Part shown: positions 1-38,550 of the stretch, in pieces
How positions within the stretch are numbered: position 1 is the stretch's first letter
How the letters are laid out: each line of letters begins with the position of its first letter
Origin: Candidatus Micrarchaeia archaeon
GTDB lineage: Archaea > Micrarchaeota > Micrarchaeia > CAILAH01
DNA length: 38,550 nucleotides
Direction: 5' to 3'
Assembly: GCA_049970015.1 (NCBI GenBank)
Contig: JBMFNT010000001.1
Location: forward strand, 1 to 38,550
Position numbers and translations under genes: made by a program
Notes under the pieces: model-generated
Seen by the model: the letters and a program-made list of their open reading frames with translations, nothing else
Databases searched by the model: none
What the model was told of the DNA's origin: nothing

Positions 1-186
1 CCTATTCACTTATTGCAACAAGTTCCCCGTTCACAATCTCAATCTCTTTTACGTTAGTTATGTGCATGATTTCATCCATATGTAGGCCGGGTATCATTGT
101 ATTCACTCACCTATTCACTTATTGCAACAAGTTCCCCGTTCACAATCTCAATCTCTTTTACGTTAGTTATGTGCATGATTTCATCC
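1..186. repeat. 77-bp exact direct duplication at contig start (1-77 = 110-186), probable assembly artefact
   Basis: Identical 77-mers 109 bp apart, copying the 3' end of valS; same length as the duplication at the other end. Confidence 0.9.
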
Positions 187-2477
187 TTTACTGCGTTTGC
201 CACACCTTCCAATTCTTTTGTTACTGTGATCTTGAGATTTGGTATTTCATCCTTCATTGACATCTTCCTTTGGTTCTTGTATTTTCTTATTTCTCCAACA
301 ACCTTTGATAAAAATTCGCCCGCACTTATACTAATCTCATCCACTTTTTCTATCATTGGCCACTCAGTTAGGTGGATGCTCTTAACTTTTTTATTCTCTT
401 TATTGTATATTTGCTGGTATATCTCTTCTGTTGTGAATACTACTATTGGCGCCATAAGTCGGAGTGACTCATCCAACACTTTTAGCAGTGTATATTGTGC
501 CGACCTTTTCAACTCTGTATCATTCCCATATATTCTGTACTTCACAAATTCTATGTAATCATCACAGAAATCATGCCAGAAGAAGTTCTTGATTTCGTTC
601 ATCGCATTGAAAAAGTCATAACTTTCATATGCAGCAGTTGCTTTTTCCTTAACCTTGTTCAGTTTTCCTATTATCCATTTATCTATCTGTGTGAGCCTTT
701 CGTTCCCGCTTCTTTCATCATAATCCTTACAGGCCATTTCAATAAACCGTGCTGCATTCCACAGTTTGGTTATGAAAGATTGTGCAAATTTCGTATCCTG
801 GTAATTGAAAGGTCTATCATGGGTAGATGCACCGCTCAGTGCAACCCATATTCGCACAGCATCCGCTGAATACTGTGAGATCAAGTTTTCTGGGTCAACT
901 ATGTTCCCCAAGCTCTTACTCATCTTCTTTCCATCAGGTCCGAGAACATTTCCATTCAAGAGAAGTTCTTTGAATGGAGCTTCACCGCTAAGCATAGTAC
1001 ACCTATATATTGTGTAGAATGCCCATGTACGTATTATTTCTATACCTTGCGGCCTGAGTGTTGATGGGTAATACCTCTCCCAACCTTCTTCCGGCCATCC
1101 TGCTATAATCAATGGTGTTATTGATGAATCAATCCAACAGTCAGCAACACTTTCCTCGGCTTGCATGAGATTACCGCATTTTTCACACTTAGTCTCTCTT
1201 GCGTTACTTGGGTCAAATGGTAATTCATTAATATCTGCTGCAGTAGTATTACCGCAGTTTTTACATACATAAAATGGCAGTGGTGTACCAAAATACCTTT
1301 TTCTTGAGATTACCCAATCCCACTCAATATAATTTGCCCAATCTATTAAGTACTGAAGTGTAAATTCAGGTATCCATTTCATTGATTTTGCAGCTTCTAT
1401 TATATCCCTTTGGTACCCATCAATCTTACAGAACCATTGAGATGACAGCTTTAGCTCTACGGGTGTTTCACACCTGTCATGGATCTTTACAACCTGATCC
1501 AATGGTTCAACCCTGATCACTTTTCCTTCATTCATGAGCTTTTCCAGTATTTTCTTTCTTGCCTCCTCAAGCGATAGGCCATCAAACTCTCCAGAGTTCT
1601 TAATACATCCAGTCTCATCTATTGCATCTATTATAGGTAGGTTGTGCCTGTATGTCCATATAACATCCTGTTTATCACCAAATGTGCACACCATTACTAC
1701 TCCAGTACCAAAATCTTTCTCAACATCTATGTCAGATAATACCTTAACTTTCTTTCCGAGTGGTGTTTCAATCCACTTTCCAACAATGTCCTTGTACCTG
1801 TCATCTTGTGGATGTACAAAAACAGCAACACATGCGTGCAAGTACTCTGGACGTGTTGTTGCAATAGGTATTTCACGACCATCCTCAAGCCTGAACTTTA
1901 GGTAATTTAATTTTGTTTGGCGCGTAATCTCGCCAGTCTCGGCCTTTGCAATAGCACTTACACAGTGTGGACACCAGAAAACTGGGTGTGTTCCCATATA
2001 TACAAGGCCATCTTCATACATTTTTATTAGGGACAACTGGACTTTCTTATGATAGTCTGGTGACATCGTTATATACTCCCGGCTCCAATCTGCAGAGAAC
2101 CCCATTCTCTGCATCTGTTTTCGCATTGTTGCTATGAACTCATGTGTCCATTCCTTGCATTTTTGTACAAATTGTTCCCGAGGCAGTTTTCCATACTTAT
2201 TTTCAACCTTTACTTCTGTAGGAAACCCTTGTGTATCCCATCCCTGTGGGTAAAGGACATTATACCCACGCATGCGTTTGAACCGTGCCGCAAAATCAAA
2301 CAATGAATAGCTTAACACATGCCCCATATGTAGCTTGCCAGATGTAAATGGGGGGGGTGTGTCTATTATGTACAAAGGCTTGTTCCTATCTTCATCAAAT
2401 TTATATAAGTTCTCCTTTACCCATCTCTCTGCAATCCTTTCTTCAAGCATTTTGTCATATTTATCCATCAGTTCCAC
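111..2477 (-). CDS. valS: Valine--tRNA ligase (archaeal type)
   Basis: 788 aa; DTPPPFTSGKLHMGH (HIGH motif), GWDTQG, ATTRPE, DWVISR, KMSKSLGN. Confidence 0.97.
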   Translation of the reverse strand: MELMDKYDKMLEERIAERWVKENLYKFDEDRNKPLYIIDTPPPFTSGKLHMGHVLSYSLFDFAARFKRMRGYNVLYPQGWDTQGFPTEVKVENKYGKLPREQFVQKCKEWTHEFIATMRKQMQRMGFSADWSREYITMSPDYHKKVQLSLIKMYEDGLVYMGTHPVFWCPHCVSAIAKAETGEITRQTKLNYLKFRLEDGREIPIATTRPEYLHACVAVFVHPQDDRYKDIVGKWIETPLGKKVKVLSDIDVEKDFGTGVVMVCTFGDKQDVIWTYRHNLPIIDAIDETGCIKNSGEFDGLSLEEARKKILEKLMNEGKVIRVEPLDQVVKIHDRCETPVELKLSSQWFCKIDGYQRDIIEAAKSMKWIPEFTLQYLIDWANYIEWDWVISRKRYFGTPLPFYVCKNCGNTTAADINELPFDPSNARETKCEKCGNLMQAEESVADCWIDSSITPLIIAGWPEEGWERYYPSTLRPQGIEIIRTWAFYTIYRCTMLSGEAPFKELLLNGNVLGPDGKKMSKSLGNIVDPENLISQYSADAVRIWVALSGASTHDRPFNYQDTKFAQSFITKLWNAARFIEMACKDYDERSGNERLTQIDKWIIGKLNKVKEKATAAYESYDFFNAMNEIKNFFWHDFCDDYIEFVKYRIYGNDTELKRSAQYTLLKVLDESLRLMAPIVVFTTEEIYQQIYNKENKKVKSIHLTEWPMIEKVDEISISAGEFLSKVVGEIRKYKNQRKMSMKDEIPNLKITVTKELEGVANAVKDEIMHITNVKEIEIVNGELVAISE

Positions 2478-2540
2478 CAGCCATTAACCAATTAGTTTCA
2501 TAATAAAAACATTTTTAATTTGATACGCCAAAATAGGTAT

Positions 2541-2969
2541 ATGTATTTGGCTACTGGGAAGGGACAGGCGAGCACAGAATTCCTATTCATACTAGGAATA
2601 GCAGTAATGCTCATATTTGCTCTTGTGTATACAATAATTCCAACAATGCTTGATTTCTCATCATTTTCTGAGGTTGCACAGGCCGAGCGCTCGCTATCAA
2701 AGATTGCAAATACCATAAAAGCAGTTTCATCTTACGGACCGGGCACGAACACTACTTTGTATACTTACCTACCCGCTGGAAACATTAGCTATACAGACGA
2801 CAAGTTTATTGTATATAAGATGAGTACAAAAGATGGAACCACAAACATTGTGCAGAAAGTAGGTGTAAGCGTTGATATTACAGATACAGAATTTGAAAAC
2901 GGGGGCATAAAGTGTGTTACTATTTCAAAAGAAATTGAAAAAGTTTCAGTAGTATTTAATAAATGCTAA
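2541..2969 (+). CDS. Class III signal peptide protein (archaeal type IV pilin-like)
   Basis: KG/QASTEF followed by a hydrophobic helix (LFILGIAVMLIFALV); ATG 2541 preferred over the ORF-track start at 2520. Confidence 0.8.
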   Translation: MYLATGKGQASTEFLFILGIAVMLIFALVYTIIPTMLDFSSFSEVAQAERSLSKIANTIKAVSSYGPGTNTTLYTYLPAGNISYTDDKFIVYKMSTKDGTTNIVQKVGVSVDITDTEFENGGIKCVTISKEIEKVSVVFNKC

Positions 2970-4069
2970 ACTTCTCTCATATTTCTTTCATTTCCAATGC
3001 GCATAGTTCTCTTCTTCCCACTTCTCTTTTTTGCAACAGAAAGCAACTCTTTCATTGCTCCCTGTGTTGCTGTTCGTATATCCCAATCAGCATTTGATAC
3101 AAAAAGTATATTATCACTCTTCACTCTTACTTTAACCTCATACCTACTCCTTAATCCTTTGTACCGTTGCTTTTTGTAATGCAACGCAACATATTCTATT
3201 CGCATGATTTTCTTTAGTTTTTCCACGGTATTTTCCACAGTATCTCTTATTTCCGGAAGATATTCCTCATCTGAAGCATCAAGACCGCTGTAGTAGACTG
3301 GCTTGGCCTCTCTCTGTGCTGCAATATACTCAAATAAGTCCTTAACACTCAGGATACCAACAGGCCGATCCCCTTCACTCACCACAATGGAAGATGCATT
3401 TGAATCATGCAGTATTGTAATAGCATCGGCAATCTTCGCAGTTGGTGGTAGCGTAATTACCTCAGTTACCATGTAATCACGAACCGGCTGCTTGTCTGAG
3501 CTTATACGATCGCGGACGAAAGGCAACCTTGTTCTGCCAGATTCATAGATGGTTAGCAAGTCTCTCATTGCAATTATTCCCGCAAGACGTCCATTATCAG
3601 TAACAACAACTCTTCTTATGTGGTTTTTTCTCATTATCTCCCGTGCCTTTCCAACACTTTCGCTTGCTTCGATTGTATGCACGGGCACAGTCATTATCTC
3701 ACCAACCGACACATTTGGGAGCAACTTTTGCGTATACAAATATTTGAGAAGCTTGTTCCTTCGCAATACTTTTATTCCTGAAGCAGTAGTTATTGGAAGT
3801 GCCTTAAATCTGCCATTAAGAAATGCTTTCACAGCATCGCGCACATCTATGTTTTCGTGTAGGAGGGGTGCATTGACACATACATTTGAGAGTTTCTCAT
3901 GCGATGGATCTATTACCTCCCTTACATCCATCTCATCAAATATACCAAAGTATTCCCCATTTTTCTTAACCACAACACACGGTGCACCCTTCATCAGCTC
4001 TGACATTGCTAAAGATACGGGTTCATTTGCATCCATCTCAACAGCTTCCTCAAATTCCACACCACTCAC
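2966..4069 (-). CDS. CBS-domain protein (two Bateman pairs) with C-terminal HPF/RaiA-like domain; candidate ribosome hibernation factor
   Basis: CBS motifs (VGEIMTVPVHTI, IRRVVVTDNGRLAGIIA, VRDYMVTEVITL, PVGILSVKDL); last ~110 aa show an HPF-like beta-alpha-beta-beta-beta-alpha pattern (RYEVKVRV...ADWDIRTATQGAMKEL). Confidence 0.75.
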   Translation of the reverse strand: MSGVEFEEAVEMDANEPVSLAMSELMKGAPCVVVKKNGEYFGIFDEMDVREVIDPSHEKLSNVCVNAPLLHENIDVRDAVKAFLNGRFKALPITTASGIKVLRRNKLLKYLYTQKLLPNVSVGEIMTVPVHTIEASESVGKAREIMRKNHIRRVVVTDNGRLAGIIAMRDLLTIYESGRTRLPFVRDRISSDKQPVRDYMVTEVITLPPTAKIADAITILHDSNASSIVVSEGDRPVGILSVKDLFEYIAAQREAKPVYYSGLDASDEEYLPEIRDTVENTVEKLKKIMRIEYVALHYKKQRYKGLRSRYEVKVRVKSDNILFVSNADWDIRTATQGAMKELLSVAKKRSGKKRTMRIGNERNMREV

Positions 4070-4368
4070 CTCTTTATTTTAGAAGACAATACTCTGTAAT
4101 CTTCATCAGAAATTATCATACTCATATTTATAAGCTGTCCCATGTAATCCATGTATTCAATGTTAACGAGGTATTTTGAGAATGGAAGCTCACGCACTAT
4201 CTTTACACTGTTTATCATCTCGGAAGGCACATCCTTTTTATACTCACTAGTTTCAAGCACTAACCCCCTCTCCATAATAAAAACTTCGCCTTTCTTATCA
4301 AACATATCGGACTTATAGAATGGGAACCGCCTTATCACCTTTCCCAATATGCTGGCCATACTATGCAC
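4066..4368 (-). CDS. Hypothetical protein (~100 aa, beta-rich, possibly PH-like fold)
   Basis: Overlaps the CBS gene start by 4 nt, implying coupling; start may be ATG 4359. Confidence 0.65.
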   Translation of the reverse strand: MHSMASILGKVIRRFPFYKSDMFDKKGEVFIMERGLVLETSEYKKDVPSEMINSVKIVRELPFSKYLVNIEYMDYMGQLINMSMIISDEDYRVLSSKIKR

Positions 4369-4421
4369 CTACTAATAATTCTTCATCTACGTTTATTAAT
4401 GTTATGTTTGATATTTTAGTT

Positions 4422-4895
4422 ATGGAATTGAAATCTAAAAGGGCACAGTCATCTCTTGAGTATCTTATGACATATGGATGGGCGATCATAATACTAGTAG
4501 CTGTGTTGTCTGTTCTGTATTCGCTGGGTGTGTTTGATCCACAGCAGTACATGAATGAGGAATGTCTTTTCCAGCCCAGCCTGCAGTGCAAGTCTATGAG
4601 CCTTAAGACAAATGGTGAGTTTGAGTTAAAGTTGAGCAATGGATTGGGATATACTCTGGAAAGTGTAAATGCAAGTGTGAATGTCTTGAGTACTGGGGAA
4701 AGTACTCAGTCAACAACGCCTCAGGTTTCAGTTGATCCTAACAGCGATATTGTGGTAAATGCAACCCTCAAGAATACTGGCACTTTCCGAGTTGGGACAA
4801 TTGAGAAGGTAAAAATAACAATAAACTATGAATTGAATGAAAAAGAATACTCAACAAGCGGAATTGTTGCAGTAAGGGTTAGTCCAAGTAAGTAA
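4422..4895 (+). CDS. Class III signal peptide protein (type IV pilin-like)
   Basis: KRA/QSSLEYLMTYGWAIIILVAVLSVLYSLG prepilin N-terminus, Cys pair, beta-rich C-terminus; start moved to ATG 4422. Confidence 0.85.
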   Translation: MELKSKRAQSSLEYLMTYGWAIIILVAVLSVLYSLGVFDPQQYMNEECLFQPSLQCKSMSLKTNGEFELKLSNGLGYTLESVNASVNVLSTGESTQSTTPQVSVDPNSDIVVNATLKNTGTFRVGTIEKVKITINYELNEKEYSTSGIVAVRVSPSK

Positions 4896-4920
4896 ATCAA
4901 AAAGATAAGTGCTGGCCCAA

Positions 4921-6177
4921 TTAGCACGATTTAGACTTAGTTATATAGGCAGGAACATCTTTTACTGGAATGGTTTTCTGCTCACCTGTTTGTAGGTTTT
5001 TTAATGTTATACCGCCATCCTTCTCTTCCTTATCACCGATTATCCCCACAAACATTACACCTATTGAAGATGCATAGTCGAGCTGTTTTCTCATGTTTCT
5101 TCCCATCAGGTCAACCCTTACATTAACACCTTTTTTCCTGAGTTCTTCTGCATACTTTACACAGGTGTTATAGTTCTTCTCAGTGACATTTACAAGAACT
5201 ATATCCGTGCAGGTAGTACTTTTGTTATCACCCTTTATAATCTGTGCAATCCTATCAATGCCAAAAGATATACCTACCGCTGGCACATCACGTCCAGCAT
5301 AAATCCCTATAAGGTTATCATACCTCCCACCCGCTACAAGCGTTCCCAACCGCTTGTCTATCCCCTTTATTTCATAAACAATACCTGTATAATACCCCAA
5401 CCCTCTTATAACTGAGGGATCAAACTTGTACTTATTTCTATCAATGTTATACATACTGAGAAGGTTAAGGAGCCTACTTATCTCACCAGTAGCTTCTTTA
5501 CAACTATCTATGTCCTCATAATAACTCAGGTCATGTGAAAACTCTTCTATTATTTCTTCTGCATTCTCAAACCCGTTATCACGCAGCTCTTTTAGTATGT
5601 CTTCCCTTTCCTTTTTGTCAAGCTTGTCTATTATGCGCATAGCCACCTCCGCACGTTCTCCTTTTATTCCAATACGTTCAAGCACTCCTGCCACCAGTTT
5701 CCTGCTGTTTATGAGCACTTCATATTTATCTATGCCAAGCTCATCAAGCGTTCTGCATGCACATGTAATCAACTCTGCCTCGCACTCAACACCACTACTT
5801 CCTACAATGTCAGCATCTGCTTGTATGAACTCTCTGTACCTACCGTATTGGGGCTCCTCACGCCTCCATACTTTCTCAATACAATATCTCTTAAAAGGTA
5901 ATGGAAGGCCTAAGTTTTCTGAGAGCATCCGTGCAAGTGATACAGTAAGGTCAAACCTGAGCCCAAGCTCCCCATCATCTATCCTGAAAATTTCTGTCTT
6001 TATACCTTCTCCGCTTTTTGCCTCAAGTACACTCAGCAGTTCAATTGCTGGGTGAGACACCGGATCAAATCCATAAGCCTTATAGTTCTTCTCAATGATC
6101 CCAAGAATTCTCTTATAGATTATTTCATCTCCAGGCATTATGTCTCGCATGCCTCTCGCGCGGCCAGCCATACACAT
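4921..6177 (-). CDS. hisS: Histidine--tRNA ligase
   Basis: RGMRD, LRFDLTVSLAR, RREEPQYGRYREFIQADADIVG, RGLGYYTG, GGRYDNL, anticodon-binding domain; start may be 6171. Confidence 0.97.
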   Translation of the reverse strand: MCMAGRARGMRDIMPGDEIIYKRILGIIEKNYKAYGFDPVSHPAIELLSVLEAKSGEGIKTEIFRIDDGELGLRFDLTVSLARMLSENLGLPLPFKRYCIEKVWRREEPQYGRYREFIQADADIVGSSGVECEAELITCACRTLDELGIDKYEVLINSRKLVAGVLERIGIKGERAEVAMRIIDKLDKKEREDILKELRDNGFENAEEIIEEFSHDLSYYEDIDSCKEATGEISRLLNLLSMYNIDRNKYKFDPSVIRGLGYYTGIVYEIKGIDKRLGTLVAGGRYDNLIGIYAGRDVPAVGISFGIDRIAQIIKGDNKSTTCTDIVLVNVTEKNYNTCVKYAEELRKKGVNVRVDLMGRNMRKQLDYASSIGVMFVGIIGDKEEKDGGITLKNLQTGEQKTIPVKDVPAYITKSKSC

Positions 6178-6230
6178 ATCTAAATGACAACATATTTAAA
6201 TTATTCGGAAGAAAACTCTTCAGTGATACT

Positions 6231-7058
6231 ATGCCTCCAAGCAAGAAAGAACCATTTATAGACTACTTGGCATCGTTTTTCCCTGACTTGCACAAGAAAT
6301 TGCGCATGGCTAAGATTAAGAAAGCTGAGAATGATTATATACGTGATGCCCTAATATACTCAGTCCTTGTTTTTATGATATTGCTTATTATGCTCGTGCT
6401 CTTGTTTATCACAGCAGGTATAAACCTTGCTTGGCTTTTGCTTATTGCACCCATAACCTTGCTTGCGTCTTTTCTATTTTTCATGAAGCGTGTTGATGTT
6501 ATAATAGCTTCACGTGAAAGGAAAATCGATAAAGAGCTGCTGTTTGCTGGGAGACAATTAGTGATTGAAATAAAAGCAGGTATTCCACTCTATGATGCCA
6601 TTACTCACTTAACAGCAGATTATGGTGAGGCAAGCAAGGTTTTTAGAGAAGTAATAGACAAGACAAACTTGGGGGTACCGCTCGATGTTGCAATGGAGGA
6701 TGTTGCAGATGAAACTCCTTCAAAGCCTTTCAAGCGTATTGTGCTACAAATGGTAAACTCAATACGGTCTGGGTCTGATATAGGAATTGCACTTGAGACT
6801 ATACTCGATCAGTTGTCACAGGAACAACTTATAGAGATAAAAGTATACAGCCAAAAGCTTAACCCATTGGGCATGTTCTATATGCTGTTCGGTATAATAG
6901 TGCCTTCATTGGGTGTTACGCTTGCAGTCACACTGCTAACATTTACAGGGGTTGCGCTAAGCCCTATGTTCTTATGGGGCATACTTGTGGTAATAATTAT
7001 CGTGCAGTACATATTCCTTACGATGATAGAAACATCACGGCCTAAGTTTGAGGTATAG
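6231..7058 (+). CDS. Type II secretion system F / TadC-FlaJ family pilus platform protein
   Basis: N- and C-terminal TM helices around a T2SSF domain (IKAGIPLYDAI, YGEASKVF, GVPLDVAM, SGSDIG). Confidence 0.88.
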   Translation: MPPSKKEPFIDYLASFFPDLHKKLRMAKIKKAENDYIRDALIYSVLVFMILLIMLVLLFITAGINLAWLLLIAPITLLASFLFFMKRVDVIIASRERKIDKELLFAGRQLVIEIKAGIPLYDAITHLTADYGEASKVFREVIDKTNLGVPLDVAMEDVADETPSKPFKRIVLQMVNSIRSGSDIGIALETILDQLSQEQLIEIKVYSQKLNPLGMFYMLFGIIVPSLGVTLAVTLLTFTGVALSPMFLWGILVVIIIVQYIFLTMIETSRPKFEV

Positions 7059-7070
7059 GAGGTTGTTTGA

Positions 7071-8117
7071 ATGGCATTCTCATATGAAAATGTAGGAAGA
7101 GTGTTTCCAAGAGGTATAGTACGCCTGGTAGGTAAGAATACATATATGGCTGGCATGACCCATGAGCCTGAGTGGATACTGGGTGCATTGCTGTCCTTTT
7201 CACTACTTCTTGGTGCATTGCTGTTTGTAGTACTTGTCATATCTACCGATCTGGTTTCTACATTTTCTTCACTGTTCATGGGGTTGGGTACTGTGGTTGC
7301 ACTTGCGATAGGCACCATTCTTATGTTTATATCAGTTGAGTTGTTCTCTTTTGCTCTCATGTCGATAGTGCTCTACGGTTATCTTTTGGTACAGATGGAT
7401 GCACGAAAGCGTGAGGTTGAGGCAGTACTCCCTGATTTCCTGCAGTTATCGGCAGCAAACGCGCGTGCCGGTCTTCCCATAGAACAGGCACTTTGGAGGG
7501 CTGCAACACCAGAGTTTGGTGCCTTGTCTAGGGAAGTTCAAACAGCTATGAAAAGAACATTCAGTGGTGAAGCGATATCAGATTCACTGACATATCTTTC
7601 AGATAGGTTCAATTCAAAGTACCTGCAAAGGACTGTAAGCGTTATCAAATTTGGCATAGAATCCGGTGGTGAGATTGGCGAAATACTCGAGAGGACGGCA
7701 TCTGACCTGAGAAAGATGCAGATTATGTATAAGGAGGCAAGCTCATCAATGCTTATGTATGTCATATTCATAACATTTGCTGCACTTATAGGTGCACCAT
7801 TCCTGTTTGCCGTTTCGTATAAGCTGATCGCAACATTGAGTGCCGTATGGATGGCAGTACCACCAACACAACAGTTTACATCGTTTGGCCTTATCTCTTT
7901 TTCACCACCAGAGATAAGTGCAGATGACTTTAGGCTGTTCTCAATACTATCGATCTCCATAACATCCATATTTGCATCTTTTATCCTATCAATAATAATG
8001 AGTGGGACAACAAGAGAAGGCATCAAGATGTTGCCTTTCTTTCTGATCGCAGGCCTTGGCCTATTGTTTATTTTCATTGGCATTGTAAACTCTTTGCTCT
8101 CGAATCTGTTTATATAA
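7071..8117 (+). CDS. Type II secretion system F / TadC-FlaJ family pilus platform protein (second paralog)
   Basis: LPDFLQLSAANARAGLPIEQAL, FGALSREV, ESGGEIGEILE; multiple TMs; GGAGGT SD upstream. Confidence 0.9.
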   Translation: MAFSYENVGRVFPRGIVRLVGKNTYMAGMTHEPEWILGALLSFSLLLGALLFVVLVISTDLVSTFSSLFMGLGTVVALAIGTILMFISVELFSFALMSIVLYGYLLVQMDARKREVEAVLPDFLQLSAANARAGLPIEQALWRAATPEFGALSREVQTAMKRTFSGEAISDSLTYLSDRFNSKYLQRTVSVIKFGIESGGEIGEILERTASDLRKMQIMYKEASSSMLMYVIFITFAALIGAPFLFAVSYKLIATLSAVWMAVPPTQQFTSFGLISFSPPEISADDFRLFSILSISITSIFASFILSIIMSGTTREGIKMLPFFLIAGLGLLFIFIGIVNSLLSNLFI

Positions 8118-8150
8118 TTTTTAATTTTCAGCTAATCATAGTAGGATACT

Positions 8151-8242
8151 GCCCCCGTAGCTCAGCGGTAGAGCACTCGCCTCGTATGTGTATGTAACAC
8201 ATTGAAAGCGAGGGGTCGTGGGTTCAAATCCCACCGGGGGCT
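8151..8242 (+). tRNA. tRNA-Thr(CGT) with 20-nt intron at 37/38 (intron 8187-8206); CCA not encoded
   Basis: Acceptor GCCCCCG/CGGGGGC, D arm GCTC/GAGC, anticodon stem CTCGC/GCGAG with CGT at 8183-8185, T arm GTGGG-TTCAAAT-CCCAC; TTTATATA box ~35 nt upstream. Confidence 0.95.
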
Positions 8243-8256
8243 TTATTTCTAATCCC

Positions 8257-9320
8257 CTAGTATTTCTTAGATATGTTTTTCCATGTTTTGTAAGCGAGCT
8301 TTTCTGTCCCATCTACTTTTATCAATCCAACTGCATCATTCTCGTTTAAATCATGGAGCCATGGCCATCCGAACAGTTGCAGGTTTACTCCCCTATCCAT
8401 CGTTAACCTCCTGGTTGCTTGCATTATGAATTCTGCCTGTGCCTCTTCCCCACCAAACACATCAAGCGATGGCCAAGCAATTTCACTAAAGCCAAATGGC
8501 TTTCCTGGCATGTAATCTGCTGCTCTGGAATAATAATCATCTGGTATCATTGAAGGATCAGTTTTACCAGTGGCATATGGATAACTTGTGAAAACAAGCA
8601 AATCCATCTTATCAGGATTGAATAAGCGGAGAACTTCTAAGTTTGCTTCTCTATTTTCAGAAACAATCTCTCTGGCGAATACACAGAACACTTTTGTTTC
8701 TGGTGAAATCTTTTTAACCTCATCATAATCTCTTCGTAAAGTGAAACATAGTTTCTGAAACCATTCGGCCCGTCCATGCCATATTTTTCATACCATCTGT
8801 TGACCTCATTTCCAAGCGATAGATATTTTGGATGGCTTGCCTTCACAACATCAATGGCTGCCTGCTTATATGCTGCTCTCCATTTTGGATTGCTCAATGT
8901 TGCATTCTGCATCCCTGGAGGTACCATAAGTGTTAAATCATTGTCCATAAAAGACATATGGACTATTGGAAACATGCCGTTGCCTCGTATGTATTGCTTA
9001 ACAAACAATCTGCCCCAATCACCACTTAAGTCAGAGGAGAGGTTGTAAAACGGTGTTGGTCTTCCCCACACAGGAACAAATTCAGAATACTGTGCTGCTT
9101 GCATATATGCATCTTCAAACGATTGGCCCTTAGCAGGACTAGGCAATACTCCCATGAAAAATCCTCTTGAAGGAAGTTGTGGAGAATCAGTGGTAACTGC
9201 TGCCTCAGCATGTTTCAATGAATCATTTAGGTCTGTTTTAGGCTTTGCTCCCTTCCCTAAGCACCCGCTTATTAGCACAAAGAAAAGCAAAAGCAAAACA
9301 ATGCCAACTTTTATACTCAT
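8257..9320 (-). pseudogene. Frameshifted lipoprotein glycoside hydrolase (clan GH-A TIM barrel-like), ~354 aa if repaired
   Basis: Lipobox LISGC; YLSLGNEVN acid/base motif in ORF 8637-9323 and FGFSEIAWPS nucleophile motif in ORF 8257-8691; one added base at 8727-8728 joins them (YEEIYDEVKKISPETKVF). Confidence 0.8.
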
Positions 9321-10432
9321 CAACTTCCCATCTTAGTTTTTTCATAAGCATCCATAATAATCTTTTTTAATTTTTCTTGGAATTCTAAACTCATTTTTTT
9401 CATCACATCAAATACCATTTCTATTCCTTGCTTTTTTTCCTCATCTGAGAGCGGCTCTCCTTTTATCCATACATCTTCGTGGCTTGATATTACTGGTGTG
9501 CCATCATCTTTTATTTGGATTTCTTCTGGTTTGTCATGCCCTGTTCCATTTTCGTGCATTATTCTTAAAAGTGCGCCAAGTGCAGATAATGCCTTTTCAA
9601 TCTGTTCGGTGTTTGTTGCATTCTCTTCAATAAATCTTCCCAATTTTTTTCCTTCATCTTTCATTATTGCTACTGGAACATCTTCAACATCTACCATTTC
9701 TTCTATTGTTTGAACTGGAAGATCTTGTTTTCTCATTATTTCTATTTTCTCGATAATTGAAGGTTCCCAAAAAAGTATTCTTTTTGCAGCCAGCAAATTA
9801 TCTATTTTACAGATAAATCTAAAGTTTTCCTGTGGCATGCCCACAGCATATTTTTGATAATGATATGGTGCCAATCGTTTAAGTGTTTGAATTTGTCTAC
9901 TTATTTCAAAGTACCTATCAGCCGTTGCTTTTTTACCAATGAAAATTGTTTGATCTGATGGAATGGAATCCAAAAAACTTTTGAAAAATTTATTGTGATC
10001 AATCGCTAACTTTGGATTTGGGAAGAAATTAAAACAACAGTAAGGCTCTACGATCTCTTTATAGCCTATGTTGCCACCATTGTAAATATATTCTGCAAAT
10101 TTTTCTTTTTCATTACCTATGTTTGTTATAAGTGCAAGTTCCTTTATCCACAAACGAGTTAACAGGGCGTGGCCAAGTAAAATTTTAACGAAACTATTAT
10201 CTTTCCGTAAAATTAAATTTGCCCCACTGCGGAAAAATCTACCGCCAACTGTTGCAAGCAAAAGCATTGATCTTTCGTTCAAACTATTATCTAAAGAACA
10301 TTTTTGTTTTAATGAAGAAAATAGGTTTTCGAATTCTTCTAAAGATATCTCAGATTTTGAAATTACAGGAAAATGTTTTCTGAACGATATCGGCAAGCTT
10401 TGGACCTTTCTTTCTTCACTTTTTGTTATCAT
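9320..10432 (-). CDS. Hypothetical AT-rich protein with degenerate kinase-like (Bud32/RIO-like) C-terminal region
   Basis: 370-aa ORF; VAIMKDEGKKLGRFI...LGALLRIMHENGTGHDKPEEIQI resembles kinase subdomains V-VIb but lacks intact HGDL-x-N and DFG. Confidence 0.55.
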   Translation of the reverse strand: MITKSEERKVQSLPISFRKHFPVISKSEISLEEFENLFSSLKQKCSLDNSLNERSMLLLATVGGRFFRSGANLILRKDNSFVKILLGHALLTRLWIKELALITNIGNEKEKFAEYIYNGGNIGYKEIVEPYCCFNFFPNPKLAIDHNKFFKSFLDSIPSDQTIFIGKKATADRYFEISRQIQTLKRLAPYHYQKYAVGMPQENFRFICKIDNLLAAKRILFWEPSIIEKIEIMRKQDLPVQTIEEMVDVEDVPVAIMKDEGKKLGRFIEENATNTEQIEKALSALGALLRIMHENGTGHDKPEEIQIKDDGTPVISSHEDVWIKGEPLSDEEKKQGIEMVFDVMKKMSLEFQEKLKKIIMDAYEKTKMGS

Positions 10433-10477
10433 CCAGCAACACCCACTTTATTATTTATTCAAAACTGTGTTGCTTTA

Positions 10478-11983
10478 TCATTGAACTACATCAAACCCGC
10501 TCTTTGATGCTTCAACAATCGCATTATACTTCCAGCGCCTGATAGAATCATATATCTTATCAATACCTATCCTTACCTGTTTTGCATCATTCCTGAACCT
10601 GACCGTAACCGTATTATCCTCAATCGTTTGATAATCTACAGTAATACAATATGGTACACCAACCTCATCTGCCCTCGCATATCTTCTGCCAACACTACCA
10701 CTCACATCATAATATAGATCTAAGTTTTTACACAAATTCTGGTATATCTTATATGCTGCTTCGTGAAGCCCATCCTTTTTCATAAGAGGGAGTACATATG
10801 CATCGTATGGTGCAATCCTTGGTGGAAGGTTAAGCCAGTCCCAACCACGCTCCTTGTCTTCACAGTATGCGTGTTCAAGCGTACACCAAAATAACCTACC
10901 AAGGCCAATCGATGGCTCAACAACATGAGGAAGCACTTTCTTACCGTCAACTGTAACCTCAAGGTTCTTCCCTGAAAACTCCTTATGCCTTGCCAGGTCA
11001 TAATTAGTCCTATAAGCAAGGCTTATTACTTCAACCCACCCAAACTTTGTTGGGATCTCCACATCAAAATTGCCTCCTGAGTAATGTGGCGTCTCATCTT
11101 CCATAAGATGCCTTACCCTAAAGTTCATTATACCCAAACTATTCAGCAGCCTCTGTTCCTTTTCTATAAAATATGCAAGCGTCTTTAGCGGTATGTCCCC
11201 TGTCTTGTACGCAATACCAAGAGAAACAAGTTCAAAATTCTTGCCTTCCCTCTGCTGTTGCCTTGTTTGGAGAGGGATTATTACATCCTTTACCTTTTCA
11301 AGAAGTACGCTATCATCACTCTCTGGATCAAAGAAATATTCCAGTTCCATCTGTTCAAACTCTCTGACACGAATCAGCCCCTGTCTCGGTGCAATCTCAT
11401 TCCTGTACGCGCGACCTACCTGGCCGATCCCAAGCGGGAGACGCCCCCCATACGAATTAAATATCCTATTGAAATCCAGGAATATATTCTGGGCGGTTTC
11501 AGGGCGCATGTAACCAACAACCCCTCCAGCAGGACCAATGTTCACCGAAAACATAAGATTGAACTGTGAAATTTCCGAAAGCCGTGTGCCACATACCGGG
11601 CATTTCACAAAATTATCTGCAAACAATTGCCTAAGCTCATTAAGAGATAAGTGTGACGCATCTATATTGAGCACTTCACCTGCAATATGGTCTGCTCTAA
11701 ATTTACTGTGACATTTCTTGCATTCAGTCAATGGATCATTGAAGTTTTCAACATGCCCGCTTGCTTTTAACACAGCTTCCTGTAAAGTTGTCGAACCATC
11801 TATTTCATGAAACCCATCTTCCTTTATGAAAATCTCACGCCACATACCTACTATCTTATTTTTTATTGAAACACCTATCGGGCCATAATCATAGAAACCT
11901 GCTACTGGATTATAAATTTCGGAAGTGGGAATTATAATACACCTTCTTAACATCAGATTATACAACTTCTCATGCATATACAA
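10478..11983 (-). CDS. glyS: Glycine--tRNA ligase (archaeal/eukaryotic alpha2 type)
   Basis: GFYDYGPIG, YMRPETAQNIF, RNEIAPRQGLIRVREFEQMELEYF, PHVVEPSIG, GRRYARADEVGVP; start may be 11977. Confidence 0.97.
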   Translation of the reverse strand: MYMHEKLYNLMLRRCIIIPTSEIYNPVAGFYDYGPIGVSIKNKIVGMWREIFIKEDGFHEIDGSTTLQEAVLKASGHVENFNDPLTECKKCHSKFRADHIAGEVLNIDASHLSLNELRQLFADNFVKCPVCGTRLSEISQFNLMFSVNIGPAGGVVGYMRPETAQNIFLDFNRIFNSYGGRLPLGIGQVGRAYRNEIAPRQGLIRVREFEQMELEYFFDPESDDSVLLEKVKDVIIPLQTRQQQREGKNFELVSLGIAYKTGDIPLKTLAYFIEKEQRLLNSLGIMNFRVRHLMEDETPHYSGGNFDVEIPTKFGWVEVISLAYRTNYDLARHKEFSGKNLEVTVDGKKVLPHVVEPSIGLGRLFWCTLEHAYCEDKERGWDWLNLPPRIAPYDAYVLPLMKKDGLHEAAYKIYQNLCKNLDLYYDVSGSVGRRYARADEVGVPYCITVDYQTIEDNTVTVRFRNDAKQVRIGIDKIYDSIRRWKYNAIVEASKSGFDVVQ

Positions 11984-12016
11984 CTTTAATTAATTTACCT
12001 TTATTAATATTTACTC

Positions 12017-12778
12017 ATGGATAGGGAAGAGATCTTAAGGAAGACTAAGGAACAGTTGAGATCTTCATACAGTGCAGAGGATTTTCTGCAGCATTCCTCA
12101 CAAACGCTGGATGATCTTGATGAGGTAATAAATGTTCTGTTTGAGCATCTCAGGAACTGGTATTCAATATACCTGCCAGAGGTATCAAAGGTTGAAGACA
12201 GGGAGGTTTACCTAGAAATAGCTGAGAAATATGTAAGGGGAGATGAGAAAAGCCTAAGCATGCTTAGCAGTAAGGCAAGGAGTGTGCTGCCCAAGAAAGA
12301 ATCTGTAGGTTCGCCTGCAACCGAGAAAGATGTTGAAATTCTGAGGTCGTTTGCAAGAAGAATACATGAATTGATGAAATTGCGTGATGAGATTTGTAAA
12401 TACCGTGATGAGACTGCTAATAAGATCGCAAGGAACCTTTCATACCTATTGGAGCCGGCACTTGCAACCAAGCTCATAGTTGAGGCACATGGACTTAAGA
12501 GGCTGGCAAACCTGCCTGCAAGTAGTATACAGGTACTGGGTGCGGAAAAGGCATTATTCATGCACCTCACGAAAAACACAAAGCCGCCAAAGCATGGAAT
12601 AATATTCTTGCACCCACTTATGCGTGGCGCAACCAAACAAAAACGAGGGAAGATTGCAAGGCTTCTTGCTGCAAAGATCTCAATTGCCGCAAAGGCAGAT
12701 GCATACTCAAAAAATTTTATAGCGCCCAATCTTAAGGCAGAGCTTGAAAGAAAGGTTGAAGAGGTACTCAAGAAATGA
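12017..12778 (+). CDS. nop5: Nop5/Nop56-58 box C/D sRNP protein, short form
   Basis: LRNWYSIYLPE coiled-coil region; Nop domain PASSIQVLGAEKALF, PPKHGIIF, RGKIARLLAAKISIAAKAD. Confidence 0.92.
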   Translation: MDREEILRKTKEQLRSSYSAEDFLQHSSQTLDDLDEVINVLFEHLRNWYSIYLPEVSKVEDREVYLEIAEKYVRGDEKSLSMLSSKARSVLPKKESVGSPATEKDVEILRSFARRIHELMKLRDEICKYRDETANKIARNLSYLLEPALATKLIVEAHGLKRLANLPASSIQVLGAEKALFMHLTKNTKPPKHGIIFLHPLMRGATKQKRGKIARLLAAKISIAAKADAYSKNFIAPNLKAELERKVEEVLKK

Positions 12779-13437
12779 TTGTGCTTGCTTTGTCTGACTT
12801 GCACTCTGAAGATAGAGTTATAGATAAGATTGTAAAGTTGACCTCACGGAAGGGGTATGATGCCATTTTTCTAGTTGGGGATATATCAGATTATGGAAAT
12901 GTAGGATATTTAGATGAGCTTATAGCTGCGATCGGGGATATACCTATATATTCAATACCAGGAAATATGGATGACAAGCCTGTTAGAAACATACTGCAAG
13001 AAAAAACATTGTATGCAGACCTTAGGAAGCTAAGGATAGGCAACAAATATGACTTGTTTGGCATAGGTGGTGGGCTAAGGGGACCGTTCGCAACACCGTA
13101 TGAATACGATGATGAGAGCTTGCTATTAAAAATTGATGATGTTGTACTTGAGCCACCATCTATTGTGTTATCACATTCACCACCGTATGGATACTTTGAT
13201 GATGTTGGGATGGATGTGCACATTGGTTCAAAGGCTGTACTGAAATTTATGAATAATAATGTTCCTTTCATGCTTGTGTGCGGGCATGTGCATGAGCACA
13301 AAGGGTACTTAAAAGTAGGTAACGTGAATATAATAAAACTGGGCCCTGCAAAAAAAGGTTGTGCCGCTGAAATAAAGTTTAGTTATGTAAGCGAGCATAA
13401 AAACAATGTTGAAGTCAACTGGATAAAAATGTTTTAA
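12775..13437 (+). CDS. Calcineurin-like metallophosphoesterase
   Basis: SDLH, GDI, PGNMD, SHSPP, CGHVHE motifs. Confidence 0.92.
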   Translation: MIVLALSDLHSEDRVIDKIVKLTSRKGYDAIFLVGDISDYGNVGYLDELIAAIGDIPIYSIPGNMDDKPVRNILQEKTLYADLRKLRIGNKYDLFGIGGGLRGPFATPYEYDDESLLLKIDDVVLEPPSIVLSHSPPYGYFDDVGMDVHIGSKAVLKFMNNNVPFMLVCGHVHEHKGYLKVGNVNIIKLGPAKKGCAAEIKFSYVSEHKNNVEVNWIKMF

Positions 13438-13445
13438 TGCAAAGC

Positions 13446-14042
13446 TTATGATGCCTTAGCGGCAGAAGATGCCTTAAACTTCTTTTCTATAAGCTCTGTT
13501 TTTGTTATCTCAACGCGCTTGATAGGTGCAATCTTCTTGATGTTATTATAAATCTGTGATGATAATTTCTTGAAAAGCACTGACTGCATGAATGAGTCAT
13601 AGTCTAGATTGGCAGCAGTATCACTTACAATCTTTTCTGCCTCCTTGCGCAGTGCAATCCTTGTATCAGTGCTTACCTTACTAGCAGTCACAATAATTGA
13701 CTTGACATACAATTCCTTGCCATCTTTGGTTCTTACCTTGAGAACATCATCAATCAGGGACATACCTCTCCTGATGAGCGTCCTCAAGTAAGTCCTTATG
13801 AAAGTATGGCCGATTAAATACGTATATGCAGTCTTACCTTTTACTTCACCAATCCGAAAGCATAGATTCGTGTAAGCATGGGGTACCTCACCAGTAAGCT
13901 CACCAAGATTAACTGTAACCACCCTGTTAAGCAGATGTGCTTCCTCAAGCGCAATTACATCCCCAATCTTCTTTTCATCAAACAACTTTGGGGATATGAC
14001 CGAGTACCATGACTTGAGCTTCCACTTGTCTCCTCTTGCCAT
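13446..14042 (-). CDS. rps3ae: 30S ribosomal protein S3Ae (eS1)
   Basis: DKWKLKSWYSVISPKLF, NRVVTVNLGELTG, KKIAPIKRVEITK. Confidence 0.95.
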   Translation of the reverse strand: MARGDKWKLKSWYSVISPKLFDEKKIGDVIALEEAHLLNRVVTVNLGELTGEVPHAYTNLCFRIGEVKGKTAYTYLIGHTFIRTYLRTLIRRGMSLIDDVLKVRTKDGKELYVKSIIVTASKVSTDTRIALRKEAEKIVSDTAANLDYDSFMQSVLFKKLSSQIYNNIKKIAPIKRVEITKTELIEKKFKASSAAKAS

Positions 14043-14046
14043 TTAG

Positions 14047-14505
14047 TCACCTCACCAACTGTGCAACTTGCTGTGGATCATAGCTCCAGTTTTTGAGCCT
14101 TCCAGTTTCATTATAATATTTAGCAAGCCGCCTTATCTTAGACTCTATCTTATTCAGCTTATCTTTGTTGAGAATATCAGATTTGTTTGCACTAAGATGC
14201 TTTCTCAATCTGACAGCGCGTTTTATAAGATTGAGCAGATCGGGAGGATACTCCTGAACTATACCTTTATCAGCCAGGATCTTTGAAAGCTTCTTACCTG
14301 TTATCACCTTCACATCTGGCACGGCATATGTATCCCTTAATATAACTCCTATTTGTGCAGGTTCAACACCTTCCCTCGCCAACTTGGCCGCCATCTCCTC
14401 AACTTCGGAAGTATCCATGTCAAACCATTTTGGCACTGTGCGCGGATAGTGCTTTCTTGAGCGTTTACATCGTCCTCTCTTGCGTGTGTGCACTCTCGCC
14501 ATCAT
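14047..14505 (-). CDS. rps15: 30S ribosomal protein S15/S13e (uS15)
   Basis: MARVHTRKRG, AQIGVILRD, PPDLLNLIKRA, IESKIRRLAKYY. Confidence 0.96.
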   Translation of the reverse strand: MMARVHTRKRGRCKRSRKHYPRTVPKWFDMDTSEVEEMAAKLAREGVEPAQIGVILRDTYAVPDVKVITGKKLSKILADKGIVQEYPPDLLNLIKRAVRLRKHLSANKSDILNKDKLNKIESKIRRLAKYYNETGRLKNWSYDPQQVAQLVR

Positions 14506-14612
14506 CCATCACCTATAAAACCCTTCTTCAACGGGATATTTTCAGAGAAGCTAAATTTATAACCTTTTGGAACGAGCACGGAGTCATATCAAAACATTTT
14601 GTGCTCTGCTAA

Positions 14613-15998
14613 TCACTGTATCGTATATATCTCAACACCGGAAGGCCTCTTACTTATGTTACCCTCCTTTATGCCCACAATGCACTTTACATTCTTTAGT
14701 GCTGCAAGGTCAAGCAGCCTCTGGGTTATGATGCCATCAAGCACAATCTTGCTCGGCTGTACATCATCTTTATTAAGCTCTGTTATGAGATCCCTTACTG
14801 GAAGCTCCTTAATAAGTACATTGCTTGAATCAAGCAGCCTGGCCTTGAGTGTACCATTAATCTCTGATAAGTGTGCTTGCATCTCAGAAGGTACTTCTCT
14901 CTTAGCCTCTGGTATTTTCTCAGGTTCAGATGTCTCCTCCTGAAATATTTCCTTTCCCGGCCGTGAGTATGTCCTCTCCTTCAATGTCCCCTCTACATCC
15001 TCATAAATTTTTTCGGCCTGTACCCGCCTGCAAACCCCCTGTGTATACTGGGTCTTCTCTTCTGACTCTTGTATTTTATCATATGCGCTCTCACCACGTG
15101 TACCTCTCCTGAATTCCTGCCTATACTTTCCAAGCATGGGCTCTTGTCCCCTATACCTCTTCCTCCCATAGTACAAAGATTCTGCCTGCTCAACAGGTAC
15201 CTTGCTCCTTAGCATCTTTATTATTTCCTTCCTTGATAACTCCTCCACTTCCCTTCCAGGAGGTGCTCTGGCAATAAAGTCAACCTCTGCAACTTCCAGC
15301 ACCTCCTTGAGTATGATATCACCACCTCGATCCCCGTCAAGGAACAGGGTGATTTCCTTCCGCTTGCTCAGGTCAACAATCGTCTTAGGTACAGAAGCAC
15401 CACCAAGCGCAATTACATTCTTTATGTCATTCTTAAGGAGATTTATAACATCCGCACGACCTTCTACAACAATCACAGAATCGTAAGAATCAAGGTCCGG
15501 GCCTGCAGCCAGCCTTTCCGGCCCATACTCTACAACACCCGCTACCTTCACCTCATCACGCACAAGATCAAGAATCTCCTTGCTTTCTGGAAGCGTTTCC
15601 GTGACAAGACTCTTGAGCAGGCTCTTGGCACGGTCAACCAGTTGTTTTCGTTTTACACTTCTCATATCTTCTATCTTTGAAACTGTTATCTTTGCCTCAC
15701 AAGGGCCGACCCTGTCAACACTTTCAATGGCTGCAGCAATCACTGATGTCTCAACCATGTCAAGGCTTGATGGTATGAATATTTTTCCCACACTCTTGCC
15801 TTCTCTTGACACAAGCTCTACATCTATCCTCCCTATTCGTCCGCTTTTCTGCATCTCGCGCAGGTCAAGCTCATCACCGAGTAATCCTTCTGTTTGCCCA
15901 AACACTGCGCCCACAACATCTGGCTTTTCAACAAGACCTTTTATCTCAAAGTCCGCATGTATCAAGTATTTTACAGTATCTATGTATACTTTTCCCAT
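14613..15998 (-). CDS. dnaG: Archaeal DnaG (TOPRIM protein, exosome-associated in studied archaea)
   Basis: KYLIHADFEIKGLVEKPDVVGAVFGQTEGLLG, VVEGRADVINLL, DGDRGG, DGIITQRLLD; ATG 15998 has an AGGTGAT SD. Confidence 0.95.
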   Translation of the reverse strand: MGKVYIDTVKYLIHADFEIKGLVEKPDVVGAVFGQTEGLLGDELDLREMQKSGRIGRIDVELVSREGKSVGKIFIPSSLDMVETSVIAAAIESVDRVGPCEAKITVSKIEDMRSVKRKQLVDRAKSLLKSLVTETLPESKEILDLVRDEVKVAGVVEYGPERLAAGPDLDSYDSVIVVEGRADVINLLKNDIKNVIALGGASVPKTIVDLSKRKEITLFLDGDRGGDIILKEVLEVAEVDFIARAPPGREVEELSRKEIIKMLRSKVPVEQAESLYYGRKRYRGQEPMLGKYRQEFRRGTRGESAYDKIQESEEKTQYTQGVCRRVQAEKIYEDVEGTLKERTYSRPGKEIFQEETSEPEKIPEAKREVPSEMQAHLSEINGTLKARLLDSSNVLIKELPVRDLITELNKDDVQPSKIVLDGIITQRLLDLAALKNVKCIVGIKEGNISKRPSGVEIYTIQ

Positions 15999-16021
15999 AT
16001 TATCACCTACTATTTGTATTC

Positions 16022-16390
16022 TCACTTGATTACAAAACTCTCAAAAGCAGAAGGTACATCTTCAATCGTTCTCACTCCGAAAAGCCGCCTAAACCTTTGG
16101 CGTAATTCATTGTCTGGCATTATGTGAAACCCTGCAAGTATTGACTCTGCTTTTCGCAACTTCACTTCACCAGCCGCATCAAAGTCAGTGAGTACGACAA
16201 AGCGCATTCCCATATGCAGGTCCATCTTTCCAATAGCATCAAGCACTACTACTTGTGATCTCACACCTATCCGGTTGAGCGCACGCACATCCCTCTTTCC
16301 TTCCACAACTACTATACATTCGTTCAGCTCTGTCAAGAGAGATTCAAGCGCTTTTGCAAGCCTTTCTTTTCTCTGGACTAATGATCTCAC
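16022..16390 (-). CDS. Small TOPRIM-domain protein (RNase M5-like)
   Basis: IVVVEGKRDVRAL and VLTDFDAAG TOPRIM motifs. Confidence 0.88.
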   Translation of the reverse strand: MRSLVQRKERLAKALESLLTELNECIVVVEGKRDVRALNRIGVRSQVVVLDAIGKMDLHMGMRFVVLTDFDAAGEVKLRKAESILAGFHIMPDNELRQRFRRLFGVRTIEDVPSAFESFVIK

Positions 16391-16619
16391 TCAGCTCATC
16401 TCCTTCAATGTCAAGCCATATCACTTTCCTTCTTGCCCTGAGGCCGCGCACAATAGAGGATTCGCACCCAAATTCCTTTTTTAACATCTTTAGTAGCTGC
16501 ATATTCGCACGGTTTCCTTCAGCTTTCTCCGTAAGATATACCTCTAATACATCATTACTGCCAAAGCATATGCGTGAACTTTGTGAACCTGGGTGAACAT
16601 GAACCTCCAGATATGCCAT
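16344..16619 (-). CDS. DUF167/YggU family protein
   Basis: LEVHVHPGS, EKAEGNRANMQLLKML, IVRGLRARRK; start moved to ATG 16619. Confidence 0.85.
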   Translation of the reverse strand: MAYLEVHVHPGSQSSRICFGSNDVLEVYLTEKAEGNRANMQLLKMLKKEFGCESSIVRGLRARRKVIWLDIEGDELSEIISPEKRKACKSA

Positions 16620-16628
16620 AAACGACCT

Positions 16629-16716
16629 CTTGAGAGTTAAGCATCTCAAGCTATACTGCGCACTGTCGACCATAGTTCACAGCGCTACAATGCTCTAATG
16701 GCCATCCATGCGCAGC
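16629..16716 (-). ncRNA. Putative structured RNA / 5' leader (two hairpins)
   Basis: GCTGCGCAT/GTGCGCAGT and GGCCAT/ATGGTC stems plus CTTGAGA/TCTCAAG hairpin; G-U pairs work only on the minus strand; TTTATATA box at 16739-16746. Confidence 0.5.
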
Positions 16717-16802
16717 ATTATATTAAAGAGGCAAACAATATATAAACTTATTGCTAAGGCAGGTTCTATAGTATTTTATTCATTTGTTCTTTAACACTAC
16801 TT

Positions 16803-17321
16803 ATGAAAGATGTTGAAAGGATAAATGAGGAAACAATAAGCAAGGGAGGGGTGCTGTTTCTTATGTACTTTGATTCGCATGCGACTTCCGAGGAAGCTGT
16901 AAAAAACAGGCTAACGGAGCTTTTTGCAAAAATCACTACTGAAAAAGGTGTGGTCTATGGAGTGGGAACAATTGAACCCGCAATAAAAGATGTAGTTAAT
17001 GGAAAGGAAACCTTCTCAACATCTGGTGAGATTAAGGTACTAACAAAAGATGTCAGAAGTGCTTTCAGGCTCGCAAGTGCATATGGGCCAGTGTATATAG
17101 AAGTGCTTTCGCCAGAAGAGGTGCATGTGAGCTTTTCGGAACTTCAGGAAACACTGAACGATGTGTCACAAGTGAGCTATAGCTTATCAAATTATATTGT
17201 AAAAAATACGTTAAAGGGCGATTCACTCAATCTATTCCTGAAGAATGTCAAGTATAGGGAACAGTTGGGTGAGAAACTAAGGAAGAGTGGTGGTAAGTAT
17301 GATAAAACAGAGGGGCATTGA
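16803..17321 (+). CDS. Hypothetical protein
   Basis: 172-aa ORF with typical composition; first gene of the apparent operon with the KaiC-like gene, trpS and acyP. Confidence 0.8.
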   Translation: MKDVERINEETISKGGVLFLMYFDSHATSEEAVKNRLTELFAKITTEKGVVYGVGTIEPAIKDVVNGKETFSTSGEIKVLTKDVRSAFRLASAYGPVYIEVLSPEEVHVSFSELQETLNDVSQVSYSLSNYIVKNTLKGDSLNLFLKNVKYREQLGEKLRKSGGKYDKTEGH

Positions 17322-18003
17322 TAAGATACCAAGCGGGATACCCGGGTTTGATGAAATTTCTGATGGTGGGTTTGTTAGGAATAGTATAATATCTCTTTCA
17401 GGAGGAGTGGGCGCTGGCAAGACCATATTTGGCATGCAGTTTTTGTACAATGGAATCACTGAAAATAACGAAAATGGGATGTATGTGTGTTTTGAGGAAA
17501 CAAAAAAATCAATGTATAGAAACATGCTCAAACTAGGATGGAACCTCAAGACACTTGAGGATTCACAAAAACTTACTTATCTCGCATATCCTCCACACGA
17601 AGTTGACCTGTTTTTTGATCAGGAAGATACACTCATAAACCTTATCGACAAGTTTGCTGTGAGCAGGGTGGTGTTTGACACTGTAACTATTCTGGGAATG
17701 CATTTTGACACAAAACGTGCAAGAAAGGAAGGTATGCTTAAGTTTATTGATAAGTTAAGGAAATGGGGGTGCACATCACTCCTCATAAGCGAGACACATG
17801 ACTATCCAAACATAGCTAAAAGTATCGAATCACTTGCAGATACTGTAGTACATCTGTATAATATCAGAGACAAGGGAAACAGAAAAAGGGGTATTGAAAT
17901 AATAGAAATGAGGGGATCAAAACATTCTACAAGTATACATCCGTTTACGATTGGTTCTGAAGGTATTGAAATTGATGCTAACTCTGTGCTTGAGGTGGAA
18001 TAG
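17287..18003 (+). CDS. KaiC/RAD55-like RecA-superfamily ATPase (single domain)
   Basis: IPSGIPGFDEISDGG, Walker A GGVGAGKT, FEE, RVVFDT, RGIEIIEMRGSKH; start may be 17299. Confidence 0.92.
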   Translation: MVVSMIKQRGIDKIPSGIPGFDEISDGGFVRNSIISLSGGVGAGKTIFGMQFLYNGITENNENGMYVCFEETKKSMYRNMLKLGWNLKTLEDSQKLTYLAYPPHEVDLFFDQEDTLINLIDKFAVSRVVFDTVTILGMHFDTKRARKEGMLKFIDKLRKWGCTSLLISETHDYPNIAKSIESLADTVVHLYNIRDKGNRKRGIEIIEMRGSKHSTSIHPFTIGSEGIEIDANSVLEVE

Positions 18004-19113
18004 TTGGGAATAAATCCATGGAGTTCAGAAATAGTACAGGCAGAAAAGCTGTTTGAGGAGTTTGGGTTGAAACCAATCAGCAATGAGCTGCGTGATAGGT
18101 TTAAGGAGTATTACATTTTTAGCAGAGGTATTATAATTGCCCACCGCGATTTTGATAGGTTTGTTGTGGAGTATGAGAAAGGAAAACAAGTTGCTGTAAT
18201 GTCCGGAATAAAGCCGACAGGTCCTTTCCATATGGGAAGTCTACTGACTGCAGCTGAACTCACAATCCTGCAGAAAATGTTTGGGGCAAAAGTATTCTAC
18301 TCAATTGCTGACCTGGAAGCATATGCTGACAATGGGCAATCATATGAAAATAGCGAAGCGTTTGCAATTGACAATGTGGCTGACCTTCTTGCTTGTGGGC
18401 TTGATGAAAAAAATGCATACATTTATAGACAAAGTAGGGAAATGCGTGTGATACAACTTGCCAACATATTTGCAACACATACTACAAGAGCTACCATGGA
18501 AGCAATATATGGTGAAAGGCATATGGGCCTATACATGTGTGCAATGGTACAAATGGGGGACATATACCTGCCACAGCACAATGATTTCGGGTATGAGCAA
18601 GTAGTTGTTCCGGTTGGACTGGATCAAGACCCACATATACGGCTTGCAAGGGACCTTGCATATAAAGAGCACAGACTAAAGCTTAAACCTCCTTCCGCAA
18701 TATATCACAAGACAATACTGAGTCTTGATGGTCAAACAAAAATGTCAAAAAGAAATCCTGATTCCATGCTGATGCTTAACGAGAATGAACAAACCCTGAA
18801 AAGAAAACTTGGTAATGCATTCACAGGAGGGAGAGAGAGTATTGAGGAGCAGAGAAAACTTGGTGGGCGTGCAGAGATATGCCCAATATATCATTTGGGT
18901 TTTAACATGTTTGATATGGATGATAAAAGGAATAGTGAGAGATGGGACAGGTGTTATGGTGGAAAACTACTCTGCGGTGAATGCAAAAAAGAGATGTTTG
19001 AAATAATAATTGATTGGATGAGAAAGCATAAGGAACTAAAGGATGAAAAAATGCATATTGCAAAGGAGATCGTGAAAGGTAAGTTCTATGATTCTGGCAA
19101 AAATCATAGCTAA
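18004..19113 (+). CDS. trpS: Tryptophan--tRNA ligase
   Basis: INPW, SGIKPTGPFHMGS, VPVGLDQDPHIRLARD, KMSKR, AFTGGR, CGECK. Confidence 0.95.
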   Translation: MGINPWSSEIVQAEKLFEEFGLKPISNELRDRFKEYYIFSRGIIIAHRDFDRFVVEYEKGKQVAVMSGIKPTGPFHMGSLLTAAELTILQKMFGAKVFYSIADLEAYADNGQSYENSEAFAIDNVADLLACGLDEKNAYIYRQSREMRVIQLANIFATHTTRATMEAIYGERHMGLYMCAMVQMGDIYLPQHNDFGYEQVVVPVGLDQDPHIRLARDLAYKEHRLKLKPPSAIYHKTILSLDGQTKMSKRNPDSMLMLNENEQTLKRKLGNAFTGGRESIEEQRKLGGRAEICPIYHLGFNMFDMDDKRNSERWDRCYGGKLLCGECKKEMFEIIIDWMRKHKELKDEKMHIAKEIVKGKFYDSGKNHS

Positions 19114-19372
19114 GGGTAGGGTACAAGGAGTTTTTTACAGAGCAACTGTAAGAGAGATTGCAAATAAAATAGGAGTGGGGGGGTATGTAAGAAACCTACC
19201 GAACGGAGATGTTGAAGTGGTTTGCGAATGCAAGGATGAAGAACAGCTCCATGAATTTGTAAAGGCAATCGAAATAAAAAATAATTTTGGACCCTACACA
19301 GAAGAGATAAAAGTGGTTAAAAAGCAGGAGAAAAGAGGTAGTACAAGCACGGATTTTGTGATAATTTACTGA
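19088..19372 (+). CDS. acyP: Acylphosphatase
   Basis: GRVQGVFYR, GYVRNLPNGDVEV. Confidence 0.95.
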   Translation: MILAKIIAKGRVQGVFYRATVREIANKIGVGGYVRNLPNGDVEVVCECKDEEQLHEFVKAIEIKNNFGPYTEEIKVVKKQEKRGSTSTDFVIIY

Positions 19373-19379
19373 GTACTCT

Positions 19380-20537
19380 CTATGCCTTTTTCTTTGGTAA
19401 AAAAGCAAGTTTTTTCTTCTCCTCCTCTTTCTTTACTGTGTCCACTACACTTTTATACCCTTCGATGTCCAATACCCTGTACTTATTAAATTTCTTTTCG
19501 AAGGTATCCTCAGGAACAAGTGAAAATACTACCCCTCCTTTACTACTAGAGGATTCAAAAATCATATGATGTTTCTTGCCATCTTTTTCGATAATACCAT
19601 AGTCTATAACTACATGGCCATGCTCAGTGTCAAGCACAGTCTTGCTGGCAGATATTATGAGAGGATAACTACTTTCTGAAAAATCATAATCTTTAACTAA
19701 ATGGGTACTACCGTTATATATGTAAGTTGTAGATGGATATCTATTGTATTCTTTCAGCACTCCTTCAAACAGGTGTGCTACCAGCCCTGAACAGTCAAAG
19801 CCATGCTTCGGTGAAGTACCTCCATACCTGTAAGGCTTACCAAGAAGTTCTGAAATCTGTTTCTTTGTATTTTCATCTAGTGGAAGAGTTGAAATATCTT
19901 CCTTGCTCAAATACTCAATCTGCTCTCTTGCACTTGCAGGCTTCTTCTCAACCTTAGCAACCAATCGTGGAATTGGCGATACTTTTTTCACTTGCACTGG
20001 CTGTTCCTCAAGCACTCCAGAAACAAACGCAAAGAATGTCCTCTTGCCAAATATCCCATCTATCTCAATCTGGGTACTCGCATAGTCTCCAAATTTACTT
20101 TCTACTAGATAATTCTGCAATTCCGCAACGGTTTTGACACCCATATATTCCAAAAATACTTTTCTGTTTCCATACAATACTTTATTAGCTATAGTATCAT
20201 CTATATATGGATATGCAATCTGACGAATATCTCGTAAGTATCCTGCCACCTTTTTGTTCCCATTATATGCCTCTCTCTCCATCCACGCGAACAATGCAAC
20301 AAGGGTATTCTTACCAAAGATGCCATCTTCATTCAACTTGAGAGAAGTGTTTCTCAGCTCTTTGTTAAGATATTTCTGAAGATCAACCACTGAATTTATA
20401 TCCATCTTAGACTTAACAACGTCCATAACTTTTTTCTCAATCTTGCGTGCAAGCTCGTTCGTGAAGGATTTACGAATAAGCTCTCTCTCCAGAGCATATG
20501 CCATATCCTTATCGATCTTTTGTGTTTGTGCCTCCAT
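19380..20537 (-). CDS. NlpC/P60 family cysteine hydrolase with two peptidoglycan-binding (PG_binding_1)-like repeats
   Basis: LLGKPYRYGGTSPKHGFDCSGLV, GHVVI, IFESSSSKGGV; two V..LQ.YL...DGIFGK.T..A repeats; start moved to ATG 20537 (385 aa) with a TTTATAAA box at 20589-20596. Confidence 0.85.
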   Translation of the reverse strand: MEAQTQKIDKDMAYALERELIRKSFTNELARKIEKKVMDVVKSKMDINSVVDLQKYLNKELRNTSLKLNEDGIFGKNTLVALFAWMEREAYNGNKKVAGYLRDIRQIAYPYIDDTIANKVLYGNRKVFLEYMGVKTVAELQNYLVESKFGDYASTQIEIDGIFGKRTFFAFVSGVLEEQPVQVKKVSPIPRLVAKVEKKPASAREQIEYLSKEDISTLPLDENTKKQISELLGKPYRYGGTSPKHGFDCSGLVAHLFEGVLKEYNRYPSTTYIYNGSTHLVKDYDFSESSYPLIISASKTVLDTEHGHVVIDYGIIEKDGKKHHMIFESSSSKGGVVFSLVPEDTFEKKFNKYRVLDIEGYKSVVDTVKKEEEKKKLAFLPKKKA

Positions 20538-20626
20538 AGATAATAATTTGCTAATAATTATTTTATATCTGTATGAGTAGTAAGATGATTTATAAATCTT
20601 TGTATTTAATTGCATAAAAAGTAATA

Positions 20627-21054
20627 TGCAAAGGTAAAAACAAGTACCTAAGGAAAAACCATCCCAAGTTTCTGTTTCTGTGGACGATGTTAGGATATTA
20701 TTTGAATTCATATATCTTAAGAGAATCCGTACAGGCAAATACCAAGTCTTCTTGGATAACAATAAAACACTGCCGGAGTTATTAGATTCAGTAGGAGGAG
20801 AAATCAAAACGTGGGCGGGAGTGTGTCAAGTCTTTTGAGTGCTCTTCTAAAAGAAGCGGTAAAAGCAATTGTTTTTAGAAAAACTAAATGCACAACTGCT
20901 GAAAAGCGCAAAAAAAGGAGATCTGAAGGGTGTGCAGGATGCAATTAATGAAGGTGCAAATGTGAATGTAAAAAATGATTATGGGCAAACCGCACTAATC
21001 TATGCAGTACATAATGGCCATACATTGTTTTTAGAGAAGGTGCTGTGAGTCAAC
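20627..21054 (+). pseudogene. Degraded ankyrin-repeat gene
   Basis: 20884-21048 reads LNAQLLKSAKKGDLKGVQDAINEGANVNVKNDYGQTALIYAVHNGHT; upstream ATG 20627 is followed by an in-frame TAA and frameshifts. Confidence 0.75.
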
Positions 21055-21074
21055 ATTTTTGAGCAGCAATAATA

Positions 21075-21088
21075 GAAAAGTATATAAA
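21075..21088 (+). promoter_or_regulatory. BRE-TATA promoter
   Basis: GAAAAG-TATATAAA ~35 nt upstream of ATG 21123. Confidence 0.6.
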
Positions 21089-21122
21089 ATACACATGTTT
21101 TGAATACTTTCAAGGTGAAAGA

Positions 21123-22346
21123 ATGAGCATATTCAACAAGGTACATAAAAGGAGTATGTACTCAACACTTAAGAATGAGCTCCCTGAAAGACATCATGAA
21201 ATAATATTCAGCGCTTTTAAGGAAAACCCATCAATGCTCAAGTATTTTAAGAAAAGGAGTATACTCGCATACCCATTCGTGAGATTGTGGGAGATTACAA
21301 AGATGATTGTCTCCAAAGAAACATACCTGAGAAAAGAAGAGATGAGGTCCGCATTGTATTATCTTTGTGAAAAGCATCTGGATGATGGTGAAATGAGATA
21401 TACCAACATGGAGGCTGCCATAAAAAACATGCTCAATAAAGCAATAAATACAGTAAGTGGAAATGTGCTCAAGGATAGCCCAGATGGCAAATTATCCATA
21501 ATTATGCGTGATCTTATTAGTAGTGGGATCGATACGAAGAAAGTTTTAAGGGATAAGGAATGGTACAGGGATCTTATTCATGATGCGGCCGGTGCGGCTG
21601 CAGTAGCTGCACTGCTATATACGTACGCTCCGGAATACAAAGCACCGGAAAGAATTGTTGAGGTACCGGTTGCAAAGCAGGACTGTAATTGTTCTTTGTA
21701 TGACCCTTGCATTGAACAATTGAAAGAAACAATGGAAGAGACAAAGCCCCAGGCACAAACTGTGTATAAGACAAAAGTAAAAACCGTGTATAAGGAAGTG
21801 CCAATGCAGGTCAATTGTGATGATGTATGCAATCCAAAAATTGATAGTTTGATGAATAGATGCTATGAAGAAATGTATAAAAAAGATAAAACCATAGAAA
21901 ATAGAGATCAGACCATACAGAGAATGGATCAGGCGATACAGGAATACAAAATGATCTTGATGAGAAAGGTTGATTACATATTTGAAACACTATTTTCTAA
22001 GGATAAGTACAACGAAGACAAGAGATACTATGAGAACAACATTCGCCCATGGTTTGCCAACGAACTGAACAAAGATTTTGAGAAGATGTCCAGATTCATA
22101 TTATACATAGGTGGAGAACTTTTTGAAAGAGAAAAAGATAAGAAAGGTAAGATAGTGAAGGTGAAACACTTGAGATCTTCAAATTACTTGGATGACATAA
22201 TAGAAGACTGTGATGTTACCTATCCAGGTGGCAACGTTTGCAGGGATGGAAACAGGGTTCCTGGAAATATGGAAGCAGTGTTTGAATTTTACAAAAATAT
22301 TTATAAAGGGCCGTATGGTAACATGATACTGCGCAAAGATAAGTAA
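21123..22346 (+). CDS. Hypothetical protein with central hydrophobic segment, Cys-rich and coiled-coil C-terminal part
   Basis: 407-aa ORF with promoter and GGTGA SD; AAGAAAVAALLYTY segment; several Cys clusters. Confidence 0.8.
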   Translation: MSIFNKVHKRSMYSTLKNELPERHHEIIFSAFKENPSMLKYFKKRSILAYPFVRLWEITKMIVSKETYLRKEEMRSALYYLCEKHLDDGEMRYTNMEAAIKNMLNKAINTVSGNVLKDSPDGKLSIIMRDLISSGIDTKKVLRDKEWYRDLIHDAAGAAAVAALLYTYAPEYKAPERIVEVPVAKQDCNCSLYDPCIEQLKETMEETKPQAQTVYKTKVKTVYKEVPMQVNCDDVCNPKIDSLMNRCYEEMYKKDKTIENRDQTIQRMDQAIQEYKMILMRKVDYIFETLFSKDKYNEDKRYYENNIRPWFANELNKDFEKMSRFILYIGGELFEREKDKKGKIVKVKHLRSSNYLDDIIEDCDVTYPGGNVCRDGNRVPGNMEAVFEFYKNIYKGPYGNMILRKDK

Positions 22347-22395
22347 AATACTTTAATTATTTTTCGCATTTAAGACTTATTTGCTTGTGGTTTGA

Positions 22396-23532
22396 ATGCG
22401 CATTGCATACTACACAGAAACATATCTGCCAAATGTCGATGGTGTAGTGAAAAGCATAATCTCATCACAACAGGTGCTGCGTTCTTTTGGTGATGAAGTG
22501 TTTGTTTTTACCTGCGGCACCAAGGAACTGATCCAATCTAACAAGGATCCGTATGTTTATTATTATGACTCAATTCCATTTACACCTTACCCGAGCTACA
22601 GGTTTGCCCTTAACCCATACCCATCAGCAAGTGTGATAGACTCAAAGAAAATAGAATTAATTCATTCTCATGGTATGGGTACTATGGGTATAGCTGCATA
22701 CAGGATAGCAAGCAAGCGCAAGCTGCCATTCATAGGCTCATTCCATACATTGATACAGTATGCAACCCATTACTTATCACGCAAACATGTGATACAGGAT
22801 ATTGCAAAGCGCATCGCTTGGAAATACCTGCGCTGGTACTACAACAAGTGCAATATTACGATCGTGCCCTCCAATACCATACGGGACCTTTTGGAGTCCA
22901 ACGGGTTTAGAAATATTCGTGTTATTCCTAATGGAGTAGATATAGAATTCTTTTCAAATGCGCAGAGGAATAGGGGGATGTTTAATCTAAAAGAGGATGA
23001 TGCAGTATTTCTTTTTGTTGGGCGCCTTGTCCACGAGAAAAACCTTGATGTGTTGATACGTGCATCAAAGAAAATCATAAAGGAAATTCCAGATGCACGT
23101 TTTGTTATAGCTGGAACGGGTCCAGCTGAGCAGTATTACAAGGAACTTGTTGCAAAAGAAAAGGTTTCTGGAGCATTTGATTTTTTAGGTTTTGTTGAAG
23201 AACATAAGGTAGCACACCTTTACAAGAGTGCAGATGTTTTTGTATTCCCTTCTAAGTTTGAAACACAGGGGTTAAGTGGTATTGAGGCAATGTCTGGAGG
23301 CCTTCCCGTGTGCGGTGCAGATTATCTTGCATTGAAAGAGATTGTTATTGAAGGCTATAATGGTATGTTGTTCAACCCAGATTCTCCTGAAGAGTGTGCG
23401 GAGAAAGCAATCCTGACTTATAGCAAACGGCAGGCATTGGGTGTCAATGCAATTAAAACAGCAATGAAATTCTCGCATCTGGAGACGACAAAGCTGCTGA
23501 AGAAAGTATATGAAGAAGTAGCGGGTACATGA
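22396..23532 (+). CDS. Glycosyltransferase family 4 (GT-B)
   Basis: MRIAYYTETYLPNVDGV, FVGRLVHEKNLD, FVFPSKFETQGLSGIEAM. Confidence 0.95.
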   Translation: MRIAYYTETYLPNVDGVVKSIISSQQVLRSFGDEVFVFTCGTKELIQSNKDPYVYYYDSIPFTPYPSYRFALNPYPSASVIDSKKIELIHSHGMGTMGIAAYRIASKRKLPFIGSFHTLIQYATHYLSRKHVIQDIAKRIAWKYLRWYYNKCNITIVPSNTIRDLLESNGFRNIRVIPNGVDIEFFSNAQRNRGMFNLKEDDAVFLFVGRLVHEKNLDVLIRASKKIIKEIPDARFVIAGTGPAEQYYKELVAKEKVSGAFDFLGFVEEHKVAHLYKSADVFVFPSKFETQGLSGIEAMSGGLPVCGADYLALKEIVIEGYNGMLFNPDSPEECAEKAILTYSKRQALGVNAIKTAMKFSHLETTKLLKKVYEEVAGT

Positions 23533-26151
23533 TTACCTTATGAATTCAGAAAATTCGTTTATTGTTAGGGGTATTACTGTCTCATTTAACAGGGCAATCT
23601 TTATTGATGCACCCCTCTTCCCATACTTGCTTATGCTTTCTATAAACTCCCTTTTTGAGTCATCGTCTGCAAACAGCAAAACTGTCCTCTCCTCACCTGA
23701 AATGGCCCTTTCTATTCTTTCAAGTAAGTTCTCACCAGTGCATATGATTATTTTCAGGTTTTCATTTCTCATTTTTATGTACGTATCACAATCCTCACGC
23801 TCCCCAAGCTTTGTGAATGGTATTGCCGCAGGTATGAGGATATCTCGCATTTTCCTGAACATTGCGAGATACTTATAGTTATATCTGTCTGTCTCCCATT
23901 TTGAAAGTGCATACAAGTCCAAGTACATCTTTATGTCTCCCAGGTGCATCAACTTATCTAGGATTATTTGTGTATTATAATCTCCTATTAGTATAGGCCT
24001 GCCCATATAACTGATTTTCCTGAATCCATTTTTTATCTCTTTGAGCGAGAGCGGCATACGTTCCCACCCATACTCGGCATTGATCCTCTCAAATATATCA
24101 AATATCATATCCTTCTTTACATATATCTTCTTTTTTGCCCTGGCCTCAAACTCCGGGATATCCAGTGAATACTTGACTTTTTCACGTGCCTTGAATGCAA
24201 TGCCGATTGCAACAATGCCCATAGTAAGTACAATTACAAACCAGAACCACCACTGCTCATAATACATTCTGGATATACTTGAAACACTCTCATAAACAAG
24301 ACCTTTCTGAACCTCAAACCTGAAAGTATGCTTCCTGCCCTCCTCTAAAGGTGTATCTACCTTAAAATAAGCAAAGGTTTTTTCACCTGACTGCGTGGTT
24401 GATATTTTCTGCCTAATCTTGTCATCTATAACAACATACGTATCCTTCAAACTACTTGTGATATCCTCACCTTCAAGTTCAGGTACTTCAAGACTAAATA
24501 CAAACATCTGTTCTTTCCAATCGATCCTTTCCGGAATAAGGTTTATCTGTGGGACTATCAGGACTGATTTTGCAAACGTATATGGAGGTGTTGATGGCGC
24601 ATCAAGCCTTATTATATATACCCCATGCTCAATCTTTGGGTCATATACTGATTTTAGTGTATAATCTATGGGTAATATATACTGTGCACCAAAGAAGATC
24701 TCATCAGCAATCTCTCCACTACTGTTTATCAAACGCAGCCTAATCTCAGTGGCCTGCTTGAACCTGTCAATGCTCTCATTGAAGTATGCCTCAACATCAA
24801 AAGTTCTCCCGCTTATTTTTTCTGAGAGTGCATAAGGCGAATTGCTTATACTGCCTTTCTGTGTTTTTGATATCTTGAGATACTTACTCTTAACATCTAC
24901 AATTTCATTATTCTCATTATACGCCCGCGTATAGATTCTTGCATACCCTTCCTGTATACCTGCTTTTCCTTTTGTTATCAAGGTCTCGTACACATCATTA
25001 CTGTCTTCAAGCTTGTAATAGCTTTCCGGTGTTGCTTCAATATATCTATCATACTCTTTAAGCCATGCTGCATTCTTTATGAGCATAGCAATGTCTGTTG
25101 CGGCCTCCTTGCCATTATTCCATCCACTGTCAAGCGTATTAGGTATTATTACGAGATATCCCTGCCCTCCCCAATTCACAACAGGAATTCCGTTATTTGC
25201 AAGCTTTACATCGGCAGTGTACTGTACATTCTTTTGATACGCAGGTACCACACCATACCTAACGTCTTTCAATAGCATGCCATCAAGACTGGATCTTGTA
25301 CTTGTAATATCTATCCCAAGCGTAGTTGAAACTGCTTCCACAGAGTAGTCAGTGCCTGGGAAAATCCTTCCCCTTCTCTCATCCATCAGCCCTTGGTCAA
25401 ACCCAAACCCTATATAGATTATAGTGGCGCCTTTCCTTGTAAGCTCAACAGCATTTTTACCACTCCCATGTGGTGATGCAAGTGAAGCTGGCATAAATCC
25501 AGTTGGAACAATTATCAGGGGATGCGACCCTTCAGGCAGGCTTTCCAGCTCTTCCAGGTATATTTCGTTCACTGACACACCAAACTTTGAGAATTCTCTC
25601 TGCAACTCATCCTTGAACTCGCTGTAACGGCTGCCCTGCTCACGCCGTGAGTTCAGCACGTATATCCCATCATACAACGGGCCGTCAGATGCTTCCATAA
25701 ACACTCCTATTTCCTTTACATTGTTCCCGCGAGCATGCAAAATCACATATGGGGTATATACCCCGTGACCATTTATGTTGGCCAACCCGTAATCTATAAT
25801 ATCCAATTGCAGTGAAGGAACTTCCCGTGCTACAGGTGCAACAACACCAATGCCTGCACCTTGCATCATGAACAGTATGTACGCAAAAATGATACCTATT
25901 AATATGAGCACAGCACCCAAATACACAAACAGCTTTCTCATCACTCCTTTGAGAATTGGTTTATTCTTCTGCATTGTCTCTGCGCTTTTCACATCCCCCT
26001 TACCTGTCTTTGTCTTAATAAATGCCAGTGCAATCTCACGTATTTTATCCATCCCGACAGACTTTTCCTTGAGTGGTTTAAACTTCACAGTATATTCTTT
26101 TTTCTTCTTTAGCGTAAACTTGTATGACTTACCCTCTGCCATAAAATACAC
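23533..26151 (-). CDS. Large membrane protein (two TM helices, ~530-aa external region, cytoplasmic C-terminal domain); last gene of the VirB4-like operon
   Basis: TMs LFVYLGAVLILIGIIFAYILFMM and WWFWFVIVLTMGIVAIGIAF; start may be 26142. Confidence 0.85.
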   Translation of the reverse strand: MYFMAEGKSYKFTLKKKKEYTVKFKPLKEKSVGMDKIREIALAFIKTKTGKGDVKSAETMQKNKPILKGVMRKLFVYLGAVLILIGIIFAYILFMMQGAGIGVVAPVAREVPSLQLDIIDYGLANINGHGVYTPYVILHARGNNVKEIGVFMEASDGPLYDGIYVLNSRREQGSRYSEFKDELQREFSKFGVSVNEIYLEELESLPEGSHPLIIVPTGFMPASLASPHGSGKNAVELTRKGATIIYIGFGFDQGLMDERRGRIFPGTDYSVEAVSTTLGIDITSTRSSLDGMLLKDVRYGVVPAYQKNVQYTADVKLANNGIPVVNWGGQGYLVIIPNTLDSGWNNGKEAATDIAMLIKNAAWLKEYDRYIEATPESYYKLEDSNDVYETLITKGKAGIQEGYARIYTRAYNENNEIVDVKSKYLKISKTQKGSISNSPYALSEKISGRTFDVEAYFNESIDRFKQATEIRLRLINSSGEIADEIFFGAQYILPIDYTLKSVYDPKIEHGVYIIRLDAPSTPPYTFAKSVLIVPQINLIPERIDWKEQMFVFSLEVPELEGEDITSSLKDTYVVIDDKIRQKISTTQSGEKTFAYFKVDTPLEEGRKHTFRFEVQKGLVYESVSSISRMYYEQWWFWFVIVLTMGIVAIGIAFKAREKVKYSLDIPEFEARAKKKIYVKKDMIFDIFERINAEYGWERMPLSLKEIKNGFRKISYMGRPILIGDYNTQIILDKLMHLGDIKMYLDLYALSKWETDRYNYKYLAMFRKMRDILIPAAIPFTKLGEREDCDTYIKMRNENLKIIICTGENLLERIERAISGEERTVLLFADDDSKREFIESISKYGKRGASIKIALLNETVIPLTINEFSEFIR

Positions 26152-26154
26152 CGG

Positions 26155-26910
26155 CTATCTCCTTATTTCGAGGTATCCTTCATACACCATCTTGTTAAGC
26201 AACTGCTCAACCCTGCTCTCACGCACTTTGTACAACTTGCAAAAATCATCTATGTTAATTTCGTTACCATGCTCTCTTATCCATTCCTGTATTTTCAGCA
26301 TTAGCGTGTCATCTGAATATTTCTCAAGCTCATCAACCCTCAGTTTGAGCTGGTCCCTCTCATTTCTCATCTCTATTAACTCTCTGCTCAGCTTGTTATT
26401 ACTCTCCTCAAGCTTTTCAATCTGCCTCTTCAGCTCGTTAACTCTTGACAGCAAGGTATCATACTTGACATACAATTTCTCGTAGTTAGATGTTGCAAAC
26501 TCACCTATCTCAGCAAGGAATACATCAAGTACCTGCATAAAACTTGTTATGTCTAATGTGTATGCATCGCCCATTACTGCAAGCACATTTGACACGTACC
26601 TTAACAGCTCCAGTCTTCTTTTCCTTAGGCTTATCTCTGGAGTGACTGTGTACATAACCTCAATGCTATCTGTATTTAGATATATTATGATAAAAAGGTA
26701 GGGTATGTTATCTATATCCCTGCTCTCAACTTTTATGAGAGCCACCCTATCTTTAAGCTCGACAATCTCTATCCCAGGAATACTGCTCGCCTTTTTTGCA
26801 ATATCCTTTAAGCTAATATTCAGCTTTGCAGCTATCTTGAACGATGCACCCATCGGCTCAGAAATAATGTCATTATGTTTTTCGCTTGCAGGTGTGCTTT
26901 TTTCAGCCAT
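26155..26910 (-). CDS. Coiled-coil protein with C-terminal winged-helix-like domain
   Basis: Heptads LLSRVNELKRQIEKLEESNNKLSRELIEMRNERDQLKLRVDELE; INIDDFCKLYKVRESRVEQLLNKMVYEGYL. Confidence 0.85.
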   Translation of the reverse strand: MAEKSTPASEKHNDIISEPMGASFKIAAKLNISLKDIAKKASSIPGIEIVELKDRVALIKVESRDIDNIPYLFIIIYLNTDSIEVMYTVTPEISLRKRRLELLRYVSNVLAVMGDAYTLDITSFMQVLDVFLAEIGEFATSNYEKLYVKYDTLLSRVNELKRQIEKLEESNNKLSRELIEMRNERDQLKLRVDELEKYSDDTLMLKIQEWIREHGNEINIDDFCKLYKVRESRVEQLLNKMVYEGYLEIRR

Positions 26911-27300
26911 CTACTTAACCTCCCTAAGCCTTGGCACATACTTTATGTGTGCAAGTATAAGCATGAAGATAAGCAACAATATGCCTGCCAGAAAGCTGCT
27001 TAATGACAGGTTCAGAAGAATCAGGATGATCATTATAACTATACCTGCTCCTCCATACATCAACAGTGACCTCTCAAACTCGCCGCGCCTTTTCTTGTAG
27101 GAGTCCATACATTTATCGCATACAACAAGGGTGTTTCCTTTTTCAGCATTGAGCCTTTTTTTTACCCATCTTATAGCGGATATTACATAATCCTCCTCAA
27201 CCCTCTGGCCATGAGTCCTCTGGGTGCACATAATGCACACTTCTTTTCCTACACCATCTCCTTTTTCAACCTTATGCTTTTTAGGTTTAGATTTATCCAC
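26911..27300 (-). CDS. Small membrane protein with CxxC...CxxC zinc-binding motif and two C-terminal TMs
   Basis: CIMC, CDKC; hydrophobic hairpin; abuts or overlaps both neighbours. Confidence 0.85.
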   Translation of the reverse strand: MDKSKPKKHKVEKGDGVGKEVCIMCTQRTHGQRVEEDYVISAIRWVKKRLNAEKGNTLVVCDKCMDSYKKRRGEFERSLLMYGGAGIVIMIILILLNLSLSSFLAGILLLIFMLILAHIKYVPRLREVK

Positions 27301-28861
27301 CTAACTCAACCTCCGTGCTTTCACCACGCACCCCCAACTTCTTATAGTCGGCTTCAGTGAATATATTTATGATAACACTATCCTCTACACCAAGGTCTTT
27401 TAGGAACCCAGTAATGTCACCCCTTTCAACACCATACCTCTCAAGCATTATGACAAAGTCAACAACATCCATATGCCTATTCAATTTGTCAAATGTTGAA
27501 GTAATCTCCTCCACCTTATCATCAGCAAGGCCGAACAACCTCAGCTTTCTTCGTAATTCATCACGTTCGAACGAAAGTGTCTTACCCATAATCTCCTCCC
27601 CTCCAACAAGTTTTGGCTCAACATCAAGGAAGTACTCAACCACCGGCTCCTCCCCTTCAATCCTCGAAAGTATGAAAGTTTCAGGGTATGGAGTGCTTGT
27701 TTGCAGCGCCATGTTTACGGCGGCCTGCCCAACACCAAGTTTTGCAATCTGTTTTCTCATATATTCGCTAAAGTTAAGTGTATTCTGCAAGTAATCCAGA
27801 AACTTTTCAAACTTGACACGTAATATGAATGTTGTTCCAACATTTGAGAATATTGCTTCGCTTATATCAGTAGGGTTTTGTGATGCAACCAATAACGCAA
27901 ACTGGTATTTCCTACCTTCCCTCACAATCATAACAGCATCGCTATTTTCATCCTTTGCAATCTTCCAGGCCTCATCAAGCACTATTATGAGTCGTATCCC
28001 CTTCTCCTTTGCCCATCCCGCGGCGCGCATTTTCTCCTTTATGAACTGCAGTATTGAAAGCGCGGCAAGCGCCCTCATCGTCTCATCAGGTAATCCGGAC
28101 AGGTCGAGGTCAACAAGACCTGAGGAGATTAGTTCATCCAGCTTGATTGTGCTTTGTTCTGCAAAGAAATCCTCACCTTCCCTAGTAAACTTTTTTATTC
28201 TGTAGATTGCATTCTCCAGCTCAACCGGGAACTCATAAGTCCCCGAGCTAAGCTTGTCCTCAAGTATCCTCACAACATCCTTGAGTGTTGGCGGCACCAG
28301 TAGATTACCCAGAGCATCTTTCTGGTTTTTTTCTGATAACCTGAATCCCTTATCAACATATGCTTTTTCGATTGCCTCTTCACTCAGCCTTTTTTGTTCC
28401 GGGTAGTTCCCAATGTCAGTCAGTATTTCAAGGCTCCTTATAACTTGCTTGATCCTATCAAGTGGTCTCATGCCTGCAAGGTCAAGCAGGTTCAAATAAG
28501 ATCCTTTCCCAAGCGAAAGTATTTTTCCACCAGTCTGTTTTACCCATTCCCTATACTCTCCTGCCCAGTCTATTATGAGTGCATTGCTCTTCCACACGAA
28601 AGATGCACGCGTTAGAAAGGTTTTGATGAAATACGATTTACCTGCACCTGTTATACCAACAACTGCAATATGTGGATTTGTTACAGTCTCATAGCTCCAG
28701 TGGAATGGCTCATTGAACACTGCCGTTCTTCCAATATATATTGAGTTTTTTGGGTTTCCAACAATAAGCTCGGCTGGAGGCTCTGGAGGCCTTGTTATAA
28801 TTCCTCTGCTTGCGACATCAGAGCTGTACAGCTTCTTGTTTTTTACCTTTATTACACCCAT
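27293..28861 (-). CDS. VirB4/HerA-FtsK superfamily ATPase (VirB4 C-terminal-domain/CedB-like)
   Basis: NPHIAVVGITGAGKS (Walker A), IIDWAGEY, IIVLDEAW (Walker B), REGRKY (Arg finger), ASQNPTD; ATG 28861 has a GGTGA SD. Confidence 0.9.
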   Translation of the reverse strand: MGVIKVKNKKLYSSDVASRGIITRPPEPPAELIVGNPKNSIYIGRTAVFNEPFHWSYETVTNPHIAVVGITGAGKSYFIKTFLTRASFVWKSNALIIDWAGEYREWVKQTGGKILSLGKGSYLNLLDLAGMRPLDRIKQVIRSLEILTDIGNYPEQKRLSEEAIEKAYVDKGFRLSEKNQKDALGNLLVPPTLKDVVRILEDKLSSGTYEFPVELENAIYRIKKFTREGEDFFAEQSTIKLDELISSGLVDLDLSGLPDETMRALAALSILQFIKEKMRAAGWAKEKGIRLIIVLDEAWKIAKDENSDAVMIVREGRKYQFALLVASQNPTDISEAIFSNVGTTFILRVKFEKFLDYLQNTLNFSEYMRKQIAKLGVGQAAVNMALQTSTPYPETFILSRIEGEEPVVEYFLDVEPKLVGGEEIMGKTLSFERDELRRKLRLFGLADDKVEEITSTFDKLNRHMDVVDFVIMLERYGVERGDITGFLKDLGVEDSVIINIFTEADYKKLGVRGESTEVELGG

Positions 28862-28865
28862 GCAT

Positions 28866-29669
28866 TCACCCGGTAAGTTCAATCAGTTCATCATAGCTGG
28901 TTGGGATTACAAACTCCCAATCCAGACACATCTCAGCATCTTCACCTACAAGGTCTATAACCTCTACATTAAGGTTGTTTGAGAGGACAGCTTTTATCTC
29001 GCGTGCCTGGGACAATGCCTTGTCGCGCGCCTCCTGAGGTGTAATTCCTTTGGCAAAAGTGGCTGCATACATGACCGCTCCAATAGGTTTTACACCACCT
29101 GCAAGCCTTTTGAGGAGATTTTCATAAACATCCTTCTCTTTCTGCCACCTATCTATTTTTATGACATCTGGCTCAGCTTTCTCCATCTCCCTTTTAATCC
29201 TTAGACTATATTCATACACCTTTGCTTGCACACTTTCCCTGTATGCGCTCACATCCTTTGTTGACATGAGCAAGCTTATTTTGGCAGGCACATTCATCGA
29301 TGCTATAGCATTCTCAAAATCCTGCAGGTATACATCCATCCTTTCTTCCCCCCTCCCTGATACCTCCTCACGCTCAGGTATGTTCATAAGCAGGTATTTT
29401 GCAGCAATGTATTTGTTCCCAATTTTTTTGATTATTACATCTTGCCCTGGTGGAAAAACATACTCCCCTTTCTTATAAGTAATATTGAAGATTCTTGTAA
29501 TAAGCGGTGTTATGAGGTATCCTATGTAAATGAATGCCCCCACAATACCTGCCATGATGACTGCTAGCACAAACAATGGTATGCCCGCATGAAATGATAT
29601 GTATAATGCAACAAGTACCACGAACGCAACTCCTACAATCATATACAGCTTTGGGATACGTTTTTGCAT
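28866..29669 (-). CDS. Membrane-anchored protein, paralog of 29676-30440, resembling a VirB4 N-terminal domain
   Basis: Two N-terminal TMs, coiled coil, KPIGAVMYAATFAKG...AREIKAVL...CLDWE. Confidence 0.8.
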   Translation of the reverse strand: MQKRIPKLYMIVGVAFVVLVALYISFHAGIPLFVLAVIMAGIVGAFIYIGYLITPLITRIFNITYKKGEYVFPPGQDVIIKKIGNKYIAAKYLLMNIPEREEVSGRGEERMDVYLQDFENAIASMNVPAKISLLMSTKDVSAYRESVQAKVYEYSLRIKREMEKAEPDVIKIDRWQKEKDVYENLLKRLAGGVKPIGAVMYAATFAKGITPQEARDKALSQAREIKAVLSNNLNVEVIDLVGEDAEMCLDWEFVIPTSYDELIELTG

Positions 29670-29675
29670 ATGTGT

Positions 29676-30440
29676 TCACCATTCAGGAGACATTGCCTCC
29701 CATTCATAGCACATGCGCATTCTGTTATGCGCAAGTTCATCTACCCTCAATGACATCCCGCTTGTGAATGTTGCCTTGATTTCCTTTGCCTTAACACGGG
29801 CTGCACTAAGCGCAGAATCTTTCGTTGCACCTTTTGCAGATACTGAAACTATATATGCCACTGCCATAGGTTTGCCTGTTCCTTTATACAAAGACTCCAA
29901 CCTTCTTTCCCACATCAGCTTTTCCCTTTCAAGGACTTCTATTTCTCTCTCATCAACCTTCTTTTTTTGTCTCTCAGTTGCAATTGCATTCTCAACCTCT
30001 GCTTTCTTCTCCTCTATGTTTTCAATATACTTACGCATATCTCTCTCATATATTATTGCACACAGCTTTATTGGATCTCTTATACTGGAGATAGTACGTT
30101 CAAAGTATCGTGCATACTCCTTTATCTCATCATCACTCTTGTTAGTCATTGTTTCATACACATCAAGATTCAGAAATACTGTGGCTATGTAATCCTCGCC
30201 TTCCTTCTTTATCAGCGCATCCTCGCTTGCTGGCAACTCGTACTTGTAATCAACATAAATATCTTTCTTGAACTGGGTCAGGAATGGCACATATATATTT
30301 CCCCATGCATAGAACAGGTATGATACTCCTGCAAGCACTATTGCGATAAGAGCAATTGGAGCAAACTGGCTTGCAAACAAGAGAAGTACAAAGCTTGCTC
30401 CAAGCGTACCATATGCGAGCATTTCATTAAAATCCATCAT
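29676..30440 (-). CDS. Membrane-anchored protein, paralog of 28866-29669, resembling a VirB4 N-terminal domain
   Basis: Two N-terminal TMs, coiled coil, KPMAVAYIVSVSAKG...AKEIKATF...CYEWE. Confidence 0.8.
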   Translation of the reverse strand: MMDFNEMLAYGTLGASFVLLLFASQFAPIALIAIVLAGVSYLFYAWGNIYVPFLTQFKKDIYVDYKYELPASEDALIKKEGEDYIATVFLNLDVYETMTNKSDDEIKEYARYFERTISSIRDPIKLCAIIYERDMRKYIENIEEKKAEVENAIATERQKKKVDEREIEVLEREKLMWERRLESLYKGTGKPMAVAYIVSVSAKGATKDSALSAARVKAKEIKATFTSGMSLRVDELAHNRMRMCYEWEAMSPEW

Positions 30441-30775
30441 ATCATCTCTTCACAAGTATATGGATATGTTTCAAGGTCAAAATTGAATGCATCTGCAACT
30501 ATATGGACAATTGCAGGAGCGCTCGCAGCAATGATTAAGCCAAGTATTGCACCTATCACCATAGTAGTTGCCCATACAGTTGCTCTTGAGCGCATCTCAG
30601 CACCGAGTACCTGGCCTGCAGCATAAACGAGCCCACCAAAAACAATGAGTATGAATGCGATTATTGGCATCATGCCTCTCGCTTGATAGCATAGGTTGTT
30701 TATCGTTTCACCTACACCCGCGCTTACTATAGCACTCAATGCAAGCACAAGGACAAGTATATTAACAAGTTTCAT
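30437..30775 (-). CDS. TrbC/VirB2-like pilin (112 aa)
   Basis: Signal peptide (MKLVNILVLVLALSAIVSA), then two hydrophobic helices separated by a short charged loop (GAEMRSRA); start moved to ATG 30775 with GGTGG SD and TTTTTAAA box. Confidence 0.72.
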   Translation of the reverse strand: MKLVNILVLVLALSAIVSAGVGETINNLCYQARGMMPIIAFILIVFGGLVYAAGQVLGAEMRSRATVWATTMVIGAILGLIIAASAPAIVHIVADAFNFDLETYPYTCEEMI

Positions 30776-30890
30776 GTTTCCACCGGTTCTAATATCTACA
30801 ATAACATTTAAAAAATCCACACCAGTATTGTTTGGCCTTATTTTGGTAATGCACTTAATCATATTAAAACTTGCCATACAAAAGTTAGCT

Positions 30891-31268
30891 ATGCCTTCTA
30901 TACGGTATGAAAAGGCCCCAGATGTTGAGCGAATGCTGTATTCAGTAATGGAAAAATACAGGGATGAGTTCCCACACATAAATGAGTTTCGCGTGCTTTG
31001 TGTTCGCTCGTACAATAGTTCAGCACATGCATATGCACGGATATGGAGCATGCCACAGGCGTGGAAAACAGCACTTGACATAGATACATTTTATGTACTA
31101 GAAGTACTGCATGAAAATTTTGACCATCTTCCTGAACATGAAAAGGAAAAGACGCTTCTTCACGAACTGTTACATATACCAAGAACATTCAGCGGTGCAC
31201 TGCTGCCTCATGTGTACGGAAAAGGCCAGAAGCATATAGAAGAAAAAGTAAGAAGAATTTTTAAGTGA
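30891..31268 (+). CDS. Predicted zinc metallopeptidase (small HExxH family)
   Basis: AYARIW, YVLEVLHENFD, TLLHELLHIP; start moved to ATG 30891. Confidence 0.85.
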   Translation: MPSIRYEKAPDVERMLYSVMEKYRDEFPHINEFRVLCVRSYNSSAHAYARIWSMPQAWKTALDIDTFYVLEVLHENFDHLPEHEKEKTLLHELLHIPRTFSGALLPHVYGKGQKHIEEKVRRIFK

Positions 31269-31348
31269 ATTTCTTCACCAACTAACCTTAATTTTTGTAG
31301 CTTGTGTTTATTCCAAAAAAGTAATGTGAAAACTCAAAATAAAACCCC

Positions 31349-31672
31349 TCAATGACCACCTGCTTTTTTGAGCAATTCCACAACATCTTTATGACCATTC
31401 TCGGCTGCATACCTTAGTGCGGTCAGGCCCAAAATATCCTTTGCATTCACATCAGCACCTTTCTCTAAAAGCAATTTTACAATTTCTGTACGGCCATCAC
31501 GGGCTGCATACATTAGCGCCTTATTTGTTGCACAATTAGTTGTAAGCATTATAGATGCAGAGAGTAGAGTAATTCCAGCAATTCTTTTAATCTCTCTAAG
31601 TATTTTTGACTTTTTAGCATCATCCTTTTTCAAGGATTCCACATTAGCCAGTGGTTTATTTTGGATATCCAT
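31349..31672 (-). CDS. Short ankyrin-repeat protein with N-terminal membrane/lipoprotein-like anchor
   Basis: ALMYAARDGRTEIVKLLLEKGADVNAKDILGLTALRYAAENGHKDVVELL; IAGITLLSASIMLTTNC. Confidence 0.88.
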   Translation of the reverse strand: MDIQNKPLANVESLKKDDAKKSKILREIKRIAGITLLSASIMLTTNCATNKALMYAARDGRTEIVKLLLEKGADVNAKDILGLTALRYAAENGHKDVVELLKKAGGH

Positions 31673-31830
31673 ATACAACCACCTTTTCAGACAAATGATA
31701 TTATGTATTGCTTTCTATATAAATGTTTTCTCTACTTATTCATACTGGTATAGTAAACCTTTCTCCGGAGCATCAAACACAAACATCTTAAACAGGACTG
31801 GCCGGTCATAAAGTGGAAATATCTAGAAAC

Positions 31831-32124
31831 CTAAAGAAGCGATTTAATTGTGCCCGAGCTTGATATCAGTTTTATCCTATAATTTTTCCCATACATAAAA
31901 ATAAGTGCAGAGCGCAGCCTCTCAAACCCTTCTTTGCTACACTTGATTATTCCAGTATTTGTGTTTTGGTCATATGATACTAGTTTAATGTATGGCATGT
32001 TAATAAGGCCAACCATGGCCATAACCTCTGCCCGTAACCATTTCTCCAGGTCAGACCTGTGTTCCCCTTCATACATAAAGTGTATATACCTGTACCTGTC
32101 CCTTACAGTTTTTTTCATAACCAT
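31831..32124 (-). CDS. pop5: RNase P protein Pop5/Rpp14
   Basis: RDRYRYIHF, GIIKC, SSGTIKSL; follows rpp30. Confidence 0.88.
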   Translation of the reverse strand: MVMKKTVRDRYRYIHFMYEGEHRSDLEKWLRAEVMAMVGLINMPYIKLVSYDQNTNTGIIKCSKEGFERLRSALIFMYGKNYRIKLISSSGTIKSLL

Positions 32125-32603
32125 TTTTTTTCCCTCAGTATGCTTTGTGCTGTTGTGCTCATGGAATGCAACACCTGTCTCTGTGTAAACCCAAGCAGCT
32201 CGCCTGCAAATGCCATCTCTTTTGGAGATTTAACCTCGAAAATGTTTTCAGCTCCAGATGTGAATACATAAGGAACGTTGTATGCAAGCAGTGCACTACA
32301 AAAAGATCTTACCCTGTGCATTCTTCCTTTCATCATTGCTTGTTTTATGTAATTCAAGTTAAGCTCAACCGCCCCTCCACGCATTTTAGCAAACATTTCA
32401 ATATCTGGCAAGTAGTCTTGCACGAAAACCAAATCATACTTTTTTGGCAGTTTTGAGTCCTTGCTGTATACAGCAATGTTTATTCTATCATCATTATAAC
32501 TACTGTTTACACCCATCATATTTGGAATAAATACTTTTGTATACCCCTCCCGTGTATACTCTCTCCATTCAAAATTGACATGCAGATCAAAGTATTGTCT
32601 CAT
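32115..32603 (-). CDS. rpp30: RNase P protein Rpp30 (shortened)
   Basis: YFDLHV, AVELNL, VPYVFTSGAENIFEVKSPKEM; conserved rpl15e-rpp30-pop5 order. Confidence 0.85.
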   Translation of the reverse strand: MRQYFDLHVNFEWREYTREGYTKVFIPNMMGVNSSYNDDRINIAVYSKDSKLPKKYDLVFVQDYLPDIEMFAKMRGGAVELNLNYIKQAMMKGRMHRVRSFCSALLAYNVPYVFTSGAENIFEVKSPKEMAFAGELLGFTQRQVLHSMSTTAQSILREKKWL

Positions 32604-33121
32604 TGCTTAGGCCTTCTCAGTCCTTTATATAACAATCCCCTTGCTTTCCTTCCAGCACTTGTCAGTCCCCTGTACGCCCTCCCTTTAATATTCTTTGCTG
32701 CAGTTTCAACCTCTTTCCTGTGTGGGTCAACAAGTATAACCTCAAAATACTTGTTCATGCCATCATCCCCAACCCAGTAGGAATTTAGCACTTCGAGGTT
32801 GATGTATTTTCTGGAAGCCCTTTGCTCTGCGATTGCCTGGTCAGAAAGCCGTGCTGAGAAAAACCTTCCCATGTGTGATGGCTTCCTTCCCCTATCCGGC
32901 TTTGGCACCTTACGCAGTCCTTTCCTTATTCTTACACGCACAACAACATACCCTTTCTTTGCTTTGTACCCCAGGTTTCGTGCCCTGCTCAAATTGAGTG
33001 GCTTTTCCACGCGTGTTATTGCCGGGCCATTGCGCCACTCAGTCAGCCGTCTTCTGTACAAATCAGACCTTTCCTTATACTCTTTCTGGAAAGCCTCAGT
33101 CAAATATTTGTAAAACCCCAT
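32600..33121 (-). CDS. rpl15e: 50S ribosomal protein L15e (eL15)
   Basis: MGFYKY, RARNLGYKAKKGYVVVRVR, LEVLNSYWVGDDG, FEVILVDP, RGLTSAGRK. Confidence 0.97.
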   Translation of the reverse strand: MGFYKYLTEAFQKEYKERSDLYRRRLTEWRNGPAITRVEKPLNLSRARNLGYKAKKGYVVVRVRIRKGLRKVPKPDRGRKPSHMGRFFSARLSDQAIAEQRASRKYINLEVLNSYWVGDDGMNKYFEVILVDPHRKEVETAAKNIKGRAYRGLTSAGRKARGLLYKGLRRPKQ

Positions 33122-33271
33122 TTTCTCACCTTATAGTTCAGGCTTTATGCCCACATCCGCTACATTTCAAAAAGGTAAGTTTTTTATTTGTATAGTATTT
33201 TTGCGAGATACGCTAAGTTAGACTTATGCAAATTAATAATGTTTTTAAACGATGAGTAACAGAAGAAGATT

Positions 33272-34000
33272 ATGGTATTGAGTAAGAAATTGGTAGCAGA
33301 AGGTGTACGTGCTAAAGGTATGCGCACCAAAGAATTTGCAAAGAAATTGCTGGTGGCATTTATTACAAACATTGCAACTTCTTGTCTTGATCCGAGTTAT
33401 GGGACAAAGGTGTTGGATGACTCTTGCAATCCTCCAGCATATGTAAAAGTTGTGAAAGAAGAGAATAATGAAAAATATAGCGAGGTTAGTAAGAGTATAA
33501 GTGCAGTTGGTGAATCTATATTGCTCAGGTGTGGTGTAAAAGCGAGCATAATGGAAATAGATGTAGGGGCAAACCAGGTAGTCACATCCATTTCAATCAA
33601 AAATGAAGATGTTTCTTTAAATGCAGTTGATGGCCAATATATAGAATGCAGTTCGGAATACTGGAAAAGCTCTGTTGTATTTGAAAGAACTGGAAAAAGA
33701 ATCTCAACCTTATTGGTGTACTATGATGGAAATACAAAAGAAATAAATGAAGGTGAAACAATACAACTTAAAGAGAGAATAATGTACAAGGATTGGGAAA
33801 TTACATCTGTAGATTTCGTGAGAGGGCTTTTTACAAAAGATAACCACCTAGTTATCCATTTCAACTTAAACAGCAGCAAAGGTAATCCAATAAAAATATT
33901 TATGAGTGCTCCAATCGAGAACATCTATACTAATGCTGGCTTGAAAATAGAGTATACTCCTATAGTTATACAAGGCATTGCTCTGTGTGCACAGCATTGA
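33272..34000 (+). CDS. Hypothetical exported/lipoprotein-like protein
   Basis: Basic N-terminus, LLVAFITNIATSC, beta-rich remainder. Confidence 0.7.
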   Translation: MVLSKKLVAEGVRAKGMRTKEFAKKLLVAFITNIATSCLDPSYGTKVLDDSCNPPAYVKVVKEENNEKYSEVSKSISAVGESILLRCGVKASIMEIDVGANQVVTSISIKNEDVSLNAVDGQYIECSSEYWKSSVVFERTGKRISTLLVYYDGNTKEINEGETIQLKERIMYKDWEITSVDFVRGLFTKDNHLVIHFNLNSSKGNPIKIFMSAPIENIYTNAGLKIEYTPIVIQGIALCAQH

Positions 34001-34018
34001 TGGTGAGTGTTTTTAGGC

Positions 34019-34942
34019 TCACACACTTATACTCTCGTATATCTCACCATCTAGCTGTTTTAGTGATATTGTTGTGCCATCTGAGCCTTCAACCAGAAAC
34101 TCCGGCTTTTGCTCGTTCATCTGCTCGTAGTACATCTCAAGCACTCCTGCAATGTTTACCATAACTTTATCCACGCTAGAATCCTTGAATATGAGCTTGA
34201 GTACCTTGCTTGCATACCCACTCTCCTCACCGTCTACTGACATTATCTCTCTCAGCACGCGCGATGTCTCGCTTGCAACATTTTCAATCTCTGGGTAGAC
34301 AATCAGTGGGTTCCACTGGCCAGCAAAGATCCCATATAGCACAGGCATTGAGAGGAACATATCCTTTTCAGACTTTGGCAGGCCACCATGTTTCTTCCCT
34401 TTGTTTTTTGCTATCTGCACACTGCTTTCAAGCTGTACTATTATACCCTTGTTTACAAGGTCTTGCAGTCGCACATCTATCTCATCCTTATCAAATATAA
34501 GAGTCTTCTTGTATAATGGGATGTTTCCTACATACTTGATCAGCCTTTTTTCTGAGTATCTCTCACTAAAGTAATTCATGAGGTCTTTGTAAGTGAATGT
34601 AGCATTCAGTTTCAAGAAGTTTGAGAATGCATTGTCAAGCACATCAGCATTCTCGAGCTGCATAAACCTTGCAATTGAAGGCTGCAATGAGGCATTTATG
34701 TTGAGCATAATGTCCTCATAGCACTGAAGCGTGTTGTAAATGTTCGTTGCCCTCTCGGCAAACTCTTCCAGATCCGTTGCAGGCAGGCTTTTGGATTGCT
34801 CATGCAAGCTTCTTCTAAGTGCAGCATATGCCTGCGTGAAAACCCCAAGCGCGACAGTATCGAGCACCTGCTGCTCATCTTCTCTTAATGCCATCCTTAA
34901 TTCATTATATACCTCCATATCCTCGCACTTGAACCGTGCCAT
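34019..34942 (-). CDS. Hypothetical protein (possible internal winged helix)
   Basis: 307-aa ORF with GGTGA SD; EIDVRLQDLVNKGII resembles a wHTH recognition helix/wing. Confidence 0.75.
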   Translation of the reverse strand: MARFKCEDMEVYNELRMALREDEQQVLDTVALGVFTQAYAALRRSLHEQSKSLPATDLEEFAERATNIYNTLQCYEDIMLNINASLQPSIARFMQLENADVLDNAFSNFLKLNATFTYKDLMNYFSERYSEKRLIKYVGNIPLYKKTLIFDKDEIDVRLQDLVNKGIIVQLESSVQIAKNKGKKHGGLPKSEKDMFLSMPVLYGIFAGQWNPLIVYPEIENVASETSRVLREIMSVDGEESGYASKVLKLIFKDSSVDKVMVNIAGVLEMYYEQMNEQKPEFLVEGSDGTTISLKQLDGEIYESISV

Positions 34943-35032
34943 CTCATCACCAGCATATGTTGAAAAGTGTACAAATAAAAACTATTTTGGTGCAAAGAAA
35001 AGTATATATACTTGTAAGATGAATAAACACTC

Positions 35033-35203
35033 ATGAGAGACAAGCCTATCATCATAGTACCTGTCAAGGACAGGGACAAGAAGAACAAACTAGATCTACA
35101 AGTACCCATAGAGCTTATAATCGAGTGGATACGCAAGAAGGATAGGTTTGAAAGGGAAGATAGAGAAAGGCGGAGAATATTCCCAAATGAAAGTGTAAAA
35201 TAA
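35033..35203 (+). CDS. Small charged hypothetical protein (56 aa; below the ORF-track cutoff)
   Basis: MRDKPIIIVPVKDRDKKNKLDLQVPIELIIEWIRKKDRFEREDRERRRIFPNESVK; GAAAAG-TATATATA ~22 nt upstream fits a leaderless transcript. Confidence 0.65.
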   Translation: MRDKPIIIVPVKDRDKKNKLDLQVPIELIIEWIRKKDRFEREDRERRRIFPNESVK

Positions 35204-35254
35204 TTTAAATTTACACCCCTTTATCTTTCTATTAACTATGGAAAGGTGTTATAA

Positions 35255-37402
35255 TTGGTGAAAGAGATTGAGTTAAAGGTTGCCGAGGCATTACAACATG
35301 ATGTTGGCAGGGGGATTGTGAGGATTGACAGTGCAGCACGCAAGGAGCTTGATGTTACTACTGGTGATGTTGTTGAGCTGAAGGGCAAAAAATCCACTGC
35401 AGCAATTGTTTGGCAGGCACACCCCCGTGATGAAGGGTATGGCCTGATACGTATGGACGGGTACCTTAGGCAGAATGCAGGTGTTGCAATAGGTGACAGG
35501 ATCATAATAAAGAAGGCAGATGTGAAAGAGGCAAAGAAGATTACGCTTGCACCAAAGCAACCGATGCAATTCTCACCGGGCTTTGACAAAATGCTTCAAA
35601 GGAGGTTGGTTGGCAGGGCACTAACCCGTGGCGATGTCATATATGTTGCTATATTTGGTACTCCTTTCCCGCTTGTTGTCACCCAGACATTTCCTACAGG
35701 CATTATCTTAGTGGGCAATGACACTGAGCTTTCAATCAAGAGCGAGCCTGCAAAAGAGCTTGGCCGCATTCCTTCAATATCTTATGAAGATATAGGTGGT
35801 CTAAAGGAGGAGATTCAGAAGATACGTGAGATGGTTGAACTTCCATTACGGCATCCTGAGCTTTTCCAGAGATTGGGCATAGACCCTCCAAAGGGAGTTT
35901 TGCTATATGGCCCTCCGGGCACAGGAAAAACACTACTCGCAAAAGCAGTTGCGAGCGAGAGTGAGGCAAACTTTTATTATATTGGTGGCCCAGAGCTTGT
36001 GAGCAAGTATGTTGGTGAGAGTGAGGAACGGTTGAGAAAACTTTTCAAAGAAGCAGAGGAAAATGCGCCAAGCATCATATTCATGGATGAGCTTGATGCA
36101 ATTGCCCCTAAGAGGGAGGAGGCCACTGGCGAGGTTGAGAGGAGGGTGGTAAGCCAGCTGCTTACCCTTATGGATGGCCTTGCGAGCAGAGGTCAGGTGA
36201 TAGTGATAGGTGCAACTAATAGGCAGAATGCGATTGACCAGGCACTCAGGAGGCCCGGCAGGTTTGATAGGGAGATTGAGATAGGTGTGCCTGACAGGAA
36301 TGCGCGCCTTGAAATACTTGAGATTCATACGAGACATATGCCTTTGGGTAAGGATGTTGACCTCAAGAGAATTGCAGATATTACTTATGGGTATACTGGT
36401 GCGGACATATCATCTCTGAGTAAGGAAGCAGCTATGCGTGCGCTCAGGAGAACATTACCAGAGCTTAATCTTGATGAGCCGATACCTCCGGAAGCGCTTG
36501 AGAAGATTGAAGTTGTACAATCCGATTTCCTTGATGCGATGAATGAGATATTACCTTCCGCATTAAGGGAGGTGTTTACTGAAGTGCCAAATGTGAGATG
36601 GGAAGATGTTGGCGGGCTTGACAATGCCAAGCAAACGCTTTCAGAGGCAGTTGAGCTTCCGCTTAAGCATCCAGAGTACTTTGAAAAGCTTGGGATACGA
36701 CCGACCCGTGGTGTTCTTTTAGTAGGCCCACCTGGAACCGGGAAGACATTATTGGCAAAAGCGGTTGCAACTGAAAGTGAGGCAAACTTTATCTCAATAA
36801 AGGGGCCGGAGGTGCTTAGCAAATGGGTTGGCGAGAGCGAAAAGATAGTGCGCGAGATATTCAGGAAGGCAAGGCAGGCAGCCCCCTGTATAGTGTTTAT
36901 AGATGAGATTGATGCTATAGCACCTGTCAGAGGATATGATGAGGGCTCTAAGGTGACTGAAAGGATAGTAAACACATTGCTAACAGAGCTTGATGGCATG
37001 GTAAATACTAAGAATGTGGTTGTACTGGCAGCAACAAACAGGCCGGACATAGTCGACCCCGCATTGCTTCGGACAGGAAGGTTTGATTACGTAGTTGAGA
37101 TACCTATGCCTGATGAGAATACAAGGGAACAGATATTCAAGGTGCATACAAAGAATATGCCATTAGCCAAGGATGTAAACCTCAAAAAGCTTGCTACAAT
37201 GACTGAGGGGTACACAGGTGCGGACATTGAAGGGGTATGCAAGGAGGCAGGCATGATTTTGATAAGGGAGAACAGGGTTGATGACAAGATTACAATGAGC
37301 GATTTTGAAAAGGCAATCGGAAACATAAAACCATCTCTTACGAAGACCGACATAGGAAGAATAGAGAAGTTCAAGGAGATGGAGAATATAATATACAGGT
37401 GA
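35255..37402 (+). CDS. cdc48: CDC48/VCP (VAT) AAA+ ATPase
   Basis: N domain ([10 protein letters not shown]), two AAA modules with [28 protein letters not shown]. Confidence 0.98.
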
Positions 37403-37407
37403 TATAA

Positions 37408-37791
37408 ATAAACATTAAGGCATTTTTTGCAACATTTTTGGTTTCTTTTGCACTTGCTCTCATACTATTTGCAATAATACCAGATAGCGACTTGATGCTT
37501 TTGCTCAAGATGCTGGCGGTGGCTGTTGCAATAACACTTCTTTCACCGTTCTGGTACCCGCACCTGCGTGGTGTGCGTGAGGGTGATATTGTGGTTTTTG
37601 CAAGCCCAACCCCTTTTGCACACTATGGCTTAAAGTATGGCAGGGCATTGAACAGTGGGCGCATAGGTTCGCACATAATGATTATGGATGAAGATGGTAA
37701 TGAGCATAGGTGTAGGGTAATCTCATATGCAGGCACTTTCTCTAAAGCGCGCGTAGTGATTGAAGATGAGGCAGAGGCAAAGGCGAGGTAA
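37408..37791 (+). CDS. Small membrane protein (two N-terminal TMs plus beta domain)
   Basis: Frame open from ATA 37408 just after an AGGTGAT SD; ORF track starts at TTG 37438. Confidence 0.75.
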   Translation: MNIKAFFATFLVSFALALILFAIIPDSDLMLLLKMLAVAVAITLLSPFWYPHLRGVREGDIVVFASPTPFAHYGLKYGRALNSGRIGSHIMIMDEDGNEHRCRVISYAGTFSKARVVIEDEAEAKAR

Positions 37792-37842
37792 GTGAAGTTA
37801 ATGTTATGTATTTATGAACGGCCATTGGCAATATATAGGTAG

Positions 37843-38475
37843 GTGGAGTTAATGTTAGGTATTGATACGCGTGAAATTGAGGAGATAGTCATTGCCATGC
37901 TTGTAATATCATTTGCAATACTTGTTGCGCAGATAGGGTTTTTTGGTCTGTTTAAGTATTCTATTGTTGAGATTGCAAAACAGCTTGGCGTATTGATAAT
38001 AGCTGTAGGTCTGGGTTTTATACTTCATGAGATGGCGCACAAGTTTGTTGCACAGAGGTATGGTGCAGTTGCAGGGTTTAGGATGTGGCCGCTGGGCCTA
38101 TTCATGTGCCTTGTTTTTGCAATATTGTTTGGGATAGTGCTTGCAGCACCCGGTGCAGTGTACATATATGGTGAAAGGATAACTAGAAAACAGAATGGCT
38201 TGATCTCTCTTGCAGGGCCGTTGACAAATCTTGTACTCGCCCTTATTTTCCTGTCACTGCTGCCATTTGCGGTTGCATACTCAGGCCCAAAATCAACCCT
38301 TAGCGAGATTGCACTTATTGGTTATAGTGTTAATGGATTGCTTGCACTGTTTAACCTTCTACCAGTACCTCCATTAGATGGGAGCAAAATAATTGCATGG
38401 AACTGGATGGTTTGGTTGGGTATAGGTATTCTTGTTTTTGTTGTCTATATTGGCCCATTATTTCTGTTAGCATGA
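37843..38475 (+). CDS. Site-2 protease (peptidase M50)
   Basis: LHEMAHK, ISLAGPLTN, FNLLPVPPLDGSK; the stop codon overlaps the terminal duplication junction. Confidence 0.95.
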   Translation: MELMLGIDTREIEEIVIAMLVISFAILVAQIGFFGLFKYSIVEIAKQLGVLIIAVGLGFILHEMAHKFVAQRYGAVAGFRMWPLGLFMCLVFAILFGIVLAAPGAVYIYGERITRKQNGLISLAGPLTNLVLALIFLSLLPFAVAYSGPKSTLSEIALIGYSVNGLLALFNLLPVPPLDGSKIIAWNWMVWLGIGILVFVVYIGPLFLLA

Positions 38476-38550
38476 GCAAAATAATTGCATGGAACTGGAT
38501 GGTTTGGTTGGGTATAGGTATTCTTGTTTTTGTTGTCTATATTGGCCCAT
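38382..38550. repeat. 77-bp exact direct duplication at contig end (38382-38458 = 38474-38550), probable assembly artefact
   Basis: Identical 77-mers 92 bp apart; the second ends exactly at the last base. Confidence 0.9.

Follow-up and report, generated by a model that had tools for sequence, protein, structure and literature searches.

The hydrolase gene and its genomic setting

The window, i.e., the whole 38,550-nucleotide stretch of Micrarchaeia (DPANN) DNA analyzed here, carries on its reverse strand a gene, P0001 (19380..20537), whose stop-free reading frame encodes 385 amino acids plus stop and comprises an N-terminal module (N-module), a linker, an NlpC/P60 domain, and a basic tail. 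A protein of the same length that is 99% identical to it (P0002) lies on a 20,689-base contig, which may or may not belong to a separate assembly. A TATA-like box (ATATAAAA, 20561..20568, reverse strand), read by eye in an upstream alignment, stands 24 to 31 nt 5' of the ATG, and an A/T-rich TATA-like element was seen at a similar distance in all five aligned upstream regions (the window, L002, L003, L004, and L005). This spacing supports the start at 20537 and, should the box act as a promoter, implies that the hydrolase mRNA is leaderless or near-leaderless. A TTG start at 20807, adding a hydrophobic stretch (Kyte-Doolittle mean of 1.48), was rejected because (i) all homologues start at an aligned M-x-A-Q N-terminus, (ii) the TATA-like box keeps its place ahead of the ATG at five of five loci, and (iii) P0002 is likewise called at 385 amino acids.

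No signal peptide, membrane helix, or recognized export signal was found in the hydrolase, whose highest 19-residue Kyte-Doolittle mean is 0.88, and neither a Sec nor a Tat signal is present. At the other end, residues 361 to 385 (19383..19457, reverse strand) form a C-terminal helix and a polybasic tail ending in KKKLAFLPKKKA, with a net charge of +6 over the final 12 residues that is equaled by only 3 of the 670 long open reading frames of the genome. The sequence-only reading that preceded this analysis had remarked on both the missing Sec signal and the basic tail, and was right on each. Basic tails also terminate relatives bearing other catalytic domains, and the tail may serve in binding to anionic envelopes or in export.

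Convergent with the hydrolase gene lies a block of KaiC-like ATPase, trpS, and acyP genes (17287..19372, forward strand; Pfam). The KaiC-trpS-acyP-hydrolase order is repeated in genome G003 and the trpS-acyP-hydrolase order in G005 and G007; acyP is convergent with the hydrolase gene in four genomes of two genera (G000, G003, G005, and G007). Both flanks consist of archaeal genes on an 83-kb contig, and the neighbors (trpS, acyP, KaiC, and a GT4 glycosyltransferase) are not the viral or prophage, holin, or structural genes of a phage endolysin setting. Only 1 of 50,697 phage records matches the hydrolase, over 31 residues only. The gene is native to this Micrarchaeia genome, and the convergent acyP of the four genomes contradicts the chimeric bacterial insert that the earlier reading had named as its possible undoing. 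Hence, given this gene order in three other genomes, the archaeal flanks, the intact frame, the conserved catalytic residues, and the single short phage match, we consider it very improbable that the gene arose by chimeric assembly, stems from contaminating bacterial or phage DNA, or is a functionless decaying relic, even though low-depth public contigs fail to bridge its junction with acyP and the GC content at 19 to 22 kb is the lowest of the window (0.36 to 0.37; 38.1% for the hydrolase gene versus 40.8% for the genome).

In run X1, labeled as a hot springs metagenome, 0.33 of the sampled words were present, and 15 short contigs aligned to the region at a depth of 2 to 5, 14 of them being at least 99% alike; none of the 15 bridged the acyP-hydrolase junction, and the bin at 19211-19411 had a depth of 0. 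Run X2 gave no match. A single X1 contig shows a "goes back 98" joint at 19001/19098. In L005, an ARAGORN tmRNA call that overlaps acyP in an archaeon was dismissed as spurious. Among the bacterial matches to the hydrolase, no recent donor is evident; few of the matches from outside the family carry names, the cluster of P0009 being that of a C40 peptidase from the Bacillus cereus group.

Catalytic domain, N-module, and linker

The catalytic domain (residues 206 to 360; 19458..19922, reverse strand) was delimited by Pfam and fold alignment. The NLPC_P60 profile (PF00877, MEROPS C40) matches P0001 with 30.8 bits against a cutoff of 23 (E value of 3.1e-7), and with 32 bits in a six-frame search of the genome, this match being restricted to profile positions 1 to 39 of 105, as sequence profiles reach the Cys region only. 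The predicted model of residues 218 to 360 aligned with MepS (8xud_I) at a Z score of 10.9 and a root mean square deviation of 3.3 over 118 residues, and the predicted C-domain aligned with LytE at a Z score of 10.7 (VIA-align). Of 48,161 chains, 24 reached a Z score of at least 8, and by title all are wall hydrolases of the NlpC/P60 or CHAP type except for one diffocin baseplate chain. Thus, the NlpC/P60 assignment made from the sequence is confirmed, and in the predicted model a papain-like alpha+beta fold spans the whole catalytic domain, with a pLDDT of ~60 at residues 260 to 310 of the full model and with the fold beyond the Cys region resting on prediction.

The presumed nucleophile Cys249 (FDCSG; codon at 19791..19793, reverse strand) and the presumed general base His308 (GHV; codon at 19614..19616, reverse strand), which fall exactly where they had first been placed, are both invariant in eight of eight close-clade sequences; His308 is also nearly invariant in a 31-sequence alignment, as are Asp248 and Gly251 flanking Cys249. 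A candidate third triad residue is Glu328 (codon at 19554..19556, reverse strand), in an alignment column occupied by Gln or Glu in eight of eight clade members, while MAFFT set Phe327 opposite the canonical third-triad His in the 31-sequence alignment. The predicted fold resembles those of MepS (8xud), LytE (8i2e and 8i2f), CwlO (8wt3), and RipB (Z scores of 9.3 to 10.9 over 112 to 119 residues), as well as that of RipA (Z score of 8.2 over 113 residues), and, as in these solved NlpC/P60 enzymes, the model sets the Cys at a helix start and the His at a strand start. The hydrolase differs from them by its identity of only 16 to 29%, a longer beta-hairpin after His308, and Glu/Gln in place of the usual third His.

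The N-module (residues 1 to 180; 19998..20537, reverse strand) is modeled as a compact ten-helix domain (AF2; pLDDT of 91.2, pTM of 0.87) and is presumed to target the wall. It contains repeat 1 (VVDLQKYL...DGIFGKNT, residues 50 to 90; 20268..20390, reverse strand) and repeat 2 (VAELQNYL...DGIFGKRT, residues 137 to 176; 20010..20129, reverse strand), set 87 residues apart within a single ten-helix unit. Compared by hhalign with the canonical PG_binding_1 profile, repeat 1 scored a probability of 90.8% (E value of 1.2e-6) and repeat 2 one of 95.8% (E value of 6.9e-9), both aligning to columns 5 to 38 of 65 only, and the two repeat profiles matched each other with a probability of 97.9% (E value of 5.4e-13). 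Pfam PG_binding_1 (PF01471) matches residues 49 to 78 with 22.2 bits, under the 23-bit cutoff and over positions 4 to 30 of 57, and yielded 13.5 bits when all six frames of the genome were searched. A complete PG_binding_1 domain (~57 positions, both halves, three helices) is absent from P0001. The two PG_binding_1 repeats initially proposed are therefore both there (residues 50 to 78 and 137 to 166) but as half-domain motifs inside one 180-amino-acid helical module.

As whole proteins, several relatives exceed the PG_binding_1 cutoff of 23 bits (P0010 with 29.5, P0032 with 24.4, and L004 with 24.6 bits), and P0032 matches PG_binding_3 with 35.5 bits against a cutoff of 24.6. Across 11 aligned N-modules, the invariant residues are E17, L53, G72, T78, L101, R105, Y109, P110, and D151, and the canonical DGxFGxxT motif is not kept. 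Among the matches listed, the nearest ESM Atlas clusters with a common Pfam family are all PG_binding_1/3, and the structure matches of the N-module in the same atlas belong without exception to PG_binding_1 clusters, at TM scores of only 0.26 to 0.44. Comparison with the Protein Data Bank (PDB) gave 0 of 48,161 chains at a Z score of at least 5 by VIA (the best, at 4.9, being an unrelated protein) and, by Foldseek, none at an E value of ≤0.001 (best, Sen1395 at 1.3 and TtsA at 2.9); likewise, no viral structure of BFVD matched at ≤0.001, and the N-module sequence profile retrieved nothing significant from the PDB (best, MinC at 0.035). A missing fold match does not prove a new fold. We read the N-module as a derived relative of PG_binding_1/3, whose distant motif homology suggests murein binding. 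The same genome encodes further leaderless proteins with PG_binding_1-like pieces. A flexible Pro/Lys-rich linker (residues 181 to 205; 19923..19997, reverse strand), with a pLDDT of <50 at residues 185 to 204 of the full model, separates the N-module from the catalytic domain.

Exchange of catalytic domains and the likely substrate

In relatives, the same N-module carries other catalytic domains, namely Peptidase_M23 in P0010, P0076, L010, L011, L014, P0108, and P0109 (44.7 to 81.6 bits) and Amidase_2 in P0032 (104.8 bits) and L004 (118.9 bits), and two of the three catalytic types (NlpC/P60, M23, and Amidase_2) occupy the same locus in related Micrarchaeia. In P0010, the M23 domain has QVH in the place of the usual HxH. 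Since each of the three types hydrolyzes murein, the substrate is likely bacterial peptidoglycan, and the murein substrate proposed at the outset gains strength from the M23 and Amidase_2 relatives. The gene itself evolves fast, judging from sequence comparison between G000 and G003, where the hydrolases share 35% identity versus 71% for trpS and 88% for a VirB4/CedB-like ATPase. Moreover, it is absent from four of eight sister genomes and hence dispensable. The VirB4/CedB-like ATPase was considered as a co-occurring partner and set aside as non-discriminating, being present in nine of nine family genomes with or without the hydrolase. The N-module alignment contains no conserved stretch of 7 to 10 columns, and a single-protein pattern scan of the genome contigs yielded 124 matches, none of which was confirmed as a relative by tblastn.

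These exchanges bear on two other views of the substrate. Archaeal hosts are the usual attachment partners of DPANN archaea, and the hydrolase could act on an archaeal envelope, be it its own, that of an archaeal host (pseudomurein, S-layer, or a gamma-glutamyl polymer), or a contact site, with re-purposed peptidoglycan-type domains. Such hosts, an N-module far from canonical PG_binding_1 and devoid of a structural match, the loss of DGxFGxxT across the family, and the further leaderless proteins of the genome all fit this view, which we nevertheless hold to be unlikely, as three unrelated murein-specific catalytic families have been exchanged on the N-module. Amidase_2 cuts the MurNAc-L-Ala bond, which is missing from pseudomurein. 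Pfam lists for P0001 at an E value of ≤0.1 only NLPC_P60, PG_binding_1, PG_binding_3, and Peptidase_C92, hence no pseudomurein-binding repeat, and the fold is NlpC/P60, not that of the PeiW/PeiP-type pseudomurein endoisopeptidases, which combine such repeats with a transglutaminase-like C71 domain. The pseudomurein alternative raised by the sequence-only reading thus loses ground, all three catalytic types being murein-specific. Regarding an envelope of its own, a Mur_ligase_M search gave no match in this genome (90% complete), whereas it was positive in 14 of 14 control genomes.

Quite improbable, in our view, is a cytoplasmic salvage enzyme, never exported, that would obtain amino acids and sugars by trimming muropeptides or gamma-glutamyl peptides taken up from outside. 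The lack of a signal peptide or membrane helix and a reduced genome of 783 kb, likely auxotrophic, would suit such an enzyme. A polymer-binding module on a flexible linker is, however, typical of enzymes acting on insoluble walls, and a fast-diverging gene with endopeptidase, M23 peptidase, and amidase interchanged in one slot resembles an interaction gene rather than a metabolic one. Moreover, most such archaeal hydrolases have no known signal anyway, a signal peptide being known in only 32% (67/210) of those counted in the part of the survey drawn on here (PMC12352652).

Kinship with known wall-degrading enzymes and proposed role

Archaeal peptidoglycan hydrolases and the swapping of catalytic domains on peptidoglycan-binding modules were published in 2025, and archaeal hydrolases with PG_binding_1 modules are described there as killing bacteria (Strock et al. 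2025, PLoS Biol, PMC12352652). In the sections of that article used here, haloarchaeal Woldo, Danwoldo, and their relatives likewise join peptidoglycan-binding repeats to a murein-hydrolase domain, combine one binding module with varied catalytic domains (M23, Amidase_2, and glucosaminidase), which the authors ascribe to repeated replacement, and are patchy among close relatives, as is the Micrarchaeia hydrolase. The latter differs from what is described there by its lineage (Micrarchaeia), by its N-terminal module, in which two half-motifs are fused into one ten-helix unit, and by the lack of a signal peptide. The string "Micrarchae" matches nothing in 12 of the 13 supplementary files of that study. 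Its criterion, as worded in the text consulted, asks for a Pfam catalytic domain plus a wall-binding domain; the catalytic domain of P0001 passes, and the binding domain falls 0.8 bits under the cutoff, so that a screen at Pfam thresholds may miss this protein. In addition, GH23 murein lytic transglycosylases of Woesearchaeota, also DPANN murein degraders, are read as attacking bacteria in the account by Vigneron et al. 2022 (PMC9723730), from which they appear, unlike our hydrolase, as glycosidases, large proteins, and members of another phylum.

Five Bacillota proteins (P0003, P0004, P0005, P0050, and P0097) show the same order of PG_binding_1 repeats, linker, and C-terminal NlpC/P60 domain, and P0004 is recorded as "peptidoglycan-binding protein [Clostridia bacterium]". 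They align with P0001 at 29 to 55% identity over 8 to 41% of the query (E values of 1e-5 to 7e-5) and have the GxPYxxGGxSPxGFDCSG motif in common with it, whereas they begin with signal sequences and their PG_binding_1 domains are complete. Of the three for which the triad region was compared, P0004 has His as its third residue, and P0003 and P0005 have Gln.

We propose, as the rather probable reading of this locus, that the gene encodes an active, lysin-like modular peptidoglycan hydrolase directed by a Micrarchaeia archaeon at the bacterial wall. The N-module, through its two half-domain repeats, would dock the enzyme on murein, and the flexible linker would join it to the cysteine peptidase (Cys249, His308, and probably Glu328), which would cleave stem peptides, most likely at the gamma-D-glutamyl bond by analogy with LytE/CwlO-type enzymes. 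As the archaeon shows no murein synthesis genes, the proposed target would be the wall of encountered bacteria. The model assumes extracellular action of a protein with no recognized export signal, and that protein could serve to antagonize bacteria, to reach a bacterial partner or prey, or to release wall fragments. In the course of its fast evolution, the gene would have kept the N-module and exchanged the catalytic domain among NlpC/P60, M23, and Amidase_2. Cultured Micrarchaeota have wall-less Thermoplasmatales as their known hosts, which gives no hint of a bacterial target and counts against this model. A bolder version is a long shot: a dedicated slot for lysins, in which a lineage-specific docking fold without a match among solved structures would receive swapped murein-cleaving domains (NlpC/P60, M23, and Amidase_2), and the protein would leave the cell without a signal by means of its conserved polybasic tail, with delivery either by the highly conserved VirB4/CedB-like machine of the family or by a cell-cell bridge. 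If true, some Micrarchaeota, a group with wall-less archaea as known hosts, would physically breach bacteria, which would mean cross-domain parasitism or predation and a new delivery route.

Our findings agree with the published idea of an attack by some archaea on the walls of bacteria; the cross-domain interaction first suggested from the sequence is consistent with that idea but, being already in print in the portion of the work cited here (PMC12352652), is less surprising than it seemed. With a binding module just under the Pfam cutoff, screens at Pfam thresholds would undercount such enzymes. The hydrolase also raises the question of the route by which signal-less hydrolases leave archaeal cells. 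If active, it would provide evidence in Micrarchaeia for weapons or tools against bacterial walls, thus extending the range of a phenomenon so far experimental only in haloarchaea and inferred for Woesearchaeota, and, for a DPANN lineage whose members in culture rely on archaea without a wall, it would suggest partners or victims among bacteria. An active enzyme would, moreover, reveal a compact and new module for wall targeting whose catalytic partners can be exchanged, in effect an experiment by nature in how lysins are assembled from modules, and one that might serve as a scaffold when lysins are engineered.

Gene and genomic context

The hydrolase gene (19380-20537, minus strand) is one uninterrupted frame of 385 codons plus stop, and the codons of Cys249 in FDCSG (19791-19793, minus strand) and His308 in GHV (19614-19616, minus strand) lie exactly where the sequence-only reading had placed them. 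The maximal ORF in this frame begins at TTG 20807, and the extension would include a hydrophobic stretch. This start was rejected on the basis of the following: (i) relatives all start at the aligned M-x-A-Q N-terminus, (ii) a TATA-like box, identified by eye in an alignment of five upstream regions, lies 24 to 31 nt upstream of the ATG in five of five aligned loci, a spacing that would fit a leaderless archaeal mRNA, and (iii) P0002, a database protein 99% identical to the hydrolase and encoded on a 20,689-base contig, is likewise called at 385 aa. The protein contains neither a membrane helix nor a signal-like segment (top 19-residue hydropathy mean, 0.88), in agreement with the earlier view that it lacks a Sec signal. 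Two small ankyrin-repeat ORFs are found at 20869-21048 (plus) and 31349-31678 (minus); the former (59 aa), just upstream of the hydrolase, stops partway through a repeat, perhaps because of gene truncation.

The window (38.5 kb) lies at the start of an 83-kb contig, within an assembly of 783 kb in 72 contigs that is 90% complete, and it carries the archaeal markers S3Ae and L15e (ribosomal proteins), Nop5, RNase P Rpp14 and p30, and CDC48. The hydrolase gene has a GC content of 38.1% against 40.8% for the genome, and its named relatives are labeled "Candidatus Micrarchaeota," "Micrarchaeia," or Candidatus Bilamarchaeum. Public contigs from one run (labeled hot springs metagenome) match the region at ≥99%; they are short and of low depth, and none spans the acyP-hydrolase junction. 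In G003, from another genus, the whole block of KaiC-like ATPase, trpS, and acyP is followed by the convergent hydrolase, the 172-aa gene included, and the trpS-acyP-hydrolase order is kept in the related genomes G005 and G007. In G006, which has no hydrolase, KaiC-trpS-acyP is followed by a T2SSF gene. Since the flanking block recurs in three genomes and precedes another gene in a fourth, the hydrolase occupies a variable slot next to a conserved block, and the assembly chimera that the sequence-only reading had considered is rejected. That the gene is an artefact or a relic is, more generally, very improbable.

Several neighboring features deserve mention. A "goes back 98" joint (window 19001-19098), present in one single low-depth public contig, falls within the 3'-terminal part of trpS and the beginning of acyP, two genes that overlap at 19088-19113. 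Two adjoining genes for T2SSF-family (PilC/FlaJ-like) membrane proteins lie at 6231-8117 (plus), followed at 8151-8242 (plus) by a 92-nt tRNA-Thr(CGT) that fully matches a shorter 71-position Rfam model, its excess length suggesting an intron. At 23533-31081 (minus), a seven-gene cluster, mostly without Pfam hits, surrounds a VirB4/HerA-type ATPase (27293-28882) whose top NCBIfam matches, CedB (85.7 bits) and CedD, both fall far below cut-offs. This ATPase is 78 to 88% identical in all 8 sister genomes, being much more conserved than trpS, and the cluster may encode a DNA-import or type-IV-like machine. A 407-aa protein without family match (21123-22346, plus) is found in eight of nine family genomes at 31 to 37% identity, its gene lying within a few kilobases of the ATPase in G003, G004, and G002.

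Catalytic domain and N-terminal module

The NlpC/P60 assignment was borne out by Pfam (NLPC_P60, 30.8 bits; cut-off, 23), with a match confined to the Cys-motif region, and profiles of the close clade matched PDB entries, LytE and MepS among them, over that region only (best E 3.3e-8). The AF2 model (mean pLDDT 80.2) shows a complete NlpC/P60 fold at residues 218-360, aligned by VIA-align with MepS (Z 10.9; rmsd 3.3 over 118 residues) and LytE (Z 10.7); 24 of 48,161 chains reached Z≥8, of which one is a diffocin baseplate chain and the others are, by title, wall hydrolases of NlpC/P60 or CHAP type. Cys249 and His308, previously described as intact, are indeed invariant when the eight closest sequences are aligned. 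Glu328, whose column holds Gln or Glu in all eight, is provisionally assigned as the third triad residue, because a wider MAFFT alignment sets Phe327, not Glu328, opposite the canonical His. An exhaustive search of 1.84 billion representatives returned only 3 proteins at E≤1e-30 and only 10 at E≤1e-10, named close relatives were Micrarchaeota without exception, and the clade is distant from bacterial enzymes.

The two PG-binding-like repeats proposed from the sequence (residues 50-90 and 137-176) are real and mutually homologous (hhalign probability 97.9%, E 5.4e-13), but they are not two PG_binding_1 domains. Against a canonical profile built from bacterial hits and one domain of the same genome, repeat 1 (probability 90.8%, E 1.2e-6) and repeat 2 (95.8%, E 6.9e-9) both align to columns 5-38 of 65 only, i.e., the first half of PG_binding_1. 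Pfam PG_binding_1 scores 22.2 bits in the hydrolase, slightly below the cut-off of 23; relatives, as whole proteins, exceed the cut-off for PG_binding_1 or PG_binding_3. Folded separately, residues 1-185 form one compact ten-helix unit (pLDDT 91.2, pTM 0.87), without significant match among PDB representatives (best Z 4.9), in a Foldseek search of the PDB (best E 1.3, with the PG-binding muramidases Sen1395 and TtsA on top), or in a viral structure library (best E 0.69). Among the nearest ESM Atlas clusters listed, by sequence features and by structure, those that have a common Pfam family were PG_binding_1/3 throughout, with structural TM-scores of only 0.26 to 0.44. Invariant positions include L101, R105, Y109, and P110 of a middle helix, and the DGxFGxxT motif is not kept across the family. 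Given the half-domain matches, the single ten-helix unit, and the unconserved motif, we describe this N-module (residues 1-180) as related to the PG-binding clan, in a derived form with two fused repeats.

A second leaderless protein of the same genome (C21, 12636-13340, plus; locus L015, 1027-1731) has a complete canonical PG_binding_1 (Pfam, 41.2 bits; six-frame search, 43.6 bits) and begins with MAQRQ, as the hydrolase family does, its C-terminus being cut off by the contig end. Weaker PG_binding_1-like pieces occur on C11, within a protein of 577 aa, and in ORFs of 526 to 1539 aa of sister genomes, some without the hydrolase.

Exchange of catalytic domains

The most informative result is the exchange of catalytic domains on this common module. 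It is joined to NlpC/P60 in the window, G003 (P0006), P0007, and P0012; to Peptidase_M23 (44.7 to 81.6 bits) in G002 (P0010), P0076, P0108, P0109, and loci L010, L011, and L014 of another family; and to Amidase_2 in G007 (P0032, 104.8 bits) and G005 (L004, 118.9 bits). Within one genus (g4), the acyP-linked slot holds NlpC/P60 in G003 versus Amidase_2 in G005 and G007. In the tree of 11 N-modules, two groups are supported (95/93 each), one M23-only and the other with all three types and internally unresolved; the labels imply at least two changes, and this tree requires three. The M23 form P0010 (L003, 901-2112, minus) has QVH instead of the usual HxH; other M23 forms retain HxH.

The module is rare, matching 8 of the 401 genomes sampled from the phylum (E≤0.001), two of them with a single repeat-sized stretch only, and the whole protein is matched in four of eight sister genomes. 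Between the window's genome and G003, identity is 35% for the hydrolase versus 71% for trpS and 88% for the VirB4/CedB-like ATPase; the hydrolase is fast-evolving. In its own genome (90% complete), it is the sole NlpC/P60 match above cut-off, and no M23, Amidase_2, or SLT match exceeds cut-off.

Precedents and putative role

Strock et al. (2025, PMC12352652) report modular peptidoglycan hydrolases in 175 of 3,706 archaeal genomes, prominently Nanoarchaeota, known signal peptides in only 67 of 210 such proteins, and, in haloarchaea, a 2x PG_binding_1 module with a repeatedly replaced catalytic domain, two enzymes of this type killing a bacterium. For Woesearchaeota, murein attack was inferred by Vigneron et al. 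(2022, PMC9723730). With these precedents, the concept of an archaeal wall hydrolase is already known. A full-text literature search returned no paper pairing "DPANN" with "NlpC," and "Micrarchae" is absent from files 1 to 12 of the 13 supplementary files of Strock et al. (2025, PMC12352652). Novelty lies in the lineage (Micrarchaeia), in a module fused from half-repeats, in a form with a basic tail and no signal, and in the exchange among three warheads, with NlpC/P60 and Amidase_2 at a fixed slot.

The C-terminal end, KKKLAFLPKKKA, is basic as first noticed, with a net charge of +6 over the final 12 residues, a value reached by just 3 of the genome's 670 long ORFs. Sister proteins of the window's family with other warheads also have basic ends (...TRKKKT, ...RTRKA, ...KPKKRA, ...RRKKRA, and ...RRSKAT), and the proteins of L010, L011, and L014, M23 types from the second family, are without such a tail. 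Polycationic C-termini aid outer-membrane crossing by some phage lysins, and basic C-termini are a mark of type IV secretion substrates. Speculatively, the tail might serve in outer-membrane crossing or as a type IV secretion signal.

For this signal-less protein, cytoplasmic salvage of wall fragments is quite unlikely. Action on an archaeal envelope is somewhat less doubtful, though still unlikely. Because no Mur-ligase gene was found in the 90%-complete genome, one putative docking module is common to three murein-specific enzyme families, and the gene is dispensable, patchily distributed, and fast-evolving, we propose that the hydrolase is probably a lysin-like murein hydrolase directed at bacterial walls.

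Follow-up and report, generated by a model that had tools for sequence, protein, structure and literature searches.

What does a seven-gene operon that joins a pilin-like gene to a P-loop ATPase do on the chromosome of a very small archaeon? The window, that is, the whole stretch of 38,550 nucleotides analysed here, comes from Candidatus Micrarchaeia archaeon (Micrarchaeota), whose genome is 0.78 Mb and 90% complete, and the chromosomal operon lies at 23533-30775 of contig JBMFNT010000001.1. We found no publication that describes this system. A first-pass annotation had called it a non-mobile operon of a host-dependent archaeon, similar to type IV secretion systems (T4SS) and to Ced. This description holds: g1 is a pilin, g4 is VirB4/CedB-like, no Pfam relaxase or VirD4 family was found in the genome, and the host belongs to Micrarchaeota. 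We consider it probable that the operon forms the core of a chromosomal, vertically inherited Micrarchaeota envelope machine, which is descended, like Ced and Ted, from a type IV secretion/conjugation apparatus and has a split motor. Such a machine may be the route by which these tiny host-dependent cells import or swap large molecules.

The locus and its pilin

All seven ORFs are intact and co-oriented on the minus strand, as had been annotated (Table 1). g1 overlaps g2 by 4 nt, a 6-nt gap separates g2 from g3, g4 overlaps g3 by 17 nt and g5 by 8 nt, g5 and g6 abut, and g6 and g7 are 3 nt apart. Met8 of g4 (28861) is invariant in 20/20 homologues and is likely the true start; the g3/g4 junction would then be a 4-nt gap. 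The TATA-like box upstream of g1 is a putative promoter. The G+C content of the operon (0.39-0.44) is similar to that of the remainder of the window, and on either side lie housekeeping genes, which encode aminoacyl-tRNA synthetases, ribosomal proteins, subunits of RNase P and a glycosyltransferase of family GT4; a scan of 29 flanking ORFs revealed no integrase or relaxase family.

Table 1. Features of the operon (nucleotide positions in the window; residue numbers for parts of g7)
Feature	Position	Strand	Basis
TATA-like A/T box TTTTTTAAAT	30806-30815	-	31-40 nt upstream of g1 ATG; read from sequence
GGTGG	30780-30784	-	5-9 nt upstream of g1 ATG
g1, VirB2/TrbC-type pilin precursor (predicted), 112 aa	30437-30775	-	Pfam family matches
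g2, VirB3-like two-helix membrane hairpin + VirB4 N-terminal-like domain, 254 aa	29676-30440	-	hhalign of g2/g3 family
g3, VirB3-like two-helix membrane hairpin + VirB4 N-terminal-like domain, 267 aa	28866-29669	-	AlphaFold2 model, fold matches
g4, motor ATPase, C-terminal half of VirB4/CedB (predicted), 529 aa	27293-28882	-	Pfam, NCBIfam
g5, small membrane protein, 129 aa	26911-27300	-	alignment of 19 homologues
g6, cytoplasmic protein, 251 aa	26155-26910	-	Pfam coiled-coil, profile search
g7, two-pass membrane protein, 872 aa	23533-26151	-	AlphaFold2 model
g7 cytoplasmic tail	residues 1-63		AlphaFold2 model
g7 first membrane helix	residues 64-97		AlphaFold2 model
g7 extracellular beta-sandwich	residues 113-166		AlphaFold2 model
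g7 glutamine-amidotransferase-like alpha/beta domain	residues 161-361		AlphaFold2 model
g7 Ig-like beta-sandwiches	residues 366-623		AlphaFold2 model
g7 second membrane helix	residues 634-652		AlphaFold2 model
g7 cytoplasmic winged helix	residues 677-753		AlphaFold2 model
g7 alpha/beta domain (in cytoplasmic C-terminal module)	residues 758-872		AlphaFold2 model

Besides a signal peptide and two hydrophobic helices, the first gene product, g1, shows a loop with the conserved pattern Y-x-x-G-x-x-x-GAE and a pair of Cys residues that is likewise conserved. The window protein matches Pfam T4SS_pilin at E 0.0028 with 18.1 bits, below the 26.6 cut-off; within its family, T4SS_pilin is matched by 11/13 sequences (best 7.2e-7) and TrbC/VirB2 by 10/13 (best 3e-6), and the family profile finds TrwL/VirB2 of R388 as its top match among PDB sequences (E 0.049). 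Sequence homology shows g1 to be a VirB2/TrbC-type pilin, which supports the earlier assignment. It is conceivable that the operon serves pilus assembly only, with the ATPase extracting VirB2-type pilins to build an adhesive host-attachment filament without any translocation. Indeed, one to three tandem pilin genes lie upstream of the motor in 6/20 loci from relatives, and passages of PMC12857230 describe conjugative pili mainly as attachment organelles. However, two T2SSF genes (6231-8117) already provide the genome and the window with parts of a type IV pilus, the 12 polytopic paralogs and three conserved cytoplasmic/membrane partners discussed below exceed what a filament needs, and in second-copy clusters g2/3, the ATPase and g6 are retained with no pilin beside them. 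We regard this possibility as improbable.

The motor

g4 scores above the Pfam cut-offs of AAA_10 (52.4 bits), DUF87, the HerA central domain (50.8), and P-loop_TraG (43.4). Its top NCBIfam match and nearest curated family is CedB (2.8e-24), aligned to CedB 251-541 of 590, yet with 85.7 bits against a cut-off of 700; the VirB4 models are likewise matched in their C-terminal half only, and g4 reaches none of the curated CedB, VirB4 and HerA cut-offs (33-86 bits vs 325-970). All 20 homologues match the CedB, CedD and VirB4 families, with the lowest E-value for CedB; all 20 share invariant P-loop and acidic motifs, and identity across the 20 loci is 54-88% (mean column identity 69%). An extra C-terminal domain of ~100 aa has no match in Pfam. 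Homology thus shows g4, as predicted from sequence, to be a VirB4/CedB-like ATPase domain alone; it corresponds to the C-terminal half of a VirB4 that has been split, and the label of a VirB4-type ATPase stands for this P-loop domain but not for a complete VirB4.

Alternatively, g4 could be a HerA-type helicase that acts in the repair of DNA or in defence against viruses, next to membrane genes with which it has no relation. Among PDB sequences, both g4 and its profile match HerA proteins best, defence-system HerA included (55 bits for g4, above 39.5 bits for the VirB4 C-terminal domain 4ag5), TrwK goes undetected by the profile, and DUF87 is among the Pfam matches above cut-off. Against this, the HerA models cover only the end of the ATPase domain (about 260-390), whereas the CedB/VirB4 models span residues 45-386, and a separate HerA-like gene on contig C15 scores 166 bits to HerA, where g4 has at most 53. 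Moreover, Pfam and NCBIfam reveal neither NurA nor Sir2 nor any further defence partner in the operon, and the same neighbours recur in 20/20 loci, with the VirB3/VirB4 N-terminal-domain fold and the VirB2 pilin encoded upstream. This makes the HerA explanation very unlikely.

The upstream genes g2 and g3 are the paralogous membrane proteins that had been annotated, with 27% identity. The profile of their family (alignment A1, which includes g2) was compared by hhalign with the N-terminal 420 aa of PrgI(VirB3)-VirB4 fusions, which are PrgI(VirB3)-TraC_F_IV-P-loop_TraG proteins from other Micrarchaeia, and gave 91.2% with E 9.9e-7 over 229 collinear columns. With the AlphaFold2 model of g3 (pLDDT 84), Foldseek returned no match at E <= 0.001, and its ten best-ranked entries all belong to R388 TrwK/VirB4 (E 1.8e-3 to 1.5e-2). 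VIA-align superposed the model on 7o42_A with Z 8.8 over 159 residues, and its soluble domain (68-256) on TrwK 221-376 (8rtd_g) with Z 11.6 and rmsd 2.9 over 146 residues at 8-9% sequence identity, above helical-hairpin entries, which reach Z 8.3 at most. g2 and g3 are therefore each shown by homology to join a VirB3-like membrane hairpin to a portion of the VirB4 N-terminal domain, and they leave the list of five uncharacterised partners, on which g5, g6 and g7 stay. As g2/g3 carry the VirB3 hairpin and the VirB4 N-terminal part and g4 the ATPase domain alone, one conjugation-type motor is split over three polypeptides; no fused g2/g3-ATPase form was found.

This arrangement can be set beside solved and known machines. 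In R388, TrwK/VirB4 and TrwM/VirB3 form a solved inner-membrane complex, but TrwK is a single chain of about 820 residues. The core of the monoderm MPF-FATA T4SS consists of PrgI/VirB3, PrgJ/VirB4, VirB6-like, VirB8-like and VirD4 components. The operon shares its module of VirB3 hairpin, VirB4 N-terminal domain and P-loop domain, collinear with the Micrarchaeia fusions; unlike MPF-FATA, the module is split into separate genes with the front half duplicated, no Pfam VirD4, relaxase or TrbL/VirB6 family was detected in the genome, and the operon does not lie on a mobile element.

Partners, channel candidates and possible job

g5 combines an N-terminal cytoplasmic Cys-rich (Zn-ribbon-like) domain with a two-helix membrane hairpin. 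The window protein does have the CxxC...CxxC noted earlier as a Zn finger, yet the first Cys alone is invariant in the 19-sequence family; Pfam and NCBIfam give weak sub-threshold matches only, and the gene immediately follows the ATPase, or the small C-terminal copy of it, in 20/20 loci. g6 has three parts, a domain at the N terminus, a coiled coil at about residues 140-200 and, at the C terminus, a domain resembling a winged helix (about 205-250), with coiled-coil and sub-threshold matches only in Pfam; residues 208-248 of its family profile match the CdvB winged helix 2xvc (E 0.016), and it occurs in 20/20 loci and 3/4 second-copy clusters examined. For g7, Foldseek with the model (pLDDT 77.6) retrieves tandem Ig/FnIII arrays; VIA-align relates residues 161-409 to GH42 domain B, ThuA and IFT52-N type folds (Z 10.8-7.7), 677-753 to winged helices (Z 9.0-7.4) and 758-872 weakly to VRR_NUC (Z 7.5), and Pfam, NCBIfam and PHROG assign no family. 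None of the three proteins was assigned a family in the libraries searched, CedB and CedD models included.

A polytopic VirB6/CedA-like gene had been reported as absent. This is true of the window but not of the genome, where a polytopic family has 12 paralogs on contigs C7 and C18. Its genes adjoin the locus upstream in 8/20 loci from relatives, and in one locus an unbroken row reads pilin, polytopic gene, g2/3, ATPase and Zn-ribbon protein. Both the polytopic family and the pilins are present in 5/5 ATPase-positive genomes and in 0/5 ATPase-negative ones. The family has no Pfam match, TrbL/VirB6 included, and any resemblance to pilin, CedA1 or VirB6 is no more than suggestive. The reported lack of a relaxase or coupling protein extends from the window to the whole 90%-complete genome, in which no Pfam relaxase, VirD4 or TrbL/VirB6 family was found.

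We propose the following mechanism. g2 and g3 would hold and arrange g4 hexamers at the membrane, and ATP hydrolysis by g4 would power pilin extraction and polymerisation, substrate passage, or both. The substrate route may be a channel built with the polytopic paralogs encoded elsewhere in the genome. g5 (membrane hairpin), g6 (coiled coil and winged helix) and g7 may be lineage-specific scaffold and substrate-handling parts, g7 contributing an Ig-like stalk on the cell surface and a winged helix in the cytoplasm.

As to the job of the machine, we tentatively favour as the most likely one a putative Ced-like import, by which nucleic acid would be taken up from a partner or host cell. The Ced system of Sulfolobales consists of CedA, CedA1, CedA2, CedB, CedD and CedE, and Ted of Thermoproteales of TedA, TedB and TedC. 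Like the operon, these are chromosomal, relaxase-less archaeal derivatives of a conjugation machine with a VirB2-like pilin and a VirB4-like ATPase. A rearranged VirB4 N-terminal domain is also common to them: according to PMC11868833 (also PMC9905601), CedB and CedD each have an N-terminal domain that superposes on a different part of the one in VirB4. In contrast to Ced/Ted, this domain lies here on the separate polypeptides g2 and g3, fused to a VirB3-like hairpin, g5, g6 and g7 match no family, the putative channel is a 12-member paralog family, and the host lineage is DPANN, not Thermoproteota, with DNA import only putative.

It is also possible, though rather unlikely, that a machine of the same ancestry works outward or as a contact organelle, delivering protein or other molecules into the host, or building and maintaining a cell-cell junction. 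The model for this is the relaxase-less T4SS of Patescibacteria (CPR), required for epibiotic growth, for which such a role has been proposed. Passages of PMC12857230 describe it as essential, with a VirB2-like pilin and as a possible conduit, and those of PMC12102498 report that most of its clusters lack a relaxase. Both cases concern ultra-small organisms that depend on a host and have a lineage-wide T4SS derivative on the chromosome, the Micrarchaeota genome likewise has no Pfam relaxase or VirD4 family, and the large surface-exposed Ig-like array of g7 is adhesin-like. However, Patescibacteria belong to another domain of life and retain an intact VirB4 with VirB1/3/6/8 and VirD4-like parts, whereas the operon has a divided motor and other partners. 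Of the curated ATPase families, the closest is that of the DNA importer CedB, the operon has no candidate effectors, and the cytoplasmic winged-helix-like domains of g6 and g7 suit nucleic-acid handling at least equally.

Conservation and inheritance

The order from g2/g3 to g7 is the same in 20/20 loci fetched from relatives in 11 families; because of this recurrence, the arrangement is beyond chance. The ATPase is found in 341/401 genomes of the phylum and in 168/188 high-quality ones. Five families with at least four genomes mostly lack it (f2 0/7, f11 0/8, f14 0/4, f17 0/4, f7 3/21), and the system is therefore not universal in the phylum.

Other Micrarchaeia genomes do contain canonical VirB3-VirB4 fusion genes that have pilins next to them and are possibly mobile. 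Such genes would fit an origin of the operon by decay of an integrated conjugative element or as what is left of a plasmid, but the identical gene order in 11 families with a well-conserved ATPase, the intact ORFs, the housekeeping flanks and the matching G+C speak against decay, and searches of window and genome revealed no family of integrases or relaxases. This explanation is hardly credible; judged from its sequence context, the operon is chromosomally fixed and vertically inherited. In nine clusters, the ATPase bears an intein.

Layout, genomic setting and conservation of the operon

The seven co-oriented reading frames reported by the first-pass annotation are all present on the minus strand: g1 (VirB2-like pilin, 112 aa), g2 and g3 (paralogous membrane proteins), g4 (ATPase, 529 aa), g5 (a small Cys-rich membrane protein), g6 (a coiled-coil/winged-helix protein) and g7 (an 872-aa two-pass membrane protein). 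The genes overlap by 4, 17 or 8 nt or are separated by gaps of 0-6 nt, and the 17-nt overlap before g4 turns into a 4-nt gap if g4 starts at Met8, a residue invariant in 20/20 aligned homologues. A 115-bp spacer upstream of g1 is shared with a divergent metallopeptidase-like gene, beside which lies an ankyrin-repeat gene (see the table). The G+C content of the operon (0.39-0.44) is the same as that of the remaining window. The flanks had been described as ordinary chromosomal genes; indeed, they encode aminoacyl-tRNA synthetases, ribosomal proteins, RNase P subunits, Nop, Cdc48 and a GT4 glycosyltransferase, and no integrase family is found among 29 flanking ORFs. The source genome amounts to 0.78 Mb, spread over 72 contigs, at 90% completeness.

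To survey gene order, as the annotation had proposed, about 15 kb around the ATPase gene was compared in 20 relatives from 11 families, and the order g2/g3, ATPase, g5, g6, g7 is kept in 20/20 loci. The g2/g3 gene is single in ten loci and double in the other ten; one to three pilin genes stand directly upstream in 6/20, and a GT4 gene adjoins g7 in 11/20. The GT4 neighbourhood could reflect no more than synteny, or else a connection with surface glycosylation. Mean column identity in the family alignments is 69% for the ATPase, 50% for g6, 43% for g2/g3, 42% for the pilin, 33% for g7 and 31% for g5.

The gene set reaches far across the phylum. A scan with one genome per species placed ATPase relatives at 409 loci, and the record titles of the 80 retained name Micrarchaeota-lineage taxa (72) or read 'archaeon', 'uncultured archaeon' or 'Candidatus ainarchaeum' (8). 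The ATPase profile is matched (E <= 1e-50) in 341 of 401 sampled genomes of the phylum, a tally that includes two unpublished genomes used for this purpose only; the figures are 168/188 for high-quality genomes and 127/155 by genus. The ATPase was mostly not found in five families, f2 (0/7), f11 (0/8), f14 (0/4), f17 (0/4) and f7 (3/21).

Several other genes of the window deserve mention. A 475-aa protein encoded 2.7 kb past the operon end carries an NlpC/P60 peptidase domain, which is unusual for an archaeon whose known hosts have no wall. Components of another, separate type IV filament system also lie in the window, as shown by a KaiC-like ATPase gene and a pair of adjoining T2SSF-family (type IV pilus platform) genes. 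A tRNA-Thr (CGU) gene of 92 nt is longer than a plain tRNA and, from this excess length, may bear an intron.

Features of the operon, its surroundings and related arrays elsewhere in the source genome
Feature	Position	Strand	Remark
Seven-gene operon, g1-g7	23533-30775	-
TTTTTTAAAT	30806-30815		31-40 nt 5' of g1 ATG
GGTGG			5-9 nt before g1 ATG
g4 extra C-terminal domain	27293-27640		about 100 residues
Small metallopeptidase-like gene (Pfam PhageMetallopep)	30891-31268	+	divergent from pilin gene, same promoter region; start at 30891 presumed
Ankyrin-repeat protein, 109 aa	31349-31678	-	hydrophobic N-terminus; adjoins metallopeptidase-like gene
GT4 glycosyltransferase gene	22396-23532	+	convergent to g7 end
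NlpC/P60-domain protein	19380-20807	-
KaiC-like ATPase gene	17287-18003	+
tRNA-Thr (CGU)	8151-8242	+
Two T2SSF-family genes	6231-8117	+
Second VirB2-type pilin paralog	contig C8:13503-13877 (locus L128:5504-5878)	-	pilin profile E 1.6e-34; away from operon
Polytopic array of six	contig C7:5069-13173	-	adjoins two FtsZ-like genes
Polytopic array of six	contig C18:276-6974	+

A conjugation-type motor divided between g2/g3 and g4

The two paralogous membrane proteins had been regarded as uncharacterised partners of the ATPase, a description that no longer holds. The identity between g2 and g3 is 27%. Both proteins start with a pair of membrane helices, after which comes an alpha/beta domain about 200 residues long (AlphaFold2, pLDDT 84, pTM 0.69). 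With the g3 model as query, Foldseek ranks 1-10 are all entries of the R388 type IV secretion system (T4SS) that contain TrwK/VirB4, at E values of 1.8e-3 to 1.5e-2, none reaching 0.001; an exhaustive structural scan of 48,161 chains likewise puts TrwK/VirB4 first (Z 8.8, 159 residues). In a second structural comparison, residues 68-256 of the g3 model superpose on TrwK 221-376 with Z 11.6 and an rmsd of 2.9 over 146 residues; four more TrwK entries follow at Z 8.3-9.1, and all other rows are helical hairpins of 49-66 residues with Z <= 8.3. Searched against PDB sequences, the g2/g3 profile returns coiled-coil noise only.

Sequence profiles lead to the same module by another route. In some Micrarchaeia there is also a canonical gene (884-1002 aa), a second one, in which Pfam recognises PrgI, TraC_F_IV and P-loop_TraG, PrgI being the VirB3 of monoderms. 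The g2/g3 profile aligns with a profile of the N-terminal 420 residues of this gene (hhalign 91.2%, E 9.9e-7), collinearly over 229 columns and with the membrane hairpin included. The counterpart of this match is seen in g4, which aligns with the CedB and VirB4 models in their C-terminal halves only (CedB positions 251-541 of 590) and thus is without the VirB4 N-terminal domain. Taken together, the fold match to TrwK, the collinear alignment with the PrgI-VirB4 profile and the half-coverage by g4 show by homology that a conjugation-type motor is encoded in pieces: its front, the VirB3 hairpin and part of the VirB4 N-terminal domain, in g2 and g3, and its back in g4.

The g2/g3 profile retrieves 279 proteins at E <= 0.001 among 1.84 billion representatives, and among the best 150 of these none has the length of a VirB4, the full-length ones being nearly all of 237-283 aa and the rest shorter fragments. 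No fused g2/g3-ATPase form was seen, and a separate search for longer relatives was also empty, which is weak evidence. Among the distant g2/g3 relatives (10 clusters queried), the sole cluster with an organism name is from Micrarchaeia, and nothing points to a member of the family outside the phylum.

The description of g4 as a VirB4-type ATPase is sustained by matches above the Pfam cut-offs to AAA_10 (52.4 bits, cut-off 27.5), P-loop_TraG (43.4 bits, cut-off 25.8) and DUF87, but it applies to the back half of such a protein only. All 20 homologues share two invariant motifs, the P-loop (G-x-x-G-x-GKS) and D-E. In NCBIfam, the best match of g4 is CedB (2.8e-24), followed by CedD, a VirB4-like family of Firmicutes, mycoplasma VirB4 and TraC, and all 20 homologues give like matches. 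No curated equivalog cut-off in NCBIfam is reached: the CedB score is 85.7 bits against 700, and among VirB4/TraC models g4 scores 67 against 325 (conju_CD1110), 57 against 590 (VirB4_plasma), 53 against 567 (TraC) and 33 against 643 (VirB4_CagE). HerA families score lower and take in only the last third of the domain; their models reach 45-53 bits (cut-offs 800-970), over no more than about residues 164-389. Among PDB sequences, g4 and its profile score highest to HerA proteins (55 bits); the score to the VirB4 C-terminal domain 4ag5 is lower, at 39.5 bits, and neither query retrieves TrwK. Considering that HerA is best among PDB sequences and that no equivalog cut-off is reached, g4 is by sequence placed in the border zone of HerA, CedB and VirB4, as is CedB. 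The latter was itself formerly classed with HerA (PMC11868833).

A position in this zone raises the possibility that g4 is a HerA-type repair or defence ATPase, the grouping that the first-pass annotation had named as speaking against its own reading. The PDB scores would agree with it; three observations make it unlikely. First, contig C15 of the genome carries a distinct HerA-like gene, with 166 bits to HerA. Second, the g4 profile matches canonical Micrarchaeal VirB4 proteins in one stretch at 55-70 bits, versus two stretches of 13 and 25 bits for the C15 HerA. Third, the six other operon proteins match no nuclease or effector family, such as NurA, Sir2 or DUF4297, in Pfam or NCBIfam. A quick midpoint-rooted tree of main copies, second copies, five canonical Micrarchaeal VirB4 proteins and one HerA serves for one comparison only: the canonical VirB4 proteins sit on the shorter branch (4.0, against 7.9 for HerA).

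In other families, the extra C-terminal domain of g4 recurs as a gene of its own: 8/20 loci have an ORF (about 100 aa) that copies it immediately after the ATPase gene. Neither form has a Pfam family. The longer relatives of g4 comprise nine intein-bearing forms and nine DptH-like proteins. The inteins (Pfam intein and LAGLIDADG families) occur in the ATPase of nine protein clusters, P0152-P0160, of 1026-1654 aa, and the one in relative G013 (locus L028) adjoins the P-loop region. Inteins are typical of conserved, vertically inherited genes.

Pilin, candidate channel and accessory proteins

By itself, g1 scores 18.1 bits to Pfam T4SS_pilin, under the cut-off of 26.6. The VirB2-like assignment of the annotation finds its support at the level of the family, which comprises g1 and 12 homologues from loci of six relatives: T4SS_pilin is matched by 11 of the 13 (best 7.2e-7) and TrbC/VirB2 by 10 (best 3e-6), and when PDB sequences are searched with the family profile, the VirB2 protein TrwL (plasmid R388) ranks first at E 0.049. 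In the alignment, a signal peptide precedes two hydrophobic helices; the loop joining them has the conserved pattern Y-x-x-G-x-x-x-G-A-E, and the mature protein has a Cys close to either end, the C-terminal one invariant. Some conjugative pilins are known to be cyclised head to tail; we speculate that a disulfide between the two Cys could mimic this. The pilin paralog on contig C8 also weakly matches the profile of the polytopic family described below (8.4e-5).

The annotation had found no polytopic VirB6/CedA-like gene. This is true of the window but not of the genome, in which twelve full-length paralogs of a multi-pass membrane protein family, candidate channel components, form two arrays on contigs C7 and C18. 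The family has no Pfam match, and Pfam TrbL finds nothing in the source genome. One or two of its paralogs (334-416 aa, 4-8 hydrophobic segments) stand directly upstream of g2/g3 in 8/20 loci. The twelve paralogs of the source genome are mutually only about 20-28% identical, and the duplications are thus old. As a weak signal, the N-terminal hairpin of the family resembles the pilin (hhalign 57%, E 1e-4); as a lead only, the language-model neighbour of one paralog is a cluster with the CedA1 family in 23% of its members (score 0.89). The polytopic family is present in 5/5 ATPase-positive genomes, with 14-18 matches each, as is the pilin, and both are found in 0/5 ATPase-negative genomes that are 89-97% complete, a consistency check rather than a statistic, as kin are not independent.

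The annotation had seen no relaxase or coupling protein in the window; in the 90%-complete genome, Pfam T4SS-DNA_transf and Relaxase, the one relaxase family searched, were not found at E <= 0.01. To our knowledge, no archaeal relaxase has been described.

The last three proteins have no family in Pfam, NCBIfam or PHROG; among the seven, g4 alone finds matches of any meaning in PHROGs, and these are to generic ATPase families. In g5, a Cys-rich head on the cytoplasmic side is joined to a membrane hairpin of two helices, and across its 19 homologues the first Cys alone is invariant, so that zinc binding is not a feature of the family. The N-terminal domain of g6 leads into a coiled coil, and the protein ends in a winged-helix-like domain; its family profile matches the CdvB winged helix at E 0.016, the remaining matches being coiled-coil noise. 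The g7 model (pLDDT 77.6) has a cytoplasmic tail, membrane helices at 64-97 and 634-652 and an extracellular region between them. The latter is predicted to contain a beta-sandwich, an alpha/beta domain and three more beta-sandwiches, the alpha/beta domain resembling the glutamine-amidotransferase-type domains of GH42 enzymes, ThuA and IFT52 (Z 10.8-7.7). On the cytoplasmic side, the model has a winged helix (Z 9.0-7.4) and a further alpha/beta domain. For the latter (residues 758-872) the best match, VRR_NUC (Z 7.5), lies within search noise and only one acidic residue, D789, is invariant; we do not claim a nuclease. The g7 profile finds nothing below E 0.4 among PDB sequences, and the ESM Atlas holds no usable match.

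Proposed role and further motor loci in the phylum

Homology shows three components in the operon: a VirB2-type pilin, a VirB4/CedB-type ATPase domain and, carried by two paralogs, a module of VirB3 and the VirB4 N-terminal domain. We propose that g2 and g3 would anchor g4 hexamers at the membrane. The motor might then energise the extraction and polymerisation of pilin, or the passage of a substrate, through a channel built with the polytopic paralogs, with g5-g7 as putative lineage-specific scaffold and substrate-handling parts.

A rearranged VirB4 has been described before, in Ced: the N-terminal domain of CedB and that of CedD each match another region of the VirB4 N-terminal domain in structural superposition (PMC11868833). 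This rearrangement, first noted for CedB/CedD, takes an extreme form in the Micrarchaeota operon: the N-terminal domain and VirB3 hairpin are on duplicated separate polypeptides, the ATPase is alone, and the channel-candidate family consists of twelve ancient paralogs. Considering that, of the curated families, g4 comes nearest to CedB, a DNA importer, and that the winged helices of g6 and g7 would face the cytoplasm, we favour a Ced-like uptake of nucleic acids, which we hold to be a real possibility short of an even chance. By analogy, related ultra-small bacteria are reported to acquire host nucleic acid, and tubular structures at their contact sites are possibly T4SS pili (preprint 10.64898/2026.06.21.733656). 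The main alternative, an outward or contact function like that of the essential Patescibacteria T4SS (PMC12857230, PMC12102498), seems to us rather unlikely, and a pure adhesion pilus, which ranks after it, has a slim chance. Developing the uptake reading, we suggest, quite tentatively, that the split motor, the pilin and the twelve polytopic paralogs form a Micrarchaeota-host conduit that draws in host nucleic acids or other macromolecules the cell cannot make, that it is needed for growth, and that it is an independently arisen archaeal counterpart of the essential Patescibacteria T4SS.

A full-text search found no description of this system in DPANN or Micrarchaeota. In a 2025 T4SS review, the archaeal section is limited to conjugative plasmids (PMC12857230), and the main texts of the papers on Mia14 (PMC5498576) and Ca. 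Micrarchaeum harzensis (PMC8975820) do not present it or contain 'VirB' or 'HerA'. Giant nanohaloarchaeal proteins with a VirB4/TraG-like domain (PMC10266531) are a different thing. How DPANN archaea acquire host material is an open question, for which the operon offers a concrete, phylum-wide gene set; a cultivated relative, Ca. Micrarchaeum harzensis, lives with a Thermoplasmatales host (PMC8975820). With this operon, the family of domesticated conjugation machines, which has comprised Ced, Ted and the Patescibacteria T4SS, gains a third archaeal lineage. A relaxase-less T4SS derivative is retained by CPR bacteria as well as by Micrarchaeota, although these ultra-small symbionts belong to very distant radiations; this hints at a common solution to the epibiotic lifestyle.

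Additional motor loci are found in some relatives. A second, diverged motor copy (47-54% identity) is usual in families f3 and f15; of four such loci (L124-L127, in genomes G015, G040, G030 and G023), three are reduced to g2/3, ATPase and g6. In the G030 locus no g2/3 ORF was detected, and that of G023 has an unbroken run of pilin, polytopic gene, g2/3, ATPase, small C-terminal copy and g5. A canonical conjugation-type cluster with the PrgI(VirB3)-VirB4 fusion of 884-1002 aa occurs as a second system at five loci (L118-L122, in G033, G013, G031, G023 and G010). The fusion has a pilin-family ORF as neighbour in two of them (G033, G023) and toxin-antitoxin-like small genes nearby in two of the five; this cluster is possibly mobile.
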